From the NCBI GenBank assembly GCA_051892935.1, contig JBJFGS010000025.1, positions 80,813 through 144,812 of the forward strand: a DNA stretch of 64,000 nucleotides. The letters run 5' to 3'. The DNA comes from Candidatus Coprovivens sp. (GTDB taxonomy: Bacteria; Bacillota_I; Bacilli_A; RF39; UBA660). The translations under genes and the position numbers were made by a program. Positions 1 to 64,000 of this stretch are shown here, in pieces (positions within the stretch are counted from its first letter, which is position 1; the number at the start of each line of letters is the position of its first letter). The notes under the pieces are model-generated. The model saw nothing but the letters and a program-made list of their open reading frames with translations, did not search any database and was not told the DNA's origin.

Positions 1-108
1 CAACTTATAAACGAATTAGAACAAAGAATAGAAGAACTTTCAGAATAAAAAATAAAGAATGTAGCTTAATGCTACATTTTTTTGTATAATAAAAAAGGTG
101 ATTTATAA

Positions 109-2295
109 ATGAAAAAAGCAGAGCTACTAATACCTGTTGGAAATCAAGAATGCTTAATAGCAGCAATTCATAATGGAGCCGATGCAGTATACCTTGGTGG
201 AAAAAAATTTGGAGCAAGAGCATATTCAAACAATTTCAATGAAGAAGAAATGGTAAAAGCAATAAAATTATGTCATCTATACGGAGTAAAAATATATGTA
301 ACAGTAAACACAATGATTTATAATGAAGAAATAAAAGAAGTATTAAACTATCTAAATTTTCTTTACATTAATAATGTTGATGCCGTAATAATGCAAGATA
401 ATGGGTTAATAGAACTAGCAAGAAAATTAATACCTAATTTAGAAATACACGTTTCAACACAGGCTCATAATCATAACTCTCCAGCAATACAGCACTACAA
501 AGAAATAGGATGTACTAGAGTAGTATTTGATCGAGAATCATCACTAGAATCAATAGCTAATATAACTGTAGACATAGAAAAAGAAGTCTTTATATATGGA
601 GCACTATGTATTTGCTACTCAGGAAACTGCTTATTTAGCGCCTTAAACGGCGGTAGAAGTGCTAATAGAGGAATGTGTGTAGGTTCATGTCGTCTACCAT
701 ATACTTTATACAAAAATAACCAAAAACAAAAAGAAGGATACTTACTAAGTACAAAAGACTTAAATACACTTCCTAATCTTAAAGAAATACTAGATAAAAA
801 GATTGATTCTTTAAAAGTAGAAGGTCGTATGAAAAGCAAAGAATACGTAGCAATAGTAACAAAAACATTCCGTAAACTAATTGATGACTACTACAACAAA
901 AAAGAAATAATCTTTACACAAGAAGATAATGAAAAACTATTACAAACATATAATAGAGAATTTACAAAAGGATACCTATTTAATGAAGATAATATAATAA
1001 ATAATAAAACATCAAATCACCAAGGAATAAAAATAGGTACAGTAATTGGCGTAAATAACAAAAAAATAACTATTAAGTTAGATAAAGATTTATATCAAAA
1101 CGATGCAATTAGATTTGATAAACCAAATAAAGGTATGTATGTAAATACCCTATATAATAATAAAGGACTACTAGTATCAAATATAGCCAAAGGAAACATA
1201 TGCCAAGTAGACAATAAAGAAAGAATTATGATTAAAGACCTACTAGGCAGTAACGTTCTAAAAACAATAGATACAAAACTTAATGAAGAACTAAATCAAA
1301 TAACAGAAAAGAAAATACCTATCAATATAACATTTAAAGCCAAAATAGACGCAAATAGCACACTTTCCATAACAGATAATACAAATACCATAGAAATAGA
1401 AGGAACAATAACAGAAGAAGCTAAATCATCCCCTATAACAAAAGAACGTATTATAGAACAAATTACTAAACTAGGATCAACACCATTTACACCAAATCAA
1501 ATATTAGTAGATATAGATAGAAATATATTTATTAATATAAAAGAACTAAACGAACTAAGAAGACAAGCAGTAGAAAAACTAATAAATAAAAAAGAAGGAC
1601 ATTCCAAATCAGAAATACACCTTAGCATTCCATCTCCAATAGAAAAAATAAGTAATAATCCTAAAATAAGTATCTTAGTAAGAAACGAAGAACAATTAAA
1701 TATAGCACTAAGAAATAATATAGACTATATATATGTAACAGAAGAAAAAATATACCAAAAATATAAAACATATAAAAATATTTATTTAAGACTAAACAGA
1801 GTAATAGAAAATCACCCAGACTATGAAAACGAAAGACTTCTATGTACAGAATTTGGTTCTATAATAAAATATAATAAAAATAATAGCATAAGAACAGATT
1901 ATTATCTAAATGTTGCAAACGATTATACCATAAACAAACTTATTAAATTAAACAGTAATTCTATTACTTTGAGTGTAGAATTATCAATAGAACAACTAAA
2001 AAATATAAAAAATAAAGAAAAATCAGAAATATTAATATATGGAACACCAGAATGTATGATTATTAAAAATAATATATTTAATATAAAAGAAGAAAATGCC
2101 TACTTATTAGATAATAAGAACAATAAATATCCTATAATATATGATAATTATACTCATATCTTCAATCATACCAAAATTAATTTAATAGATAAAATTCCTA
2201 TATTAAAAAACTTTGGCACATATAGAATAGAATTATTAAACGAAAATATAATAGAAACACAAACAATTATAAATAAAATAAAAGATATGTTATAA
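109..2295 (+). CDS. Peptidase U32 family protein (long, collagenase-like / YhbU-PrtC type)
   Basis: N-terminus ELLIPVGN...AAIHNGADAVYLGG..GARA..NF..EE...I..CH..GVKIYVTVNT is the canonical U32 signature. Full-length 728-aa ORF with a Cys cluster. RBS AAAGGTGA upstream. Confidence 0.8.
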   Translation: MKKAELLIPVGNQECLIAAIHNGADAVYLGGKKFGARAYSNNFNEEEMVKAIKLCHLYGVKIYVTVNTMIYNEEIKEVLNYLNFLYINNVDAVIMQDNGLIELARKLIPNLEIHVSTQAHNHNSPAIQHYKEIGCTRVVFDRESSLESIANITVDIEKEVFIYGALCICYSGNCLFSALNGGRSANRGMCVGSCRLPYTLYKNNQKQKEGYLLSTKDLNTLPNLKEILDKKIDSLKVEGRMKSKEYVAIVTKTFRKLIDDYYNKKEIIFTQEDNEKLLQTYNREFTKGYLFNEDNIINNKTSNHQGIKIGTVIGVNNKKITIKLDKDLYQNDAIRFDKPNKGMYVNTLYNNKGLLVSNIAKGNICQVDNKERIMIKDLLGSNVLKTIDTKLNEELNQITEKKIPINITFKAKIDANSTLSITDNTNTIEIEGTITEEAKSSPITKERIIEQITKLGSTPFTPNQILVDIDRNIFINIKELNELRRQAVEKLINKKEGHSKSEIHLSIPSPIEKISNNPKISILVRNEEQLNIALRNNIDYIYVTEEKIYQKYKTYKNIYLRLNRVIENHPDYENERLLCTEFGSIIKYNKNNSIRTDYYLNVANDYTINKLIKLNSNSITLSVELSIEQLKNIKNKEKSEILIYGTPECMIIKNNIFNIKEENAYLLDNKNNKYPIIYDNYTHIFNHTKINLIDKIPILKNFGTYRIELLNENIIETQTIINKIKDML

Positions 2296-2312
2296 TAAAA
2301 ATAGGTGATAGT

Positions 2313-2933
2313 ATGATAGATTTAAAAACTTGTAAAACAAAAGATCTAGACGATATATTCTATGCAACAAAAGAAAGTCAAGGAACTGAAAATGCTATAT
2401 CAGCAATTAAATATGTTTTATTCGATGATGATTCTGTATTAGAAGGAAAAAAACCTGAAGATAATAAATACTTATATATATCATCTACAAATAATGCCCG
2501 AAAAAAAGCTATGTTAATGCAACAAGACGATATAACACATATTTTAATAAAGTATTGCATGTCTACGTTTGGCTTAAGAGGAAAAGATTTTATTGTAAAC
2601 GAAGAAGAATTACTATTAAATCTTCAACGTATAGAAAGACTAGAACTAAGTGCTTATGAAATGATTGAACAAATAGCCTATGCAGCAATAGGAAATATTT
2701 ATAATGCCATAGATCTTCTATATGGCAATCAAAATATTTTTAACGAAATAGTAGATTACATGTTATCAGAAAGATATATCTCAGAGTACAAAGATTCACT
2801 TGACAATTTTTCAGGAATTATTGATAATAATAACATTGATTCAGAAAAACGTTTTGCTTTTTATGATGCATATTGCAATATAGACAAAACATTCGAAGAA
2901 ATAAAAAGAAACAATCCAGATTATATAAAATAG
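2313..2933 (+). CDS. hypothetical cytoplasmic protein (206 aa)
   Basis: Intact ORF, RBS AGGTGA, 17 nt after upstream stop. No recognisable motif. Confidence 0.5.
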   Translation: MIDLKTCKTKDLDDIFYATKESQGTENAISAIKYVLFDDDSVLEGKKPEDNKYLYISSTNNARKKAMLMQQDDITHILIKYCMSTFGLRGKDFIVNEEELLLNLQRIERLELSAYEMIEQIAYAAIGNIYNAIDLLYGNQNIFNEIVDYMLSERYISEYKDSLDNFSGIIDNNNIDSEKRFAFYDAYCNIDKTFEEIKRNNPDYIK

Positions 2934-2948
2934 AAAAGAGTAGAGTTT

Positions 2949-3413
2949 ATGAAAAAAAATAAAAAAGAACTTGATATAAAAGAAAATTTAAAAGATTTAG
3001 GCAAAAAAAGTAATGGATTTTTATCAGAATTTAAGAAATTTATTGCTCGTGGAAACGTAATGGATCTTGCCGTTGGTGTAATTGTTGGAACAGCATTTAC
3101 AAGTATAGTAACAAGTCTATCGAATAATATTTTACTCCCTTTAATAGGAATTGTTATTGGTGGATTTAATTTTAAAGAACTTTCACTTGAATTTACAGCT
3201 TGGGGAAATCCAGTCACATTAAATTATGGTTTATTTATTCAAAGTACTGTAGACTTCCTAATAACAGCATTTTGTGTTTTCGTAATAGTAAAAGTATTAA
3301 ACAACTTATTTAGTAAAAAAGAAAAAAAAGAAGAACCCAAAGCTCCTGTTAAATCAGATGAAGTTAAGTTATTAGAAGAAATTAGAGATTTATTAAAAGA
3401 ATCAAATAAATAA
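2949..3413 (+). CDS. mscL: Large-conductance mechanosensitive channel MscL
   Basis: FKKFIARGNVMDLAVGVIVGTAFTSIV... motif and two TM helices, with a charged C-terminal helix. 154 aa. Confidence 0.9.
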   Translation: MKKNKKELDIKENLKDLGKKSNGFLSEFKKFIARGNVMDLAVGVIVGTAFTSIVTSLSNNILLPLIGIVIGGFNFKELSLEFTAWGNPVTLNYGLFIQSTVDFLITAFCVFVIVKVLNNLFSKKEKKEEPKAPVKSDEVKLLEEIRDLLKESNK

Positions 3414-3471
3414 AAAGTAGATAGAGTAATATGAACTGAACCCCAAAAGTTGGACAGTTTATAAATAGTTT

Positions 3472-4318
3472 CTAATTAGAGGATTGTAACCTGTAATTCA
3501 CGGGAGACAGTCCTTTTAATTTTACTTTAATTCTATCGTAATTATAATAATAAATATAGTCATCAATCGCTTTTATCAAATCATCTAATGTTTTATAATT
3601 ATCCTCTTGGTCATAAAACATTTCTGTTTTAAGTATACCAAAGAAATTTTCCATCATTCCATTATCCATACTATTTCCTTTTCTAGACATACTTTGTTTT
3701 ATACCATTATTTTTTAATCTTTGCTGATAAGATTGATGTTGATATTGCCATCCTTGATCTGAATGAAATATTAATCCTTCTAAATTATTATTTTTATTAA
3801 ATGCTTTATTTAGCATATCATTAATTTGTTCTAAGTTTGGTGATTTAGAAGTATTATAAGAAATTACTTCGCCATTATATCCATCTAATATTGGTGATAA
3901 ATAACATTTTTCACCACGAAGATTAAATTCAGTAACATCTGTATACCATTTTTCATTTGGTTTGTCTGCATAAAAATTTCTATCGATTAAATTATCGGTA
4001 ATTTTACCTATAGTTCCTTTATATGATGAATATTTTCTTTTATTTCTTTTTAACGGTTTTAAACCTAATTTAACCATTATTCTATAGACTTTTTTATGGT
4101 TAACATTATAACCTTAATTTCTTAATTCTAATGTGATTCTACGATAACCATATCTTTCTTTATTATTAATAAATATTTCCTTTATTTTATCATTATTTCC
4201 TTATTTTTATCATCTTTATCTATTTTAGATAAAGTATAATAATATACTGATTTAGCTAAACCAGATATTTTCAGAAGAATCACTAATGGATATATTAGCC
4301 GAAGTTCACTTACAACAT
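3472..4318 (-). pseudogene. IS3-family transposase OrfB (DDE integrase core), disrupted by one frameshift and one in-frame TAA
   Basis: ORF 3472..4077 carries the DDE core (YTDVTEF, HSDQGWQY, ..TEMFY). Translation of 4078-4318 gives the expected OrfB N-terminus (LAKSVYYYTLSK.. then KEIFINNKERYGYRRITLELRN*GYNVNHKKVYRIMVKLGL) only by crossing a frameshift and a TAA stop. Confidence 0.75.
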
Positions 4319-4825
4319 TTACTTTTTCTTCTGTTGTTGATTCTTCCTTGCTTGAACAACGGCTCTCAATTTTTTTGAGTATTCTAGCTCCGCTTTTAAA
4401 TATAAATTTTCTTCTTCCAATCTTTTTATTTTTTCTTTATCTGTTTCATTTTCTTTTTTCTTTGTTACTTTAGGCATAGTTGACCGTCCTCGCTTTCGTT
4501 CAACTATATTATAACCATTTTCTATATAATTTTTAATCCAATTTTGTAACATTCCATAACTTAGTAAACTCATATCCAAAGCAACAGACCATACGGCCTC
4601 ACCATTAATTAAAACTCTATCAATAGCTTCTTGTTTTTCGAATCTTGTATGATTTTTATTTTTACCAGCTCTTAAAATATCTATTCCGTGTTTATCAATT
4701 AGTGCAATTAGATAATTTATTAGACATTTTCTAACTTTATACTTATTTGATAAACTGCATATGGACATTCCATTCTTTTTATCATTATACAAATTTATTT
4801 TATCTTCATAAGTTAATTTTGACAT
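4319..4825 (-). CDS. IS3-family transposase OrfA (HTH DNA-binding, leucine-zipper part)
   Basis: 168 aa, Lys/Glu-rich coiled-coil C-terminus, ends at the AAAAAAG frameshift window typical of IS3 orfAB. Confidence 0.85.
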   Translation of the reverse strand: MSKLTYEDKINLYNDKKNGMSICSLSNKYKVRKCLINYLIALIDKHGIDILRAGKNKNHTRFEKQEAIDRVLINGEAVWSVALDMSLLSYGMLQNWIKNYIENGYNIVERKRGRSTMPKVTKKKENETDKEKIKRLEEENLYLKAELEYSKKLRAVVQARKNQQQKKK

Positions 4826-4900
4826 ATAAAAACCTCGTTTCTATTTTGTCCAAGAAACGGGGTTCATATCAATACTCAAATCTACTTTTTTATTTAATAA

Positions 4901-5812
4901 TTAAACTTTTTCTACTAATTTAATAGATTTATCTACTAAGTAATTAATATTTTCATCTCTACATACTGTATCTTTTTTAGTATGAATTTTATCTATATAT
5001 TCAAAATGCTTTCCTCTAATTACTGAACAAACACCTACACCATTAGTAAAATTAGCTTGATCAGATGGATAAATAGCTCCTTTAGTAATCATATCAGTAA
5101 TAACATTATTATCACTAGTATAAACATCTTTTAACAAATCTACATTTTTAATAGCTTTTTTATTAAAAATAAACATAATTTTATCTCCATCAGAAACACA
5201 ATCAAAATTAATTAGTAGCTTTTCTTTCATAACATCCTTATGCTTAGAAGCAAAAGATGCAGAACCTATAAGTCCAGATTCTTCTAAATCAAACAAGATA
5301 AAAGCAACTTTATCTTTTAAATTATCAGGTATTTTATTAATCATTTCTAGAATAGTTAATACACCAGATGTGTTATCATTAACAGTAGATTTATTTGCTG
5401 GACCAAACATTATTAAACAAACAAATAATATTATAATAAAATCATATATAAGTTCTAATAATAACTCATTAATTGGAAACAAAAATGAAATTCCAATAGT
5501 AATAAAAGCAGAAACAAATACAATTAAGAATAATAATAAAATTTGATATAAAACATAAATAAAAATATTTGTAGGTGTAATAAAATTAGGAACAGGTAAT
5601 ACAGCACAAGTATCATAATGAGCCGTAAATAAAACCTTAGCTTTACTAACATCACCAATAACTATATTTCTACTACCAAAATATCCTTTTTCAATTGATA
5701 TGTCATATTTAGAATCTTTTAATTCCTCTTTAACATAACTAATAAACTCATTTTTTTGTTTTTTATTTTTTCTAACCATATACTTATTTAAAATAGTATC
5801 TTTATACTTCAT
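4901..5812 (-). CDS. M28-family metallopeptidase-like protein with internal TM segments
   Basis: FTAHYDT..., DLEESGLIGS motifs (M28 zinc ligands). Start reassigned to ATG at 5812, behind RBS GGAGGAAG; the ORF-track start at 5917 lacks an RBS. Confidence 0.55.
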   Translation of the reverse strand: MKYKDTILNKYMVRKNKKQKNEFISYVKEELKDSKYDISIEKGYFGSRNIVIGDVSKAKVLFTAHYDTCAVLPVPNFITPTNIFIYVLYQILLLFLIVFVSAFITIGISFLFPINELLLELIYDFIIILFVCLIMFGPANKSTVNDNTSGVLTILEMINKIPDNLKDKVAFILFDLEESGLIGSASFASKHKDVMKEKLLINFDCVSDGDKIMFIFNKKAIKNVDLLKDVYTSDNNVITDMITKGAIYPSDQANFTNGVGVCSVIRGKHFEYIDKIHTKKDTVCRDENINYLVDKSIKLVEKV

Positions 5813-5847
5813 ATAAACTTCCTCCAAAAAAAGAGCAATCATTGCTC

Positions 5848-6018
5848 TTAATAATATATTAACATTCCAAAAATAGATATCAAAGAACCTAAAATCATAA
5901 CAAGAGCCATAATCCAACCAACAATTTTCATTACTAATTTTCTTTTTTGATTGGCAGTCATTTTTTTCTTTTTAGGTTTAATTTTTTCTTCGACTTCATC
6001 TTTAATTTTTTTTGCCAT
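5848..6018 (-). CDS. small Lys-rich protein (56 aa) with C-terminal TM helix
   Basis: Not in the ORF track (<60 aa). Strong RBS GAGGTGA, 7 nt, then ATG. Sequence MAKKIKDEVEEKIKPKKKKMTANQKRKLVMKIVGWIMALVMILGSLISIFGMLIYY. Lies directly upstream of and co-directional with the M28-like gene. Confidence 0.4.
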   Translation of the reverse strand: MAKKIKDEVEEKIKPKKKKMTANQKRKLVMKIVGWIMALVMILGSLISIFGMLIYY

Positions 6019-6102
6019 TTAAAATCACCTCTAACTATATAAACTAAATATAATTTATCATATTTTTCACCTTAAGTAAATAAATTTAATCAGGTGAAAA
6101 AT

Positions 6103-6669
6103 ATGATAAGAATAATATCGAAGTATAAAAATATCTATATATTTCTAATAACACTAGCTATAATCGGTGCAATAAGTGGTTATCTATATTATCAGATTCA
6201 ACCAACTAAAACTAAAGAAGAAATAAAAACAAACGTCAACATCAAAGAAAGCATAAATTCAAGAGTAAATAACTTATCTAAAAACTTAAAAAATAATATA
6301 AAAATATTCTTTTATTCACTATTAATAATACCTATAATAATAAATATCTTTAATATATTTTATAAGCCTTTCGAAATAGGTTTTATTTTTAATTTATTAT
6401 CAAAATATAATATTAAACTATCATTAATATATACAAACATATACTTAAATATTCCTTTTATAATAAGTATCATCCTAACTAGAATAAGTATAACTTTCAT
6501 ATATAATATAATAAAATACATTATAATAAGAGATAATAAATCAAAAGTATTAATAAAAAATACATTTAAAAAATACATTATAATAATAATTATTTCAATA
6601 CTATACGATATATTAATTATCATCACTAGTCCTTATATAAACAGATATTTAATGACATTTATTAAATAA
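6103..6669 (+). CDS. hypothetical polytopic membrane protein
   Basis: Ile/Leu-rich, several predicted TM helices. RBS AGGTGA, 5 nt, then ATG at 6103 (the track's GTG 6094 start lies inside the RBS). Confidence 0.5.
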   Translation: MIRIISKYKNIYIFLITLAIIGAISGYLYYQIQPTKTKEEIKTNVNIKESINSRVNNLSKNLKNNIKIFFYSLLIIPIIINIFNIFYKPFEIGFIFNLLSKYNIKLSLIYTNIYLNIPFIISIILTRISITFIYNIIKYIIIRDNKSKVLIKNTFKKYIIIIIISILYDILIIITSPYINRYLMTFIK

Positions 6670-6700
6670 TAATGTTATAATTAATAATAGAGGTGATGAT

Positions 6701-8368
6701 ATGGAAGCACTAGCTATCAGCGCAGCAAATTTAAATACCATAGAAGAAAACTTAGGAGCAGTTGCCAAAGAATTATCTGGAGTCATAAATAATGTTTCAA
6801 CAGTAAATGATCAAGTAAATAAAGTAGAATCAAAAGTAGAAACACTTAATGACGAAGTAAAAAGCCTAGTTAAAGAAATAAGAGAAACTACTATAATAAC
6901 AAACGCTCGTCAATCTATTATGTATAACAACTCAGAAATAGAAAAAAAATATGGATACTACGATAAAGTAAGAAGAACAACTGAATCCCTATTAGATGCT
7001 ATTGAAAACTCATCAATAAGAAAAAATTCTCTTCAAGAACTAAATCAAGAAATTATTTTAAATAATCCAAATTACTGGTTATCTTCTGCTTTAGCTGCAT
7101 TATCATCATGGTTATTAAACGATCGTACAAATACCGAAAAAGAATTAAATAACGCATTAAAAAAAGATAATAAAAAAACAAGTCTTTTCTTCTGTTTGAT
7201 AAATTTAAAATTACAAAGAACTCAAACATCTTTAAATTGGTTAAATAAATATCTATCTCTTCAAAATCCAACTAAATTAGATAAAGATTTTATAACTATC
7301 CTTGATTTAATTGCAACAGGTACTTTTGGTGATGAAGCCAAAAATACAGTATTAAAAAAAATAAATTTCTGGTTTAATAGTCTTAACTCTGAAAAAGAAA
7401 TACAAAACGAACAAAAAAGCATATGGAGCAATTTTTTAAAAACAAAACAAGATACCGATATAAGAATGCCAAATTTAGAAAACTATTCCCCAGATGTATT
7501 CAAACTAAAAAACAACTTAGCAATAACATCAACTTATATAAATGTCCTTAATCATTTAGAAAACATTATAAAAAGCGACACATCAAATAAAGGAATAAAC
7601 GAAATAATAAATAATTTAATATACGAATACGAATCAAATGAACAAATATATCAAAAAGACAATTTAAAAAATAATCTTATTATAGAATGTAATGGTAATA
7701 GAGAAGAAGCCGAAAAACTATTTAAAAAACAAGAAAGTATTTATAACAATGAAACCAATCTTCTAACCCTTTTAAGCAACATTATAATATATAAAAATTC
7801 ATACAGTATTAGTAATGAAACACAAAAAATAGCTTTATCACTAATGAAAGAATACATCCAAAACGCTATTGAAGAAATGAATGAAGAAATAAGTAAAGAT
7901 AACATCAATATATCAATAGACAAATTTAAAACAACAACCAAAGATGGAAGTAATTTAAAAGAAGCAAAACAAGACTTAGAAGCTTATCTAAGTACGATAT
8001 TTAATGAAGAAGATAAAGATTTAATAATTACTCTTTTAATAATAAATATTCTAGGAATAATAGGAATATTCATAACTTTAAACAGCAAAATTCTTTGTAC
8101 ATTATTAATAATAATAATTCTATTAGGAAATTTCATTTTACTATTTAAATTAAATCAAAGAAATAGGCTAAGAACAAGAGAAAAAAATAAATTGAGAATC
8201 AATATAGGAAATATCCTTGAAAGAGTCTTAGCAGAAACAACAGATTACAACAACTTAATGTTAGAAGACAACGAACATTATATAGAATTAAAAACATATC
8301 TAAACAATCTAGAAGCTGAAAACTACACAAAAAGTAACGACGAAAGAAATATTAATATAGGAGAATAA
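6701..8368 (+). CDS. hypothetical protein, N-terminal coiled coil plus C-terminal double TM hairpin (555 aa)
   Basis: RBS GAGGTGA. Heptad-like N-terminus (VNDQVNKVESKVETLNDEVKSLVKEI). Hydrophobic C-terminal stretches LIITLLIINILGIIGIFITL and LCTLLIIIILLGNFILLF. Confidence 0.55.
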   Translation: MEALAISAANLNTIEENLGAVAKELSGVINNVSTVNDQVNKVESKVETLNDEVKSLVKEIRETTIITNARQSIMYNNSEIEKKYGYYDKVRRTTESLLDAIENSSIRKNSLQELNQEIILNNPNYWLSSALAALSSWLLNDRTNTEKELNNALKKDNKKTSLFFCLINLKLQRTQTSLNWLNKYLSLQNPTKLDKDFITILDLIATGTFGDEAKNTVLKKINFWFNSLNSEKEIQNEQKSIWSNFLKTKQDTDIRMPNLENYSPDVFKLKNNLAITSTYINVLNHLENIIKSDTSNKGINEIINNLIYEYESNEQIYQKDNLKNNLIIECNGNREEAEKLFKKQESIYNNETNLLTLLSNIIIYKNSYSISNETQKIALSLMKEYIQNAIEEMNEEISKDNINISIDKFKTTTKDGSNLKEAKQDLEAYLSTIFNEEDKDLIITLLIINILGIIGIFITLNSKILCTLLIIIILLGNFILLFKLNQRNRLRTREKNKLRINIGNILERVLAETTDYNNLMLEDNEHYIELKTYLNNLEAENYTKSNDERNINIGE

Positions 8369-8370
8369 CT

Positions 8371-8547
8371 ATGAACGAAGAACAATTTAAAAAACTAGAT
8401 ATAGGCAATGAAATAAAAATAAAACCAGCTATTATTAATCTTCCAGAAAAAAAAGATAAAGATAATAAAAATGATGAAAAAATAATAGTCGAACTTCCAA
8501 CATGGAACATAGAACCACCTATAGAAATAAAAAGAGGCGAACAATGA
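8371..8547 (+). CDS. small hypothetical protein (58 aa)
   Basis: RBS GGAGAA 5 nt upstream of ATG, 2 nt after the previous stop. Its stop overlaps the next start (ATGA). Confidence 0.4.
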   Translation: MNEEQFKKLDIGNEIKIKPAIINLPEKKDKDNKNDEKIIVELPTWNIEPPIEIKRGEQ

Positions 8548-8978
8548 CATACGAAGAATGGTTAAATACAATTGAAGAATTAAAACACCCAAACCTAAGC
8601 ATAGATAATCTAAATAAAATAAAAAACACCTCCTTAAATGAAAATATTAATCCTTTATTAATTCCTAAAATAGAAAATTTAGTTAAAGAAAGATTAAACA
8701 ACAGCATAAATAAAATAATTTTAAATCTTAGTGAAATATTTAGCGATATAAACTACTTAGATCTAACACTACTAAATTTTAAAAAAGAAATAAACTATAT
8801 ATTAGAGATAATCTCTATAAAACAATTACCAGAAGAAAAACAAAAAGAATTAAAAGACATGATAAAAGCCGAAAGTAATAATGTAATAGAAATTCTAAAT
8901 AAAGAAGCACAAAAGCTTGATTACACAGGTTCCTTATCATCAATAATAAATAACTATAGAATAAAATGGAGTGAATAA
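8544..8978 (+). CDS. hypothetical protein (144 aa)
   Basis: ATG at 8544 behind RBS AAGAGG, ATGA overlap with the upstream small ORF (translational coupling). The longer track ORF from 8502 overlaps the upstream gene and lacks an RBS. Confidence 0.5.
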   Translation: MTYEEWLNTIEELKHPNLSIDNLNKIKNTSLNENINPLLIPKIENLVKERLNNSINKIILNLSEIFSDINYLDLTLLNFKKEINYILEIISIKQLPEEKQKELKDMIKAESNNVIEILNKEAQKLDYTGSLSSIINNYRIKWSE

Positions 8979-8979
8979 A

Positions 8980-10476
8980 ATGAATTACAATGAAGCAAAA
9001 GAATACTTAAAAAGATATTTAAAAGCAAGAATACCAGTTATTATAATTAATACAGCAGAAAAAAATCGTTCATTAAGATTAATTAAAGAAATTGCCAATG
9101 AAGCAAATATGAATTTTAATTTATATCAAATGTCTCAAGGAATATCTGATTTAAAAACAAATACAATAAAAAGCGAAGATAAAACAATAATGAGTGCCAT
9201 TGATTACATTGTAAACGAAATAAGACACCAAGAAAATAGTAATTTTATCATAAGTGATATATCAGATATATACGAATCAACCACCATTTCAAGGTACCTT
9301 GTAGATGTAATAGAAAAAGCAGAAACCATGTCTGGAGTAATAGTTTTAGTTACAAACGAACCAATTTGGTCAAATATTCAAAGATTAGGAATAACAATCA
9401 AACTAAACTACCCTACAGAATCAGAATTAAAAGAAACAATAATGAACACTATTTCTCCTTATAAAAACCAAATTGAAATAGAATGGGATGAAATAGACTA
9501 TGTAAATGCTGCAACATATCTTCAAGGATTAAGTGAAATGGAAGTAAAAAATATTATCTCATCATTAATTGTAAAAGGTTCAATAAAAAAAGAAGATTTA
9601 AAAGAACTAAAATATGCAAAACAAACTTTATTTAATGAAATAGCAGGGTTAGAAGCTATTGAAGTAGATGATGACTTTCAAATAGCTGGACTAGATAATT
9701 TAAAAGAATGGTTATATGAAAAGAAAACTTTAATGGATCCAGCAAAAAAAGAAGAGCTATCAAAAAGAGGAATTGCTGCTCCTCGAGGAATTCTACTAAC
9801 TGGAGTACCAGGTTGCGGAAAAAGTCTTTGTTCAAAAGCAACAGCAAGTATCTTTAATATTCCCTTATATAGACTTGATTTAGCAACTGTTCAAGGTCAA
9901 TACGTTGGTCAATCAGAAAAACAACTCAAAGAAGCTCTAGATACAGCAGAATACGTTTCCCCTTGTGTTCTTTGGATTGATGAAATAGAAAAAGGATTAA
10001 ACGATTCAAATTCTAGTGTTACATCAAAAATGATTGGCCAATTCCTATTTTGGTTACAAGAATGTGAAAAGCCCGTATTCGTAATAGCATCAGCTAATAG
10101 CGTTGAATCACTACCACCAGAACTAATAAGAAAAGGACGTTTTGATGAAATATTCTTCGTTGATTTACCAAACGCATCCGAAAGAAAACAACTACTAAAA
10201 TTATATTCAAATAAATATTTAAAAGTAGAAATAAGTGAAGAACTAAAAAACAAACTAGTCTCAATAACCGAAGGATTCGCAAGCGCTGATATTGAGGCAA
10301 CAATTCGTAATATAGCATATAAATTAATTGCCAATAAAGATATCGAATTAACAGAAAGACTTATAATAGAAGAATTATCAAAAGTAGTATCACTATCCAA
10401 AACAAATCCAGAAAAAATAGAAAAAATACGAAAATGGGGACAAGAAAGAGCAACCAAAGCATCAAAAGATATATAG
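8980..10476 (+). CDS. Classical AAA+ ATPase with a ~270-aa N-terminal domain of unknown function, no protease domain
   Basis: Walker A GVPGCGKS, Walker B VLWIDEIEKG, second region of homology ASANSVESLPPELIRKGRFDEIFFVDLP (FtsH/Cdc48-clade AAA). No HEXXH. RBS GGAGTGA, 5 nt, then ATG at 8980. Confidence 0.8.
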   Translation: MNYNEAKEYLKRYLKARIPVIIINTAEKNRSLRLIKEIANEANMNFNLYQMSQGISDLKTNTIKSEDKTIMSAIDYIVNEIRHQENSNFIISDISDIYESTTISRYLVDVIEKAETMSGVIVLVTNEPIWSNIQRLGITIKLNYPTESELKETIMNTISPYKNQIEIEWDEIDYVNAATYLQGLSEMEVKNIISSLIVKGSIKKEDLKELKYAKQTLFNEIAGLEAIEVDDDFQIAGLDNLKEWLYEKKTLMDPAKKEELSKRGIAAPRGILLTGVPGCGKSLCSKATASIFNIPLYRLDLATVQGQYVGQSEKQLKEALDTAEYVSPCVLWIDEIEKGLNDSNSSVTSKMIGQFLFWLQECEKPVFVIASANSVESLPPELIRKGRFDEIFFVDLPNASERKQLLKLYSNKYLKVEISEELKNKLVSITEGFASADIEATIRNIAYKLIANKDIELTERLIIEELSKVVSLSKTNPEKIEKIRKWGQERATKASKDI

Positions 10477-10484
10477 GTGATAAA

Positions 10485-11312
10485 ATGAAAGAAAAAAAAG
10501 ACATCAAATATCTTGTCAAAAGTAACAATTACATAGGACTATTATTCTTCGCGCTAGTACTAGCATCACTATTATATATATTAAAAAAAGAAGAAACAAC
10601 ATTTCAAAACATCGAACCAACTATGAATGAAATAACAAACTTACAAGAACAACCTAAAGAAATAACAGAGCCAACAAAAGAAATATCAGATCTCCAAAAC
10701 TATCTAAATACCGGAGATCCAAACACATTTAATATATATCAATCACATTATATATTAAATGAAAAAATAACAAAAGATAACCTTAATAACGAAACTCTTC
10801 TATATATGGCATATAAATATATAGAAAAAACAACCGACTTCACAAACTATATAAACTACCTGGGTTGTGATGAAGCTCAAATCATAGGACTAGATAATCA
10901 AATAACACAATGTGGTGGAACCAAAATAAATGCTACTACTTATACGATGAACAGATATATTACAAAAGAATTATTAAATAAAACAATCAAAAAAATATTT
11001 AACATAAATCTAACTCAATATACAAACTTTTATACAAGTGAAGATAATCTATGTTACTATTTAAAAGACGAATTTTTATGTGTTTCCCATCAAACAAATA
11101 AAATAACAAATTATGGCGAAAAAGAATTTCAAAAAGCATACAAATATAATAATAAAATAGAAATTATAGAAAAATATCATTTCATAAATAATGGAATATA
11201 TTACAAAGGTTTTAATAGCCAAGAAATAGGTGAAGGATATTATAAAAGTACCTTCAATAAAATAAATGGTTCATATTACTGGGAAAGCACAGAGTATTAC
11301 GAAATAAACTAG
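10485..11312 (+). CDS. hypothetical membrane-anchored / secreted protein (Tyr/Asn-rich ectodomain)
   Basis: RBS AGGTGA then ATG. N-terminal KKDIKYLVK + IGLLFFALVLASLLYIL signal anchor. Confidence 0.5.
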   Translation: MKEKKDIKYLVKSNNYIGLLFFALVLASLLYILKKEETTFQNIEPTMNEITNLQEQPKEITEPTKEISDLQNYLNTGDPNTFNIYQSHYILNEKITKDNLNNETLLYMAYKYIEKTTDFTNYINYLGCDEAQIIGLDNQITQCGGTKINATTYTMNRYITKELLNKTIKKIFNINLTQYTNFYTSEDNLCYYLKDEFLCVSHQTNKITNYGEKEFQKAYKYNNKIEIIEKYHFINNGIYYKGFNSQEIGEGYYKSTFNKINGSYYWESTEYYEIN

Positions 11313-11331
11313 TTATTTTAACTAGTTTTTT
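11306..11331 (+). terminator. Intrinsic terminator closing the AAA cluster
   Basis: Perfect hairpin AAACTAGTTA-TT-TAACTAGTTT followed by TTTTC. Confidence 0.6.
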
Positions 11332-11343
11332 CTTGATATTTCC

Positions 11344-11372
11344 TTGACATATCAAGTGTCTAGCAATATAAT
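11344..11372 (+). promoter_or_regulatory. Consensus sigma-A-type promoter (TTGACA-17-TATAAT) for the HTH gene, overlapped by a palindrome
   Basis: TTGACA 11344-11349, 17-bp spacer, TATAAT 11367-11372. Inverted repeat CTTGATAT (11332-11339) / ATATCAAG (11349-11356) straddles the -35. Confidence 0.6.
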
Positions 11373-11408
11373 TAAGATGTAAAATATAAAAGAAAGGAAT
11401 TGGTAAAA

Positions 11409-12176
11409 ATGCGTAAATTAAATGAATTATTTCAAGAATTAGGAATATCTAAAGTAAGATTAGCAAAATATTTAGGAGTTTCAAGACAAATGGTCTATAA
11501 CTATCTAGAACTAAATGATATAAATAAATGGCCAAAAGAAAAAAAATTATTACTATTTAAATTATTAGATATAAATGATAGTAACGCAATAGAAGATATT
11601 CAAGTAACAACAGACTACTTAATGAATGTTGAAAGTAGATTAAATCAAGGAGTAAAAAGTACGGCTGAAATGGATAATGGTTTAAACTTCAAAGGTTTAA
11701 ATAAAGAATCACAAGTACTCCTAAGCGATATAACTTATCTTCTAAAAGAAAAATTAAGTGATGAGACAAAAGAAGAAAACTACTATGCTATTTTATATCT
11801 ATATCATCTACTACAATCTTTAGATAATGTTCCAGAAATTAAATATATATTTGGTTATATGAGTAAAACAACAGGATTTACCAATCCAGAAGAATATAAA
11901 TTTCAAGAAGATAAACAATTTATTTTTGAAGGTATCCTATACTCAGCTTTAACATTATACAACAACGGAGGAGCATCTCGTTCTAAGTTAGCCGAATCAC
12001 ATAAACGTTTTGTACAAGAAATAGAACAAAAAAATGAAGAAAAACTTTCTCGTACACAACAACTAAATACAATAAAAATTCAAGCACTTAAAGAACTAGG
12101 ATTCACAGAAATAAACGAAAGCAATGCTGCCGAAGTATTTGAAAAAATAGCAGAAATTCAATCAAGAAAGGTTTAG
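11409..12176 (+). CDS. XRE-family helix-turn-helix domain protein with an uncharacterised C-terminal domain
   Basis: N-terminus LGISKVRLAKYLGVSRQMVYNY is a Cro/C1-type HTH. ATG 11409 behind AAAGGAA. Own promoter and own terminator (monocistronic). Confidence 0.7.
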   Translation: MRKLNELFQELGISKVRLAKYLGVSRQMVYNYLELNDINKWPKEKKLLLFKLLDINDSNAIEDIQVTTDYLMNVESRLNQGVKSTAEMDNGLNFKGLNKESQVLLSDITYLLKEKLSDETKEENYYAILYLYHLLQSLDNVPEIKYIFGYMSKTTGFTNPEEYKFQEDKQFIFEGILYSALTLYNNGGASRSKLAESHKRFVQEIEQKNEEKLSRTQQLNTIKIQALKELGFTEINESNAAEVFEKIAEIQSRKV

Positions 12177-12193
12177 CAATAAACCTTTTTTAT
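12168..12193 (+). terminator. Intrinsic terminator (hairpin overlapping the stop codon)
   Basis: AAGGTTTA-GCAA-TAAACCTT then TTTTTAT. Confidence 0.55.
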
Positions 12194-12209
12194 AATAAAA
12201 GGAGTATAT

Positions 12210-12791
12210 ATGAAAAAGAAAATAATAATATTATCTAGCTTACTATTATTAATTAGTGGATGTAAAGAAAAAGAAATAGAATGTGAAGAGCAAAAAGAAG
12301 AAACACTAATAAAATATAATAATACAAAAATAACCGAAAAAGATGCTCTAGAAGAAACAAAAGAATATATCTTTCCAGTTATATTTGAAAAAGTAATAGG
12401 AGATATTTTAACAGAAGAAATGAAGGATAAACTCGAAGATGGAAATAACTACGCAGAAGAAACAATAGAAGAACTAAAAACTTACTATGAAGATGAACTT
12501 GAAAAAGCAATAATATCCTATACATCATATAAAACAATAGAAGAATATAAAAGATCAATTTTAATAAGTTATTTACAAGAAGAATATTTTAAAGAATATA
12601 TTAGCAATAAAGAAAAAATAGATTACAACGAAATTACCGATGATAATTTAACTAATTATTATAAAAAATATTATGTTGAGAGTATAAACGACTTATTAAA
12701 AAAATATAATGTAACATTCGAAAATAAAGATTATAAAAAGATGTATGAAAAATATATAGAAGAAAAAGAAACTTACTATAATAATAACTAA
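12210..12791 (+). CDS. putative lipoprotein (Glu/Lys/Tyr-rich)
   Basis: Signal peptide + lipobox LLISGC. RBS AAAGGAG. Confidence 0.6.
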   Translation: MKKKIIILSSLLLLISGCKEKEIECEEQKEETLIKYNNTKITEKDALEETKEYIFPVIFEKVIGDILTEEMKDKLEDGNNYAEETIEELKTYYEDELEKAIISYTSYKTIEEYKRSILISYLQEEYFKEYISNKEKIDYNEITDDNLTNYYKKYYVESINDLLKKYNVTFENKDYKKMYEKYIEEKETYYNNN

Positions 12792-12811
12792 AGCACATTT
12801 TGTGCTTTTTT
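12791..12811 (+). terminator. Intrinsic terminator
   Basis: AAGCACA-TTTT-GTGCTT followed by TTTTTT. Confidence 0.55.
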
Positions 12812-13004
12812 AATAATTTAAAGTGTCCTATTAGCATAATAAGAATAGAGAAGGGGAAGATAAAGAAATTAAAGAAAACATTCTTAAAAATAGCTAAAAA
12901 CGCCCAAAAATATATAACATAAATAAAATTAATAAGTATGAAAAAATAATAATTAAAAAATAAAAAGATCAAACTCATAAACATAACATTTGTTCGCTAG
13001 CAAA

Positions 13005-13053
13005 AATTAAAAAACTCCCCCTATTCAAAAATGCAAAAATTAATAGGGGACTC
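13005..13053 (-). terminator. Candidate intrinsic terminator on the minus strand, ~650 nt downstream of the zupT stop
   Basis: Minus strand reads GAGTCCCCTATT-(16-nt loop)-AATAGGGGGAG followed by TTTTTTAATTTTT. Confidence 0.4.
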
Positions 13054-13099
13054 GAATTAAAAAAATACAAATAAAACATTCAAAAAAAAGATACAATTA

Positions 13100-13355
13100 T
13101 TCAATGAGATAATGAAACTAATCATATAATTAAATCTCGAATCCTAATTTGAAATAACCACAGTCCATAGATTGATAATTTATCAATTATTTAAATGTCG
13201 ATTCCAATTTCATAATACAGATTACGAAATATTAATTCCACGAGATGATAAATTGTTCATCTTTTAAAATCTCGATGCCGATTTAAAACAATAAATAAGA
13301 AACGAGACGATGAAGTATTCATCAAAAGAAATCTCGATTCCTAATTTAAAAGTTT
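13100..13355. repeat. Degenerate tandem array, four units of ~60-74 bp, each ending in a ~24-bp conserved core AAATCTCGAWTCCNAATTTNAAA
   Basis: Cores at ~13132, 13192, 13266, 13329. The inter-core segments are also similar to each other (..CGAGATGATAAATTGTTCATC.. / ..CGAGACGATGAAGTATTCATC..). Each unit contains inverted GAGAT...ATCTC. Confidence 0.6.
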
Positions 13356-13718
13356 AAATAGAAATCAAGCTAAAGAACTAATAAGCTAACAGAAATTCGT
13401 TTCCAATAAATGCCAAACCAAAAACGAACAAATGTATAACATATAAGAAAATAATAATTTTAAATTTTTTCTTAAATTAAAGATTAATTAAATAATAATT
13501 ATATAATATATATTAATAAAATAAAACTAAAGAAAAATAACATAATAAAGAAATAAATTAACAAAATAATTTTCTATATATAAATGAATTTTTAAATTAA
13601 ATATTTAACTTCGTATAATATATATTATGTTAACCAATTAAATATTTTATAAAAAATAAATACTATTATTCATAATAATTATATTTATAAAGTTTAAAAA
13701 AGCTCATATTAAAAACTT

Positions 13719-14447
13719 CTATAAAGATATGATAATTATTATAATTCCAAATATAATCCCCATAATAAGCCATTTATAACATTTATAAGAGATTCCTTCT
13801 TTTAAAATTTTTAAAACACTAAGACTAATCATAATACCACCAGTAATTATTAGAATAATACTCATAATAAAATCATTAATAAAATTATTTAAAAAAATAA
13901 TACTAAATAAAGCACCAAAAACTTCCCCCATAGAACTAATAATAGTCATAAAAAAAGCTTTCCCCCTACTTCCAGTACTATAATAAATAGGTAAACTAAT
14001 ACATATTCCTTCCGGAATATTATGAATCATAATAATAAAACTCATCTTCAAACCTAAAGAAAGATTATTACTACTAGTTAAAGCACAAATAACTCCTTCA
14101 GGAACATTATGAACAAATAAACTAAGCATACTAAGAATACCTATCTTATATAAGCTACTCTCCCCTACAATATTTCTATCAATAACAAAAACAATTATAT
14201 AACCAATCAATAATAAAATTAAACCATACACAAAAATACCAAATATACTAAAATCATTATTAACCAATAATAAACCATCAGGAATTAATTCTATAATAGA
14301 GATTAAAAACATAACTATAAAAGATAACCCCATTGAAAAAGAGATTAACTTATTTTTATATTTTACATCAATAAATAATAGTATATTTCCTAATATAGTA
14401 GCAAATCCAGCTATAAAAGTTATAATTAAAGGATAAATATTTTTCAT
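13719..14447 (-). CDS. zupT: ZIP-family zinc transporter (ZupT-like)
   Basis: Two HNxPEG motifs (VHNVPEGV, IHNIPEGI), 8 predicted TM, 242 aa. Confidence 0.85.
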   Translation of the reverse strand: MKNIYPLIITFIAGFATILGNILLFIDVKYKNKLISFSMGLSFIVMFLISIIELIPDGLLLVNNDFSIFGIFVYGLILLLIGYIIVFVIDRNIVGESSLYKIGILSMLSLFVHNVPEGVICALTSSNNLSLGLKMSFIIMIHNIPEGICISLPIYYSTGSRGKAFFMTIISSMGEVFGALFSIIFLNNFINDFIMSIILIITGGIMISLSVLKILKEGISYKCYKWLIMGIIFGIIIIIISL

Positions 14448-14530
14448 AGTAAATTATATTCAATAAATTACCAACTATTACCATAATATATTATTAAATA
14501 TAGCTAATAATAGTATTAGGAGGTTAGATT

Positions 14531-14656
14531 ATGAGCAGAAAAGAAAATAATCAAAAATCTTCTAGTAGATGTAATAATAATGCTAGAAGCAAAGAAAGAT
14601 CTAATGCTAGATCAAATGAACAAAAACAATCTGGATCAAAAAGCCAAAATAAGTAA
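14531..14656 (+). CDS. small basic Ser/Asn/Arg-rich protein (41 aa)
   Basis: Perfect RBS TAGGAGGT, 7 nt, then ATG. MSRKENNQKSSSRCNNNARSKERSNARSNEQKQSGSKSQNK. Followed by a terminator hairpin. Not in the ORF track. Confidence 0.45.
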   Translation: MSRKENNQKSSSRCNNNARSKERSNARSNEQKQSGSKSQNK

Positions 14657-14664
14657 TCAAAATA

Positions 14665-14697
14665 AAAAGAACTATTTTTTAGTTCTTTTATTTTTTT
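14665..14697. terminator. Bidirectional intrinsic terminator between convergent genes
   Basis: AAAAGAACTA-TTTTT-TAGTTCTTTT flanked by A-run and T-run. Overlaps the stop of the minus-strand gene. Confidence 0.5.
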
Positions 14698-15311
14698 ACC
14701 AAACAAGTAACTGCTTCTCTATCTTTTGTCTCACTATTAACATAATAGCAAGTACATAAATTTTCCCTGCAGCTACCACAATCAACAGCAGTAGCACATT
14801 TCGTTAATCTAATTTTCTCGCTATTTTGAGGGCTAACTGAACCAGGGTTATTAACAACTTTTTCTAAACCTGCAACTTTAGTTGCTCCTTGCTTATTTAA
14901 ATTAGTATATGAACTAGGAATAATTATAGTAAAGCCATCATCGCACTTAGTTTCATACAAATTAGTAAGTTTTTCGTTAAGTACTTTAAATTCAGCCAAT
15001 TGAGCGATACATGAATTTAAATTTATATTATCACAATAATATTTATTATCTAAGTAAGTAAACCAACTACCAACTATATCCAAACTATAATTCTGTATTT
15101 CTTTTCTTTTAGCATCTTCTTTTTTATATTCCTCAAGTAATTCTATTACAGGTTCTAGTTCACTTACACTTCCACTAACATAATACTTAGTCAAACTATT
15201 CGTAACAATCTCCGTATAATCTGAAGTTTTAAAATCAATAATTTTTTTACCTCCAAAAATAATTCCTACAATCAATAATATTATTAGTATAATAGGTAAA
15301 GCCTTTTTCAT
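14688..15311 (-). CDS. hypothetical secreted / membrane-anchored protein with Cys-rich C-terminus
   Basis: N-terminal MKKALPIILIILLIVGIIFGG anchor. C-terminal C..C..C.C motifs. Start overlaps the upstream recombinase stop by 4 nt. Confidence 0.5.
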   Translation of the reverse strand: MKKALPIILIILLIVGIIFGGKKIIDFKTSDYTEIVTNSLTKYYVSGSVSELEPVIELLEEYKKEDAKRKEIQNYSLDIVGSWFTYLDNKYYCDNINLNSCIAQLAEFKVLNEKLTNLYETKCDDGFTIIIPSSYTNLNKQGATKVAGLEKVVNNPGSVSPQNSEKIRLTKCATAVDCGSCRENLCTCYYVNSETKDREAVTCLVKK

Positions 15312-16210
15312 AAATCCTCCTTATAAATTTTATTTCTTGGATGACATTGATAATCACTCTTTATTTTCTCATTTACTAAATGAGCATATATTTGTGTAGT
15401 AGATATATCTTCGTGTCCAAGTAATTCTTGTATAATTCTCAAATCTGCCCCATTTTTTAATAAATGAGTAGCAAAAGAATGTCTAAGTACATGAGGAGAT
15501 ACATTTTTCTCTATTCCAGCTCTTTTACATTCTTTCTTTAATATTTTAAAAAATCCTTGCCTACTTATATTAGTCAAACTATTAGAAATAAACAAATAAT
15601 CGGATACTTTATCTTTTAAAATAATATTTCTATATTCCGTAACATAAATAGTCAAATATTTTAAAGCTAAATCAGTAACAGGAACTATTCTTTCCTTTTT
15701 GCCTTTCCCCATAACTCTTATAAAACAATTTTGAACATCAACATCAATTAATTTTAAATTACACAATTCAGTTATTCTAAGCCCTGTTGCATAAAGTAAT
15801 TCTAACATTGCTTTATTTCGATAGTCATAAGGGGTTAATAAGTTTATATTAAGTAACTTATTTACTTCATCTTCAGTTAAATAAGTTGGTAATTTCCTAG
15901 CATTCTTAGGACTAGAAATATTACTACAAGGATTTTCCTTTATAATATTATCATTAACTAAAAAAGTATAAAAAGAATTAATAACTGTTGTATAATGAGA
16001 AATAGTTCTAGAATTCTTATCTTGTATTGTAGCAATATATTTTTTTAAATCATCATAAGTATTATTAACGACATTTCCTTTAAAGAAAATATCAAAGTCT
16101 TTAAGATCATTTAAATAACTCTTTAAAGTATTATTAGATAACTTTCTTTCGAATTCTAAATACTTTAAATACTTATTAATATATTCACTAGGAACATATT
16201 CATCTTTCAT
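15308..16210 (-). CDS. Tyrosine site-specific recombinase, XerD/XerC family
   Basis: ARKLPTYLTEDEV, LLYATGLRITEL, GKGKKERIVPV, HVLRHSFATHLL, LLGHEDISTTQIYAHL: full catalytic R..K..H..R..H..Y set, 300 aa. Confidence 0.85.
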   Translation of the reverse strand: MKDEYVPSEYINKYLKYLEFERKLSNNTLKSYLNDLKDFDIFFKGNVVNNTYDDLKKYIATIQDKNSRTISHYTTVINSFYTFLVNDNIIKENPCSNISSPKNARKLPTYLTEDEVNKLLNINLLTPYDYRNKAMLELLYATGLRITELCNLKLIDVDVQNCFIRVMGKGKKERIVPVTDLALKYLTIYVTEYRNIILKDKVSDYLFISNSLTNISRQGFFKILKKECKRAGIEKNVSPHVLRHSFATHLLKNGADLRIIQELLGHEDISTTQIYAHLVNEKIKSDYQCHPRNKIYKEDL

Positions 16211-16289
16211 ATTACCACCCTACTATTAAAATTATATAAAATTTCTCATAAAAAGTAAATTACTAAAAAAGATAATCTTTCGATTACCT

Positions 16290-17336
16290 TTAACAACCCC
16301 CAGCACCTACCCACATATCTTCAGAATAAGTATTTATTATCTCTTCTTTTAATTTACCATTATTAATAGAAAGTTTAAATTCAGTAAAAATATCACAACT
16401 TCCAACAACATAATAAATATAATTATCTCCAATATCAAGATAAGAATCAGTATAAATCATATATGAAGTTTTAGTTTCACCAGTAACATCATCATCAATT
16501 GTAGTTTCAACCGCTTTAGTATAATTCATTTTTAAAGTATATTCTTTATCTACATATATACCTTGTAAACTAAAGTAAGAAAGTTGATTTATAATCTCCT
16601 TTAAAACAACTCCATCACTATTCAAAATATATGCAATATTTTCATAAGTGTTTCTATGATTAAAAATATTATTATCCGATATAATATCATTGTTATTTCC
16701 TAAAAATAACACTAAGTACTCATCTTTTTCATCTTCCGACTTAAATGTTTTAGAAACATATAAATTATCGTTAAAATAATTATCTATAACACTAGAATCA
16801 GTAAAAACAGAAACAATAGATATATCAATAGATTTATTTCCAGCTAAAAATACTTCTCGTCTTAAAACATAATAATCTTTTGAATCATTATCATCAAAAT
16901 CAGCTTCTACATATGATTCTTTATCCAAATAATAATAAAATATTAATGGAACTTTATGTCCATTTAAAACAGCCTCTTTATTAACTTCTTTATAGAATGT
17001 ATATTTATCATTTTTTACTGGAGGCAATAATTCTTTGTTTTCATCCAAATTATCTTTTAAATCAAGATTTTCTTTACTTTGATTATCTTTTTCTAAAGTG
17101 TTATCATTTTTTGCATGCATTAAATACAAATTCCATCCACCAAAACCAATAATACCTATCAATATCAGGAATAACAATACAATCAAAAAAACATTACTTT
17201 TCCTTTTTTTAGGCATGACATCTTTAGGGATAGTTACACCATTGTTTCCATTTTCTTCTAAAACTTCATTAGATCTACTAGGTCTAATAACATTATTATT
17301 CACTTCCAACACCTCACTACTATTAAATAATAACAC
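16290..17336 (-). CDS. hypothetical N-terminally anchored protein (Tyr/Asp/Asn-rich ectodomain)
   Basis: KKRKSNVFLIVLLFLILIGIIGFGG signal anchor. True start uncertain (in-frame GTG behind GAGGTG, or the downstream ATG). Confidence 0.5.
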   Translation of the reverse strand: MLLFNSSEVLEVNNNVIRPSRSNEVLEENGNNGVTIPKDVMPKKRKSNVFLIVLLFLILIGIIGFGGWNLYLMHAKNDNTLEKDNQSKENLDLKDNLDENKELLPPVKNDKYTFYKEVNKEAVLNGHKVPLIFYYYLDKESYVEADFDDNDSKDYYVLRREVFLAGNKSIDISIVSVFTDSSVIDNYFNDNLYVSKTFKSEDEKDEYLVLFLGNNNDIISDNNIFNHRNTYENIAYILNSDGVVLKEIINQLSYFSLQGIYVDKEYTLKMNYTKAVETTIDDDVTGETKTSYMIYTDSYLDIGDNYIYYVVGSCDIFTEFKLSINNGKLKEEIINTYSEDMWVGAGGC

Positions 17337-17408
17337 AAAATACCTAAAAAAAATAAAAAAATATCAAATTTTCTTATATTTTGTTATAATTAATTATAGG
17401 TGATCAAT

Positions 17409-18608
17409 ATGGAAGTACTTGCAGACAAACTAAGACCACAATGTATCAACGACATAATTGGTCAAAAACATCTTGTTGGTGAAAATAAAATAATCAGAAA
17501 TTTAGTAGAAAATAATCACATTGTAAGTATGATATTATATGGAAAACCAGGTATAGGAAAAACTTCAATAGCTTGTGCCATTGCTCAAGAAATAAAAAAA
17601 CCATACCGTATGTTAAATGCAACCATAAATAACAAGCAAGACTTTGATATAGTAATTGAAGAAGCTAAAATGAACGGTGAAATGATTGTTATAATGGATG
17701 AAATACATCGTCTAAATAAAGACAAACAAGACTTATTACTTCCATATATTGAAAATGGTTTAATAATTCTTATAGGAATGACAACATCGAATCCATATCA
17801 TAAAATAAATCCAGCAATTAGAAGTCGTTGTCAAATATTCGAATTAAAAGAACTTACAATAGAAGATATAAAAGAAGGACTAGACAGAGCATCAAAGCAT
17901 TTAAAAGGTCTTATAATAGACGAAGATGCCAAAAATACAATTGCTCGTTTATCATCAGGTGATTTAAGGAACGCCATAAATTTACTGGAAGTATCATATT
18001 ATGCTACTAAAGATAAACATATAACATTAGAAGTCGTTGAAAAAATAAATGCCAAAGCTGTCTTTTTTTCAGATGCTAATGAAGATGCCCACTACGATGT
18101 ATTATCAGGACTTCAAAAATCAATAAGAGGATCAGATGTTGATGCATCACTACACTACTTAGCTAGATTAATTACCGAAGGAGATTTAGATAGTATATAT
18201 AGAAGATTAAGCGTTATCGCTTATGAAGATATAGGGCTTGCAAATCCAGGAATAGGACCTAAAGTAATTGCAGCTATCGAAGCGGCAGAACTTGTTGGAC
18301 TACCAGAAGCTAGAATACCATTAGGAACTATTGTTACAGAAATGGCCTTAAGCCCTAAAAGTAATAGCGCCCACATTGCCCTAGATGCTGCACTATCAGA
18401 TATAGAATCAGGAACAACGGGAAACTTACCAGAACACATAAAAACAAATTCGCCACTATATAAGTACCCTCACGACTATCCAAATGCTTGGGTAAATCAA
18501 CAATATCTTCCAGATAACATAAAAAATAAAAAATACTATAAACCTAAAAACAATAAATACGAATTAAATTTAAATAAAATACATTCAGAAATGAAAGGTG
18601 GAAAATAA
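17409..18608 (+). CDS. rarA: Replication-associated recombination protein A (RarA/MgsA AAA+ ATPase)
   Basis: GKPGIGKTS Walker A. MgsA-type C-terminal region (ARLITEGDLD..IYRRL..IAYEDIGLANP). RBS AGGTGA, 6 nt, then ATG 17409. Confidence 0.85.
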   Translation: MEVLADKLRPQCINDIIGQKHLVGENKIIRNLVENNHIVSMILYGKPGIGKTSIACAIAQEIKKPYRMLNATINNKQDFDIVIEEAKMNGEMIVIMDEIHRLNKDKQDLLLPYIENGLIILIGMTTSNPYHKINPAIRSRCQIFELKELTIEDIKEGLDRASKHLKGLIIDEDAKNTIARLSSGDLRNAINLLEVSYYATKDKHITLEVVEKINAKAVFFSDANEDAHYDVLSGLQKSIRGSDVDASLHYLARLITEGDLDSIYRRLSVIAYEDIGLANPGIGPKVIAAIEAAELVGLPEARIPLGTIVTEMALSPKSNSAHIALDAALSDIESGTTGNLPEHIKTNSPLYKYPHDYPNAWVNQQYLPDNIKNKKYYKPKNNKYELNLNKIHSEMKGGK

Positions 18609-18609
18609 A

Positions 18610-19590
18610 ATGAAAATAGCCCTAATAGGAACTGGAGTTTATGGACTTGCAATTGCCATGGCCATAAGTAAAAACCATAAAGATATAACAATGTGGACAG
18701 AATCAGATGAAAGATACGAAAAATACATAAAAGATGGTAAAGTACTAAAAGACATAATACCTAACATAGAAGCACCCAAAAACATAAAACTTACCATATC
18801 ATACGAAAAAGCCGTAAAAGATGCTGATATAGTATTTATAACATCAACTGCAGCATTCGTAGGAAGCATATGCAAAAATATCAATCCATTTATTACTAAA
18901 AAAACTGTTGTATGTATCGCTTCAAAAGGAATAGAAAACACATCGTGTGCCTTCTTAAGTGATATCGCCTACGAAAACTTAAAAACAAAACATATAGCGA
19001 TAATTTCAGGCCCCTCATTTGCAATTGATATGGCCTCAAACAACCCAGTTGGATTATCACTAGCATCTCATAGTAGAAAAGCAACAAAACTAATAAAAAA
19101 TGCTTTAGAAAACGATACATTAAAACTAAGACCAACTAATGATCTTATAGGTGTCCAAATATGTGGCTCAGTAAAAAATATTATAGCAGTAGCAGCTGGA
19201 ATGTTAGATGGAATGAATTATCCAGAATCTACTCAAAGTTTTTTAATAACTGAAGCTTTAAATGATATAAAAAATCTAATAGGAGCCTTAGGAGGAAATC
19301 CCAGAACCATTACATCATTTGCTGGTGTTGGAGACTTACTACTAACATGTACATCAACCAAAAGTAGAAACTTCTCCTTCGGAAGAATAATTGGTCAAGG
19401 TGCAACCAAAGAAGAAAAAGAAGAACATCTAAAAAATAACACAGTCGAAGGATACTACACATTAAAAAGCATTTACAAACTAATTAAAAATAAAAAAATA
19501 AAAATGCCTATAATAGATTTAATTTACAAAATAGTAATGAATGATGAAGATCCACAATTACTTATTTCATTCTTAGTAAACAAAAAATAA
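18610..19590 (+). CDS. gpsA: NAD(P)H-dependent glycerol-3-phosphate dehydrogenase
   Basis: MKIALIGTGVYG Rossmann start, GAxKN and GLxE motifs. RBS AGGTGGA. Confidence 0.9.
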   Translation: MKIALIGTGVYGLAIAMAISKNHKDITMWTESDERYEKYIKDGKVLKDIIPNIEAPKNIKLTISYEKAVKDADIVFITSTAAFVGSICKNINPFITKKTVVCIASKGIENTSCAFLSDIAYENLKTKHIAIISGPSFAIDMASNNPVGLSLASHSRKATKLIKNALENDTLKLRPTNDLIGVQICGSVKNIIAVAAGMLDGMNYPESTQSFLITEALNDIKNLIGALGGNPRTITSFAGVGDLLLTCTSTKSRNFSFGRIIGQGATKEEKEEHLKNNTVEGYYTLKSIYKLIKNKKIKMPIIDLIYKIVMNDEDPQLLISFLVNKK

Positions 19591-19632
19591 AGTATAAATT
19601 CATACTTTATTTTTTTATAAAAAAGACTACTA
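19590..19632. terminator. Back-to-back intrinsic terminators between convergent gpsA and a small acidic ORF
   Basis: AAAGTATAAATTCATACTTT+TTTTTT on plus; AAGACTACTATTCAGTAGTCTT with T-run on minus. Confidence 0.5.
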
Positions 19633-19845
19633 TTCAGTAGTCTTATCCTCATCATGTTCATCTTCATATAAATCTAAATAATCATTTATAGTTTCTTTAA
19701 TCTTATTAGCTTCCTCTTCATCCTTAGCATTAGATAGTAAAAAATCTAAATAAGTCGTTTTTTCACAAAAAGTTAAATCAGGATTAGTAAGAGTACTATC
19801 TTTCATAACTTCAGAAACATTTTCTAATTCTTCATTTTCATTCAT
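19630..19845 (-). CDS. small highly acidic protein (~71 aa)
   Basis: Asp/Glu-rich ORF whose 5' end overlaps the tcdA stop. Start taken at the second ATG (19845) behind GGAAGTGG. Function unknown. Confidence 0.4.
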   Translation of the reverse strand: MNENEELENVSEVMKDSTLTNPDLTFCEKTTYLDFLLSNAKDEEEANKIKETINDYLDLYEDEHDEDKTTE

Positions 19846-20545
19846 GATAACCACTTCCATTATTAATTATATCATTAAAAACATAACTTGCGATACAAAA
19901 ACCAGCAGCATTAGGCACAAAACTTACAGAACCAGGAGTTCTAGACTGAATCTTCCTAGGTAATTCTTGAGAACACAAAACAGGTAATTTATACTTAATG
20001 CCATTATCTCTCATCATCTTACGAATAACTTTAGCAACAGGATCATTCTGCGTTTTCCATATATTAGTAATCTCTAATTTAGTAGGATCAACTCTATTAC
20101 CAGTACCCATACTACTAATAATTCTTATATTATATTGTAAAGCTTTCTTTATTAATAATAACTTTGTTGACATAGTATCACAACAATCAATAATATAATC
20201 AAACTTAGAATAATCTAAAACGTCAATATTAGCTTCATTTAAAAACATTTCATAAGAATCAACACTTATATCATGATTAATCAATTTAGCTCTTAAAGAA
20301 GCTTCATTTACTTTAGAACAACCTATATTATTAATATTACACAATAATTGTCTATTTAAATTAGATTTACTAAATACATCACCATCTACTATAGTTAATC
20401 TCTTAATCCCCATTCTAACTAAAGCTTCAAAACAAGCCCCACCTACTCCACCAACACCAACAATTAAAATATTACTATTACAAAAAGCATTCAGCTCATC
20501 ATCACTAAAAAGTAATTTACAACGTTCCAACATAAAATCACCCAA
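19838..20545 (-). CDS. tcdA: tRNA threonylcarbamoyladenosine dehydratase (ThiF/MoeB-fold, TcdA/CsdL-like)
   Basis: ILIVGVGGVGGACFEALVRMGIKRLTIVDGDVFSKSNLNRQ dinucleotide-binding E1-like motif, 235 aa. Confidence 0.8.
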   Translation of the reverse strand: MGDFMLERCKLLFSDDELNAFCNSNILIVGVGGVGGACFEALVRMGIKRLTIVDGDVFSKSNLNRQLLCNINNIGCSKVNEASLRAKLINHDISVDSYEMFLNEANIDVLDYSKFDYIIDCCDTMSTKLLLIKKALQYNIRIISSMGTGNRVDPTKLEITNIWKTQNDPVAKVIRKMMRDNGIKYKLPVLCSQELPRKIQSRTPGSVSFVPNAAGFCIASYVFNDIINNGSGYHE

Positions 20546-20569
20546 TAAAGTATATCATATTTTAAAACA

Positions 20570-20747
20570 CAAAAAAACTCAAGGGATACCTACCTGTGAT
20601 AAAAAACCTGCACTAAACAGGTGGGCATCACATGAACTGCTTTAGGATCCCTACACTTAAAAAGCAAGGTCTTCAACACCACAGTCAATTAGATTCCCAA
20701 TAAATCACTTACTCGGTTTTTATGAAAAGTAAGCACTTACCTTGAGT
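20570..20747 (-). ncRNA. Candidate structured RNA element (~175 nt) closed by an 8-bp long-range stem and followed by a U-run; identity unknown
   Basis: Minus strand: ACUCAAGG...(internal hairpins CUUACU/AGUAAG and ACCUG/CAGGU)...CCUUGAGU-UUUUU. Locally GC-richer than its surroundings. Sits between the HerA-like gene stop and the tcdA start. Confidence 0.35.
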
Positions 20748-20806
20748 AATTAAAGTATAACATAAAAAAAGGAATAATACTAGTACTATTCACTTCCTTT
20801 ACACAT

Positions 20807-22813
20807 TTACCCAACAGGTGGAATAAAATTAGGTTTAATTGTTCCATTATTACTAACTTGACCATTTGAAGAAACATTCGGCATCATCATATCTGGTTTA
20901 GAATTATCATAAAAATTAGTAATAACTTGAGATTGAACTTCGTTAGTAGGCTGAGAAACAACATTACCTGTATCATTAGCAGATTTTGCATTTACCTGAG
21001 AAACAGCTACACCTCCACCACTCTGTTGATTACCAGAATTATTAGAATTAGCAGCCGTTCCATGAACTTTCCAACAATTATTAACATCACATGAATTAGA
21101 ATTAGGTGCAGGGTTAGGCATTTCCATTTTTATAACCATTGGTAGCTTAAATGCTCCACCAAATCCAACACAATTACCTGGCTGTAAAATTTTCTGCTTT
21201 TCAATAACATCAGCAGAAATATTAGGTAACATCGTTCTAATATATTCAATATCCTTAGGATGTGTCATTTTAAATATTAAGAAATTACTACATTGAGCAA
21301 TAACTGTTTCTGATATTTCTACAGGTCTTTGCGAAATTATATTAAGTAAAACTCCATACTTACGACCTTCTTTAGCAATTCTATCAAATATATTATATCC
21401 AATTAAGAAAACATCTGCATCCTTTTGAACATATCTATGAGCTTCTTCCAAAAACAAATGAAACGGAATTTGTGCTCTTTGTTTTCTAGTCTTACAAAAA
21501 TCAAAGAATATTCTAGCAATAATTTTAACAATAATCTTCGCTTGAGTATCATCAATATCTTCCAAATTAATATTAATAACTTGTGCTTTCTTATTACCAA
21601 CAGCAACTAACGAAGCAATATATGTTTCATAAGAAATATAAGTATCACATTTATATATATTAGCAATTTTACTATTTATCAAAGAATTTAATCTAACTTT
21701 TAATAACATAGAATCATCATATAATTGTTCATTACTTTGGAAACCTTCACTTATTAAAGTAAACTCTAAAGCCGCAGCAAAATCTCTCATTGAATAAAAA
21801 GCATTAACTGGTTCTTCAGTCATTTCCAAATCTTCATCAATATGTTTTAAAATATAATCAGTAATTAAAACAGATTCTCCAAAATTACCATTACTATCTA
21901 TTTCAAAACACTCAGATAACGTTCTAGTATAACCCAATCCTTGAATAACACTATCAAAATTAAAATCGTTAGTATGGCATACTTCTAATACCTTAAATAT
22001 TTCATTTTTCTTATTAGCAGTAATTTGATTACTATATAAAATAGCAATTAATGCTTTCGCTATTAAATGATCTTTATATCTATTAGCTACTTCATCATCT
22101 TTACTAAATATTCTAGTTAACTTTAAAGACCTTTCTATGATAGGAATTTGACTATGTTTATCTGCTTGTAACATAATAGTTAAATCATCCATGTTTAATA
22201 AATGAAAAGGAATCTTTAATTCGTAATCAGATTCTTCTTGAATATTAGTTGTAATAAATTTATAACTATAATTAGGATTAATCTTACCTAAATCTCTAAA
22301 AGCAGTCTTATATTCACCATAAGCATCAAAAATGAAAATATTAGCATTATAAGAAACTAAATTAGGATTAGAAAAGATATTTTGAACTAATCTTGCAACC
22401 CCACATGACTTACCTGAACCAGTATTTCCAAATACTGCCATATGATTAGCAAATAGATTATTAATATCAGCAAAAACATCATAATCAGTATAAATAGAGC
22501 TTCTTCCTAATTTAAATGTTGTCTCATCATAAACCCCAACAATAGCACTAAGTTCTTGATCATTAATAGTTCTTATTTTACTAGATAAAACAGGCTTTCT
22601 AATAACACCTGATACATATCTCCCATTCATAAATTCCCCAAGAAATCTTATTTTAATTATTTCATCAGTAACTTCTTCTACTTCACCCAAAATAGCTTGA
22701 TTTGGAGCTTCAAAAACTACATGGACATTCATTAAATCTCCCATTTCTTCAGCTTTAGCTATAGTAGTAACGTGAGCTACGTTTCCAGAAATAAATTTAA
22801 TATTACCAAACAT
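20807..22813 (-). CDS. HerA/FtsK-type P-loop ATPase (DUF87-like) with a disordered Asn/Ser/Gly/Gln-rich C-terminal tail
   Basis: Walker A AVFGNTGSGKSCG. HerA-type Walker B HLFLEEAHRYV. N-terminal beta-rich region preceding the P-loop. Start at ATG 22813 behind AGAGGTG. Confidence 0.75.
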   Translation of the reverse strand: MFGNIKFISGNVAHVTTIAKAEEMGDLMNVHVVFEAPNQAILGEVEEVTDEIIKIRFLGEFMNGRYVSGVIRKPVLSSKIRTINDQELSAIVGVYDETTFKLGRSSIYTDYDVFADINNLFANHMAVFGNTGSGKSCGVARLVQNIFSNPNLVSYNANIFIFDAYGEYKTAFRDLGKINPNYSYKFITTNIQEESDYELKIPFHLLNMDDLTIMLQADKHSQIPIIERSLKLTRIFSKDDEVANRYKDHLIAKALIAILYSNQITANKKNEIFKVLEVCHTNDFNFDSVIQGLGYTRTLSECFEIDSNGNFGESVLITDYILKHIDEDLEMTEEPVNAFYSMRDFAAALEFTLISEGFQSNEQLYDDSMLLKVRLNSLINSKIANIYKCDTYISYETYIASLVAVGNKKAQVININLEDIDDTQAKIIVKIIARIFFDFCKTRKQRAQIPFHLFLEEAHRYVQKDADVFLIGYNIFDRIAKEGRKYGVLLNIISQRPVEISETVIAQCSNFLIFKMTHPKDIEYIRTMLPNISADVIEKQKILQPGNCVGFGGAFKLPMVIKMEMPNPAPNSNSCDVNNCWKVHGTAANSNNSGNQQSGGGVAVSQVNAKSANDTGNVVSQPTNEVQSQVITNFYDNSKPDMMMPNVSSNGQVSNNGTIKPNFIPPVG

Positions 22814-22892
22814 AACCAACACCTCTTTTATTATATACAACTATATCTTAACACAAAACAAAAATAAATTAAATAAAAAAGAACTATTTTTC

Positions 22893-24722
22893 CTAGTTCT
22901 TTAATTTAACTTTATCATTCTGTATAATAGAATTTCTAAATATAGAATTCCTTATTTTATTAATATATTGACCATATAAATCAGGATTGAATTCCTTAAT
23001 AACATTTACAGCTCTATCAAACCTCAAACTATTAATGCCACTAACATTTAAATAATGAGTTTTACTTATGTAATCACCATTTATAAACTCTCTTATTATA
23101 AAAGAATGATGTTTTAACATTAATTCATCAACATACTGACGTCTAATTAATATACTACACGCTAACTCATCATATAATTTCTTTTGAACTAATAACACAT
23201 CACTTTTCAAAGAAGGATACAAAATATTTAAAGAAGCACACATATATTTAAAATCATCTAAACTAAAATTCTCTTCCTGATACATTAGTAAAGAACCATT
23301 ATCAGAAATAACATTAATCATTTCCTTTATATGTATTAACCCATAAGAAGCAAAATATTGATTAAATACACCATCTAAATAGTTTTTCCATTCTTTTATA
23401 GAAATGTATTTATAACCAACCATTTTTCTAATAAATTCCAAATATGCTTTATGAATAATATCTCTATTATGAATATCTGCATATATATCTTTTTTCCATT
23501 CAAGTAAAATTAAATCAAAAGTATTCTTCTTTACTTCATCACTATCAAAGAATATATTTCTACCAAAATACTTTTTATCCCTAGAATAAAACCACTTAAC
23601 AACATCATAAAAAGTATCTTGATATTCTTCACTAACATTTAAATAAATAAAATAATTTATAGTTACAGAAATAGGTCTTTTCAACTCTTCAAGTAAATAA
23701 TCATAATTACTTAATACATACTCTTTCTTTCGATTATAATTATCAAAAGAAAGAGCAAATTCATTTACTTCTCCTTTCCATTCTTCTCCCTTTATACTTA
23801 AACTTTTAGATTTACCTAAATATTCACGAAAACAATCAAAATTACAAAAAGAATCTCTATCATTATTTAAAATAATATATAATAATTCCCTGTTCAATAA
23901 AGAATATTTAGAATAATAAAAAGAACTAAAATTACTGCCAACAGTACTATTATAAAACTCTATAAACTCATCTAAAGTAAAATATAAATGACTACTAGTA
24001 TATTCTTTATAAGTAAGTAAAACACTCTTTCTTAAAACATCTCTATCAAAACTATTATCAATAATTAACATTATATTTTTAAATAATAAAGATAAATTTG
24101 ATACATCAAATAATCTAATATTTTCATAATCCTTAATAAAGAAAGAAATATCATCGAAAGTAATACCAAGTAATCTAAAATTATTAAGTAAAAACTTAAT
24201 ATCATAACAGCACATAAAAGAAACAGCTTTTTTCTTTCTTAAAACATTCTCCTTCTCATTATAAATATCTAAAAAACAATTATATAAATCATATATAGTT
24301 AAACATTTATTTAAAGCACTATAAGAAATAATATCATCATTAATAACATTTTCTATTAAAGAAGAAGAAAAAAGCTTTAAAACGCCTTTAAATACATCAA
24401 TATTACTAGATTGTAATAAATAATAAATAATAATATTTCTAACATCAAAATCTAAACAAACTTCATCCATTTCATAAAGTATCAATTCTCTACTACAAGT
24501 AAAATCAAGTAATTCAAAATCATCCATAAAATGATCAGAATAACAAAGTAATAAATCATTAATATCATCACTAGAAAAACTATCTTTACTCAATATATTC
24601 CTAAGTAATACTACTTCATCACTCTCTCCATATAAAAAATAAAGATTACTAAAAGCTCTTTTCTTCAACAATATAATCTTTTTAAAAACATATTCACTTA
24701 AAAAAGACTTTATATCATTCAT
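22893..24722 (-). CDS. large hypothetical protein (609 aa), paralog of the upstream 750-aa protein
   Basis: RBS AGGAGGAG. Shares conserved blocks with 24803..27052 (DDINDLLLCYSDH, GITFDDI, YLLEELKRPI...YF..LNV......F....V.W......YFGRN.). No known domain recognised. Confidence 0.6.
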   Translation of the reverse strand: MNDIKSFLSEYVFKKIILLKKRAFSNLYFLYGESDEVVLLRNILSKDSFSSDDINDLLLCYSDHFMDDFELLDFTCSRELILYEMDEVCLDFDVRNIIIYYLLQSSNIDVFKGVLKLFSSSLIENVINDDIISYSALNKCLTIYDLYNCFLDIYNEKENVLRKKKAVSFMCCYDIKFLLNNFRLLGITFDDISFFIKDYENIRLFDVSNLSLLFKNIMLIIDNSFDRDVLRKSVLLTYKEYTSSHLYFTLDEFIEFYNSTVGSNFSSFYYSKYSLLNRELLYIILNNDRDSFCNFDCFREYLGKSKSLSIKGEEWKGEVNEFALSFDNYNRKKEYVLSNYDYLLEELKRPISVTINYFIYLNVSEEYQDTFYDVVKWFYSRDKKYFGRNIFFDSDEVKKNTFDLILLEWKKDIYADIHNRDIIHKAYLEFIRKMVGYKYISIKEWKNYLDGVFNQYFASYGLIHIKEMINVISDNGSLLMYQEENFSLDDFKYMCASLNILYPSLKSDVLLVQKKLYDELACSILIRRQYVDELMLKHHSFIIREFINGDYISKTHYLNVSGINSLRFDRAVNVIKEFNPDLYGQYINKIRNSIFRNSIIQNDKVKLKN

Positions 24723-24802
24723 ATATCTCCTCCTAAAGTCAAATTAATATAACAAAAAAGTATATTAAAGTAAATAAAAAGAATTAGAAAAATCTAATTC
24801 TT

Positions 24803-27052
24803 TTACTTTTTACCAACATGTTTAACACCATCTAATTCATCTAAATATTCTTTAGTAATCTCTCCCTTTAAAACTTTATTCAAAGCTCCTTTATACAAAG
24901 AATAATAATTAGATAATCCTTTAATCCTTAAAAACCTTAAAGCAAGCTCTTTTTCTTCAAGACTAACTTCATGCATAATATCATCAATTTTAATAATAAG
25001 TCTTTCATTAAATATCTCTTGATTAGTAACTAGTCTACTAGATTTAACCATTTTTTCAAAACTTCTAAATTGTCTAATATTAATACTATTCAACTTTTTA
25101 GAATTAACTACTAAAACAGTAAATTTATCAAAAGGCAAATTAGTTAACAAACAATAATCTAAAAAAGTAAAAGGTCTAACTATACCATTATCATTTACAC
25201 CTTCAACTAAAGCTTTTAAAACATAATCAACCATTTTCATAAGTACAGCATATCTTTGAGATTTTAACATATCAAACTTATTAATAAACTGAATGTATAA
25301 ATTATAATCATTCTCCATAACATTATTCAAAATCTTATCAAATTGAGTTTCACTAAGTCCTTCTTCTTCCAAAAAAGCTTCTTTACTTTTGTAATCCTTA
25401 TTTAAAAATCTTTCTAAAAGGATAGAACACTTTCTTGCTTCTTCCATTTTTTTATCAAGGTTTCTCAAATCTAAAACTCTATTCTTATCATTTGTATATA
25501 CATCATATAAAATAACTAATTTATTTTCCAATTCAGGATGTTTACTCTTAAACGCATCAAAACAAAGATCGAAATCATCAACTAAACCAATTTCTTCAGC
25601 TTTTAAATATATATTATCCACTTGATTGACTAATGACAAAAGTATCATCATTCTATCATAACCAATTCTATAATAGTAATCCTTTTCCAATAGTTTCATT
25701 TGATTATTCCAAGAACTTTTAGAAATATATCTTTTACCTAAAAATTTACATACAATATCATAGTATTCTTTATATATAGCATTACGATTAACAAAATCTA
25801 AAGTAATCTTTTCTCTACAATTATCCAAAATATCTTTATAAGTATTTTGTTGTTCTTCGACACTAGATTTTAAAACATTTCTTCCGAAGTATTCATAATC
25901 ATTCTCACAAATCCAAGAAACTATTTCTTTAAAAAAAACAATATCTTCAACATTAACATTTAATAAAACAAAATAATCAAAAGTAAATCTAATAGGTTTC
26001 TTTAATTCTTCTAATAAATATGAATATTCTTTTAGAACTCTTTCTTTATTATGATAGTTTTTAACATCTAATTTACACCAATAATCGATAAATGATTTAT
26101 ACCTATTAGTATCGCTTAAAAAAGAACTATGTTTACTAAAAATATCGTATATACCAGAAGAGCCTTGAACCATAAATCTAAAACTAATGCTTTTCATTAT
26201 TGTATAAAACAAATCTACTGACAATAAAACAGGACCATCACTATTTATATAAAAAGAACTAAAATCATCTTTAAAAGTATCATTATAATAAGAAATAAAA
26301 TCTTCATCTAAGAAATTAATATGTAATTTAGAATACTTATCGTATTCACTAATTACTTTATTATATAATTTTTCATCACCCAAAGTTCTATGTTTAATAC
26401 TAAATTGATTATTAAGTATTCTCCGACATTCTTTTTCATTTAATGATATATTCTTTTGATCAGCCAAAGAAAAAAAGTCATCAATATCATCAAAAGTAAT
26501 ACCTATTTTTTTAAATTTATCTGAAAAGAAAGAGTAATCAATTAATCCCATTAAAGCAATAACTTTCATCTTTTTTTCTTCTATATTAGAAATATTACAT
26601 ATATCATTAACTAAAATATATAAGTCATATAAAGACTCACCAATATGCAAATCAACAACACTCTCAATAGAATCACTTCTTTTAAAGAAACAATCATAAG
26701 GAATACATTGTAAAACCCTTAAATTAAAGTCAAAATCCTTTATACTTAATAAATAATATAAAATTAAATTAGTAATATTAAAAGTAGTCCCAAATTGTTC
26801 AAAATCATAGTATAATTCCTTATTATTTAATACTAATTCCAATATTTCTTCATTACTTAATAAATGATCAGAATAACAAAGTAATAAATCATTAATATCA
26901 TCTAATGAATAAACACTCTTACCTATTATATCTTTATAAGTATTATAATCCTCATTACTATCAAAATAATAATATTTTTTCAAATCTTTCTGAGTAGCAA
27001 TTTTAGCACAAAAAGAAATACGCAAACGTTGTATGATTTCTTCAAAATCCAT
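24803..27052 (-). CDS. large hypothetical protein (~750 aa), paralog of the downstream 609-aa protein
   Basis: Start reassigned to ATG 27052 behind AGGTGATG. Same conserved blocks as the 609-aa paralog. No known domain recognised. Confidence 0.6.
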   Translation of the reverse strand: MDFEEIIQRLRISFCAKIATQKDLKKYYYFDSNEDYNTYKDIIGKSVYSLDDINDLLLCYSDHLLSNEEILELVLNNKELYYDFEQFGTTFNITNLILYYLLSIKDFDFNLRVLQCIPYDCFFKRSDSIESVVDLHIGESLYDLYILVNDICNISNIEEKKMKVIALMGLIDYSFFSDKFKKIGITFDDIDDFFSLADQKNISLNEKECRRILNNQFSIKHRTLGDEKLYNKVISEYDKYSKLHINFLDEDFISYYNDTFKDDFSSFYINSDGPVLLSVDLFYTIMKSISFRFMVQGSSGIYDIFSKHSSFLSDTNRYKSFIDYWCKLDVKNYHNKERVLKEYSYLLEELKKPIRFTFDYFVLLNVNVEDIVFFKEIVSWICENDYEYFGRNVLKSSVEEQQNTYKDILDNCREKITLDFVNRNAIYKEYYDIVCKFLGKRYISKSSWNNQMKLLEKDYYYRIGYDRMMILLSLVNQVDNIYLKAEEIGLVDDFDLCFDAFKSKHPELENKLVILYDVYTNDKNRVLDLRNLDKKMEEARKCSILLERFLNKDYKSKEAFLEEEGLSETQFDKILNNVMENDYNLYIQFINKFDMLKSQRYAVLMKMVDYVLKALVEGVNDNGIVRPFTFLDYCLLTNLPFDKFTVLVVNSKKLNSINIRQFRSFEKMVKSSRLVTNQEIFNERLIIKIDDIMHEVSLEEKELALRFLRIKGLSNYYSLYKGALNKVLKGEITKEYLDELDGVKHVGKK

Positions 27053-27125
27053 AAAATCATCACCTATCATTGTATAAATGATAACATAACAAAACATTCC
27101 GTGCAAATTAAAAAAGATTTATATT

Positions 27126-27929
27126 TTAAATCTTTTTTAAATTTTTACTATTAATAAAATTTAAATGTTTCAAATAATGAAATTTACTTCTATAGATAAT
27201 GCCAGTATCAGAATCCTTAATAGCACCAAAATCATCAATATATTCATCATCACTCTTAGTTACTAAAGTAGGATCAAAAACTTTTATTTTTTCTTCTTGA
27301 ATATCTAATCCCCAATTTTCAAAAGTTATATTAGCAAGTTGTTGTTCCAAAGGAACATAATTAGGATTATCAACTATTTTATAGCACCCATTACTCATAT
27401 AAATAGATTCCATATCAACAATAGCATATTTACTTGGAACATCTTGCATAACAAATCTATCTGCTATACTAATAAGTTCACTTTGTGCAGAGAGCCCCTT
27501 ACCTTTTACAGATATATTAATACATCCTTCATGATAATGATAACAAGAATACTCTCTTTTAATTTGTTCAAGTATTTCTTTATTTTCATCAGATAAGCAA
27601 TCAATCTCTAATTCAATCCAAGCATCCTTATCTATACTATCACTACACATAAAAGTATAAATATTCTTACTCCATAATATTTGGCAAGCTGGAACACATT
27701 CTTCAATTATCCATCTACGAGGTTCTACCTCTACCATTTCTTGTGAAACTCGTGGAGCACCTTCATATTGTTTATTATTAGCAAGCTTTTTCCCACTAAT
27801 AACAGCTGCTGTATCATTTAATTTAGAAGATAACCTTCTATACAATATAGAAACCTTTAACTTAGCTTTATCAAGTATAGTTGCTTTTCTCCCTAATCTT
27901 TCATCTAATAACATTTCATCTAAATTCAT
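27126..27929 (-). CDS. hypothetical Cys-rich cytoplasmic protein (267 aa), first gene of the HerA-like operon
   Basis: RBS AAGGGGA. About 10 Cys including CVPAC and C.H.HEGC clusters (possible metal site). No known domain recognised. Confidence 0.55.
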   Translation of the reverse strand: MNLDEMLLDERLGRKATILDKAKLKVSILYRRLSSKLNDTAAVISGKKLANNKQYEGAPRVSQEMVEVEPRRWIIEECVPACQILWSKNIYTFMCSDSIDKDAWIELEIDCLSDENKEILEQIKREYSCYHYHEGCINISVKGKGLSAQSELISIADRFVMQDVPSKYAIVDMESIYMSNGCYKIVDNPNYVPLEQQLANITFENWGLDIQEEKIKVFDPTLVTKSDDEYIDDFGAIKDSDTGIIYRSKFHYLKHLNFINSKNLKKI

Positions 27930-27952
27930 TTCAAAATCCCCTTACATCTATA

Positions 27953-27982
27953 ATTATAACCCCAAAATAAAAAAACAGGCAA
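27953..27982 (-). promoter_or_regulatory. Candidate promoter for the four-gene HerA-like operon
   Basis: Minus strand TTGCCT-18 nt-TATAAT just downstream of the gatB terminator, ~20 nt before the RBS of 27126..27929. Confidence 0.35.
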
Positions 27983-27996
27983 ATTTACATCCTGTT
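27967..27996 (-). terminator. Intrinsic terminator of the aaRS/gatCAB operon
   Basis: Minus strand AACAGG-ATGTAAATTTG-CCTGTT then TTTTTTTATTTT, immediately after the gatB stop. Confidence 0.6.
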
Positions 27997-27997
27997 T

Positions 27998-29449
27998 TCA
28001 TCTTTTATTTAATTCATCAGTTATTATTTCTTTCGTCATAACTGGATTAGCTTTACCTCTCGTATTTTTCATAACTTGACCAACAAAGTAATCAAATAAA
28101 TTTGTCTTACCAGCTTTATACTGTTCGATTTGCGTACTACTATTATCCATTATTTCACAAATAATACGAGTAAGTTCATCTTTATCACTAATTTGCGCAT
28201 TCTCTTTACTAATAAAGTTTTTAGGTTCTTTATTATTTTCAATAGCTTTAAAGAAAACTTCTTTAGCTTGCTTACTAGATAAAATACCAGTTGCTAAAGC
28301 ATCTGTAATTTGTTTTAACATTGAAGGAGTAATATAAAACTCCGAAATACTTTTATCTTCTTTATTTAATTCACCAACTATATTAACAGTAACCCAGTTA
28401 GAAGCGACTTTAGCATCAATTCCTAATTCAACACATTCTTCATAATAATCAGAAATTGCTTTTTCTTTAACCAATACACCTGCATCATAAGAAGATAATC
28501 CAAATTTATCAATATATTTTTTCTTTCTATCCATAGCAAGTTCAGGTATAGAATTTCTAATTTCTTCTAACCATTCTTTACTAATCTTGTATTTAGGAAT
28601 ATTAGGTTCAACAAAATATTTATAATCAATTGCATCTGCTTTACTTCTCATATGAATAGTAGACTGACTCTCCTCATCCCAACGTCTAGTTTCTTGTTCA
28701 ATAACACCGCCATTTTCTAGTAATTCAGTTTGTCTTTCTATTTCATAATTAATTGAATCTCTAACACCACCAAAAGAGTTTACGTTCTTAATTTCAACTT
28801 TAGTTCCCCAATTATTAGGATCAGACTCATCTAAAGATGCATCCATTAACGAAACGTTAACATCACACCTAATTTGACCTTTCTTAGTATCAGCCTCAGA
28901 TACACCAGCATATTGATAAACACTTCTCATATGCTCTAAAAACGCAACAGCTTCACTTGCACTATGAAAATCAGGTTCAGTAACTAATTCCATCAAAGGA
29001 ACACCTGCTCTATTATAATCAATATTACTAGTTGAATAAAAATGATCTAAAGAAGCAGCATCTTCTTCTAAATGGAAATTATTAACTCTTACCTTTTTTA
29101 TTTCATCACCACATTCAAATTCAACCTCACCATAAATACCAGCAGGAATTGGTTTAGTTTCTTGAGTAATTTGAAAACCCTTTGGTAAATCAGGATAATA
29201 ATAATTTTTTCTTTCAAAATAGAAAAACTCAGGTTGACTACATTTCAAAATCATACTAATCATTAAAGCTTTTTTTACAGCTTCTTTATTTACAACAGGT
29301 AATATACCAGGAAAAGCCATATCTACAGCAGATATATTACAGTTAGGAGTAGACTCATACGAGTTACGAGAACTACTAAATACTTTAGAATTAGTTTCAC
29401 TCATCTCACAATGCATTTCTAATCCTATTTTAGCTAAATACTTAGTCAT
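27998..29449 (-). CDS. gatB: Asp-tRNA(Asn)/Glu-tRNA(Gln) amidotransferase subunit B
   Basis: IGLEMHCEM..., C-terminal YqeY/GatB helical domain, 483 aa. Confidence 0.9.
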   Translation of the reverse strand: MTKYLAKIGLEMHCEMSETNSKVFSSSRNSYESTPNCNISAVDMAFPGILPVVNKEAVKKALMISMILKCSQPEFFYFERKNYYYPDLPKGFQITQETKPIPAGIYGEVEFECGDEIKKVRVNNFHLEEDAASLDHFYSTSNIDYNRAGVPLMELVTEPDFHSASEAVAFLEHMRSVYQYAGVSEADTKKGQIRCDVNVSLMDASLDESDPNNWGTKVEIKNVNSFGGVRDSINYEIERQTELLENGGVIEQETRRWDEESQSTIHMRSKADAIDYKYFVEPNIPKYKISKEWLEEIRNSIPELAMDRKKKYIDKFGLSSYDAGVLVKEKAISDYYEECVELGIDAKVASNWVTVNIVGELNKEDKSISEFYITPSMLKQITDALATGILSSKQAKEVFFKAIENNKEPKNFISKENAQISDKDELTRIICEIMDNSSTQIEQYKAGKTNLFDYFVGQVMKNTRGKANPVMTKEIITDELNKR

Positions 29450-30915
29450 TATTTTACCTCCTTAACTACTTGGCCTTTATAATCCATTGCACTTTCAAGT
29501 GCATAAGCAATATTCAAAACTTTTTCATCTTCATAACAATTACCAGTTATATTAATACCTACAGGTAAGTTAGAAACAAAACCATTAGGTATAGTTATAG
29601 AAGGAAAACCGCCAAAATTACCTACCTGTAAATGTTCATCTAAAGACATTGTATTTATATCTTGTTTTAAATCTAATTCAGTAAACTTCTTAGCAGGTCC
29701 TACACCAACAGGACATAAAACTGCATCATATTTCTTATATAAATTTTTCCAAGTATCAACAATCATTCTTCGAGCTCTTTGAGCATTTTTAAAGTATCTT
29801 TCTTGGTTTTCTTTTTGTAATACATAAGAACCAATTACAAATCTTCTTTTTATTAATGGCGAAAAACCTTTAGTTCTATGATCTTTAATCATATCAATGT
29901 AATTATCTCCTTCACCTCTAGGTCCAAAGATAATACCTGTTAAGTTACTCATATTACTAGTAGCTTCAGCACTATGAATAACTCTATATACACTAAAAAC
30001 TGCGTTAAGTAGTTTTCTATCTACCGAAACTTCATCTACTTCCATACCAATATTTCTCGCAAGTTCAATAGTTTTCTTAAAATTTTCTAAATGTTCTTTA
30101 AGTTCATGTGAAGCATTAGGATAGTTTTCTATATCACATATTTCTTTTACATAACATAACTTCATACCTTTAACATCACCAGTACAAGATCCAAGTAAAT
30201 CCATCTTACTAGAATCCCAAGAAGTCATATCATTAGGATCAATTCCTTTCATAGTATTAACTACTATTGCAGCATCTCTAACAGAACGAGTTAAAACACC
30301 ACAATGATCTAAACTAGAAGCAAAAGGAAATAACCCATATCTTGAAATCATTCCGTATGTAGGTTTATATCCAACAATACCACAATAAGCAGCTGGTTTA
30401 CGAATAGAATCTCCAGTATCAGAACCTAATGCATAAGGATATACTCCAGCTGCAACAGCAGCAGCTGATCCAGAAGAAGATCCAGCACAAATACGAGTTC
30501 TATCCCAAGGATTTAATTGAACACCAGTATGACCAGTAGTACCAGTTCCACCCATACCAAATTCATCCATTGCTGTTTTATTTACTTTAATAGCTCCCGC
30601 TTTATTTAAATTAACAATAGCAGTAGCATCAAAAAAAGGTACATAATCTTTTAAAGTATTAGAACTTCCTGTTGAAAGAATACCCTTAGTAGAATAATTA
30701 TCTTTAACACCATAAGGAATTCCAGATAGTAAATTATCAGTTACTTCACATCCTTTAGCATCATCCAAAATAGTAACGAAAGCATTACATTTATCTTGAA
30801 TTTCATGACTACGTTCTAAAGATTCTTTAACTAACTCATCACTAGTTACATCACCTTTAACTAACATTTCATGTAATTCTTCAATTGATTTATCCATATA
30901 TTTCATCATCTTCAC
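29449..30915 (-). CDS. gatA: Glutamyl-tRNA(Gln) amidotransferase subunit A (amidase signature family)
   Basis: Amidase signature GGSSGGSAAAVAAG and Ser-cisSer-Lys context. Overlaps the gatB start. Confidence 0.9.
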   Translation of the reverse strand: MKMMKYMDKSIEELHEMLVKGDVTSDELVKESLERSHEIQDKCNAFVTILDDAKGCEVTDNLLSGIPYGVKDNYSTKGILSTGSSNTLKDYVPFFDATAIVNLNKAGAIKVNKTAMDEFGMGGTGTTGHTGVQLNPWDRTRICAGSSSGSAAAVAAGVYPYALGSDTGDSIRKPAAYCGIVGYKPTYGMISRYGLFPFASSLDHCGVLTRSVRDAAIVVNTMKGIDPNDMTSWDSSKMDLLGSCTGDVKGMKLCYVKEICDIENYPNASHELKEHLENFKKTIELARNIGMEVDEVSVDRKLLNAVFSVYRVIHSAEATSNMSNLTGIIFGPRGEGDNYIDMIKDHRTKGFSPLIKRRFVIGSYVLQKENQERYFKNAQRARRMIVDTWKNLYKKYDAVLCPVGVGPAKKFTELDLKQDINTMSLDEHLQVGNFGGFPSITIPNGFVSNLPVGINITGNCYEDEKVLNIAYALESAMDYKGQVVKEVK

Positions 30916-30917
30916 CT

Positions 30918-31217
30918 CTATCCTACTACCTTAGGTACAACTATTTCTCTATCTTCAGTATCATCACTATTAGCAAGCAAATCTTCAATTGGTACAGAAT
31001 CAACTGCAACATCTTCTCTTAATTCATAAACGAAATCATCTAAACAATGTGTCATAGGTTCGGCATCCTTAATACCATCTATTTCATTAATTAAATCAAT
31101 ATTAGCATCAATAGCTTCAAATTCATCTAATACCATAGCATTTTCTTCTGAACTAAGACCAATCAAAAGTTTATCTGCTAAGTCATCAACTAATTCTTTT
31201 GTAAATACTTTACTCAT
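30918..31217 (-). CDS. gatC: Glutamyl-tRNA(Gln) amidotransferase subunit C
   Basis: 99 aa, acidic, positioned between aspS and gatA. Typical GatC length and placement. Confidence 0.8.
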   Translation of the reverse strand: MSKVFTKELVDDLADKLLIGLSSEENAMVLDEFEAIDANIDLINEIDGIKDAEPMTHCLDDFVYELREDVAVDSVPIEDLLANSDDTEDREIVVPKVVG

Positions 31218-32973
31218 CTTTTTTCACCTCTATTTTAATTCCTAACTCTTTAAGTTGTTCCCTAGTTAATTCGCTTGGACTTCCCATCATTTGATCAGCT
31301 CCAGAAGCACTAGGTGGAAACGCTTGAACTTCTCTTAAATTAGGTTCATCTTTAATTAACATAAGTATTCTATCAATTCCAGGAGCCATTCCTCCATGTG
31401 GAGGGCATCCATACTTAAACGCTGTAAATATAGATTTAAATCTTGTTTCAATTTCATCCCTAGTATAGCCAACTACTTCAAAACCTTTAGCTAAACTTTC
31501 TAAATCATGATTTCTAATAGCTCCAGAAGCCATCTCATTACCATTACAAACAAAATCATATTGATAAGCTAAAATGTCACCAACATCTTCATATTTATCA
31601 TAATCAGATATTCCACCATGAGGTAAACTAAATGGATTATGACAGAATTCATATTTTTTCTTTTCATCATCCCATTCAAACATTGGGAAATCATTTACAA
31701 TACATAATTCTAATTTATTAGTATCAATTAATTCTAATTTTCTACCTAATTCAGTTCTAATTAAACCAGCAAATTTTTGTGCTTGTTTAACTCTCTTATT
31801 AGCAATAAAAAACATTACAGAATTAGTTTTCATATTAAACTTTTTAATTAAATTATCTCTTTCTTCATTACTTAAGAATTTATCAATAGGTCCTTTAAAT
31901 GTTCCATCTTCCATTAAAGTAAGATATCCAATACCAGGCATACCAATAGATGATGCAAAATCAACAACTTCATTAAACCAAGAATTTGGTTTATCTCCAA
32001 TATCATCTACTACAATAACTTTTATAGTACTTTTCTTAAAAGGGCCAAAAGTAATATCTTTAAGTACTTCAGTAGCATCTTTTATAATAAGTGGATTTCT
32101 TAAATCAGGTTTATCTGTTCCATACATATCCATCGCATCTTTATAAGCAATCCTCCTAAAAGGTTTAGGACTTACCTTTTTATTAGTAAAAGTAGTAAAT
32201 ACATCATAAAAAATATCTTCTCCAACTTCTAAAACTTCATCTTCAGTAACAAAAGACATTTCTAAATCTAATTGATAAAATTCTAAAGTTCTATCAGCTC
32301 TTGCATCTTCATCTCTAAAACAAGGAGCAATTTGAAAATACTTTTCAACACCACCAACCATTAATAACTCTTTATATATTTGAGGAGCTTGTGGCAAAGC
32401 ATAAAACTTTCCTTTAAAGTTTCTTGAAGGAACAACAAAATCTCTTGCTCCTTCAGGACTAGAAGCTGTAAGAATAGGTGTTTGAACTTCCATAAAACCA
32501 TTATCATACATTTTATTTCTTAAAAAATGTAAAACATCACTTCTTAGCTTAAAATTATCTTTAACTTTATTATTTCTCATATCAAGATATCTATATTTTA
32601 ACCTTATATCTTCGCTAGCTTCTTTAGAAGAAACAATTTGAAAAGGAAGTTCATGTAATGAAGATCCCAACACTTCCAAAGTATCTACTAACAACTCAAC
32701 TTCACCAGTTTTTAGATTATTATTTATAGTATCCTCGCTTCTCTTTCTAATAATCCCAGACAATTTAACTACTGATTCTTTAGCAAGACCAACAAATAAT
32801 GAATCATCATTTGATACCGCTTGTAGTTTTTCAGTATTATCTCTTAAATCTAAAAACAATACTCCACCATGATCTCTTATATTTTCAATCCATCCACTAA
32901 CTACTACAGTTTTTCCTACTAATGTAGAATCTATATCACAACAATGATGTGTTCTAAAAATATTTTGCTTCAT
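31210..32973 (-). CDS. aspS: Aspartate--tRNA ligase (bacterial type, 587 aa)
   Basis: Class II motifs (FRDE, GxGxDR), N-terminal OB fold, GAD insertion length. Confidence 0.9.
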   Translation of the reverse strand: MKQNIFRTHHCCDIDSTLVGKTVVVSGWIENIRDHGGVLFLDLRDNTEKLQAVSNDDSLFVGLAKESVVKLSGIIRKRSEDTINNNLKTGEVELLVDTLEVLGSSLHELPFQIVSSKEASEDIRLKYRYLDMRNNKVKDNFKLRSDVLHFLRNKMYDNGFMEVQTPILTASSPEGARDFVVPSRNFKGKFYALPQAPQIYKELLMVGGVEKYFQIAPCFRDEDARADRTLEFYQLDLEMSFVTEDEVLEVGEDIFYDVFTTFTNKKVSPKPFRRIAYKDAMDMYGTDKPDLRNPLIIKDATEVLKDITFGPFKKSTIKVIVVDDIGDKPNSWFNEVVDFASSIGMPGIGYLTLMEDGTFKGPIDKFLSNEERDNLIKKFNMKTNSVMFFIANKRVKQAQKFAGLIRTELGRKLELIDTNKLELCIVNDFPMFEWDDEKKKYEFCHNPFSLPHGGISDYDKYEDVGDILAYQYDFVCNGNEMASGAIRNHDLESLAKGFEVVGYTRDEIETRFKSIFTAFKYGCPPHGGMAPGIDRILMLIKDEPNLREVQAFPPSASGADQMMGSPSELTREQLKELGIKIEVKKDE

Positions 32974-33010
32974 ATCAATCTACTTCCTTTCTTTCTTATT
33001 TTTATTTATA

Positions 33011-34378
33011 TTAATATTCGCAATTTCCTGGAGTTCTTGGATAAGGAATAACATCTCTTATATTTTCAACACCAGTTAGATATATAAGTAATCTTTCAAA
33101 TCCCATTCCAAACCCAGAATGAATACATCCTCCAAATTTTCTTAAATTTAGGTACCAATCCATACCATCAGTTGCCATACCTAATTCATTCATTCTATTA
33201 ACTAATTTATCATAATTTTCTTCTCTTTGTGAACCGCCCATTAATTCACCAGCACCAGGTACTTCTAAATCAACAGCAGCTACTGTTTTACCATCATCAT
33301 TTTGTTTCATATAGAATGCCTTAATATCTTTAGGCCAATTTTTTATAAATACCGGTCCATTAAAATACTCAGTAATATATTTTTCGTGTTCCTTAGCAAT
33401 ATCTTCCCCATATTCAGGTTCAAATTCCCATTTAACATCAGCTTCTTTAAGAATCTTAATTACTTCATCATGATCAATTCTTACAAATGAACTATTTACT
33501 AAATTAGTTAATTTTTCTTTCAATCCCTTTTCAACAAATTGATCAAAGAAATCTATTTCCAAGGAAGCATTATCAAGTACATATTGAACAACATACTTAA
33601 GCATATCCTCCATAACATCCATATCACCATTTAAATCAGTAAATGCCATTTCAGGCTCAATCATCCAAAATTCATTTGCATGCGTTTTAGTATTAGAATT
33701 TTCAGCTCTAAAAGTCGGACCAAATGTATAAGTCTTTTTATAAGCTAAAGCAAATGTTTCAGCTTCAAGTTGACCACTAACAGTTAAATTAGCCATCTTA
33801 CCAAAGAAATCCTTTGAATAATCAGGTTTACCATTAACTCTTTCTAAATCCAAAGTAGTAACTTGAAACATTTCTCCTGCTCCTTCACAATCACTAGCAG
33901 TAATAAGAGGTGCATGAAAATACACATAATTTCTTTCTTGAAAATATTTATGTATAGCATAAGCAGCAATACTTCTAACTCTAAATACTGCTTGAAAAAG
34001 ATTAGTTCTAGGTCTTAAATAAGCTTGTTCTCTTAAAAATTCTCTAGTATGTCTCTTAGGTTGAATAGGATAATCAGCAGGACAATCTCCTAACAAAGTT
34101 ACAACACTAGCTTTTAATTCAACATCTTGATTACCAGAACTTTCAACTAATATCCCTTTAACTTCAATAGCACAACCTACTAACATTTTTTGTATATCTA
34201 AAAAATTATCAAGTCCATTATCATAAACAACTTGTAAATGTTGTTGTGTAGTACCATCACTAAAATCAATAAAACCAAATTCCTTTTGCTTACGATGATT
34301 TCTTATCCATCCCTGAATAATAACTTCATCTCCAATATGAGCATTATTAAATAAATCTTTTAAATCCATAATATTCAT
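33011..34378 (-). CDS. asnS: Asparagine--tRNA ligase
   Basis: 455-aa class IIb synthetase, GAGELMGGSQREE and YPRTPG C-terminus typical of AsnRS. Confidence 0.75.
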   Translation of the reverse strand: MNIMDLKDLFNNAHIGDEVIIQGWIRNHRKQKEFGFIDFSDGTTQQHLQVVYDNGLDNFLDIQKMLVGCAIEVKGILVESSGNQDVELKASVVTLLGDCPADYPIQPKRHTREFLREQAYLRPRTNLFQAVFRVRSIAAYAIHKYFQERNYVYFHAPLITASDCEGAGEMFQVTTLDLERVNGKPDYSKDFFGKMANLTVSGQLEAETFALAYKKTYTFGPTFRAENSNTKTHANEFWMIEPEMAFTDLNGDMDVMEDMLKYVVQYVLDNASLEIDFFDQFVEKGLKEKLTNLVNSSFVRIDHDEVIKILKEADVKWEFEPEYGEDIAKEHEKYITEYFNGPVFIKNWPKDIKAFYMKQNDDGKTVAAVDLEVPGAGELMGGSQREENYDKLVNRMNELGMATDGMDWYLNLRKFGGCIHSGFGMGFERLLIYLTGVENIRDVIPYPRTPGNCEY

Positions 34379-34380
34379 CC

Positions 34381-35649
34381 CTATCTACAATTTATATCTA
34401 AATAATCATCAATCTCTGCTTCTTTAACCATTGTTACTTCCTTAGTATGATTATCTTTAACTTGAATTTCTCCACCTACTAAATCTTCACTATTAAGTAT
34501 TACTAAAAATTTTGCATTTAATCTATCTGCCTGTTTAAATTGACCTTTTAAAGCTCTTCCCATATATTCAGTTTCAACACGTAATCCTTGTAATCTTAAA
34601 TCTTGCGTTAAAGCCATCGCATACTCTTTTTCAGTATCATTTACATATAAAATAAATGCATCTAACTCATTATTAATAGGTACTTCAATATTTTCTTTAT
34701 CCAAAGCCATAACAAGCCTACCCAGTCCACAAGCAAATCCAATACCAGGTGTAGATGGACCTCCTAAATTACTAACCAAAGTATCATATCTACCACCACC
34801 AGCTAAGACATTATTAGAACCAAAATCCTTAACTGTAGCTTCAATTTCAAATACAGTATGACAATAATAATCTAATCCTCTAACTATTTTAGGATCAACT
34901 TCATAATCAATATCTAAAACATCTAAATAATTTTGAACATCCATAAATCTATTTTTAGATTCTTCATTTAAGTAATCTAACATTACTGGAGCATTCTTAA
35001 TTATGTCATTTTCAGCATCAAATTTACAATCTAAGATACGTAATGGATTCTTTTTTAATCTCTCATTACAATCAGGACACAATTCACTTATATGAGGCTC
35101 AAAATAATCAATTAAAGCGTTTCTATAATTATCTCTAGATAGAGTATCACCTAAACTATTAATTTTAACTTTTATACCTTTTAACCCCAATAATTTAAAA
35201 ATATTAACAGCAACAGAAATAACTTCTGCATCAATAGCGGGATCATCACTACCAAGAACCTCAACCCCAAACTGCGTAAGTTCTCTATCTCTTCCAGATT
35301 GTGGTCTCTCATATCGATACATTGTTCCATTATAGTATAGTTTTACAGGTTGTATAGTATCTCCATACATTTTATTTTCAATAAAACTTCTAACAACACC
35401 AGCTGTTCCTTCTGGTCTTAAAGTCATATTTCTATCCCCACGATCAACAAAATCATAAGTTTCTTTAGACACTATATCTGTTGTATCTCCAACACCTCTA
35501 TGAAACAATTCCGTACTTTCAAAAATAGGTGTTCTAATCATTCCATAATTATATCTTTCCATTACTTCATCAACAACACGACTAACATATTGCCATTTTT
35601 TCATTTGTTCACCATACAAATCATAAGTTCCCTTAGGTTTAGTTATCAT
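34381..35649 (-). CDS. hisS: Histidine--tRNA ligase
   Basis: Class IIa HisRS motifs (RPEGT, GGRYD), C-terminal anticodon-binding domain. Start set at ATG 35649 behind GGAGGAG (the track ORF is extended upstream into the leader). Confidence 0.9.
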   Translation of the reverse strand: MITKPKGTYDLYGEQMKKWQYVSRVVDEVMERYNYGMIRTPIFESTELFHRGVGDTTDIVSKETYDFVDRGDRNMTLRPEGTAGVVRSFIENKMYGDTIQPVKLYYNGTMYRYERPQSGRDRELTQFGVEVLGSDDPAIDAEVISVAVNIFKLLGLKGIKVKINSLGDTLSRDNYRNALIDYFEPHISELCPDCNERLKKNPLRILDCKFDAENDIIKNAPVMLDYLNEESKNRFMDVQNYLDVLDIDYEVDPKIVRGLDYYCHTVFEIEATVKDFGSNNVLAGGGRYDTLVSNLGGPSTPGIGFACGLGRLVMALDKENIEVPINNELDAFILYVNDTEKEYAMALTQDLRLQGLRVETEYMGRALKGQFKQADRLNAKFLVILNSEDLVGGEIQVKDNHTKEVTMVKEAEIDDYLDINCR

Positions 35650-35654
35650 TATAT

Positions 35655-35880
35655 CTCCTCCATAAATAAAAAAGGTACCTAAATAACGTAAGGACGAAAA
35701 ATTCCGCGGTGCCACCTTACTTTACTTAGGTACTCTCATATTTTTATTTTATCGCTCTTAATGCGTTCTTAATATCAGAAAGTTGTTTTTCATATATAAT
35801 CCAATAAGGCATTTCCACCATATAGCCCTCTCTTTTATTTTCAATATATACTACTCGTCTTTCAATAAGAAAAGTCTAAA
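35655..35880 (-). promoter_or_regulatory. T-box riboswitch leader upstream of hisS (controls hisS-asnS-aspS-gatCAB)
   Basis: Minus strand contains the T-box consensus AAGGUGGCACCGCGG (35704-35716), nested in a terminator AGUACCUAAGUAAAGUAAGG...CCUUACGUUAUUUAGGUACC-UUUUUU (35668-35735). AGAGAG element in stem I. Leader ~230 nt. Confidence 0.7.
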
Positions 35881-35883
35881 AGT

Positions 35884-35912
35884 ATTTTACTATCAAAATA
35901 ATAATTAGTCAA
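35884..35912 (-). promoter_or_regulatory. Promoter for the T-box leader
   Basis: Minus strand TTGACT-17-TAAAAT. Confidence 0.5.
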
Positions 35913-35997
35913 TAAATAGATTTAATTTATTCATATGACTAGCTATAATATTAACACTTTTTAGTAATATTAACAAAAAAAGCAAGAAAACTTGCTT

Positions 35998-37314
35998 TTA
36001 ATCATTAGCATCCCATATATTAGTATTTACAGCTTTAGTATCATAATCATACTTCAATTCTCTTCCCTTATATATTCTTAATAATAAAACTCCTTTATTC
36101 TCAGCATATAATTGAAAAGCAGGATGAGAAAAATCATCATAATGCATTTCTGAAAAATATAGTTTAATTTTATATCTCTCTGTTTTACCATAATCCATAA
36201 AGTGTAAAACACTATCTTCACTAGTTAAATACATCACAAAAGTATCTCTAGCCAAAACTTCTGTTACTTTTTCAATATTTAAAAACTCATTACCATCAAT
36301 TCTAAATATTCTATAATCTACAAAAGTATCATCACCAATTGTCCTATCTCGTCCAGTCTTAAAATAATAAGTATGATTATTGTTTTTCCATACATCGTAA
36401 ATAGGATCTACACTTTCAGCCGAAACAGTAGACTTTTTATATAAATCATATATAAACCATATACCATCTTTACACAAAATATAGTAATCAGTATCTTCAT
36501 CATAACTAATAGAATCATAAACATAATCTAATTCTTTAATTATTTCACCATCTTTATCTATCTTAATTAATCCCCACTTACCAGTATCCATACTTTTTAC
36601 TATATATCGATTATTTTCACCATAACCAATATCATAATCTTCATCCAAAGTACTCATTTTAACATCAGCAAATTTAGCAATAATTTCTGGCTTATGTTCA
36701 TCATCTTCTAAAAATCTATACAAATAAATAATTCTAGAATAATTTAAATCACCATATTCAGATTCTTGTTTTAATGAATCATCCACAAAGGCAAAAGTCT
36801 CATAAATCATCCCCAAAGTATAAGGATCATGTTTCGTCAAAGCATCTTTATTAGTTGTATTATACTGATCATATCCACCAAAAGCTTTATTACATCCTAA
36901 AACAGTATTTATACATTTATAAGTTCCTAATAGTTCACCTTTTCTACTATAATAATAAAGTAATCCTTTATATTTATCATATCTCTTTATATTTTCAGGA
37001 ACTTCATAATCAGTATCTACAACAGGCAAATCAGGTAAAGCCTCAGGATTTTTAAGTCCAATCCAAAAAGGAACCATTTCTTTCTTTGTTATAGAAACTC
37101 TGTTATAAGCCCTATAAACATATCCAAAAGAAATATATTCATTAACAACACCATCATCATACTTTCTTTCAATATGTAAAGCCAATATAGGTGTCTTACC
37201 TTCAGTATATCTAACATAATTTATAATAAACAATATTCCCCATAAAATCAAAACGATTAACACAATTAATTCTATTTTTTTCTCTTTAGACATCTTCTTT
37301 GGCGTTTGATACAT
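35998..37314 (-). CDS. hypothetical N-terminally anchored protein (438 aa, Tyr/Asp-rich)
   Basis: KKIELIVLIVLILWGILFIINYV signal anchor. No known motif. Confidence 0.5.
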   Translation of the reverse strand: MYQTPKKMSKEKKIELIVLIVLILWGILFIINYVRYTEGKTPILALHIERKYDDGVVNEYISFGYVYRAYNRVSITKKEMVPFWIGLKNPEALPDLPVVDTDYEVPENIKRYDKYKGLLYYYSRKGELLGTYKCINTVLGCNKAFGGYDQYNTTNKDALTKHDPYTLGMIYETFAFVDDSLKQESEYGDLNYSRIIYLYRFLEDDEHKPEIIAKFADVKMSTLDEDYDIGYGENNRYIVKSMDTGKWGLIKIDKDGEIIKELDYVYDSISYDEDTDYYILCKDGIWFIYDLYKKSTVSAESVDPIYDVWKNNNHTYYFKTGRDRTIGDDTFVDYRIFRIDGNEFLNIEKVTEVLARDTFVMYLTSEDSVLHFMDYGKTERYKIKLYFSEMHYDDFSHPAFQLYAENKGVLLLRIYKGRELKYDYDTKAVNTNIWDAND

Positions 37315-37393
37315 TTTATACCACCTCTATTATATATAATATCACATTTTATAATATTAAAAAATAACAAATAATTAAAAAGGATAAACGCAT

Positions 37394-38170
37394 CTATCCT
37401 TCATTAACTATTGAACTACTAATTAAATAAAAAGATTCATCTTCTTTTAAGAAAATATGTTCATATAAAACACCATCCTGTTTAATAGTTTTATCAGATA
37501 AAGAAGGTTTTTCTTTTCCTTTATAATTACTACAAAATTCTTCTCCAAAATAATTAATACATCTATTAATATCACGCAAATCAATTTGTAAATAATACTC
37601 TCGAATAGCTATTTGATTATTAGATTTATAAGCACTATCATAACTAGAATATCCAAATACAGTATTAGTATAATCATCAATTAAACAGTAGTATCTTTTA
37701 CCATCATTTTTACAATCATATCCATGATAATTAAAATCATCAAAATTTATTTCATTGTCAGAAATAAAATATTTCTTTTGATAATTACTAAAAACACTAT
37801 TATCAATAATTCTAATTTTACAATCAGTACTACTAGTGAATTTAATTGTTTTAGTAACTTGACAAACTATCTTTTCATGTTCATAAATTTTTTCATTATA
37901 ATCATTTTTAGTAAGATTATCTATAACAAAATGAACAATCTCCTCACTAGTCAAATCTTCACTAAGAAATTCTGCTTTTCTTAAATCAGTTTTATCTTTT
38001 ATTCTGTCATAAAGAACTACTGCCGTAGGATCTTTTTCATCTAACTTAGTGGTAGTTAACAATTCATATCCATATTTAGCATTTCCAACAACCAAAAAAG
38101 TAATTGTTAATACAACAAGAACTACTAAAACAACGACAAAAGTTTTAACTACATCTTTCATAAGTACCAC
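37394..38170 (-). CDS. hypothetical N-terminally anchored protein (258 aa)
   Basis: VVLVVLVVLTITFLVV anchor. Directly downstream of dtd. Confidence 0.5.
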   Translation of the reverse strand: MVLMKDVVKTFVVVLVVLVVLTITFLVVGNAKYGYELLTTTKLDEKDPTAVVLYDRIKDKTDLRKAEFLSEDLTSEEIVHFVIDNLTKNDYNEKIYEHEKIVCQVTKTIKFTSSTDCKIRIIDNSVFSNYQKKYFISDNEINFDDFNYHGYDCKNDGKRYYCLIDDYTNTVFGYSSYDSAYKSNNQIAIREYYLQIDLRDINRCINYFGEEFCSNYKGKEKPSLSDKTIKQDGVLYEHIFLKEDESFYLISSSIVNEG

Positions 38171-38171
38171 C

Positions 38172-38615
38172 TTATTTAATATCAGTATCTATAATTATTG
38201 TTGTAGGGCCATCATTAATAATTTCTACCTTCATATCAGCTCCAAAAATACCGCCCTTAGTAGGAACAATCTCATTAAGCAATTCATTAAACTTTTCATA
38301 CATAGGTTTAGCCTTTTCTCCTCCTAAAGCTCTAATATAAGAAGGACGATTACCCTTTCTCGTATCACCATATAAAGTAAATTGTGAAATAGATAAAATT
38401 TCTCCTTTTTCATCGATAACACTTCTATTCATAACATCATTCTCATCTTCAAAGACTCTTAGATTTGTTATCTTCCTAACACAATACTTTATATCTTCCA
38501 AAGTATCAGTATCAGTAAACCCAACTAAAACATTTAATCCTCTTCCAATCTCATTTACTAAAGCTCCATTAACCACTACTTTTGATCTATTTACTTTTTG
38601 AACAACACATCTCAT
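38172..38615 (-). CDS. dtd: D-aminoacyl-tRNA deacylase
   Basis: SQFTLYGD and NDGPTT motifs, 147 aa. Overlaps the relA stop (relA-dtd operon as in Bacillus). Confidence 0.9.
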   Translation of the reverse strand: MRCVVQKVNRSKVVVNGALVNEIGRGLNVLVGFTDTDTLEDIKYCVRKITNLRVFEDENDVMNRSVIDEKGEILSISQFTLYGDTRKGNRPSYIRALGGEKAKPMYEKFNELLNEIVPTKGGIFGADMKVEIINDGPTTIIIDTDIK

Positions 38616-40789
38616 AATTTACTTTTCCTTTCAACTTCAATTAAGAAAGGCAATGACTTCAAATCACTAATAAAGTTTTCCAATTGTGTAGAACTAGTCG
38701 TTTTAATTGTAAGTGCAAAAGTAGTACTATCTAATTCTTCTATAGTTTTAACAGATTCAATATAAACATCTTTTTGAGAAGCTTTTGTAATAATATCAAG
38801 TAACTGATTTTTACCTCTAACAACCTTAATAGTTATATCTGTAAGATAAGAAGAATCACTATTCATATTCCATTCAACATCAATTAATCTCGTACTATTC
38901 TTTATATTTGGACAATCCTTTTTGTGGACAGCTATACCTTCTCCTTTAGTAATATAACCAATAATAGGATCACCCTTAACAGGTTTACAACAAGTTGCTA
39001 TTGTAACTAAAATATCATCAGTACCAGCAACAATTATATCACCTTTTGAAGCCTTATTACTTATACTACCTCTATTATTAACTTTACTTAGATAGATATC
39101 CATAACATCTTTTTTATCTTCAAATAATAAATCAATAATATAACCAGCTGTATATCTTAAAGATCCAATAGATAAATATAAATCATCTAAATCATTTGTA
39201 TGAGTGTCCCTAAACACTTTATTTAGATTATCATCAGTCAATACATCAGAAAAAGATAATTTTCTTCTTCTAATTTCTTTTTCCAACATTTCCTTACCAC
39301 TATTAATATAATTAGTTCTATCTTGTTTACTAAAATATGATTTGATTTTACTTTTAGCCTGGCTCGTTTTAACAAAATTCAACCAATCTTTATTTGGATT
39401 AGCTTCTTTTCCAGTGTTAATTTTTACAATATCTCCATCTTGCAATTCATAATCTAAAGGAACAATTTGATCATTGACAATAGCTCCTATAGTTCTATCG
39501 CCAACACCACTATGAATACGATATGCAAAATCTATAGGAGTTGCACCTTTAGGTAATTCTAAAACATCTCCTTTTGGAGTATAACAATAAATTAAATCAG
39601 TAAGTAATTCATTATTTAAATTATTAGCAAACTCAACATCACTTTCTACACCATTATTAGCTTCAATAATATTTCTAAACATTTCAAGTTTATGTTCCAT
39701 CATACTCTGTACTTTAACAGAACCTTTTTCTTTATAAGACCAATGCGAAGCAATACCTTTTTCTGCAATTTCATCCATTTCATAGGTTCTTACTTGTACT
39801 TCAAAAAGTTGCCCTTCTACACCAAAAACAGTCGTATGCAAACTCTGATACATGTTTTCTTTGGGATTAGCAACATAATCCTTAAATCTTCTAGGCATAG
39901 GTCTAAATTTACTATGTATCAACCCTATAGTTAAATAACACTCTTGTACAGTGTCAACAAATACTCTTAAAGCTAAAATATCATAAATATCACTAAACCT
40001 CTTACCATTATCCATTTTATTATAAAGACTGTGAACAGATTTAACTCTGCCCTTTATTTTAAAAGGAATACCATTTTCTGTAAGAATATCAGAAATACTT
40101 TGTTTCATCTCTAGTAAATACTCATTTAATTGTTCTCTAGAAGCATCAAGTTTTTCCAAAATATCGTTATATACATCCGGTTTAGTATATCGTAGGCATA
40201 AATCCTCTAATTCACTCTTAATACTATTAATACCTAATCTATGAGCAATCGGAATTAAAACAGCAGTCGTTTCATTAGCTTTTTGCTTCTGCTCATCAAC
40301 AGTTAAAGCATCAAGAGTTCTCATATTATGTAATCTATCAGCTAATTTTATAAATAAAACTCTAACATCTTCAGAAAGTCCAATTAATACTTTTCTTAAA
40401 TAAGCAGCAGAAGAATCTTTATCATCAGATAATTCTAGTCTATTAATTTTACTCAAACTATTTACAATAGTAGCAATTTCTTCACCAAAATCCTCTCTTA
40501 TTTCATCTAAAGTCGCATCTGTATGATTTATCGTTTCATGTAAAAGAGCCGAAGCAAGAGTAATATAATCAACATTTAAATCACATAAAATATTAGCAAC
40601 TTCTAAAGGATGTGTTATATAATCATCACCATTACGTCTTTTTTTACCCGCATGTTTAGCTAAAGCAAAACTATAAGCATTATTAATTACATCCAACTCA
40701 TCTTGTTTTTTTACTATTTTTTTAATTTTTTCATATAATTCATCATAAGTAACAGGTTTTTCATTATTTTGTGTCATCACCAAAGTCAT
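38612..40789 (-). CDS. relA: Bifunctional (p)ppGpp synthetase/hydrolase Rel (RelA/SpoT family)
   Basis: HD hydrolase motif (HPLEVANIL...DAL), synthetase domain, TGS and ACT-like C-terminus, 725 aa. Confidence 0.9.
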   Translation of the reverse strand: MTLVMTQNNEKPVTYDELYEKIKKIVKKQDELDVINNAYSFALAKHAGKKRRNGDDYITHPLEVANILCDLNVDYITLASALLHETINHTDATLDEIREDFGEEIATIVNSLSKINRLELSDDKDSSAAYLRKVLIGLSEDVRVLFIKLADRLHNMRTLDALTVDEQKQKANETTAVLIPIAHRLGINSIKSELEDLCLRYTKPDVYNDILEKLDASREQLNEYLLEMKQSISDILTENGIPFKIKGRVKSVHSLYNKMDNGKRFSDIYDILALRVFVDTVQECYLTIGLIHSKFRPMPRRFKDYVANPKENMYQSLHTTVFGVEGQLFEVQVRTYEMDEIAEKGIASHWSYKEKGSVKVQSMMEHKLEMFRNIIEANNGVESDVEFANNLNNELLTDLIYCYTPKGDVLELPKGATPIDFAYRIHSGVGDRTIGAIVNDQIVPLDYELQDGDIVKINTGKEANPNKDWLNFVKTSQAKSKIKSYFSKQDRTNYINSGKEMLEKEIRRRKLSFSDVLTDDNLNKVFRDTHTNDLDDLYLSIGSLRYTAGYIIDLLFEDKKDVMDIYLSKVNNRGSISNKASKGDIIVAGTDDILVTIATCCKPVKGDPIIGYITKGEGIAVHKKDCPNIKNSTRLIDVEWNMNSDSSYLTDITIKVVRGKNQLLDIITKASQKDVYIESVKTIEELDSTTFALTIKTTSSTQLENFISDLKSLPFLIEVERKSKL

Positions 40790-40803
40790 CTCCTATCATC
40801 ACA

Positions 40804-41115
40804 TTATGATTTCAACTTAGGTAAGATAATATCACCATCACCAAGTTGTCCATCATTTTTTGCATCTATATTCATATATTTATTATGATAATAACTAACT
40901 ATTAAATTATTATCAGTATGTAAAATATCATCAACCATATCACATAATTCTAAACCAATAGATAAAGACCACTTATTAAATCGTAAATAATCCCAAATAT
41001 CTTTTTCTGAAATATTTTTAAACCCAGCTTGTCTTAACAATCTTTTCTTACTTCTTAAAGCCGGTTTAATTCTATCGTAAAGTTCTTCTTGTGAATTCAT
41101 AATAATTTCTTCCAT
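40804..41115 (-). CDS. ComN-like post-transcriptional regulator (DUF1507-type), tentative
   Basis: ELYDRIKPALRSKKRLLRQAGFKNISEKDIWDYL resembles the ComN/YrzD N-terminus. Start at ATG 41115 behind AAGGTGA. Confidence 0.45.
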   Translation of the reverse strand: MEEIIMNSQEELYDRIKPALRSKKRLLRQAGFKNISEKDIWDYLRFNKWSLSIGLELCDMVDDILHTDNNLIVSYYHNKYMNIDAKNDGQLGDGDIILPKLKS

Positions 41116-41190
41116 ATTAATCACCTTAACATAATACTTCAACACTTACATTATATAACAAAAAGAAAAACTTATAAAGGAGAAAAGCCT

Positions 41191-42474
41191 ACGAAAAATA
41201 AATTTATAAAATCAACTATTATTCTCCTTATAGGAGGATGTCTTACTAAAATACTTGGTTTAATAATAAAAATAATATATACAAGAAATATCGGATTAGA
41301 AGGCGTTACAATCAATTCATTAATAGCACCAACATACTCTCTTCTAATAACATTAGCAAACTTTAATATGATAGTATCAATAAGTAAAAGAATAAGTTCA
41401 AATATATCTTCTAAAAAAGTACTAATAAATTCATGTTATATAATGTTTATTTTAGACTTAATACTTATAATAATAATGTTTCTATCTTCAAAATATATTA
41501 GTATTAATCTTCTAAAAAACCCTAGTACTTATTATCCACTTCTAGCTTGTTCTCTAACACTACCCTTTATATCTATAGGATACATTATTAAAGGATATTT
41601 CTATGGTAAACAAAATATGACACCACATATGATAAGTAACGTTTTAGAACAATTATTTCGTCTTATAATAATATCTACCTTTATTCCAAAAATAACTAAA
41701 TATGGAAGTATATTAACAATTACTATATATATATTATTTAATATAATAAGTGAATCAGTATCTATCATAATATTTTTATTCTTTCTTCCTAAAAACATAA
41801 AAATTAAAAAAGAAGATTTGCAATTCAATTATAATGAAATAAAAGAAATATTAGGAATATCTATTCCCTCAATAGCAGGTCGTCTACTAGGTAATTTAGG
41901 CTTCTTTCTAGAACCAATAGTACTAACAAATATATTATCATATAAAGGTTTATCTATTAACTACATAACAACAGAATATGCAATATATAATACATATACC
42001 ATATCAACACTTTTATTCCCATCATTTTTTATAACAGCAATATCAAATTCTCTTCTACCAGAAGTATCAAATTATTATAGCAAAAACAAAATAAGCATAG
42101 TAAAAAAAAGAATTAAACAATCATTAATAATATCACTTATAATAGGTTTACTTTGTACTATAACAATAACCATTTTAAAAGAACCTCTACTAAAAATATT
42201 ATATAATACCAAAGAAGGAATAGAATACATAAATATCCTAGCCCCATTCTTCATTCTCTTTTACCTAGAATCACCATTAGTTAGCGCTTTAACAGGTATA
42301 AACAAAATAAAACATTGCACTATAATAAGTACAACTGGTATCATAATAAAACTCTTAGCAATAATAATTCTAGGATTACTAAACTTTAAAATATATTCAC
42401 TTATAATAGCAGAAATAATAAATATAATATATGTTACTACATTAAACTATATAACCTTAAAAAAAGCACTATAA
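41191..42474 (+). CDS. MOP-superfamily flippase-like membrane protein (Wzx/MurJ/SpoVB-type); canonical start replaced by ACG
   Basis: The in-frame region upstream of the first ATG (41368) encodes the expected family N-terminus KNKFIKSTIILLIGGCLTKILGLIIKIIYTRNIGLEGVT. It is preceded by AAGGAG-8 nt-ACG with no ATG/GTG/TTG in frame back to the stop at 41092. Confidence 0.55.
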   Translation, partial: TKNKFIKSTIILLIGGCLTKILGLIIKIIYTRNIGLEGVTINSLIAPTYSLLITLANFNMIVSISKRISSNISSKKVLINSCYIMFILDLILIIIMFLSSKYISINLLKNPSTYYPLLACSLTLPFISIGYIIKGYFYGKQNMTPHMISNVLEQLFRLIIISTFIPKITKYGSILTITIYILFNIISESVSIIIFLFFLPKNIKIKKEDLQFNYNEIKEILGISIPSIAGRLLGNLGFFLEPIVLTNILSYKGLSINYITTEYAIYNTYTISTLLFPSFFITAISNSLLPEVSNYYSKNKISIVKKRIKQSLIISLIIGLLCTITITILKEPLLKILYNTKEGIEYINILAPFFILFYLESPLVSALTGINKIKHCTIISTTGIIIKLLAIIILGLLNFKIYSLIIAEIINIIYVTTLNYITLKKAL

Positions 42475-42481
42475 GTGCTTT

Positions 42482-43114
42482 TTAAGACTTCCTAATAATA
42501 TAAATATGATTATTTTTAAAAAGAGCATAAAATATATTATCCAAAGAAATATTATTCCTTATAAGCACATCCTCTAACCACTTATAAGATTTATTAATAT
42601 ATTTTAATGTATCTTTTTGTACTACACCTTCAACAATAATAGGTAAAGGTAAATTACTTTTAAGTTTAAATGGTTTATATTTAAAAATAGATAATTCCCC
42701 ATTAGTTTCTAGTAAAGCATATTCAACTTCTTCAATAGAAGAAATACCCTTTTTTCTTAATTCCAATAACAAATCATCAATAGAATATCTTTGACTCACT
42801 AAATTCTTATATACAATCTTACCATCATTAATTATAACAGTCGGCTTCCCACCAAAAACTTTATTAACTATTCTTAATTTAACGCTTAAATATCCTAAAA
42901 CAATCTCTAATACAACTAAAACTGCAATCGGTGCAATAGCAAGCCAAATACTTTGATTAGTTTTTTCAATACTTAAAGCAACCAATTCAGCTATCAAAAT
43001 AGACACAATAAGATCTATTATTCCCAATTGGCCAACTTCTCTCTTACCCATAATTCTATAAGCAAATACAATAAAAAAATAAAAAAACACAGTTCTAAAA
43101 ATAGTATCAAACAT
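42482..43114 (-). CDS. DUF421 (YetF-like) membrane protein
   Basis: GKREVGQLGIIDLIVSILIAE... then a C-terminal soluble YetF-type domain, 210 aa. Confidence 0.7.
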   Translation of the reverse strand: MFDTIFRTVFFYFFIVFAYRIMGKREVGQLGIIDLIVSILIAELVALSIEKTNQSIWLAIAPIAVLVVLEIVLGYLSVKLRIVNKVFGGKPTVIINDGKIVYKNLVSQRYSIDDLLLELRKKGISSIEEVEYALLETNGELSIFKYKPFKLKSNLPLPIIVEGVVQKDTLKYINKSYKWLEDVLIRNNISLDNIFYALFKNNHIYIIRKS

Positions 43115-43181
43115 AAAATCACCTAATAATATTATGGTACTAAATAATTATTTTTAAACATAATATTAATTAGGTGATTAA

Positions 43182-43547
43182 ATGAATATAATAAAACAAT
43201 ATTCTTATATACTAAAATTTATTATTTTTATACTATTAGCAACAACAACTCTAACTATAATAAATTTAATTTATCCTTTAAATAAAACTACTAATCAAAT
43301 AGTAAGTCTAATTATAATAACAATCTACTCATTAATAATAGGAATAAAAAAAGGAATAAAATGTGAAGAAAAAGCATATATAGAAGGTCTTAAACTAGGA
43401 ACAATTAATATAATAGTATTATATATATTAAGTATAATTACCTTAGACTTTAGAATTACTATAAAAAGAACAATATATTACTTAATAATTATCGGAATAA
43501 CAACATTAGGAAGTATTATTGGAATAAATAAAAAAAATACTAGATAA
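43182..43547 (+). CDS. small hypothetical membrane protein (121 aa, 3-4 TM)
   Basis: RBS TAGGTGA. Hydrophobic throughout. Confidence 0.5.
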   Translation: MNIIKQYSYILKFIIFILLATTTLTIINLIYPLNKTTNQIVSLIIITIYSLIIGIKKGIKCEEKAYIEGLKLGTINIIVLYILSIITLDFRITIKRTIYYLIIIGITTLGSIIGINKKNTR

Positions 43548-43572
43548 AAAGACACAAAAGTGTCTTTTTAAA

Positions 43573-44685
43573 TCAAACTTTATTCCCATTTTCATCAAAA
43601 GCATAAATATAATTAACGTTATTATAAATAAACATATTATTGCCTGTAATTTCTAATACCTGGTCGTTATTAAAAACGATCTTATCATATCCTACATCGA
43701 ATTTATACAAAACATCATTATAAATGATAGTACCATCTCTTTTAATAATCAACTCATTAACTAAGATATCATCATTCTCACCTTTATACGAACCAGTATA
43801 AGTACCAAAAGATATCCTGCGCCCTTTTACAGCAATAGCATCAACATTTTGATATTTATCTTCATCCCCAGATGAAACATACTCTTTAGAAGAATTTTCG
43901 CTCTTTAGTTTATCAATCGCAGTATTAATATCTTTTTCATAAGTGGTATATCTTCCTATAATAGTCTTCATATCAACTTCAAAATTACTAGTATTAACTT
44001 GATAGAAAACTAATTTATATTTACCATCTACATAAGCTTTATTATATTCCTCTAATAATCTATCAGTAGTAACTTTAATATCAGAATCAAAAGCTTTACC
44101 ATTAATAACCTTATCTAAACTAGTATAAGCTCCATAATCACCATTAGAAGAAATAAAAATATACCAACCAACACTTTTATCAACTACAGAATATAACATA
44201 TGTAAAGAATATAAATGATAATACTTAGTACTAAAGACTTCTTTATCAGAAATATAAAAAATTTTCAAAGTATCATTATTACTCTTATCTTGGTATTTAA
44301 CCAACATTTCAGGTGTTCCATTAAAATCTAAATCAACTAAAGAAATATCATATTGTATATAATCAGACATCTCTTTTTGAATAAAAAGAGCATAAGAATC
44401 TCCCCAAGTAGTACCAGTTTCAAAAGATAAAGTACCATCTTCATTAATTAAAGAACCCCCATTATTATATTTCTTTTGCATAGAAACAAATAAAACAATA
44501 ATTATACATAGAACTAATACTCCAAAAAACATAATAATAGTCTTTTTACTCTTATTAGGATTTTTTAAATTATTAACAAATACTTTTGCTTTATTAGCAA
44601 TACTTTTATCATTTAGAATAGGTTCCAAAAGTTCTACACTATTACTACTTTGAGTATCTTTTTGATTATTAACATCACCATTCAT
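43573..44685 (-). CDS. hypothetical N-terminally anchored protein (370 aa)
   Basis: KKTIIMFFGVLVLCIIIVLFV anchor. No known motif. Confidence 0.5.
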   Translation of the reverse strand: MNGDVNNQKDTQSSNSVELLEPILNDKSIANKAKVFVNNLKNPNKSKKTIIMFFGVLVLCIIIVLFVSMQKKYNNGGSLINEDGTLSFETGTTWGDSYALFIQKEMSDYIQYDISLVDLDFNGTPEMLVKYQDKSNNDTLKIFYISDKEVFSTKYYHLYSLHMLYSVVDKSVGWYIFISSNGDYGAYTSLDKVINGKAFDSDIKVTTDRLLEEYNKAYVDGKYKLVFYQVNTSNFEVDMKTIIGRYTTYEKDINTAIDKLKSENSSKEYVSSGDEDKYQNVDAIAVKGRRISFGTYTGSYKGENDDILVNELIIKRDGTIIYNDVLYKFDVGYDKIVFNNDQVLEITGNNMFIYNNVNYIYAFDENGNKV

Positions 44686-44746
44686 ACTATCACTATCCTC
44701 CTATTATATAATATCACATAATAATAAAATTTAAACAAAAAAGATA

Positions 44747-45934
<1,188 letters not shown>

Positions 45935-46017
45935 TTATAACATAAATAATATTATATTAAAACTTGCTTTTTTATAAAAAAGAATTATAATAATCCTCGC
46001 AAAAAGGGGAAATTAAA

Positions 46018-46944
46018 ATGATATCAAATGAAATAAGTGCCGACGGAATAAAACAAAAACTATATCAAAAAGCAAGAAGTTTCAAAAATTTCGAAAATTT
46101 AAATGAAGATGATTTAGTTAGAATATCTAAAAAAGTATATTATAAACAAGAAAGCAATCAAGAACCAACACTATTAAATCTCGTTTCAAATAAATTATCA
46201 AAATATTTAAATACATTAAGATATTTAACAAATCCACAAATTCACATAGAATTACCAAATTACGATGAAAGAATAATATATTTAATAATGAGTTCTGACC
46301 CAGACTTAGTAATATATAAAGAATTTTTAAAAAGAAATATAACAACTATTAAAGAAATAAATAGCGAGCAAGATATCCGTAAAAAAGAAGAATTAATTGA
46401 AAAACGCAGTATTGAAATAATGGAATATCAAGCAAAAGTAAGAAGTTTAATAGGTTTTTATGATAGTCAACTATTAAAATTTGAAGAAATATATTTTAAG
46501 AAATTTACAAGTAAATATGAATTAATTACTGATGTAAGACAAGACTACACAACAAAACTACTAGCTATCGTACCTTTATTCAAAAATCTATCTCCATTAA
46601 GTCAAAAAAGATATAAAGAATTACAAGAAAAAGCAACAATATGGCTTAATGAAACACACGCAATAAATAATTTACACACAGTTGCATATAGTTGCAATAT
46701 CCAAAAAGAAACTATAGGTTTAAATAGTATATTAGAACAATTAGTATTTTTCATACTAGTTGCCGATCCTAATTTAAAATGTCTTCAAATATACGAAGAA
46801 GAATCAAAAATGAGCGAAGTACAAAGAAGAATAGAAGAAGAATTTGGTTATTATAACATTAACTTAATATTATTAGAAAAAATATACCATCAAGCTTTTT
46901 GTCCTGATAAAGAATTAAGTCCATGGACATTAAAAAAACAATAG
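46018..46944 (+). CDS. hypothetical cytoplasmic protein (308 aa)
   Basis: RBS AAGGGGA. No known motif. Confidence 0.5.
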   Translation: MISNEISADGIKQKLYQKARSFKNFENLNEDDLVRISKKVYYKQESNQEPTLLNLVSNKLSKYLNTLRYLTNPQIHIELPNYDERIIYLIMSSDPDLVIYKEFLKRNITTIKEINSEQDIRKKEELIEKRSIEIMEYQAKVRSLIGFYDSQLLKFEEIYFKKFTSKYELITDVRQDYTTKLLAIVPLFKNLSPLSQKRYKELQEKATIWLNETHAINNLHTVAYSCNIQKETIGLNSILEQLVFFILVADPNLKCLQIYEEESKMSEVQRRIEEEFGYYNINLILLEKIYHQAFCPDKELSPWTLKKQ

Positions 46945-46963
46945 AAACAAATTTCTATTGTTT

Positions 46964-48592
46964 TTATTTAGCTAATTTTTTAACACTATTTTTATTCTTT
47001 AATCCTAAAAACAATTTTTTACCAACAAATTTAACAGCTACAATAATATATGCACATGATAATAATAAATCAACACAGTTTAAGACTTTAGCAACCGGTA
47101 AATCAGGATAATTACTTAAATCAATTTCAATAGTACCAGCAACATACTCAGAATCCACCTTATCAATAAAATCATCACCAAATACAGAATAATCATATAA
47201 AAAACTTACATCGCAATGTTTCATATCATTACTAGCTCCCGTATCAGTACATACATTAGTAACTTGTTTCATTACAGGAGTATATCCATCTTCTAAAGAA
47301 GATTCAACTTCCACAATTTCATCTAAAGTAACATCATCATAACTCAATTTTTCATTAGTAGAATATTGTGGACCACCAGACTTCCATACATACCAATTAG
47401 TATCATTTAAATCAATATGTTCTCCATTCTTATTCAAAGAATCATTAATCAAACTTAAAGTATGACCATTTCCATAAATTCCTATTTTAGAAAAACCATT
47501 TCCCAAACATTTTTGTTCGAATACTTCCATTAATCTATAATAATCATTACCACTAAAATACTCTTCAAAATCTAAAAATACAGAAATATTCTCCCTATTA
47601 AGTTCAATTCCATTATTTTCCATTTCCTTATTTAAAACAGAAAAATATTCATCTAATCTTTCTTCATAGACAGATACTTTCATATCTGAAGAAACACAAA
47701 AATATAAACCTAAACTTATATCATTATTCACAACATTAATTATCTGATTAGTACATTCTTCTATATATGAACCACTATTATCAATATAATTACGAGGATC
47801 TCTAGCTACTTCAACTATAACATAATCAGAAGTTTCCTTAACTCTATTCCAATCTATATTAACTTGATAATTACTTATGTCAATTCCTCTTGCAACAGCA
47901 TAGCTATAAGTAACATTATTACTTACTGTATCAACTGTCTTATACAAATTAGGAATTAATATTACATCCCCAACATTTAACTCACTTTTGTCATTATTAT
48001 AAAAAATCAAATCATTTTCACTAAGACCAAATTGTAAAGCTAAAGAATGATAAGTATCTCCAAGTTGAACTCTATAAGAAGAACTATATACTAATTTGTG
48101 AGATGAATTTAAACCCTTTTTTAATATTATATTTGATAAATCTTCCTTAGCTGTAATACTACCTTGTAAATCTTTATGAATAGTATAAGTACCATCAAAT
48201 TTAATTTGACTACTATCTTGAACTAAAAAACAATCATAATTACTTAAGTCATATATGAAACGATTACAATCCACTAAATTTGAATCTTTACCATACATTC
48301 CTAAATACATATCACTTCTCTCAGCTTTACTAACAAAAGCTTCTATAATTTCTTTCCTTTGAGCATTATTAAGATTTTTATTTTCCATAACACCATCAAT
48401 ATTACAATAAACAGGTAAATCAATCTTATAATCTTTAACAATTGCTTGTAAATAATCAACATCTTTATATATTTGAGCTAAATCGTAAGCTTTAGTATCT
48501 AATATTAAACCGACACTAATATCTAATTCATCACACTTTTCTAGTTTAGCTTTTACAGCACTAATATTCATTAAAATCACTTGTACTAACAT
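46964..48592 (-). CDS. GH25-family muramidase with LysM domain; 5' region apparently disrupted
   Basis: C-terminal half has GH25 motifs (GIDISNYQVNIDW..DYVIVEVAR, FLDFEE, IGIYGN, WYVWKSG). Central LysM (YRVQLGDTYHSLALQFGL...VGDVILIP). See finding on the upstream signal-peptide fragment. Confidence 0.6.
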   Translation of the reverse strand: MLVQVILMNISAVKAKLEKCDELDISVGLILDTKAYDLAQIYKDVDYLQAIVKDYKIDLPVYCNIDGVMENKNLNNAQRKEIIEAFVSKAERSDMYLGMYGKDSNLVDCNRFIYDLSNYDCFLVQDSSQIKFDGTYTIHKDLQGSITAKEDLSNIILKKGLNSSHKLVYSSSYRVQLGDTYHSLALQFGLSENDLIFYNNDKSELNVGDVILIPNLYKTVDTVSNNVTYSYAVARGIDISNYQVNIDWNRVKETSDYVIVEVARDPRNYIDNSGSYIEECTNQIINVVNNDISLGLYFCVSSDMKVSVYEERLDEYFSVLNKEMENNGIELNRENISVFLDFEEYFSGNDYYRLMEVFEQKCLGNGFSKIGIYGNGHTLSLINDSLNKNGEHIDLNDTNWYVWKSGGPQYSTNEKLSYDDVTLDEIVEVESSLEDGYTPVMKQVTNVCTDTGASNDMKHCDVSFLYDYSVFGDDFIDKVDSEYVAGTIEIDLSNYPDLPVAKVLNCVDLLLSCAYIIVAVKFVGKKLFLGLKNKNSVKKLAK

Positions 48593-48689
48593 GTAACACA
48601 ACAAAATTATTAGTATGAACTACAGTATTATATTTTATCCCAATATTTTCATATCCAACAGTATTCTCATTCGATTTATCACTAGATTC

Positions 48690-48800
48690 TTATACTATAT
48701 TAGTTTTTATTAAAGCCCCAGTTTTTAAAAAAGCTGCTGGTGTCCCTAACAAAAATAGTATTTTTTCCAAAATGCTAAAAAACTTTTTACTCTTTTTCAT
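48690..48800 (-). pseudogene. orphan signal-peptide ORF (36 aa) with strong RBS, probably the severed 5' end of the muramidase gene
   Basis: AAAGGGGAG-7 nt-ATG, MKKSKKFFSILEKILFLLGTPAAFLKTGALIKTNIV then TAA. The same frame continues 42 more codons after the stop, and a frameshift is needed to reach the main ORF. Confidence 0.35.
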
Positions 48801-48864
48801 AAATACTCCCCTTTTTATATCTTTTATAATAAAAAATGAAAAAATTATGCAACAAAAAATGCCA

Positions 48865-48897
48865 TATAAAAAACGACACTTTACATTTTTTTGTCGT
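48865..48897 (-). terminator. Intrinsic terminator of queA
   Basis: Minus strand ACGACA-(14-nt loop)-TGTCGT followed by a T-run. Confidence 0.5.
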
Positions 48898-49951
48898 TTT
48901 TTAAATCATTAGTAATAAACATTGCATCTCCAAAACTAAAAAATCTATATTTTTCTAAAACAGCAATTCTATAAGCGTTTAATATATTTTCTCTACTAGA
49001 TAATGCAGAAACTAACATAACCAAAGTACTTTTAGGTAAATGAAAATTAGTTATTAAACAATCGATAGCTTTAAATTCATAACCAGGATATATAAATATA
49101 TCAGTATTACCAGAACAAGCTTTAAAAACACCATTATTATTAGTAGCAATTGTTTCTAAAGTTCTAGTACTTGTAGTACCAACAGCAATTATACGCCTTC
49201 CATCTTTTTTTGCATCATTTAAAATACTAGCAGTTGTATCATTCATAACATAATACTCACTATGCATATGATGATCTAATATATTAGAAACTTCAACAGG
49301 CCTAAAAGTCCCCAATCCAACATGCAAAGTTACATATGTAATAATAACACCTTTATCTTCTATTTTCTTTAATAATTGAGGAGTAAAATGTAGACCAGCA
49401 GTTGGAGCAGCAGCACTACCAATATTTTTTGCATATACAGTTTGATATCTACTATTCTCTTCAAGTTTTTCATGTATATAAGGTGGCAAAGGCATACTTC
49501 CAAGTCTATCCAATATTTCCATTAAAATCCCCTCATATAATAACTGAACATGAACCAAACCTTCTGTAAACTTTTCTACTACTTTAGCTTTTAATTCCCC
49601 ATTACCAAAAGAAATAATAGTCCCTATCTTCAATCTTTTAGCAGGCTTAGATAAACATTCCCATTTATTAGAACCCAAATCCTTAAGTAACAAAAGTTCT
49701 ATAACAGCACCAGTTTCTTCCTTAATGCCAATCAATCTTGCAGGAATAACCTTAGTATCATTAAGAACTAAAACATCACCTTTATGTAAATAATCAATAA
49801 TGTTAGTAAAATGCTCGTGTTTTAATTCTCCAGTAACTTTGTCCATAACCAATAATCTTGAAGAATCTCTCACTTTTAAAGGAGTTTGTGCAATTAATTC
49901 ATTAGGCAATTCATAATCAAAATCATTTACATTCATCTTAATACACCCCAA
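48881..49951 (-). CDS. queA: S-adenosylmethionine:tRNA ribosyltransferase-isomerase
   Basis: FDYELP..LIAQ.P N-terminus, 356 aa, colinear with QueA. Confidence 0.9.
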
Positions 49952-50016
49952 TCAATACCATTAAATTATAAATACTTTTTTAAAAAAAGTCTACACAAAA
50001 AAAGAATGACTAAAAA

Positions 50017-50928
50017 TCATTCTATTGATAGTTTAAATTTATTAAGTAAAGGTGTTAAAAAACTAATAACAAGTATTCCAAAATAAACACCAATATTAAA
50101 TCTAACTAAATTAATCATTACTGCAGCAACGATTCCTACTAAAATAGCATAAATAATCCTACCACTTCTAACAACCGGAGTTGCAGTCGATAAAGAAGCA
50201 ACAAAAACTGCAATAAACACAAATCCGCTATTAAAAGTATTAACTAGTAATTCATTAAATGTTACAACCTTACCAAAATATAAAAGTACACTCACTAAAG
50301 CATAGCTTACTAAACAAATAATAGGAATATCCTTCTTATAATAAGAATTAAATAATAATATGATATAACCAACTATGGCAAGCAAAGTTGATGTAACCCC
50401 TATCTCACCAACACCCATACCTAAGAATAATTTAGCTGGGTCACTTTCAACAACTTTCAAAGTAACTTCATGATAATTCATATTACTATATAAACTCATT
50501 AAACTTAAAACTAAAAACAATATACATTTATATAAAGCAACCCTATTAACACATACTTTTTGATCAAGAAACTTCATAACAACATCTAAAACTACTATTA
50601 AAGGAATAGTAATATATAGTTTATTAGCAGGTCCTGTAACCAAATAACACAATGTATTAATATAAGGAATAATTGAATTAATAATATTATTATTATCTTC
50701 ATCTTTTTTTATACATAAATAATAATATGTCTCAAATACATAACTAAGTATTACAATTATAATAGGAATAATTAAATATTGTAGTGATAAAAACAAACTT
50801 AACTCCCCAGACTTATAAACCATTAGCCCATTTTTATAAAAAGAAAATATTATAATAGGAAGTATACTAACTAAGTATAACATATTAATACCAAATATCT
50901 TATTTTTCTTTACAAACCCTTTTTTCAT
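50017..50928 (-). CDS. RnfD/NqrB-like membrane protein (tentative)
   Basis: Polytopic membrane protein with SLSTATPVVRSGRIIYAILVG segment resembling the RnfD FMN-Thr region. Overlaps the upstream gene by 4 nt. Confidence 0.5.
   Translation of the reverse strand: MKKGFVKKNKIFGINMLYLVSILPIIIFSFYKNGLMVYKSGELSLFLSLQYLIIPIIIVILSYVFETYYYLCIKKDEDNNNIINSIIPYINTLCYLVTGPANKLYITIPLIVVLDVVMKFLDQKVCVNRVALYKCILFLVLSLMSLYSNMNYHEVTLKVVESDPAKLFLGMGVGEIGVTSTLLAIVGYIILLFNSYYKKDIPIICLVSYALVSVLLYFGKVVTFNELLVNTFNSGFVFIAVFVASLSTATPVVRSGRIIYAILVGIVAAVMINLVRFNIGVYFGILVISFLTPLLNKFKLSIE

Positions 50929-64000: not shown

What the first reader, a model, noticed from the sequence alone, without database searches (positions are those of the whole stretch)
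5848..11331. Accessory cluster of uncharacterised membrane and secreted proteins around a classical AAA+ ATPase, beside a decayed IS3 element
Immediately after the IS3 copy lies a divergent pair: a small Lys-rich TM protein plus an M28-like membrane peptidase on the minus strand, and a six-gene plus-strand unit. That unit encodes a polytopic membrane protein, a 555-aa coiled-coil protein with a C-terminal TM hairpin, two small coupled ORFs (ATGA overlap), a 498-aa FtsH/Cdc48-clade AAA ATPase without protease domain (Walker A/B and SRH intact, unknown ~270-aa N-domain), and a signal-anchored protein. It is closed by a perfect hairpin terminator. None of the non-ATPase partners has a recognisable domain. 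The combination of an AAA unfoldase-type ATPase, a membrane coiled-coil protein and small coupled proteins in a mobile-element-flanked island could be a membrane remodelling or export system, an abortive-infection system, or a lineage-specific surface-protein module.
Basis: partly seen in the sequence, partly recalled or inferred. Interest (0 to 1): 0.65.

Follow-up and report, generated by a model that had tools for sequence, protein, structure and literature searches.

The report
Conserved membrane-anchored AAA ATPase gene cassette
The cluster is a real operon, but it is not a mobile island here: its core is a four-gene cassette (membrane-anchored coiled-coil protein, two small partners, two-domain AAA unfoldase) of unknown function that is inherited vertically in this gut lineage and turns up in other phyla on mobile elements and next to phage-defence genes.

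Summary
The window comes from a Candidatus Coprovivens MAG (order RF39, about 1 Mb genomes).

The unit is not a six-gene accessory island. Its conserved core is four genes:
- a 555-aa coiled-coil/TPR-like protein with a C-terminal membrane hairpin;
- a 58-aa protein with a conserved C-terminal Pro/Trp motif;
- a 144-aa helical protein;
- a 498-aa AAA ATPase whose "unknown" N-domain is probably a degenerate AAA domain.

This block sits between the same housekeeping genes in six other RF39-like genomes. The IS3 remnant is unique to this genome, and the M28 peptidase is shared with only one close relative.

The same cassette, usually with a fifth gene of about 160 aa, occurs in Streptococcus, Fusobacterium, Komagataeibacter and Comamonas and in many gut and oral metagenome contigs. 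Gene order is invariant, and CC+small and small+mid gene fusions exist. There it lies in variable contexts with integrase remnants, plasmids, Kiwa, restriction-modification and Abi genes.

No partner protein matches Pfam, NCBIfam, PADLOC, PHROGs or the PDB.

Best reading (about 0.4): an ATP-driven, membrane-proximal conflict or defence module that became fixed in RF39. Main rival: a PspA/Vps4-like membrane remodelling or quality-control machine. Function is unproven.

The parts
6701..8368 (+). CC555, core gene 1. N-terminal long helical hairpin/coiled coil (about 1-103), TPR-like alpha-solenoid (about 108-400), beta-hairpin, TM hairpin 438-487 followed by a basic stretch, then a long C-terminal helix.
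8371..8547 (+). s58, core gene 2. Small, probably disordered protein with the conserved C-terminal motif LPxW[NDS][IL]xP[PAT]...R.
   Evidence: Alignment across phyla has invariant P43, W45, P49 and R55. The HMM finds it between CC and mid in the metagenome loci. Most non-RF39 versions carry N-terminal zinc ribbons. The motif is fused to the C-terminus of CC in L019/P0165. It is fused to mid in L063.
8544..8978 (+). s144 ('mid'), core gene 3. Conserved N-terminal (T/S)Y.(E/D/N)W motif (Y3 and W6 invariant); non-RF39 members share a C-terminal SLEESA..DRsG.L segment. Coupled to s58 by an ATGA overlap.
   Evidence: No family match.
8980..10476 (+). AAA498, core gene 4. N-terminal domain of about 230 aa that is probably a degenerate AAA+ domain (no Walker A), plus an active classical AAA domain. 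Motifs: Walker A 275-282, YVG pore loop 308-310, Walker B 334-335, R384/R387.
6652..6681 (+). Promoter-like site (ATGACA, 18 nt spacer, TG-extended TATAAT) just upstream of CC555, inside the 3' end of the TM191 gene.
   Evidence: (11 of 12 matches, TG present) and the sequence. This is a consensus match only.
10485..11312 (+). SA275, a signal-anchored protein. It is a lineage-variable add-on and not part of the conserved core.
   Evidence: Present in L007 and L008 at 60-61% identity; absent in L009, L010 and L012. One TM segment at 14-36.
11301..11337 (+). AT-rich hairpin followed by a T-run. Probable intrinsic terminator that closes the operon.
   Evidence: Sequence. Folds at -10.7 kcal/mol, z = -4.19, with 0 of 200 shuffles as stable.
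6094..6669 (+). TM191 (probably 187 aa, starting at ATG 6106). Membrane protein with about 4 TM segments. Conserved neighbour only within RF39 relatives.
   Evidence: Absent next to the cassette in L011 and in other phyla.
5848..6018 (-). K56, a Lys-rich protein with one TM segment, transcribed divergently. Conserved neighbour in RF39 relatives only.
4901..5812 (-). M28-family peptidase with an inserted TM hairpin. A recent acquisition shared only with the closest relative; not part of the cassette.
   Evidence: Pfam match at 1.3e-18. Present in L006 only. TM segments at 77-144.
3472..4825 (-). Degraded IS3-family element (orfA-like 168 aa and an rve fragment of 201 aa, separated by stop codons). 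A private insertion between mscL and M28.
   Evidence: rve, rve_2 and rve_3 domains. Stop codons in the joining region. No terminal inverted repeats. Absent from all relatives.
11400..12176 (+). HTH258, a separate transcription unit with a perfect TTGACA-17-TATAAT promoter at 11344-11372. It is 90-94% identical across RF39 relatives. Any link to the cassette is unknown.

Best explanation
**What it is (shown).** The window carries a four-gene cassette from a large, undescribed family:
- a membrane-anchored coiled-coil/TPR-like protein (CC);
- a small protein with a conserved C-terminal Pro/Trp motif;
- a helical protein of about 150 aa (mid);
- a two-domain AAA ATPase, with a probably inactive N-terminal AAA-like domain and an active classical AAA domain with an intact pore loop.

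Most members outside RF39 add a fifth protein of about 160 aa with conserved Cys and His residues.

**How it most likely works (inferred).**
1. CC oligomerises through its N-terminal coiled coil. It sits on the cytoplasmic face of the membrane, held by its TM hairpin.
2. Its TPR-like solenoid and C-terminal helix hold the small protein and mid. Gene fusions CC+small and small+mid support this.
3. The AAA hexamer docks on this complex. Using its YVG pore loop, it unfolds or extracts one of these partners, or CC's own tail.
4. This switches CC between a silent state and a membrane-perturbing state.

**Likely role (inferred).** At family level the most likely role is conflict or defence against phages or other mobile elements, of the abortive-infection type. 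In the RF39 lineage the cassette has been fixed and is inherited vertically. There it may have been co-opted for a constitutive membrane function.
For: **Cassette identity and conservation**
- The order CC-small-mid-AAA is found in RF39 relatives, S. oralis, F. vincentii, Komagataeibacter and Comamonas plasmids, and other loci.
- It holds in all 80 metagenome loci wherever the contig continues. In 43 of them the fifth gene is present.
- The CC family has 678 clusters at 50% identity.

**Physical linkage**
- The small-protein motif is fused to the C-terminus of CC in L019.
- Small and mid are fused in L063.
- Stop and start codons overlap or abut.

**Unfoldase competence**
- All AAA motifs and the pore loop are intact and invariant.

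**Membrane proximity**
- CC has a TM hairpin followed by a basic stretch.

**Conflict or mobile character outside RF39**
- Streptococcal copies that are 95-100% identical lie in unrelated upstream flanks. Four of the loci examined (L013, L024, L028, L047) have a 114-118-aa ORF directly upstream that looks like a tyrosine-recombinase C-terminal fragment by reading; this is not a per-protein domain hit.
- The cassette occurs in a satellite-prophage record, on two small Komagataeibacter plasmids beside an IS3 transposase, and in a predicted prophage with a large serine recombinase.
- Neighbours include Kiwa KwaA/KwaB (8.8e-96) plus a type II methyltransferase, AbiH, AbiD and Abi_2, AbiEii-like AAA_21 and HerA-like ATPases.
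- In some strains the AAA or mid gene is split, which suggests the cassette is dispensable there.
- CC is 52% identical between an oral Streptococcus and an oral Fusobacterium. This implies transfer between phyla.
Against: - No experiment exists, and no effector domain (nuclease, pore, lipase or protease) is recognisable.
- PADLOC has no model for CC, small, mid or the fifth protein. The AAA domain matches IetA only as a generic AAA (69.7 bits against a cut-off of 510).
- In RF39 the cassette behaves like a housekeeping locus. It has a fixed position, and the AAA protein is 70-81% identical, similar to GpsA, Xer and the U32 peptidase. This is in genomes of about 1 Mb. That pattern is unusual for defence genes.
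- The cassette is rare on true plasmids (3 of 72,556), in phage records (1 of 50,697) and in IMG/VR (1 of 2.9 million).
- Many flanking genes are ordinary housekeeping genes. My flank census covers 15 hand-picked loci and has no background control.
- The interaction and switching steps are pure inference. The AAA model is of low confidence (pLDDT 64.5).
Confidence: 0.4

Rival explanations
1. A housekeeping-type membrane remodelling or membrane-protein quality-control machine, working like Vps4 with ESCRT-III/PspA or like Msp1/FtsH. CC would be a membrane-bound scaffold or polymer. The tandem AAA would disassemble or extract it, or its clients, to maintain the membrane under stress. Copies on mobile elements would be transferable stress-tolerance modules.
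For: - Strict synteny and housekeeping-like conservation in RF39 genomes of about 1 Mb.
[quoted passage not shown] The authors read this as ATP-dependent membrane remodelling (PMC11237479).
- CC has an N-terminal long helical hairpin and is membrane-anchored.
- The AAA domain scores similarly against CdvC/Vps4, PAN, FtsH and Cdc48.
- No toxin-like domain is present anywhere in the cassette.
Against: - No PspA-like ORF occurs in the window or in any fetched locus.
- The AAA protein has no MIT domain.
- The family has a patchy distribution, variable flanks, pseudogenised copies and defence-gene neighbours. These fit an accessory conflict role better.
Confidence: 0.3
2. An addiction (toxin-antitoxin-like) or otherwise selfish maintenance module. 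One partner would be a membrane toxin (CC). It would be kept in check by a labile partner (small or mid) whose turnover is controlled by the AAA unfoldase. This would explain persistence both on small plasmids and in reduced genomes.
For: - Present on 26-kb and 38-kb non-mobilizable Komagataeibacter plasmids.
- Tight translational coupling between the genes.
- Small and mid evolve fast (35-49% identity) while the AAA protein is 70-81% identical.
- The cassette is retained in 1-Mb genomes.
Against: - Five-gene TA systems with a 555-aa "toxin" are not known.
- Copies with a split AAA gene appear to be tolerated. If AAA loss released a toxin, such copies should be lethal.
- There is no similarity to any TA family.
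Confidence: 0.1
3. A lineage-specific surface-protein or export module, one of the first reader's options. The AAA ATPase would power secretion or assembly of the signal-anchored SA275 and the neighbouring lipoprotein.
For: - SA275 and a lipoprotein gene lie downstream.
- TM191 and K56 are membrane proteins.
Against: - SA275 is absent from 3 of the 5 relatives that cover that position.
- TM191, K56 and SA275 are absent from the cassette in all other phyla.
- The conserved core proteins have no signal peptides.
- There is no channel or secretin-like component.
Confidence: 0.05

Closest known systems
"Inactive-classical-AAA + classical-AAA" proteins found beside PspA or divergent Snf7 (Ravi et al. 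2024, mSystems, PMC11237479; example AEY64320.1 of Clostridium sp. BNL1100)
   Same: - The ATPase has the same two-domain architecture: a degenerate N-terminal AAA copy and an active classical AAA.
- It is operonic with membrane-associated coiled-coil or alpha-helical proteins.
- The proposed action is close to the membrane.
   Different: - No PspA or Snf7 homologue occurs in or near any copy I examined.
- The partners here (CC with a TPR-like solenoid and TM hairpin, the motif-bearing small protein, mid, and the fifth protein) are not described in that paper.
- I could not test whether the two ATPases are orthologous.
Vps4/CdvC with ESCRT-III (and bacterial PspA/Vipp1)
   Same: - A classical-clade AAA unfoldase with a pore loop is paired with a helical-hairpin protein at the membrane.
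- A short Pro-rich C-terminal motif on a partner recalls the MIM2 motifs bound by Vps4. This resemblance is from memory and was not tested.
   Different: - There is no MIT domain. The CdvC model scores 88.5 bits against a cut-off of 650.
- CC has no detectable ESCRT-III fold or sequence similarity.
IetAS (IetA/IteA AAA ATPase plus IetS protease) anti-phage and anti-plasmid system
   Same: - A single active classical AAA domain preceded by an N-terminal extension.
- A multi-gene accessory cassette.
- The AAA domain gives the best PADLOC hit (3.1e-27).
   Different: - The match covers only the AAA core. The NCBIfam IteA model scores 69.7 bits against a cut-off of 510.
- No S8 protease partner is present in the window or in the cassette.
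Cdc48/p97/VAT and FtsH
   Same: - These are the closest solved AAA domains: VAT at 9.5e-54 and p97 D2 at about 6e-44.
- The Walker, pore-loop and SRH motifs are the same.
   Different: - There is no double-psi-barrel N-domain and no second active ring.
- There is no M41 protease domain.
- The protein is 498 aa. The CDC48 model scores 116.8 bits against a cut-off of 802, and the FtsH model 89.6 against 600.

Membership tests
Classical-clade AAA ATPase (PF00004) | Walker A GxxGxGK[ST], Walker B hhhhDE, sensor-1 Asn, second region of homology with Arg fingers, and an aromatic-hydrophobic-Gly pore loop. | tested here: met
   G275-S282, D334-E335, N373, R384/R387 and Y308-V309-G310 are all invariant in 13 homologues and across phyla. 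Pfam 5.8e-30. PDB alignment to VAT.
FtsH | N-terminal TM segments and a C-terminal M41 zinc-protease domain. | tested here: not met
   No TM segment. No Peptidase_M41 hit. FtsH_fam scores 89.6 bits against a cut-off of 600.
Cdc48/p97/VAT | Double-psi barrel N-domain plus two AAA rings, D1 and D2. | tested here: not met
   CDC48 subfamily model scores 116.8 bits against a cut-off of 802.65. The N-terminal 235 aa hit nothing in the PDB by profile search or in Pfam.
Tandem 'inactive AAA + classical AAA' ATPases associated with PspA/Snf7 (PMC11237479) | An N-terminal AAA-like domain that has lost its nucleotide-binding motifs, followed by an active classical AAA domain. | tested here: inconclusive
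   - The model of residues 1-220 (pLDDT 70-85) has a beta-alpha-beta-alpha core plus a helical lid.
- hhalign aligns the stretch 'VIVLVTNEP...ITIKLNYPTESELKETI' to the sensor-1/beta5/lid region of the active domain, but only at E = 0.023.
- The Walker A position reads NTAEKNRS.
Tandem 'inactive AAA + classical AAA' ATPases associated with PspA/Snf7 (PMC11237479) | A neighbouring PspA or Snf7 (ESCRT-III superfamily) gene. | tested here: not met
CC N-terminus against PspA gives hhalign probability 0.7%. No Pfam PspA_IM30 or Snf7 hit.
Tandem 'inactive AAA + classical AAA' ATPases associated with PspA/Snf7 (PMC11237479) | Orthology with the published exemplar AEY64320.1. | not testable with these tools
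   The sequence could not be fetched.
IetAS / IteA anti-phage system | An IteA-type ATPase above the model cut-off, plus an adjacent IetS subtilisin-like protease. | tested here: not met
   NF042959 scores 69.7 bits against a cut-off of 510. No S8 protease occurs in the window cluster.
MADS defence system | mad6, mad7 and mad8 are mandatory (10.1101/2023.03.30.534895). | tested here: not met
   Only generic HerA-like 'mad8' hits and a few mad2/mad3 hits appear, and only in flanking genes of other loci. No mad6 or mad7 hit was found. In the window, only the HTH of HTH258 hits mad1, at E = 0.0069.
   The block from K56 to the AAA gene is present at the same position, between U32/MscL and HTH/Zip/Xer/MgsA/GpsA, in L006-L010 and L012. 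The IS3 is absent from all of them.
IS3-family insertion sequence | orfA and orfB (rve, DDE) joined by a frameshift, plus terminal inverted repeats. | tested here: inconclusive
   The rve, rve_2 and rve_3 domains are present. The orfB N-terminal part is interrupted by stop codons, and no convincing terminal inverted repeats were found. This is consistent with a decayed copy.

The most novel reading that the evidence does not exclude
The cassette is a previously unrecognised bacterial membrane machine. A hexameric pseudo-AAA/AAA unfoldase would remodel a hairpin-anchored coiled-coil/TPR protein through short C-terminal docking peptides. It would be an ESCRT/Vps4- or Msp1-like principle built from unrelated parts. 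Most lineages would use it as a mobile anti-phage effector, while the reduced RF39 gut bacteria would have domesticated it as a core cell-envelope function.
Probability: 0.2. Interest if true: 0.8.

Novelty: new variant of a known kind. Interest (0 to 1): 0.6.

Why it matters
- **A large unexplained family.** The CC protein alone has at least 678 sequence clusters at 50% identity. The cassette has invariant gene order and spans at least three phyla. It has no entry in Pfam, NCBIfam, PADLOC or PHROGs for four of its five proteins, and no solved structure.
- **If it is a defence system.** It would add a new membrane-associated mechanism driven by an unfoldase.
- **If it is a remodelling or quality-control machine.** It would be a bacterial analogue of Vps4/ESCRT or Msp1, and part of the minimal gene set of RF39, an abundant and uncultured gut lineage.
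- **It is testable.** Cultivable hosts carry near-identical copies: Streptococcus oralis, Fusobacterium vincentii, Komagataeibacter and Comamonas.

Tried and rejected
**Searches that found nothing useful**
- Family searches of every protein against Pfam, NCBIfam, PADLOC and PHROGs found only M28 and AAA.
- A protein search with the AAA N-domain alone returned only fragments of close relatives.
- PDB sequence-profile searches gave nothing for the AAA N-domain or the fifth protein. For CC they gave only coiled-coil noise.
- The AF2 model of the AAA protein was poor (pLDDT 64.5). The pseudo-AAA assignment of the N-domain therefore stays tentative.
- Cluster look-ups gave no informative names.
- Literature searches found no description of this cassette.

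**Ideas tested and dropped**
- PspA/ESCRT-III identity of CC: rejected at sequence level.
- MADS membership, suggested by 'mad' hits in flanks: rejected. The hits are HerA-like ATPases, and mad6 and mad7 are missing.
- A phage-borne origin: rejected as the general rule. Only 1 phage record and 1 IMG/VR contig carry the cassette.
- The fifth gene of about 160 aa was looked for in the whole window and in the RF39 relatives, and was not found.
- SA275 is not part of the core.


Full report
**1. What is in the window**

The region has about 21-30% G+C, like its surroundings. ORF listing and independent gene calls on five metagenome contigs that encode the identical ATPase agree on the genes below.

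| Gene | Coordinates | Strand | Note |
|---|---|---|---|
| IS3 remnant | 3472-4825 | - | |
| M28 peptidase | 4901-5812 | - | |
| K56 | 5848-6018 | - | |
| TM191 | 6094-6669 | + | 187 aa if it starts at ATG 6106 |
| CC555 | 6701-8368 | + | |
| s58 | 8371-8547 | + | |
| s144 | 8544-8978 | + | |
| AAA498 | 8980-10476 | + | |
| SA275 | 10485-11312 | + | |
| HTH258 | 11400-12176 | + | separate transcription unit |

- The junctions are tight. CC555/s58 is separated by 2 nt, s58/s144 overlap by ATGA, and s144/AAA is separated by 1 nt.
- An AT-rich hairpin with a T-run at 11301-11337 folds at -10.7 kcal/mol, z = -4.2.
- It is followed by a perfect TTGACA-17-TATAAT promoter for HTH258.
- A TG-extended promoter-like site lies just before CC555 at 6652-6681.
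- Only M28 and AAA have family matches in Pfam, NCBIfam, PADLOC and PHROGs.
- Hydropathy gives about 4 TM segments in TM191, one each in K56 and SA275, and two in the M28 peptidase. CC555 has a TM hairpin at 438-487, followed by KLNQRNRLRTREKNKLR.

**2. Organism and synteny: not an island**

- CC555 and AAA498 are 100% identical to proteins of a "Candidatus Coprovivens sp." MAG.
- This genus is GTDB UBA11963, family CAG-1000, order RF39 (PMC8035907). Contigs that carry the ATPase reach 1.06 Mb.
- Seven genome loci encode CC relatives. In six of them (L006-L010 and L012) the gene order is U32 peptidase, a 206-aa gene, MscL, K56, TM191, CC and small; in the five whose contig continues (L007-L010 and L012) it runs on through mid, AAA, SA275 where present, HTH258, Zip, a 207-aa gene, Xer recombinase, MgsA and GpsA. 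L006 ends within the small gene.
- The IS3 is absent from all of them. M28 is present only in the closest relative, L006. SA275 is missing in L009, L010 and L012.

Identities to the window proteins in these relatives (the low end of the AAA and CC ranges is L011):

| Protein | Identity |
|---|---|
| AAA | 70-81% |
| CC | 51-81% |
| mid | 44-49% |
| MgsA | 83-88% |
| GpsA | 79-83% |
| Xer | 75-80% |
| HTH258 | 90-94% |

- The IS3 itself is degraded. Stop codons lie between the orfA-like ORF and the rve ORF, and no terminal inverted repeats were found.
- In this lineage the cluster is therefore a vertically inherited block. One IS copy, and earlier an M28 gene, were inserted beside it.
- In the most distant relative, L011, only CC-small-mid-AAA is kept, and it lies between unrelated genes. 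This defines the core.

**3. The cassette outside RF39**

- The ATPase matches phrog_8638 over its full length (8e-90). A tblastn search of phage records led to Streptococcus satellite prophage Javan368 (47% identity, 99% coverage).
- That record has a 573-aa CC homologue (26% identity over the full length, 2e-60). It also has an unannotated 58-aa ORF ending in LPSWDIVPPQLLVRRKRQK, a 154-aa mid homologue, the ATPase, and a 160-aa protein.
- tblastn of this CC against plasmids found four records: the Fusobacterium vincentii chromosome (52% identity), a Comamonas antarctica megaplasmid, and two small Komagataeibacter nataicola plasmids.
- All carry the same order, plus the gene of about 160 aa either upstream or downstream.
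- More loci came from representative proteins and from one IMG/VR prophage that has a large serine recombinase.
- An exhaustive profile search counts 678 clusters at 50% identity with E <= 1e-3, and 289 with E <= 1e-30. Most are 550-620 aa long.
- A metagenome scan confirmed 546 relatives. In the 80 loci kept, local HMMs find CC-small-mid-AAA wherever the contig continues. In 43 loci the fifth gene is also present.

**4. Anatomy of the proteins**

*CC*
- The AF2 model (pLDDT 74.8) has a long N-terminal helical hairpin (2-103, low confidence) and a well-modelled solenoid of 14-residue helices (108-400).
- It continues with a beta-hairpin, the TM hairpin, and a helix to residue 535.
- Invariant residues across phyla cluster in P123-x-Y125-W126-L127, K159 (in most members part of EKTSLFF) and W180.

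*Small protein*
- It has a variable N-terminus and an invariant C-terminal P-x-W...P...R motif.
- Most non-RF39 versions carry one or two zinc ribbons (DZR/Zn_Ribbon_1). The window's s58 has none.
- In L019 the motif is part of the CC polypeptide. In L063 small and mid form one protein.
- These fusions argue that CC, small and mid act as one complex.

*AAA protein*
- The C-terminal half is a canonical classical AAA domain with an intact YVG pore loop.
- The N-terminal 230 aa have no sequence match. They model as beta-alpha-beta-alpha plus a helical lid.
- I read this as a degenerate AAA domain, with moderate confidence.

*Fifth protein*
- It has invariant C98 and H107 within a conserved (K/P)C(Y/H)LG...(E/D).H stretch, and an invariant IEV.
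- It has no PDB or Pfam match.
- It is absent from the whole window and from the RF39 relatives.

**5. Context outside RF39**

- Streptococcal copies whose CC is 95-100% identical have unrelated upstream flanks. In four examined loci a 114-118-aa ORF lies directly upstream. I read it as a tyrosine-recombinase C-terminal fragment from its sequence, without a per-protein domain hit.
- I took a census of 135 flanking ORFs from 15 loci. Defence-related hits:
  - Kiwa KwaA/KwaB (8.8e-96), next to a type II methyltransferase and an HTH controller;
  - AbiD and Abi_2 (two ORFs each), and AAA_21 (two ORFs);
  - six or seven HerA-like ATPases.
- Mobile-element and other hits in the same census:
  - five rve transposases, two tyrosine integrases and two dynamin-like proteins;
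  - ordinary genes such as IlvD, HisRS, ribosomal protein S4 and ABC transporters.
- AbiH lies beside L021.
- The 'mad8' hits are generic HerA similarity. MADS needs mad6-8, which are not present.
- In L061, L065, L073 and L079 the cassette is embedded in a tightly spaced operon of up to nine genes, seen complete in L061 and L073. The order is a 307-aa gene, a HerA-like gene of about 885 aa, CC, small, mid, AAA, a gene of 1051-1533 aa, a gene of 244-251 aa, and the fifth gene.
- Some copies have a split AAA or mid ORF.
- True plasmid, phage and IMG/VR occurrences are rare.

**6. Interpretation**

*Shown*
- A conserved four- or five-gene cassette exists.
- Three of its products are linked by gene fusions.
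- One product is membrane-anchored and faces the cytoplasm.
- One product is an unfoldase-competent AAA ATPase.

*Inferred*
- The AAA hexamer acts on the CC/small/mid complex at the membrane.

*Role*
- The patchy distribution, transfer between phyla, variable flanks, integrase remnants, defence-gene neighbours and occasional pseudogenes favour a conflict or defence function at family level. I give this about 0.4.
- The RF39 behaviour favours a constitutive membrane remodelling or quality-control role. That behaviour is a fixed position, housekeeping-like conservation and 1-Mb genomes. I give this about 0.3.
- The second reading echoes the published association of "inactive AAA + classical AAA" proteins with PspA/Snf7 and other coiled-coil proteins (PMC11237479).
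- However, CC is not detectably PspA- or ESCRT-III-like, and no PspA gene accompanies any copy.

**7. Comparison with known systems and novelty**

- The ATPase is a member of the classical AAA clade. It is not FtsH, Cdc48, Vps4/CdvC, PAN or IteA by their curated cut-offs.
- The closest published description is the tandem inactive/active AAA class of Ravi et al. The partner proteins here are not described in that paper, nor in any library I could search.
- I rate the cassette a new variant of a known kind: an AAA-driven, membrane-proximal multi-protein cassette.
- It is interesting mainly because it is large, invariant, wholly unannotated and testable in cultivable hosts.
- An unexplained detail: in the non-RF39 branch, CC, small, mid and AAA all end in similar basic and alternating-hydrophobic tails, such as ...NRRIKV...VRRKR...RNHKVNSF and ...TRKVLV.

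Noticed in passing
window 11344-12176: HTH258 lies directly downstream of the cassette. It has its own perfect TTGACA-17-TATAAT promoter and is 90-94% identical across RF39 relatives, more conserved than MgsA or GpsA. Only its N-terminal HTH is recognisable. It is not associated with the cassette in other phyla.
   Followed up: partly
L061 426-12584; L073 5806-19483; L079 6375-20982; L065 6125-16972: In some gut metagenome contigs the cassette sits inside a tightly spaced operon of up to nine genes (complete in L061 and L073). The order is an unknown 307-aa gene, a HerA-like ATPase of about 885 aa, CC, small, mid, AAA, an unknown gene of 1051-1533 aa, an unknown gene of 244-251 aa, and the fifth gene. 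None of the four extra proteins has a Pfam or PADLOC family, apart from the HerA domain.
   Followed up: partly
L073 2644-5788: A complete Kiwa system (KwaA 7.9e-27, KwaB 8.8e-96), a type II methyltransferase and an HTH controller lie immediately upstream of the extended cassette. This is a defence-island context.
   Followed up: yes
L019 7001-8845 (P0165); L063 3834-4784: Gene fusions. In L019 the small-protein motif (PPQWDLIPP...R) is the C-terminus of CC. In L063 one 316-aa protein combines the zinc-ribbon small protein with mid.
   Followed up: yes
L048 11738-12331; L072 1818-2402; L020 3062-3997; L017 10049-10360: Outside RF39 the 'small' protein is 100-310 aa long and starts with one or two zinc ribbons (DZR, Zn_Ribbon_1). 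The window's 58-aa version has no cysteines and keeps only the linker and the C-terminal motif.
   Followed up: yes
L024 12377-13953; L035 12379-13840; L052 2938-4510; L084 6758-8262; L101 and L102 (mid): The ATPase or mid ORF is split into two pieces in several otherwise intact copies. These are possible pseudogenes or assembly errors.
   Followed up: no
L018 299-9839: An orphan CC homologue (612 aa) has no small, mid or AAA gene. It lies directly after two large S8 (subtilisin-like) peptidase genes and a Y1 transposase.
   Followed up: no
L099 2524-8777; L093 1223-7475: A dynamin-family GTPase (846 aa) and a 1220-aa HerA/FtsK-like ATPase lie divergently just upstream of the cassette in two loci.
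   Followed up: no
L013 4898-5242; L024 and L028 9280-9624; L047 8880-9236: In these four Streptococcus loci a 114-118-aa ORF lies on the opposite strand directly upstream of the cassette. By its sequence it looks like the C-terminal fragment of a tyrosine recombinase. It may mark the edge of a decayed integrative element.
   Followed up: partly
window 4901-5812: The M28 peptidase has a hydrophobic insert of about 65 aa (two TM segments, residues 77-144) before its catalytic domain. It is present only in this genome and its closest relative, L006.
   Followed up: partly
CC, small, mid and AAA C-termini in L023-L092: Four subunits of the non-RF39 cassettes end in similar basic, alternating-hydrophobic tails: NRRIKV, VRRKR, RNHKVNSF and TRKVLV. 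These may be a shared docking peptide. RF39 copies lack them.
   Followed up: no
window 54574-61569: A 2331-aa ORF lies on the minus strand. It is the largest gene in the window and was not examined.
   Followed up: no

Follow-up and report, generated by a model that had tools for sequence, protein, structure and literature searches.

A tandem array of palindrome-bearing repeats beside the chromosomal dif site of uncultured gut Bacilli

Organization of the locus

The DNA described here, referred to below as the window, is the whole 64-kb stretch from Candidatus Coprovivens that was analysed. It includes a spacer of 927 bp (12792-13718) that lies between a lipoprotein ORF (stop at 12791) and a Zip/ZupT ORF. 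The features of the spacer and its surroundings are as follows.

11409..12176, plus strand: HTH258 gene, encoding a 255-aa helix-turn-helix protein; lineage-specific, very highly conserved, always on the array side of dif
12826..12860, no strand: degenerate counterpart of hairpin hp1, GTCCTATTAG...AGAATAGAGAAGGGGAAG; block conserved between the window, L133 and L135-L140
12986..12996, no strand: left arm of an 11-bp perfect inverted repeat, ACATTTGTTCG, bracketing hp2 and the array; read from the sequence
13015..13051, minus strand: hp2, conserved G+C-rich hairpin at the distal edge of the array, CTCCCCCTATT-N16-AATAGGGGAC
13100..13160, plus strand: repeat unit 1, degenerate; palindrome ATGAAACTAATCAT, core AAATCTCGAATCCTAATTT; nhmmer E = 4e-8, plus alignment
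13161..13222, plus strand: repeat unit 2, the most diverged; palindrome TTGATAA-T-TTATCAA, core AAATGTCGATTCCAATTT; nhmmer E = 4e-7
13226..13292, plus strand: repeat unit 3, nearest to the family consensus; ATTCCACGAGATGAT-AAATTG-TTCATCT-TTTAAAA-TCTCGATGCCGATTT; nhmmer E = 2e-13
13293..13356, plus strand: repeat unit 4; CGAGACGATGA-AGTAT-TCATC ... AAATCTCGATTCCTAATTTAAAA; nhmmer E = 2e-11
13357..13607, no strand: gap between the last unit and dif, very A+T-rich; sequence poorly conserved, length constrained
13425..13435, no strand: right arm of the inverted repeat, CGAACAAATGT, partner of 12986-12996
13608..13635, plus strand: assigned chromosomal dif; ACTTCGTATAA-TATATA-TTATGTTAACC, that is XerC arm, 6-bp centre and XerD arm
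13719..14447, minus strand: Zip/ZupT ORF, right border of the spacer
15308..16210, minus strand: XerD-like tyrosine recombinase gene (Pfam Phage_integrase and Phage_int_SAM_1); context, outside the array

The dif site and its recombinase

The right-hand part of this non-coding, convergent intergenic spacer contains a 28-bp site of the Firmicute type, composed of two 11-bp arms around a 6-bp centre and matching, at 24 of 28 positions, the sequence of B. subtilis dif given in PMC3025954. The arms were assigned by the E. coli layout in PMC2731167, and the right arm fits the conserved XerD arm TTATGTTAA. Even when up to 3 mismatches are allowed, the 64-kb window contains the site only once, against a chance expectation of 0.00 matches, and the 26-nt core of the site is identical across 76 metagenome contigs. 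A 6-bp centre is the type associated with no requirement for accessory elements (PMC2731167). Base composition also changes here. Across the 64-kb window the GC skew shifts at dif from about 0 to about -0.35, and the 12.8 kb to the left of the locus combine a GC skew of about 0 with an AT skew of +0.27, which is lagging-strand-like. The XerD-like gene lies 1.7 kb beyond dif and is syntenic in nearly all related loci; its product scores 327.8 bits against the XerD model TIGR02225 (cut-off 329.6) and 314.9 bits against NF001399 (cut-off 279). Judged by its sequence, 13608-13635 is the chromosomal dif of a genome that also carries the cognate Xer gene. An earlier, sequence-only reading of the spacer missed both dif and the conservation of the array-dif block, which provide the decisive context for what follows.

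Repeat units in the window

Four co-oriented units are arranged head-to-tail within 13100-13350, with cores beginning at 13132, 13193, 13268 and 13329 (spacings of 61, 75 and 61 bp). An nhmmer profile built on units from the window locus and related loci matches 13100-13153, 13165-13214, 13234-13288 and 13298-13350 with E values of 4e-8, 4e-7, 2e-13 and 2e-11, respectively, and finds no further match in the 64-kb window. When entire units, including the parts between cores, are aligned with MAFFT, the mean column identity is 66%. The 23-nt core by itself has 2 matches in the window at up to 3 mismatches, against a chance expectation of 0.01. Tandem Repeats Finder, one of the checks that the sequence-only reading had proposed, does not report the array even at a score of 30, and a repeat search of the window recovered only three of the four copies. 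Taken with the strong profile matches, this silence means that the units are real but degenerate, and the four-unit degenerate repeat described from the sequence is confirmed (profile E 4e-7 to 2e-13; MAFFT 66%). Its description as iteron-like, in tandem and with inverted repeats inside the units also holds, the GAGAT...ATCTC inverted repeat being present as noted earlier.

The four units differ in quality. Unit 3 has the top score among 93 unique units (49.6 bits, nhmmer), and its palindrome, at 13243-13262, carries 1 mismatch to AGATGAT-N6-ATCATCT, while unit 4 includes an exact 23-nt core at 13329-13351. The units of the window lineage are the most degenerate of all and differ even at core positions from those of the 97% strain L133, which suggests relaxed constraint in this lineage. 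Tiny ORFs inside the units run into stop codons within 3-12 codons, and nothing in them is conserved.

Unit consensus and geometry

Across lineages the consensus unit reads ATTCCAYGAGRTGAT-N6-ATCATCT-N8-TCTCGATKCCGATTT, and homology spans the whole 55-61 nt of the unit (93 copies). At the heart of each unit is a 20-bp dyad-symmetric site, AGATGAT-N6-ATCATCT, flanked at rigid spacing by ATTCCA or TGGAAT and then CGAG on one side and by TCTCGATKCCGATTT on the other. The distance from the CGAG anchor to the TCTCGATGCC anchor is exactly 29 nt in 76 of 80 units, with linker and centre variable in sequence. This 55-nt consensus and its invariant internal spacing are kept in 20 lineages in which the surrounding spacer is unalignable.

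The dyad symmetry continues through the centre of the site, where A18 and T21 are conserved despite having no possible pairing in an RNA hairpin. The central dinucleotide comes in mirror variants (AC in 26 units, GT in 21, AT in 20), and the 5' hexamer is either ATTCCA (47) or its reverse complement TGGAAT (20). Some centres are lineage-specific and common to the units of one array, for example TAGTTR in L147/L204 and GAACTA in L141/L171/L212.

Linkage of the array to dif

A metagenome scan with the dif core returned 76 contigs. The array set comprises 31 loci (20 lineages below 90% identity), including the window and related contigs reached via the neighbouring gene, and every one of these loci carries 2-7 units. 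All 112 co-oriented unit matches in the 31 loci lie on the XerC-arm side of dif, 147-622 bp away, and 555 kb of related loci contain no unit beyond this zone beside dif. Such an array of 2-7 palindrome-bearing units is previously undescribed, and belongs to uncultured gut Bacilli (Candidatus Coprovivens and relatives).

The distance between the last unit and dif is confined to 146-257 bp in the 20 lineages and to 146-210 bp in 18 of them; in the window, the array ends 257 bp left of dif. The gap shows no 10-11-bp A-tract periodicity, hence no curvature signal, and no fixed-position promoter signal. Independent insertions have occurred in several loci (the window, with its lipoprotein gene, and L183, L168 and L171, with other DNA), in every case between the HTH gene and hp1, so that the end of the HTH gene lies anywhere from 510 to 1698 bp from dif with the unit-dif gap still at 146-257 bp. 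Thus the array block moves with dif and not with the neighbouring gene. Because the synteny of the entire region is conserved, the adjacency of array and dif could nevertheless reflect inheritance rather than function.

The orientation of the array is constant in all assemblies. In L190, L171 and L141/L158 one additional unit lies beyond hp2 and is inverted. Exact-protein look-ups with ZupT and the lipoprotein found same-strain contigs only, with spacers 99.6-100% identical where mostly covered. An identical copy of the locus is present in the SRR306168xx series. Searches of phage, plasmid and viral-contig collections returned no match to the units. A scan of genome contigs with the pattern AAATCTCGAWKCCN{0,1}RATTT, which proved too degenerate, gave at least 120 unrelated singletons from many phyla and is uninformative on copy number in Coprovivens.

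Flanking hairpins and inverted repeat

The distal edge of the array is marked by hp2, whose stem CCCCCTATT...AATAGGGG (13017-13049) is accompanied by a T-run on the minus strand; the plus-strand A-tract that precedes it corresponds to a minus-strand U-tract after the stem. Both position and sequence of hp2 are conserved in 20 of 20 lineages, all with 6-9 A among the 12 nt that precede it, and the hairpin and U-run that the sequence-only reading had placed on the minus strand at about 13005-13053 are therefore present and widely kept. It lies 420-505 bp from dif in 18 of 20 lineage representatives, and at -592 and -678 in the window and L135 lineages. The nearest unit ends 5-45 nt from it. From its sequence, hp2 is a possible minus-strand or bidirectional terminator. 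A terminator scan did not call it, because its 16-nt loop exceeds 8 nt; the loops range from 9 to 16 nt across lineages.

On the far side, the degenerate hp1 block of the window is represented in most other lineages by intact hairpins, CCCCTAYY...RRTAGGGG, 600-690 bp from dif. The right-arm copy of the 11-bp inverted repeat recurs as CGAACAWATGT in L135-140, L196, L144, L204, L147, L157 and L210 and is absent from many lineages. An invertible segment bounded by this repeat was considered and rejected, given the constant orientation in all assemblies and the many lineages without the repeat.

Neighbouring genes and the sister clade

Among the array-bearing loci, amino-acid identity is 81-95% for HTH258, 68-87% for Xer and 27-47% for a 207-aa neighbour. 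The HTH258 protein has sub-threshold Pfam HTH matches only (including HTH_ParB, E = 0.005) and none in NCBIfam, is represented by 318 cluster representatives among 1.84 billion proteins, and gives a poor AlphaFold model (pLDDT 56, pTM 0.38). It is the only candidate trans-acting factor for the array, and a weak one. A sister clade has no array and carries an identical HTH258 recognition helix, which weakens HTH258 as a unit-specific binder. The 12-mer ATGAACTAATCA occurs 13 times in 444 kb, always left of dif; in the array clade it lies inside units, and the sister clade has it in just one hairpin, 51 bp from dif.

The gene on the other side of the spacer is less constant. In some lineages only, zupT flanks the locus, and in most its place is taken by the unrelated 207-aa ORF. 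In L159 and L204, canonical terminators adjoin dif, separating the downstream operon from the array. The proposal that the repeats belong to a long zupT 3' region is not supported on either ground. IS3-like ORFs are found at 3472-4825, 8 kb from the array.

RNA structure and promoter signals

Every unit can form a hairpin, and folding of 12995-13420 as minus strand gives z = -2.3. Helix i is paired in 82% of cells and helix ii in 88%; column shuffles reached the observed pairing in 437 of 500 trials for helix i and 195 of 500 for helix ii, so that it is no better than shuffled. An unbiased mutual-information scan of the units found no base-pair-like covariation. Mismatches (G.T 43, A.C 33) show no clear strand bias, and two frequent variants, G in GAGRTGAT (22 of 76 units) and T in YGAG (33 of 76), keep pairing on the plus strand only and produce A.C mismatches on the minus strand. 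The inverted repeats are conserved as sequence, not as structure. Absent covariation is also compatible with a young, sequence-conserved RNA.

Rfam, another of the checks suggested earlier, gave no match that reached the gathering score, either in the window or among 14 related loci, and at E <= 10 only three chance-level matches in the spacer. Upstream of the array, no fixed-position signal for a minus-strand promoter was found, and promoter-like matches stand at or below shuffle level.

Interpretation of the array

The reading that we prefer, with confidence somewhat short of even, is that the repeats are a DNA-level array of protein-binding sites that forms one conserved block with dif on its XerC-arm side. 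The block would consist of 2-7 sequence-specific binding sites, two G+C-rich hairpins, an A+T-rich gap of 150-250 bp and dif itself. A dimeric DNA-binding protein would occupy the sites within the units, and the resulting nucleoprotein complex, assembled beside dif, would assist or control events there, be it Xer dimer resolution or the organization or insulation of the terminus. We infer from the conservation and the oriented, exclusive linkage described above that the array acts as DNA rather than RNA, that it binds protein and that its function relates to dif. The same reading has to accommodate several observations that count against it, namely the 6-bp centre of dif, a sister clade that manages without the array, and the irregular unit-to-unit spacing (49-74 bp), which lacks helical phasing. 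In a bolder form, array, hairpins, gap and dif would make up a new chromosomal dimer-resolution or terminus module, in which a lineage-specific protein, possibly HTH258, builds an accessory synapse or a barrier to forks or transcription; this we regard as improbable.

Both the protein-binding array and the repeat-containing sRNA named in the sequence-only reading are still live. The sRNA would be a minus-strand transcript of repeated hairpin modules, or the long 3' end of one, that starts left of dif within the A+T-rich gap, or by zupT read-through in the window lineage, and stops at hp2 (13051-13015); its repeated, conserved single-stranded boxes, which on the minus strand read AAAUCGGCAUCGAGAU and CUCGUGGAAU, would act by titrating an RNA-binding protein or by pairing with targets. 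The case for it centres on hp2. In all 20 lineages this hairpin, with its minus-strand U-tract, marks the distal end of the main array, a few tens of nucleotides at most from the nearest unit (5-45 nt), and it is easier to reconcile with a transcription unit than with an element acting purely as DNA. Even the inverted units beyond hp2 in L190, L171 and L141/L158 face it, as convergent genes face a common terminator, and in L159 and L204, which have terminators of their own beside dif, hp2 would be redundant unless transcription starts between dif and hp2. The capacity of every unit to form a hairpin, the minus-strand fold (z = -2.3 over 12995-13420) and a unit number that varies among lineages, as in sponge RNAs, are likewise in its favour. 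What is missing is compensatory covariation, a fixed-position minus-strand promoter (promoter-like matches do not exceed the shuffle level) and any Rfam match beyond chance-level ones at E <= 10. The two commonest variants keep pairing on the plus strand only, hp2 loops of 9-16 nt are atypical for intrinsic terminators, and mirror-image variants of the centre and the 5' hexamer would be odd in a functional RNA. On balance we consider an sRNA the main rival, though rather less likely than not.

Chance duplication is a considerably weaker contender. A functionless tandem repeat, homogenized by unequal crossing-over and gene conversion in an unconstrained convergent spacer, would account for a unit number of 2-7, for the lineage-specific centres within arrays (a sign of concerted evolution), for the degenerate window units that differ from L133 at core positions and for a sister clade without the array. 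It would not explain how a 55-nt consensus and its spacing are kept in 20 lineages whose spacer is unalignable and whose 207-aa protein is only 27-47% identical, since gene conversion homogenizes within a genome and cannot hold a consensus across genomes; nor would it fix position and orientation relative to dif, and we judge it quite improbable. The sequence-only reading had linked neutral debris to a core unique to this locus and without conservation: the core is indeed unique to the locus, yet it is strongly conserved across lineages, so the description does not fit. There is only a slight chance, in our view, of a Ter-like replication-fork barrier, in which a terminator protein bound to the co-oriented units would halt forks of one direction near dif. 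Its attractions are the terminus location, with converging genes and a change in GC skew, the single orientation on one side of dif (with three lineages bearing a single inverted copy at the far end) and the conserved DNA-binding-protein gene next to the sites, as rtp is next to TerI/II. However, none of the nine neighbouring ORFs has an RTP or Tus domain (Pfam and NCBIfam), no opposed sites lie across dif within the 0.1-11 kb available, the skews left of the locus suggest that leftward forks normally pass it, and the sister clade lacks the array. The least probable explanation, which we would all but set aside, is a remnant of a dif-using mobile element (an IMEX, dif-targeting IS or MITE) or a member of a dispersed REP/BOX-like family. 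In favour of such an origin are the known role of dif as an integration hot spot (for example PMC10132070 and PMC6744903) and, in the window, the 11-bp perfect inverted repeat on either side of hp2 and the array. That bracketing repeat is missing in many lineages, though, and array orientation is constant in all assemblies, without any sign of inversion. There is a single dif-like site in the window even at 3 mismatches, and no transposase or integrase except Xer beside the array, the IS3-like ORFs being 8 kb off. The decayed mobile-element end suggested earlier is further disfavoured by the lack of any unit beyond the dif-flanking zone in 555 kb and of phage, plasmid or viral-contig matches.

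Several other identities were tried and rejected. For a CRISPR array, the segments between cores are homologous to one another, as the sequence-only reading had correctly observed, and no Cas family was found in the nine neighbouring ORFs (Pfam and NCBIfam). Iteron replication origins have direct repeats of about 17-22 bp at a regular spacing of about 22 bp. Here unit length is about 55 nt and unit spacing 49-74 bp, skew and convergent genes are terminus-like, and HTH258 has no Rep match. Partial matches of the consensus, by eye, to a CsrA-type GGA sponge, DnaA boxes, parS half-sites (TTCCACG), Spo0A, CodY, cre and Fur boxes, a K-turn, box C/D and a tRNA T-arm relic were not sustained. Dispersed REP, BIME, BOX or MITE repeats were dismissed as well, units being found only 147-622 bp left of dif (64-kb window; 555 kb of loci).

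Comparison with known systems

The prevailing view is that chromosomal dif needs no accessory DNA at its flanks and is controlled through FtsK. A conserved, oriented binding-site array at a constrained distance from dif throughout a clade would, if that is what the repeats are, challenge this view, and would point to a new terminus-associated DNA-binding factor in abundant, uncultured animal-gut organisms. If the product is instead an RNA, a new family of multi-module small RNAs would be added to a group in which hardly any regulatory RNAs are known. On either reading, the unit profile and the dif anchor offer a simple route to the locus in metagenomes.

BOX, REP and BIME elements are also modular, hairpin-forming intergenic repeats in which local tandem modules are possible, but they occur in tens to hundreds of dispersed copies, whereas the units here are at a single locus. 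For the RNA alternative, the nearest likeness is to the CsrB/RsmZ sponge RNAs, with their variable number of hairpin modules bearing a short conserved motif and their terminator end; the present array differs in having no GGA-in-loop motif, covariation, promoter or Rfam match, and CsrA-type partners are not known from this clade. In B. subtilis, rtp adjoins TerI/II, and the putative protein-binding repeats described here similarly lie at the terminus beside a gene for a DNA-binding protein. Unlike that system, there is no RTP homology, and the repeats are direct and on one side of dif rather than an opposed pair.

The F plasmid sopC site is built from 43-bp units in tandem, and SopB binds a short inverted repeat within each of them. 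It resembles the array in its tandem, co-oriented units of some tens of bp, in dyad-symmetric sites (here predicted) and in variable unit number. However, sopC units are near-identical, regularly spaced and located on a plasmid beside a partition operon, whereas those described here are degenerate, irregularly spaced at 49-74 bp and located at a chromosomal terminus with no ParA/ParB genes nearby.

A parallel in layout is offered by ColE1 cer and pSC101 psi, in which non-coding DNA on the XerC-arm side of the Xer core, the side also occupied by the array, is bound by architectural proteins and makes recombination selective for resolution and independent of FtsK. The accessory DNA of cer and psi is about 180 bp long, abuts the core and has no tandem palindromic repeats; the array is repetitive, begins 146-257 bp from dif and reaches as far as 622 bp, and its partner is a chromosomal dif whose centre, at 6 bp, has been linked in the literature to no accessory need. 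If the bolder proposal of a dedicated module were true, it would give these genome-reduced gut Bacilli a chromosomal counterpart of plasmid cer and psi, or else a new fork trap.

Repeats beside the chromosomal dif site

The four degenerate repeat units of the zupT-adjacent spacer lie next to dif, the site of chromosome dimer resolution, a context absent from the sequence-only reading of this locus. Sequence comparison shows the array to be genuine and conserved: its units are a repeat family specific to this locus, joined with the chromosomal dif in one block. The family occurs in a clade of uncultured gut Bacilli.

Features of the locus (window positions)
11409-12176 (+): HTH gene, 255 aa, helix-turn-helix at the N terminus, the rest all-helical
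12792-13718: spacer of 927 bp, between a 193-aa lipoprotein-like ORF on the left (+) and a Zip/ZupT ORF on the right (-)
12826-12860: hp1, a G+C-rich hairpin, here a degenerate block
12986-12996 and 13425-13435: 11-bp perfect inverted repeat bracketing hp2 and the array
13015-13051: hp2, a second G+C-rich hairpin
13608-13635: dif, ACTTCGTATAA-TATATA-TTATGTTAACC, by similarity to B. subtilis dif
15308-16210 (-): XerD-like recombinase gene

The window holds a single dif copy (chance expectation 0.00), which is identical at 24 of 28 bases to B. subtilis dif (ACTTCCTAGAATATATATTATGTAAACT; PMC3025954) and is laid out 11-6-11, its conserved XerD arm being the right-hand one (layout per PMC2731167). 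Gene directions converge on the spacer, where the GC skew shifts from about 0 to about -0.35. To the left of dif (1-12800) the + strand genes have a GC skew near 0 and an AT skew of about +0.27, and to the right (13700-64000) the minus-strand genes have, in + strand values, a GC skew of about -0.35 and an AT skew near 0. The skews on the two sides are not mirror images, a pattern suggesting that genes of the left 12.8 kb are replicated on the lagging strand (head-on) and that the skew switches somewhere other than exactly at dif.

Several other ORFs of the window drew attention. Two in overlapping frames at 3472-4825 (-), one HTH-type (168 aa) and one integrase-core-like (201 aa), look by eye like an IS3-family insertion sequence. 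The ORF at 20807-22840 (677 aa), a P-loop (GNTGSGKS) ATPase, looks HerA/FtsK-like by eye, and is followed by two large neighbouring paralogous ORFs of 609 and 767 aa (22893-24722 and 24803-27106, both -) that share motifs such as S(S/L)DDINDLLLCYSDH and (E)YSYLLEELKKPI.

The array and its relatives

The G+C content of the window is about 25%, and its proteins come closest to database entries named Candidatus Coprovivens sp., placed by NCBI taxonomy in Bacillota, Bacilli incertae sedis. The head-to-tail units previously described were confirmed as four co-oriented copies with cores starting at 13132, 13193, 13268 and 13329, and the other two features reported earlier also hold up: the GAGAT...ATCTC inverted repeat and, at 13017-13049, the hairpin CCCCCTATT-N16-AATAGGGG, which has a minus-strand T-run. 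A unit profile HMM recovered the four at E = 4e-8 to 2e-13 and no fifth in the 64-kb window, and the 23-nt core has 2 matches at ≤3 mismatches against 0.01 expected. Tandem Repeats Finder, which had been proposed as a check, missed the array, the copies sharing only about 66% identity. The window array is among the most degenerate of its family (29-50 bits), its units differing even at core positions from those of a 97% strain (L133).

Exact-protein look-ups returned only contigs of the same strain, with spacers nearly all identical. Searches for lipoprotein homologues reached L133 and, at about 60% identity, the lineage L135-L140, both of which keep the synteny and an identical dif and carry 7 units, compared with 4 in the window. 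Metagenomes were then scanned with the 26-nt core of the Firmicute-type dif (ACTTCGTATAATATATATTATGTTAACC), identical in 76 contigs, and all loci were oriented on dif and searched with the unit profile. Every one of the 112 co-oriented matches, in 31 loci, lies 622-147 bp left of dif; four inverted matches occur singly at the far end of an array (L190, L171 and L141/L158). The profile search found no units at other positions in the 555 kb of loci, so that within this sequence the units do not behave as a dispersed repeat. Complete left flanks are available for 26 loci, which form 20 clusters below 90% identity and have 2-7 units each.

The remaining dif-core contigs are of three kinds: those of high-G+C organisms, those with a different left-hand gene, and those of a sister clade. 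About 25 of the 76 have 59-70% G+C, and many are JGI (Ga...) environmental records; such occurrences fit the wide conservation of Firmicute-type dif (PMC3025954).

Architecture of the block

The consensus of 93 unique units is ATTCCAYGAGRTGAT-NARYTN-ATCATCT-TTTNANAT-CTCGATKCC-GATTT. The distance from CGAG to the TCTCGATGCC anchor is exactly 29 nt in 76/80 units, and the dyad symmetry of the central palindrome, AGATGAT-N6-ATCATCT, extends through its centre, with A18 and T21 conserved. The central dinucleotide is AC (n=26), GT (n=21) or AT (n=20), the AC and GT variants being mirror images on double-stranded DNA; the 5' hexamer reads ATTCCA in 47 units, while 20 have the reverse complement of this, TGGAAT.

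Between the last unit and dif lies a gap of 146-257 bp, rich in A+T. The hairpin hp2 (CCCCTAYY...RRTAGGGG) lies 420-505 bp from dif in 18/20 representatives and farther away in the window and L135 lineages, and in most lineages hp1 is found at a distance of 600-690 bp. A small hairpin resembling a terminator stands 15-40 bp from dif in about half of the lineages. Canonical intrinsic-terminator hairpins were seen within 15-65 bp of dif in L159 (7235-7261, 7319-7340) and L204 (3267-3281), and in some lineages these bracket dif on both sides, as if to insulate it from transcription.

Gene order in nearly all array-bearing loci is AAA-ATPase, 255-aa HTH gene, block, dif, 207-aa ORF and xerD-like gene. 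Inserts (the lipoprotein gene in the window, other DNA in L183, L168 and L171) are in every case located between the HTH gene and hp1, and none was found between array and dif among these loci, so that the block stays with dif. The L168 insert (GGAAATACCCCAAGAGTGAATCAACACTC...CGTTTAGTGGT) is relatively G+C-rich and about 250 bp long. With the locus reversed so as to be oriented on dif, it occupies roughly the interval 700-950 bp to the left of dif; it matches nothing in Rfam and could be a further structured element.

The HTH gene and the sister clade

The HTH gene is constantly on the same side of dif, and its product is 81-95% identical across lineages, compared with 68-87% for the Xer protein and 27-47% for the 207-aa protein. 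It matches no Pfam or NCBIfam family, its own family is narrow (318 representatives), and its structure model is of poor quality. It is an uncharacterised factor, restricted to the clade and apparently essential-looking.

In the sister clade the HTH protein has 56-60% identity and an identical recognition helix, the HTH gene is only about 300 bp from dif, and the intervening spacer has no units. At least one related clade can therefore do without the array; the HTH protein may read the palindrome centre, and by the same comparison of helices specificity for the full unit is excluded. The sister-clade spacer instead contains 2-3 tandem CCTTATT-N9-AATAAGG palindromes, about 300 bp left of dif (L142, L161, L166, L167, L182, L191, L200, L213), different repeats filling the same position as the array. 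A single hairpin, GCATCAATGAACTAATCAATTAATGC, is also present there, 51 bp from dif. Its core, ATGAACTAATCA, recurs as the centre most often seen in the units, and all 13 occurrences of this 12-mer in 444 kb are left of dif.

DNA sites or RNA

The reading ranked first, though tentatively, is that the repeats are a DNA-level binding array, because a double-stranded site for a symmetric binding protein would be expected to show rigid spacing, symmetry at the sequence level and mirror variants. A minus-strand small RNA ranks second and is somewhat less likely. It would account for hp2, which directly follows the array with a minus-strand U-tract in 20/20 lineages, towards which the inverted distal units are likewise oriented, and which would otherwise be redundant in those lineages where separate terminators stand beside dif. 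However, the two possible helices, with 82% and 88% of cells paired, are equalled by column shuffles in 437/500 and 195/500 cases; an unbiased mutual-information scan gave neighbour and subfamily signals only, with no base-pair covariation; and mismatches have no strand bias (G.T 43, A.C 33). An Rfam check of the array, also suggested earlier, matched nothing, promoter-like matches are no more frequent than in shuffles, and there is no fixed-position signal upstream of the array. Moreover, the two commonest variants preserve pairing on the + strand only, but the terminator features point to the minus strand, a conflict that weakens the case for RNA on either strand.

Comparison with known systems

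A CRISPR array is ruled out, as the sequence-only reading had held, since whole units, inter-core segments as well as cores, can be aligned (MAFFT); an iteron origin is ruled out by base skew, gene orientation and the size and spacing of the units. Phages, plasmids and viral contigs gave no match to the array, and no description of such an element was found in the papers searched. By analogy, the array would be likest to the accessory sequences of cer/psi, to sopC and to Ter/rtp, the defining features of each failing here. Accessory DNA of cer and psi, which are Xer sites of plasmids, is found on the corresponding side of the core, but the array does not abut the core and the window dif has a 6-bp centre, a type regarded as accessory-independent (PMC2731167). 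Centromere-like sopC arrays likewise consist of tandem units with a dyad site in each, whereas the spacing of the array is irregular and there are no partition genes nearby. Although the neighbouring ORFs scanned include no homologue of RTP or Tus and the loci show no opposed site set, the array is like B. subtilis Ter/rtp in that terminus repeats adjoin the gene for a DNA-binding protein.

Follow-up and report, generated by a model that had tools for sequence, protein, structure and literature searches.

What kind of RNA, if any, is encoded in the intergenic span that separates the stop codon of a HerA-like ATPase gene (20807) from the ATG of tcdA (20533) on the minus strand is the question raised by this locus, which lies in a window of 64 kb (positions 1-64000, the whole stretch of DNA that was analysed). 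A first-pass annotation had described there a separate structured RNA some 175 nt long, too big for a plain terminator, for which a small RNA, a cis-regulatory leader, or a 3'-UTR element or functional part of the HerA-like operon were offered as readings, and in which no match to 6S RNA was seen by eye. The coordinates of this element turned out to be nearly exact, and the small RNA was the right choice on the evidence of the Rfam family RF00013. The dismissal of 6S RNA was mistaken, given a full-length RF00013 match, the canonical architecture and the synteny of Bacillus subtilis 6S-1. With a probability that we put at about 0.93, positions 20571-20747 of the minus strand are a 6S RNA gene (SsrS) and the orthologue of the B. 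subtilis bsrA/6S-1 locus. It is an additional copy of a known family that scores below threshold, and the view of 6S RNA is left unchanged by it.

A structured element below the Rfam cut-off

All of the landmarks by which the element had been recognised are present on the minus strand. The 8-bp closing stem is formed by ACTCAAGG (20747-20740) and its exact complement CCTTGAGT (20584-20577), which enclose 155 nt; an 8-mer found twice is not unusual by itself, as at least two matches were obtained in 25 of 100 shuffles. CUUACU (20733-20728) and AGUAAG (20713-20708), the ACCUG/CAGGU hairpin (20622-20606) and the GGGAUCC core (about 20651-20645) were likewise located, and a U-run at 20577-20571 leaves 37 nt to the tcdA ATG, in agreement with the tail that had been placed about 35 nt before this gene. 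The enrichment in GC was also borne out, with values of 0.36-0.41 in the element versus 0.26-0.29 in the flanks. Calculation of the fold, one of the checks that the first-pass annotation had suggested, gave a minimum free energy of -54.6 kcal/mol for the minus strand with z = -3.47, a stability reached by 1 of 200 shuffles, and a weaker fold for the plus strand (z = -2.52). Many of the pairs are G-U, which fixes the minus strand as the transcribed one and rules out the plus strand in this role.

An Rfam scan had been suggested as well, and its outcome differs with the mode in which it is run. At gathering thresholds the default scan of the whole window returned 0 hits, whereas a match to RF00013 (6S/SsrS), visible only in E-value mode, covers 20571-20752 of the minus strand and all model positions (1-187 of 187) of a family that includes Escherichia coli SsrS. 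The score of 41.3 bits is 5 bits below the curated gathering cut-off of 46.4 bits, and the E-value amounts to 4.3e-7 for the region and to 6e-5 for the whole 64-kb window, the latter with all 4227 Rfam families scanned. The motifs of 6S RNA fall in register: the 5' bubble contains CCGA, GGGA...CCCACCUG...CAGGUU surrounds the bubble, and GGAUCCUAAA belongs to the apical stem.

RF00013 is one of only two Rfam matches in the 64 kb, the second being a T-box leader (RF00230, 35687-35869, minus strand) directly upstream of hisS (34381-35715), which scores 70.7 bits against a gathering cut-off of 93 and is absent from the default Rfam scan of this window of 25.9% GC. Because the T-box match also falls under its cut-off, the data suggest that the composition of the window depresses its Rfam scores. 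With both RNAs under the gathering cut-offs, default pipelines report no structured RNA in the 64 kb, and the value of the locus for annotation is that 6S RNA can be recovered in AT-rich uncultured gut Bacilli when a sensitive covariance search is used together with the synteny of tcdA, rarA and aspS. In Weissella (Lactobacillales), sub-threshold 6S copies have been recovered only via synteny. A 6S-2 paralogue was sought in the window with an nhmmer profile and no second copy was found, and neither tRNA nor tmRNA genes were found in the whole 64 kb.

Fold and conservation among related genomes

A search with TcdA retrieved 11 species-level relatives, which comprise uncultured Bacilli MAGs, Candidatus Coprovivens (GTDB order RF39, family CAG-1000) and one MAG labelled Erysipelotrichaceae. 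In all 11 loci, RF00013 is matched over its full length just before tcdA and on the same strand, and six of these matches exceed the cut-off. A metagenome scan with the 5'-bubble pattern AAAACCNNGTAAGTGATT returned 120 stretches, nearly all of them chance occurrences, which were then filtered by a profile search that added five full-length copies (one above the cut-off) and one partial copy. Seven of the 16 relatives score at least 46.4 bits (55.5, 49.5, 48.3, 48.2, 47.5, 47.3 and 46.9), and the other nine range from 32 to 45.7 bits. The arrangement HerA-like gene, RNA, tcdA is common to all recovered copies, tcdA being found downstream of the RNA in each of the 16 relatives that reach that far. 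When 12 genomes are compared in pairs, the RNA is identical at 82% of positions on average and the intergenic DNA on its two sides at 52% and 46%. The two strands of the bubble are the most conserved parts of the RNA, with 97% for the 5' side including its A-run and 93% for the other. The z-score of the fold, the difference in identity between the RNA and its flanks, and the RF00013 E-values together mark the element as more than a product of chance.

The RNA folds into the canonical 6S shape, with a closing stem, a large central bubble that bears a hairpin on its 3' side, and an apical stem. The Rfam consensus structure, defined without the sequences of the window or of its relatives, was projected onto an alignment of 12 sequences and gave 13 compensatory pairs, as compared with 1-4 in slid controls and with 0 of 500 shuffles. 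RNAalifold applied to the same number of sequences yielded a structure with 95.9% of cells paired and 16 compensatory pairs, which consists of an extended closing stem, an A6:U6 helix, a large bulge on the 5' side with a hairpin facing it, and an apical stem interrupted by internal loops; after refinement on 17 sequences, 95.3% of cells are paired and compensatory changes are seen in 18 pairs, versus 1-7 in slid controls. Such an alignment of homologous loci had been proposed in the first-pass annotation, for which a lack of conservation or covariation would have counted against the element, and both were found among the relatives.

In the closing stem, a U-A pair is replaced by C-G in L007 and L009 and one base is lost on each strand in L117, a matched pair deletion, and the extension of this stem holds four compensatory pairs. 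Helices 4-7 are 94-100% paired, with compensatory changes in 7 of 7 pairs of helix 5 and in 3 of 6 pairs of helix 4, and insertions of 20-35 nt in L021 and L117 are confined to the terminal (apical) loop. The ACCUGU/GCAGGU hairpin is 100% paired in the 17 sequences and is nearly invariant, so that it gives no covariation signal.

From the conserved promoter to the U-tract, an RNA of about 177 nt is predicted, set against some 180-200 nt for the 6S family, whose predicted ends are read from the sequence, with the 5' end at A20747, 7 nt past the -10 hexamer, and the 3' end within 20577-20571. The 5' strand of the closing stem (20721-20747) consists of ACUCAAGG, an internal loop and GUGCUUACUU, and pairs with 20577-20600; the 3' arm at 20584-20577 is CCUUGAGU, the exact complement of ACUCAAGG. 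The 5' strand is followed by an A-run and the 5' side of the central bubble, AAAACCGAGUAAGUGAUUUAUU (20699-20720), the predicted pRNA template, and by the covarying apical stem with its internal loops, its terminal loop and GGGAUCC (20623-20698). The hairpin ACCUGU-loop-GCAGGU (20606-20622) sits on the bubble's 3' side and faces the 5' bulge. The remainder (20571-20605) contains a U-run that pairs with the A-run, the 3' strand of the closing stem AUCACAGGUAGGUAUCCCUUGAGU, and the terminal U-tract, at which transcription is presumed to terminate. A U-tract stands directly after the closing stem in 15 of the 17 sequences, being interrupted in L011 and absent in L040.

Predicted pRNA and proposed mode of action

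The bubble contains a candidate template for the short product RNA (pRNA) of 6S RNAs. Alignment with the B. subtilis 6S-1 pRNA GUUCGGUCAAAACU places the predicted start opposite U20711, so that the template CAUAAAAACCGAG-U20711-A would give the pRNA 5'-ACUCGGUUUUUAUG. Conserved hallmarks of 6S pRNAs are GG at positions 4/5 or 5/6 and an A that flanks the start, and the predicted product has GG at positions 5/6 (retained in the variants L011 and L021), with A20710 as the flanking base. UCGGU at positions 3-7 is shared with the 6S-1 pRNA in addition to these two features. The predicted pRNA starts with A and would call for ATP initiation, unlike the G of 6S-1 and as in 6S-2 and E. coli; with B. 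subtilis polymerase, G-initiated pRNA templates are efficient and ATP-initiated ones inefficient. AA at positions 9/10, which is present in Lactobacillales, is not part of the predicted product.

By analogy with characterised 6S RNAs, the bubble would mimic an open promoter and the RNA would fill the active-site cleft of the sigma-A RNA polymerase holoenzyme, a sequestration expected to damp housekeeping transcription under nutrient scarcity. Upon nutrient upshift, the polymerase would copy the 5' bubble from the predicted start opposite U20711, and the resulting pRNA would pair stably with the 6S RNA and refold it, whereby the polymerase would be set free. Modelling offers a possible refolding step, in which GUGAU (20708-20704) may pair with AUCAC (20600-20596) and collapse the bubble. 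This pairing appears in folds constrained by the pRNA, with the template blocked, it is possible in 11 of 12 sequences, and it resembles the central bulge collapse helix of B. subtilis 6S-1; both arms are invariant, so the alignment neither supports nor opposes it. As another pRNA-induced hairpin, pairing of ACCUGU on the 3' side of the bubble with ACAGGU (20597-20592) was considered and rejected, for the second arm varies without compensation when inspected by eye (ACAAGU, ACUAGU, ACUCGU).

The CUUACU/AGUAAG hairpin pointed out in the first-pass annotation can pair in 97% of cells. It was discarded, since it shows one-sided wobble changes only and is mutually exclusive with a helix that has true compensatory changes. 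A local 5' hairpin, GCUUAC/GUAAGU (20734-20729 with 20712-20707, minus strand), can form in all 17 sequences, and its changes are restricted to the 5' arm and are all wobble-compatible. This hairpin, which would mask U20711 as the predicted start of the pRNA and competes with the covarying extension of the closing stem, may represent an alternative conformer.

Synteny, promoters and competing readings

On the minus strand, the window holds in order the T-box, hisS, a class IIb synthetase gene, aspS, gatA, gatB, three unassigned genes, the HerA-like ATPase gene, the 6S gene and tcdA, and gpsA and rarA lie on the strand opposite to 6S. The tcdA gene (19838-20533), the conserved downstream neighbour, is the orthologue of B. 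subtilis yrvM; its product matches Pfam ThiF with 119 bits, and its best NCBIfam model is TcdA with 107.5 bits against a cut-off of 304. In B. subtilis, bsrA, the gene for 6S-1, is flanked by aspS and yrvM, and rarA is found close to the 6S locus across Lactobacillales as well as at B. subtilis 6S-1. Because aspS, yrvM/tcdA and rarA are shared in this way, the locus is orthologous to that of 6S-1, from which it differs by additional genes inserted between aspS and the RNA. The linkage of 6S and tcdA in B. subtilis thereby extends to these uncultured gut Bacilli.

The likeness to B. subtilis 6S-1 comprises the closing stem, the 5' central bulge, the hairpin opposite the bulge and the apical stem. 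It extends to the genomic position, since both genes come after the hisS-aspS region, immediately precede yrvM/tcdA and have rarA in their vicinity. In contrast to 6S-1, the RNA of the window is far more AT-rich, it has the A6:U6 helix beside the bubble, its U-run follows the closing stem directly with no separate terminator hairpin, and gatAB, two or three unknown genes and the HerA-like ATPase gene intervene between aspS and the RNA. With the 6S RNAs of Lactobacillales it shares the canonical structure, including the hairpin on the 3' side of the bubble, and a location close to rarA; the neighbours of the gene are rarA and uspA in Lactobacillales, and the HerA-like gene and tcdA here. It has no ygfA-type neighbour, unlike the 6S genes of Gammaproteobacteria.

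Candidate signals for independent transcription lie on both sides of the gene. A putative extended -10 element, TGtTATACT (20754-20762), stands 7 nt upstream of the closing stem, and the longer consensus TATGnTATAMT (core TGnTATAMT) recurs with little or no variation, and with unchanged spacing to the stem, in all 16 sequences compared; no conserved -35 element goes with it. This box is located downstream of a terminator-like hairpin at the end of the HerA-like gene, GGAAGUGAAUAGUAC...GUAUUAUUCC followed by U7 (20764-20797, -13.2 kcal/mol), and a similar hairpin occurs in L001, L002, L007, L009, L077, L040 and L021. From these signals, the 6S gene is predicted to be a transcription unit of its own, which begins at an extended -10 promoter and has a U-tract after the closing stem. 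A second extended -10 box, TGaTATACT (20549-20557), precedes the Shine-Dalgarno sequence GGGTGA and the ATG of tcdA at 20533. Most loci have such a TGnTATAMT box before tcdA; it is absent in L005, L006, L008 and L021 (4 of 16 relatives), where the gap between the 6S U-tract and the start codon is only about 20-25 nt long. Lacking such a box in these four, tcdA appears to depend there on read-through from the 6S promoter. Some transcripts probably run past the U-tract into tcdA, and such read-through is plausible in both the window and B. subtilis, in which 6S-1 extended into yrvM sequences has been found bound to the sigma-A holoenzyme.

These signals also bear on the other readings of the element. 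A cis-acting 5' leader of tcdA, of riboswitch or attenuator type, whose stem and U-tract would stop or permit transcription, would account for the fact that the element immediately precedes tcdA, in the same orientation, in each of the 17 genomes, for the stem and U-run at its end, and for the read-through needed in the four relatives whose short gap contains no box. It is nevertheless very improbable, as the 6S model matches from end to end, no riboswitch or leader family of Rfam matches the element, the second extended -10 box stands downstream of the U-tract in most loci including the window, and B. subtilis 6S-1 also reads through into yrvM, yet is a bona fide 6S RNA. The leader function put forward in the first-pass annotation is retained as a secondary one at most, for those tcdA genes that are without a promoter-like box. 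Still less credible is an assignment to the HerA-like operon upstream, in which the RNA would be a component or would serve in the 3' UTR or as a terminator; membership in this operon had also been considered initially and is not supported. The HerA-like gene does lie upstream in every related locus, even in the distant partial copy L046, but the hairpin with U7 and the independent conserved promoter intervene between its stop codon and the RNA, the Rfam match accounts for the whole element, and the 6S-tcdA-rarA linkage is also present in B. subtilis, where the flanks of 6S-1 are aspS and yrvM.

It is equally hard to believe that the element is a different, lineage-specific small RNA whose likeness to 6S arose by accident in an AT-rich genome. 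The sub-threshold score of the window copy would fit such a coincidence; against it are the E-value of 6e-5 over all families and 64 kb, the seven orthologues that reach the cut-off, the covariation on an independently defined Rfam structure, and a synteny that matches bsrA. For the 6S gene, two further and speculative proposals are that the GCUUAC/GUAAGU hairpin would be a switch that gates pRNA initiation, and that 6S would be an obligatory 5' part of the tcdA transcript wherever tcdA has no promoter. Both are unlikely; if the second were true, sequestration of RNA polymerase would be coupled to ct6A tRNA modification.

The genes upstream of the RNA present several features in their own right. 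The HerA-like ATPase (20807-22840, minus strand) keeps its place in the 16 closest related genomes with a protein identity of 81-92%, and the value is 61% in the more distant partial copy L046. The range of 81-92% is similar to that of RarA (83-94%) and much higher than that of TcdA (57-84%), and such conservation is unusual for a defence-type HerA. Its best PADLOC HerA model reaches 367 bits, and the NCBIfam anti-phage HerA models remain far under their cut-offs. Between hisS and aspS, a second class IIb aminoacyl-tRNA synthetase gene (33011-34378, minus strand) encodes an AsnRS- or LysRS-like protein with a tRNA-synt_2 domain and an OB anticodon-binding domain, without a GAD domain, and gatA and gatB are located just downstream of aspS. 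The segment 22893-27929 (minus strand), between gatB and the HerA-like gene, encodes three soluble proteins of 609, 767 and 267 aa, for which no Pfam or PADLOC match was found. The 609- and 767-aa proteins have the N-terminal motif DDINDLLLCYSD in common and look like paralogues. The block from gatB to the HerA-like gene varies among the relatives, as it measures only about 2.2 kb in L049, and in L040 a homologue of the 267-aa protein is encoded directly upstream of the HerA-like gene.

Follow-up and report, generated by a model that had tools for sequence, protein, structure and literature searches.

Organization of the locus

The window, i.e. the whole 64,000-nucleotide stretch of Candidatus Coprovivens DNA that was analysed, carries two adjacent genes, A and B, flanked by the genes of a Cys-rich protein, p267, and of a HerA-type ATPase (Table 1). 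The product of gene A is 100% identical to a hypothetical protein already published for a Candidatus Coprovivens MAG, and the known carriers of A and B are uncultured gut Bacilli, namely Candidatus Coprovivens and its relatives. A BLASTP alignment of the two proteins is collinear over ~600 residues, with 30% identity and an E-value of 2e-62, and takes in the LGITFDDI, YLLEELK.PI and YFGRN blocks. A previous reading of this DNA, based on the sequence only, had described A and B as diverged tandem paralogs; their collinear similarity, including the blocks named in that reading, and their adjacency on the minus strand support this description. Furthermore, in a neighbour-joining tree the A sequences form a clade apart from the B sequences, and each clade holds orthologs from several genomes. 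An assembly artefact was ruled out, since the same gene order is repeated in at least four independent assemblies. Collectively, these data make it very probable that A and B stem from an old tandem duplication, which took place before the split of the related genomes carrying both genes.

Table 1. Features of the A/B locus, in window coordinates
Feature	Coordinates	Strand	Description
HerA-type (DUF87) ATPase	20807..22813	-	Downstream gene; Pfam DUF87 2.8e-22, PADLOC HerA model 2.8e-110
Gene A, 609 aa	22893..24722	-	ORF; short paralog of an orphan all-alpha family, without the C-terminal domain
41-nt island, copy in A	24529..24569	-	Codons D52-H64 (DDINDLLLCYSDH) and 2 nt
AT-rich hairpin followed by a T-run	24772..24809	.	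Inverted repeat; overlaps the B stop codon, 5' of the A ribosome-binding site
Gene B, 749 aa	24803..27052	-	ORF, with the 749-aa length and the ATG start as in the public annotation; long paralog with an extra C-terminal domain
B-only C-terminal domain (~residues 600-749)	24806..25255	-	From alignments; contains NGV..G.VRPF.FLDY
41-nt island, copy in B	26862..26902	-	Codons of DDINDLLLCYSDH and 2 nt
p267, Cys-rich, 267 aa	27126..27929	-	Upstream gene; conserved neighbour of the locus

The AF2 model of A is entirely helical (pLDDT 86.9), and that of B (pLDDT 87.7) shows a mixed alpha/beta fold for the C-terminal domain. This domain is also present in remote homologs of 700-950 residues, among which D632 is invariant, and B represents the ancestral architecture of the family. 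Between the two genes, an 80-nt spacer holds an AT-rich hairpin and is kept in L004, the genome with the closest A ortholog. Judging from its sequence, the hairpin may act as a weak terminator or attenuator, and a terminator scan that requires GC made no call for it.

The 41-nt island encodes the best-conserved peptide of the family

The longest exact repeat of the region is a 41-nt direct repeat, AAATGATCAGAATAACAAAGTAATAAATCATTAATATCATC, present in two copies in the window, one in each gene. No further copy with up to three mismatches was found in the window, and none in 100 shuffles. The 41/41 nucleotide identity noted in the sequence-only reading is thus real, but the positions given there (24530-24570 and 26863-26903) were shifted by +1 relative to the plus-strand coordinates of the two copies, 24529-24569 and 26862-26902. 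The repeat consists of 13 codons, specifying DDINDLLLCYSDH, and of the first two nucleotides of the following codon (TTT vs TTA). The amino-acid divergence of A and B begins exactly at both of its ends.

In an alignment of 19 family members, this peptide, located in the N-terminal domain, is the top-scoring 13-residue window, with a mean column identity of 0.92, compared with 0.75 for the next-best window and 0.57 overall. The family consensus reads [DE]D[IV]ND[LM]L[ILV]C[YFN]SD[HR], and residues D53, N55, D56, L58, C60, S62 and D63 are invariant in all 19 sequences. Position H64, on the other hand, is occupied by Arg in two of these close homologs (P0003 and P0019). In the remote homologs, the Cys is replaced by Asp or Gly, SDH is lost and INDLL alone persists. 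Thus, the Cys, Asp and His are not jointly invariant among homologs, and the suggestion that C-x-x-D-H could be a catalytic or metal-binding site did not withstand the comparison. INDLL is the conserved superfamily core of the motif, and we infer that the motif serves in protein structure or in docking to a partner, not in Cys/His catalysis.

Codon bias and the nucleotide identity of the two copies

The genome has a GC content of ~24%, and most residues of the peptide have one dominant codon: GAT (97%), AAT (95%), TGT (96%), CAT (100%) and TAT (89%). Given identical residues, the probability that all 13 codons are identical is 0.013 when calculated from the codon usage of the two paralogs. Of the identical residues elsewhere in the A/B alignment, 67% have the same codon in both genes, and the product of the per-residue codon-identity rates there gives ~0.0085. 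When Ser is limited to TCN codons and the third Leu to CTT, the probability rises to 0.048. When the longest exact run in the alignment was simulated, P(>=41) was 0.011. The sequence-only reading had allowed that codon bias might account for the identity and that the motif might lack conservation in homologs. The former part held, in that codon bias turns the identity from an astronomically rare event into a 1-5% event; the latter did not, the block being better conserved than any other segment of the family. As a counterweight, full identity is still no more than a 1-5% outcome under these nulls.

The identity is probably maintained in the following manner. Purifying selection on the protein would hold the 13 residues identical in A and B, and the AT-rich genome would offer one dominant codon for most of them. 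The invariant Ser would be locked historically in the TCN box, and the third Leu as CTT, a single change away from the ATT/GTT codons that relatives use. With the conserved residues, the dominant codons and the two locked positions combined, both copies would retain one string of modal codons, which is probably ancestral. An island that encodes the best-conserved motif in an AT-rich, codon-biased genome is ordinary and, as such, poor evidence of gene conversion. In all likelihood, the 41-nt island is composed of the codons of the best-conserved peptide of the family, and neither gene conversion nor a DNA or RNA element is needed to explain it.

Comparison with related genomes

The sequence-only reading had proposed recent gene conversion or a nucleotide-level constraint at the island, and neither found support in related genomes. 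In L001, L002 and L005, the A and B motifs of the same genome differ at 8, 6 and 3 of 39 nucleotides, respectively, versus none for the window pair. The mean A-B distance at the motif is 4.25 within genomes and 4.42 between genomes (n=24, one zero), so that paralogs of one genome are no more alike than those of different genomes. The identity does not extend beyond what the peptide and codon bias provide: it ends at the first amino-acid differences, and codon identity in the 40 codons on either side of the motif, 14/18, is ordinary compared with the gene-wide 67%. The closest A ortholog, that of L004 (94% identical, with 96% nucleotide identity), carries two synonymous changes, ATC and TTG, in its 13 motif codons, a rate above the 4.7% of codons changed gene-wide. 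Since the pairs differ elsewhere and this ortholog has changed synonymously within the motif, there is neither concerted evolution nor a nucleotide-level constraint.

A more restricted event, in which a micro-conversion between the tandem paralogs erased one or two synonymous motif differences in the window lineage, is unlikely. A and B are adjacent and in direct orientation, the codon-bias nulls give their identity a probability of 1-5%, and the two sites changed in the L004 gene are exactly those where A and B of the window agree, as a short B-to-A conversion would leave them. However, outgroups have ATT and TTA at these sites, and it seems that the L004 states are the derived ones. Moreover, the pattern is not recurrent, as judged from the pairs of the other genomes and the equal within- and between-genome distances, and the same 39 nucleotides recur in a different species (L005), within a B-type gene whose product is only 39% identical to B of the window and which cannot have undergone conversion with the window copies. 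The motif of L006 is one nucleotide away from this shared 39-mer. RecA-type exchange requires roughly 20-30 or more identical bases, whereas the tract stops at the amino-acid differences and its flanks, with ~54% nucleotide identity, contain no long identical stretch. Gene conversion can make duplicated bacterial genes evolve in concert, as with tufA/tufB of enterobacteria, and A and B resemble such genes as same-strand paralogs of one genome sharing a stretch of perfect nucleotide identity. In systems of this type, however, long tracts including synonymous sites are found in genome after genome, and paralogs are closer to each other than orthologs. The A/B tract, in contrast, is limited to 41 nt and shows none of this recurrence. 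It is still far less probable that both genes contain the 41-mer as a functional element of the DNA or RNA, such as an RNA structure, a binding site for an sRNA or protein, or a recombination site. The two exact copies at homologous positions and the recurrence of the modal 39-mer in other genomes would suit such an element. On the other hand, orthologs differ freely at synonymous sites of the motif: among the 11 copies compared, the non-identical ones show 1-9 nucleotide differences, including the two changes in the closest relative. Folding z-scores are -0.55 and -0.92, and Rfam returned no match in the window. This possibility is already largely refuted, and the codons of a conserved peptide remain our preferred explanation of the island.

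Searches for relatives of A, B and p267

No Pfam or NCBIfam match at E ≤ 0.1 was obtained for A, B or p267, and no usable match in Pfam, NCBIfam, PADLOC or PHROGs; none of the three matched a PADLOC model. Both alignments were also scanned member by member (Pfam at E ≤ 1, NCBIfam and PADLOC at E ≤ 0.01), and no consistent family emerged. PDB sequences gave no match to single proteins or to profiles. A SpoIIID-type helix-turn-helix DNA-binding domain (PDB 2l0k) gave a weak fold match, which concerns the C-terminal part of the region shared by A and B (A residues ~546-582). A link between A/B and the 2331-aa DUF4116 protein of the window, raised by the repetitive matches P0048 and P0081 of the profile search, was considered and rejected (hhalign probability 2.4%), and these matches look spurious. 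A scan of genome contigs found one locus only, and a scan of JGI metagenomes none. Literature searches on HerA with SepF or DivIVA, on HerA/DUF87 in Mollicutes and on Coprovivens turned up nothing on the A/B family. A and B belong to an orphan, lineage-restricted and confidently modelled all-alpha family without Pfam or PDB relatives or a firm fold relative.

Genomic context and possible role of A and B

Depending on the genome, zero, one or two A/B copies lie between the p267 and HerA genes. Orthologs of p267 are 55-73% identical, with seven invariant Cys and three invariant His, and the HerA-type ATPase, which ends in a low-complexity C-terminal tail, is 76-96% identical in related genomes. 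We infer that A and B may serve, without enzymatic activity, as scaffolds or adaptors that work with p267 and the HerA-type ATPase, and that they might bind DNA and might form a hetero-pair. The docking role of the motif, the partnership with HerA and p267, and the binding of DNA are suggested by the gene neighbourhood and the weak fold match.

A more specific proposal, in which A and B evolve fast as the specificity or sensor subunits of an anti-phage or DNA-processing system built on HerA and dock through INDLL to HerA and/or p267, is rather doubtful. Several features of the locus are consistent with it. Indeed, besides the variable copy number, A and B are hypervariable, being only 40-50% identical between genomes where the flanking genes are 86-97% and HerA 88-96% identical, and the dN/dS against the closest ortholog is 0.34. 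Furthermore, the ATPase matches PADLOC HerA models, and one distant genome carries a remote A/B homolog two genes away from an orthologous HerA (38% identity). Two other remote homologs, however, have no HerA nearby. In genomes without A/B, p267 lies directly upstream of HerA and both are conserved, indicating that they have no need of A/B. The locus keeps its syntenic place among housekeeping genes and is not in a mobile island. The ATPase scored 180 bits against the NCBIfam model HerA_antiphage_2, far under its cut-off of 850, and PADLOC, which is silent on A, B and p267, produced among 23 B-type and remote homologs a single weak match, to IetS (E 5.8e-4). The known HerA-partner modules (HerA-NurA, SIR2-HerA and DUF4297-HerA) likewise place a HerA/DUF87 ATPase gene beside accessory genes of the same strand, and the distant genome keeping an A/B homolog near HerA adds to this likeness. 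On the other hand, no NurA domain was found in A, B or p267, whereas NurA lies next to HerA in the module for DNA-end resection, nor was the SIR2 or DUF4297 domain of the anti-phage modules, where HerA would also have to reach the curated cut-off. Unlike the partners in these modules, A and B are large all-alpha proteins without recognisable catalytic motif, and HerA persists without them. By these comparisons, the locus fits neither the HerA-NurA nor the known anti-phage HerA systems. It is also improbable, though conceivable, that A and B diversify rapidly as non-enzymatic subunits, conferring specificity or acting as adaptors, in an undescribed HerA-centred machine. Its core would be p267 and HerA, with A and B inserted in zero, one or two copies between the two core genes, and the invariant INDLL motif of the N-terminal domain would be the peptide that docks each variable subunit to this core. 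As a separate observation, SepF and DivIVA genes lie between HerA and a remote homolog in L009, which hints at a role in cell division; other contexts are devoid of these genes.

Significance

In a genome of ~24% GC, a conserved peptide together with codon bias can yield a short island of perfect identity between old paralogs, and comparative data are required before such an island is taken as gene conversion. The locus itself offers a modest lead: an orphan family whose rate of evolution is several times that of its neighbours and whose copy number varies although its chromosomal position is fixed. If A and B do not work with HerA, they would be an ordinary lineage-specific pair of hypothetical proteins; if they do, the known range of HerA partners would be widened. 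Were the HerA-centred machine real, A and B would represent a protein fold family not described before, and HerA would gain a partner of a new type.

Two diverged paralogs share a 41-nt identical island

The neighbouring genes A and B stem from an old tandem duplication. Their products are collinear over ~600 residues with 30% identity (BLASTP, E 2e-62), an alignment that takes in the other shared blocks from which the sequence-only reading had derived this relationship, and their aligned codons show 54% nucleotide identity. Each product has a public counterpart, annotated as hypothetical, in a MAG of Candidatus Coprovivens sp. (100% identity and coverage); NCBI taxonomy places this genus in Bacilli incertae sedis. 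The longest exact repeat of the region is a 41-nt run, present in exactly two copies in the window, one inside each ORF. Allowing as many as 3 mismatches revealed no third copy in the window, and 100 shuffles gave none. The perfect identity seen in the sequence is real, with coordinates previously placed one base too high. On the coding strand the repeat reads GAT GAT ATT AAT GAT TTA TTA CTT TGT TAT TCT GAT CAT + TT, which is translated as DDINDLLLCYSDH, the last two bases belonging to a Phe or a Leu codon.

Features of the A/B region and of the wider window
Feature	Position	Strand	Description
HerA-type ATPase gene	20807-22813	minus	Q/S/N-rich low-complexity C-terminal tail
Gene A	22893-24722	minus	ORF, 609 aa
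41-mer, copy in A	24529-24569	plus	
Hairpin at B stop codon	24772-24809		AT-rich, followed by T-run
Gene B	24803-27052	minus	ORF, 749 aa from ATG; longer TTG-initiated ORF extends to 27106
41-mer, copy in B	26862-26902	plus	
Hairpin at p267 stop codon	27105-27143		AT-rich, followed by T-run
p267 gene	27126-27929	minus	267 aa; orthologs share 7 invariant Cys and 3 invariant His
A/B spot and flanking genes	20807-27929		resembles a hypervariable cassette within a conserved syntenic block
2331-aa ORF	54574-61569	minus	nothing recognisable except two matches to the 49-residue DUF4116 domain

The island is compatible with codon bias

The proper null for the island conditions on the 13 identical residues. 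Codon usage in A and B is strongly skewed for most of them (Asp GAT 97%, Asn AAT 95%, Cys TGT 96%, His CAT 100%, Tyr TAT 89%, Leu TTA 65%, Ile ATT 63%, Ser TCT 46%), and under this usage agreement of all 13 codons has a probability of 0.013, against 0.002 under the window-wide one. Outside the motif, codons are identical at 67% of the identical residues of the A/B alignment; the product of those per-residue rates gives P ~0.0085 for the full motif, and synonymous resampling over the whole alignment gave a longest exact run of at least 41 with P = 0.011 (median run 18). Two positions are restricted. A switch of the invariant Ser between TCN and AGY needs a non-Ser intermediate, and the third Leu is CTT wherever a copy has Leu there, with ATT or GTT (Ile or Val) in relatives. 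Allowing for these restrictions raises the probability to 0.048. Full identity is mildly unusual but not remarkable, since the island was chosen for being the longest match, and codon bias with codon-box lock-in makes it plausible.

The motif codons were then compared using DNA fetched from related loci. Over 39 nt, the A/B pair differs at 8, 6 and 3 positions in L001, L002 and L005, respectively, and the mean A-B motif distance within genomes (4.25) is no smaller than that between genomes (4.42, n=24). The B-type gene of L005 carries exactly the 39 nt of both window copies, in a protein only 39% identical to window B, and the single large gene of L006 is 1 nt off. In L004, the closest ortholog of A (93.6% aa and 95.9% nt identity), the motif bears two synonymous changes (ATC, TTG), while gene-wide the codon changed at just 4.7% of conserved residues. 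At the first of these sites outgroups carry ATT, ATA or GTT, at the second TTA or CTT, which makes the L004 codons look derived. Codon identity is ordinary (14/18) in the 40 codons flanking the motif on either side. RNA folding in the 101 nt surrounding each copy was unremarkable (z -0.55 and -0.92), and no Rfam family reached gathering score anywhere in the 64-kb window (1-64000).

These codon, flank and folding results argue against both explanations first offered for the island. A nucleotide-level constraint fits poorly with the L004 synonymous changes, the differing A/B pairs and the lack of folding or Rfam signal; recent gene conversion finds no echo in concerted evolution, within- and between-genome distances being alike and the flanks ordinary. 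Neither such a constraint nor concerted evolution is seen in the relatives. A micro-conversion limited to the motif, in the window lineage, would account for window A equalling window B exactly at the sites where L004 A differs, but it is improbable: the island does not need it, and such an exchange would lack a long run of identity in the flanks from which to begin. The island is what protein conservation ordinarily produces in an AT-rich genome.

The island encodes the best-conserved peptide of the family

The sequence-only reading would have been refuted by an identity no longer than codon bias predicts together with a motif not conserved in homologs. Codon bias does make the identity a 1-5% outcome; the motif is nonetheless the best-conserved peptide of the family. 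The family is small, 19 clusters in a search of 5.8 billion proteins, and no other 13-residue stretch comes near the motif in conservation (mean column identity 0.92, against 0.75 for the next best and 0.57 overall; 19 sequences), with D53, N55, D56, L58, C60, S62 and D63 invariant. His64 is Arg in 2/19 close homologs (P0003, P0019). Searching 1.84 billion representatives with a profile returned 71 proteins, including remote homologs of ~700-950 aa with about 14-21% identity. In many of these the N-terminal motif reads '[DEN]INDLLIDYS', with Asp or Gly in place of Cys and 'SDH' not retained. The conserved core is thus INDLL rather than a Cys/His pair, and the proposal of C-x-x-D-H as a catalytic or metal-binding site is unsupported. 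In structural models, the motif takes in the last part of a short helix (A residues 51-57) together with the loop that follows (pLDDT about 90); tentatively, it could be a structural or docking element.

In the alignment of close members, the N-terminal ~470 residues of P0008 group with P0003-5, and its C-terminal ~140 residues are nearly identical to P0013/14 of another clade, reflecting either inter-lineage recombination or a chimeric assembly.

Architecture of A and B

The AlphaFold models of A (pLDDT 86.9, pTM 0.60) and B (pLDDT 87.7, pTM 0.57) are both confident and nearly all helical. B has an additional C-terminal alpha/beta domain of ~150 residues (NGV..G.VRPF.FLDY and invariant D632), which is also present in remote homologs; the ancestral form is thus the long one, and A is a truncated duplicate. 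Pfam, NCBIfam and PADLOC gave no family match for A, B or p267, and the sole PHROG match among the three was marginal (A, E 0.024). Scanning the homolog alignments member by member, and ten remote homologs as well, revealed no family common to more than two members. The PDB sequence search gave no match, and Foldseek turned up nothing of similar fold (best E 0.017, TM about 0.1). A and B might be non-enzymatic scaffold or adaptor proteins, perhaps DNA-binding. The 2331-aa DUF4116 protein, considered as a relative, is unrelated (hhalign probability 2.4%).

A variable gene pair beside a conserved HerA

The order aspS-gatCAB-(gene of about 270 aa)-B-A-HerA(DUF87)-ThiF/TcdA-like recurs in L001, L002 and L003, and partly in L005. 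L006 has one large gene between a 268-aa gene and HerA; in L012 and L017-19, two further related lineages, a ~280-aa gene is directly followed by HerA, with zero large genes. The same chromosomal spot thus holds 0, 1 or 2 large genes, by lineage. In L001-L003, identity to the window proteins is 86-97% for aspS, gatA, gatB, RarA and GpsA, 88-91% for HerA (96% in L006, 76% in L012), 58-74% for p267 and 40-48% for A and B (40-50% among the related genomes); dN/dS between A and its closest ortholog is 0.34. The A/B pair is thus hypervariable and differs in copy number, with conserved genes on either side. The rest of the window is ordinary chromosome (uvrC, queA, relA/spoT, gatCAB, aspS, rarA, gpsA). 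The hairpins at the B and p267 stop codons may be weak terminators or attenuators between genes; a GC-requiring terminator scan did not call them.

The window HerA strongly matches generic PADLOC HerA models and falls far under the curated NCBIfam anti-phage HerA cut-offs. Its tail varies in length among genomes (total protein 634-715 aa) and ends in a conserved GTIKP[NS]FIPP. The Cys-rich p267 matches nothing in Pfam or PDB and has 68 homolog clusters. Within this clade its place is always just upstream of HerA or the A/B insert; distant homologs sit elsewhere, e.g. beside RNase J. One remote A/B homolog, P0029, lies two genes from a HerA 38% identical to that of the window (E 5e-139); two others examined have no HerA nearby. 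Around P0029, in a distant AT-rich genome (L009, 4808-10385), PP2C, a 203-aa gene, HerA, SepF, DivIVA and the 794-aa homolog follow one another in this order, a single case that hints at a cell-division neighbourhood. A and B might conceivably cooperate with p267 and HerA; since these two persist without A/B, any such role would be accessory. The orphan, fast-evolving A/B family next to this conserved HerA is a secondary lead, and a modest one.
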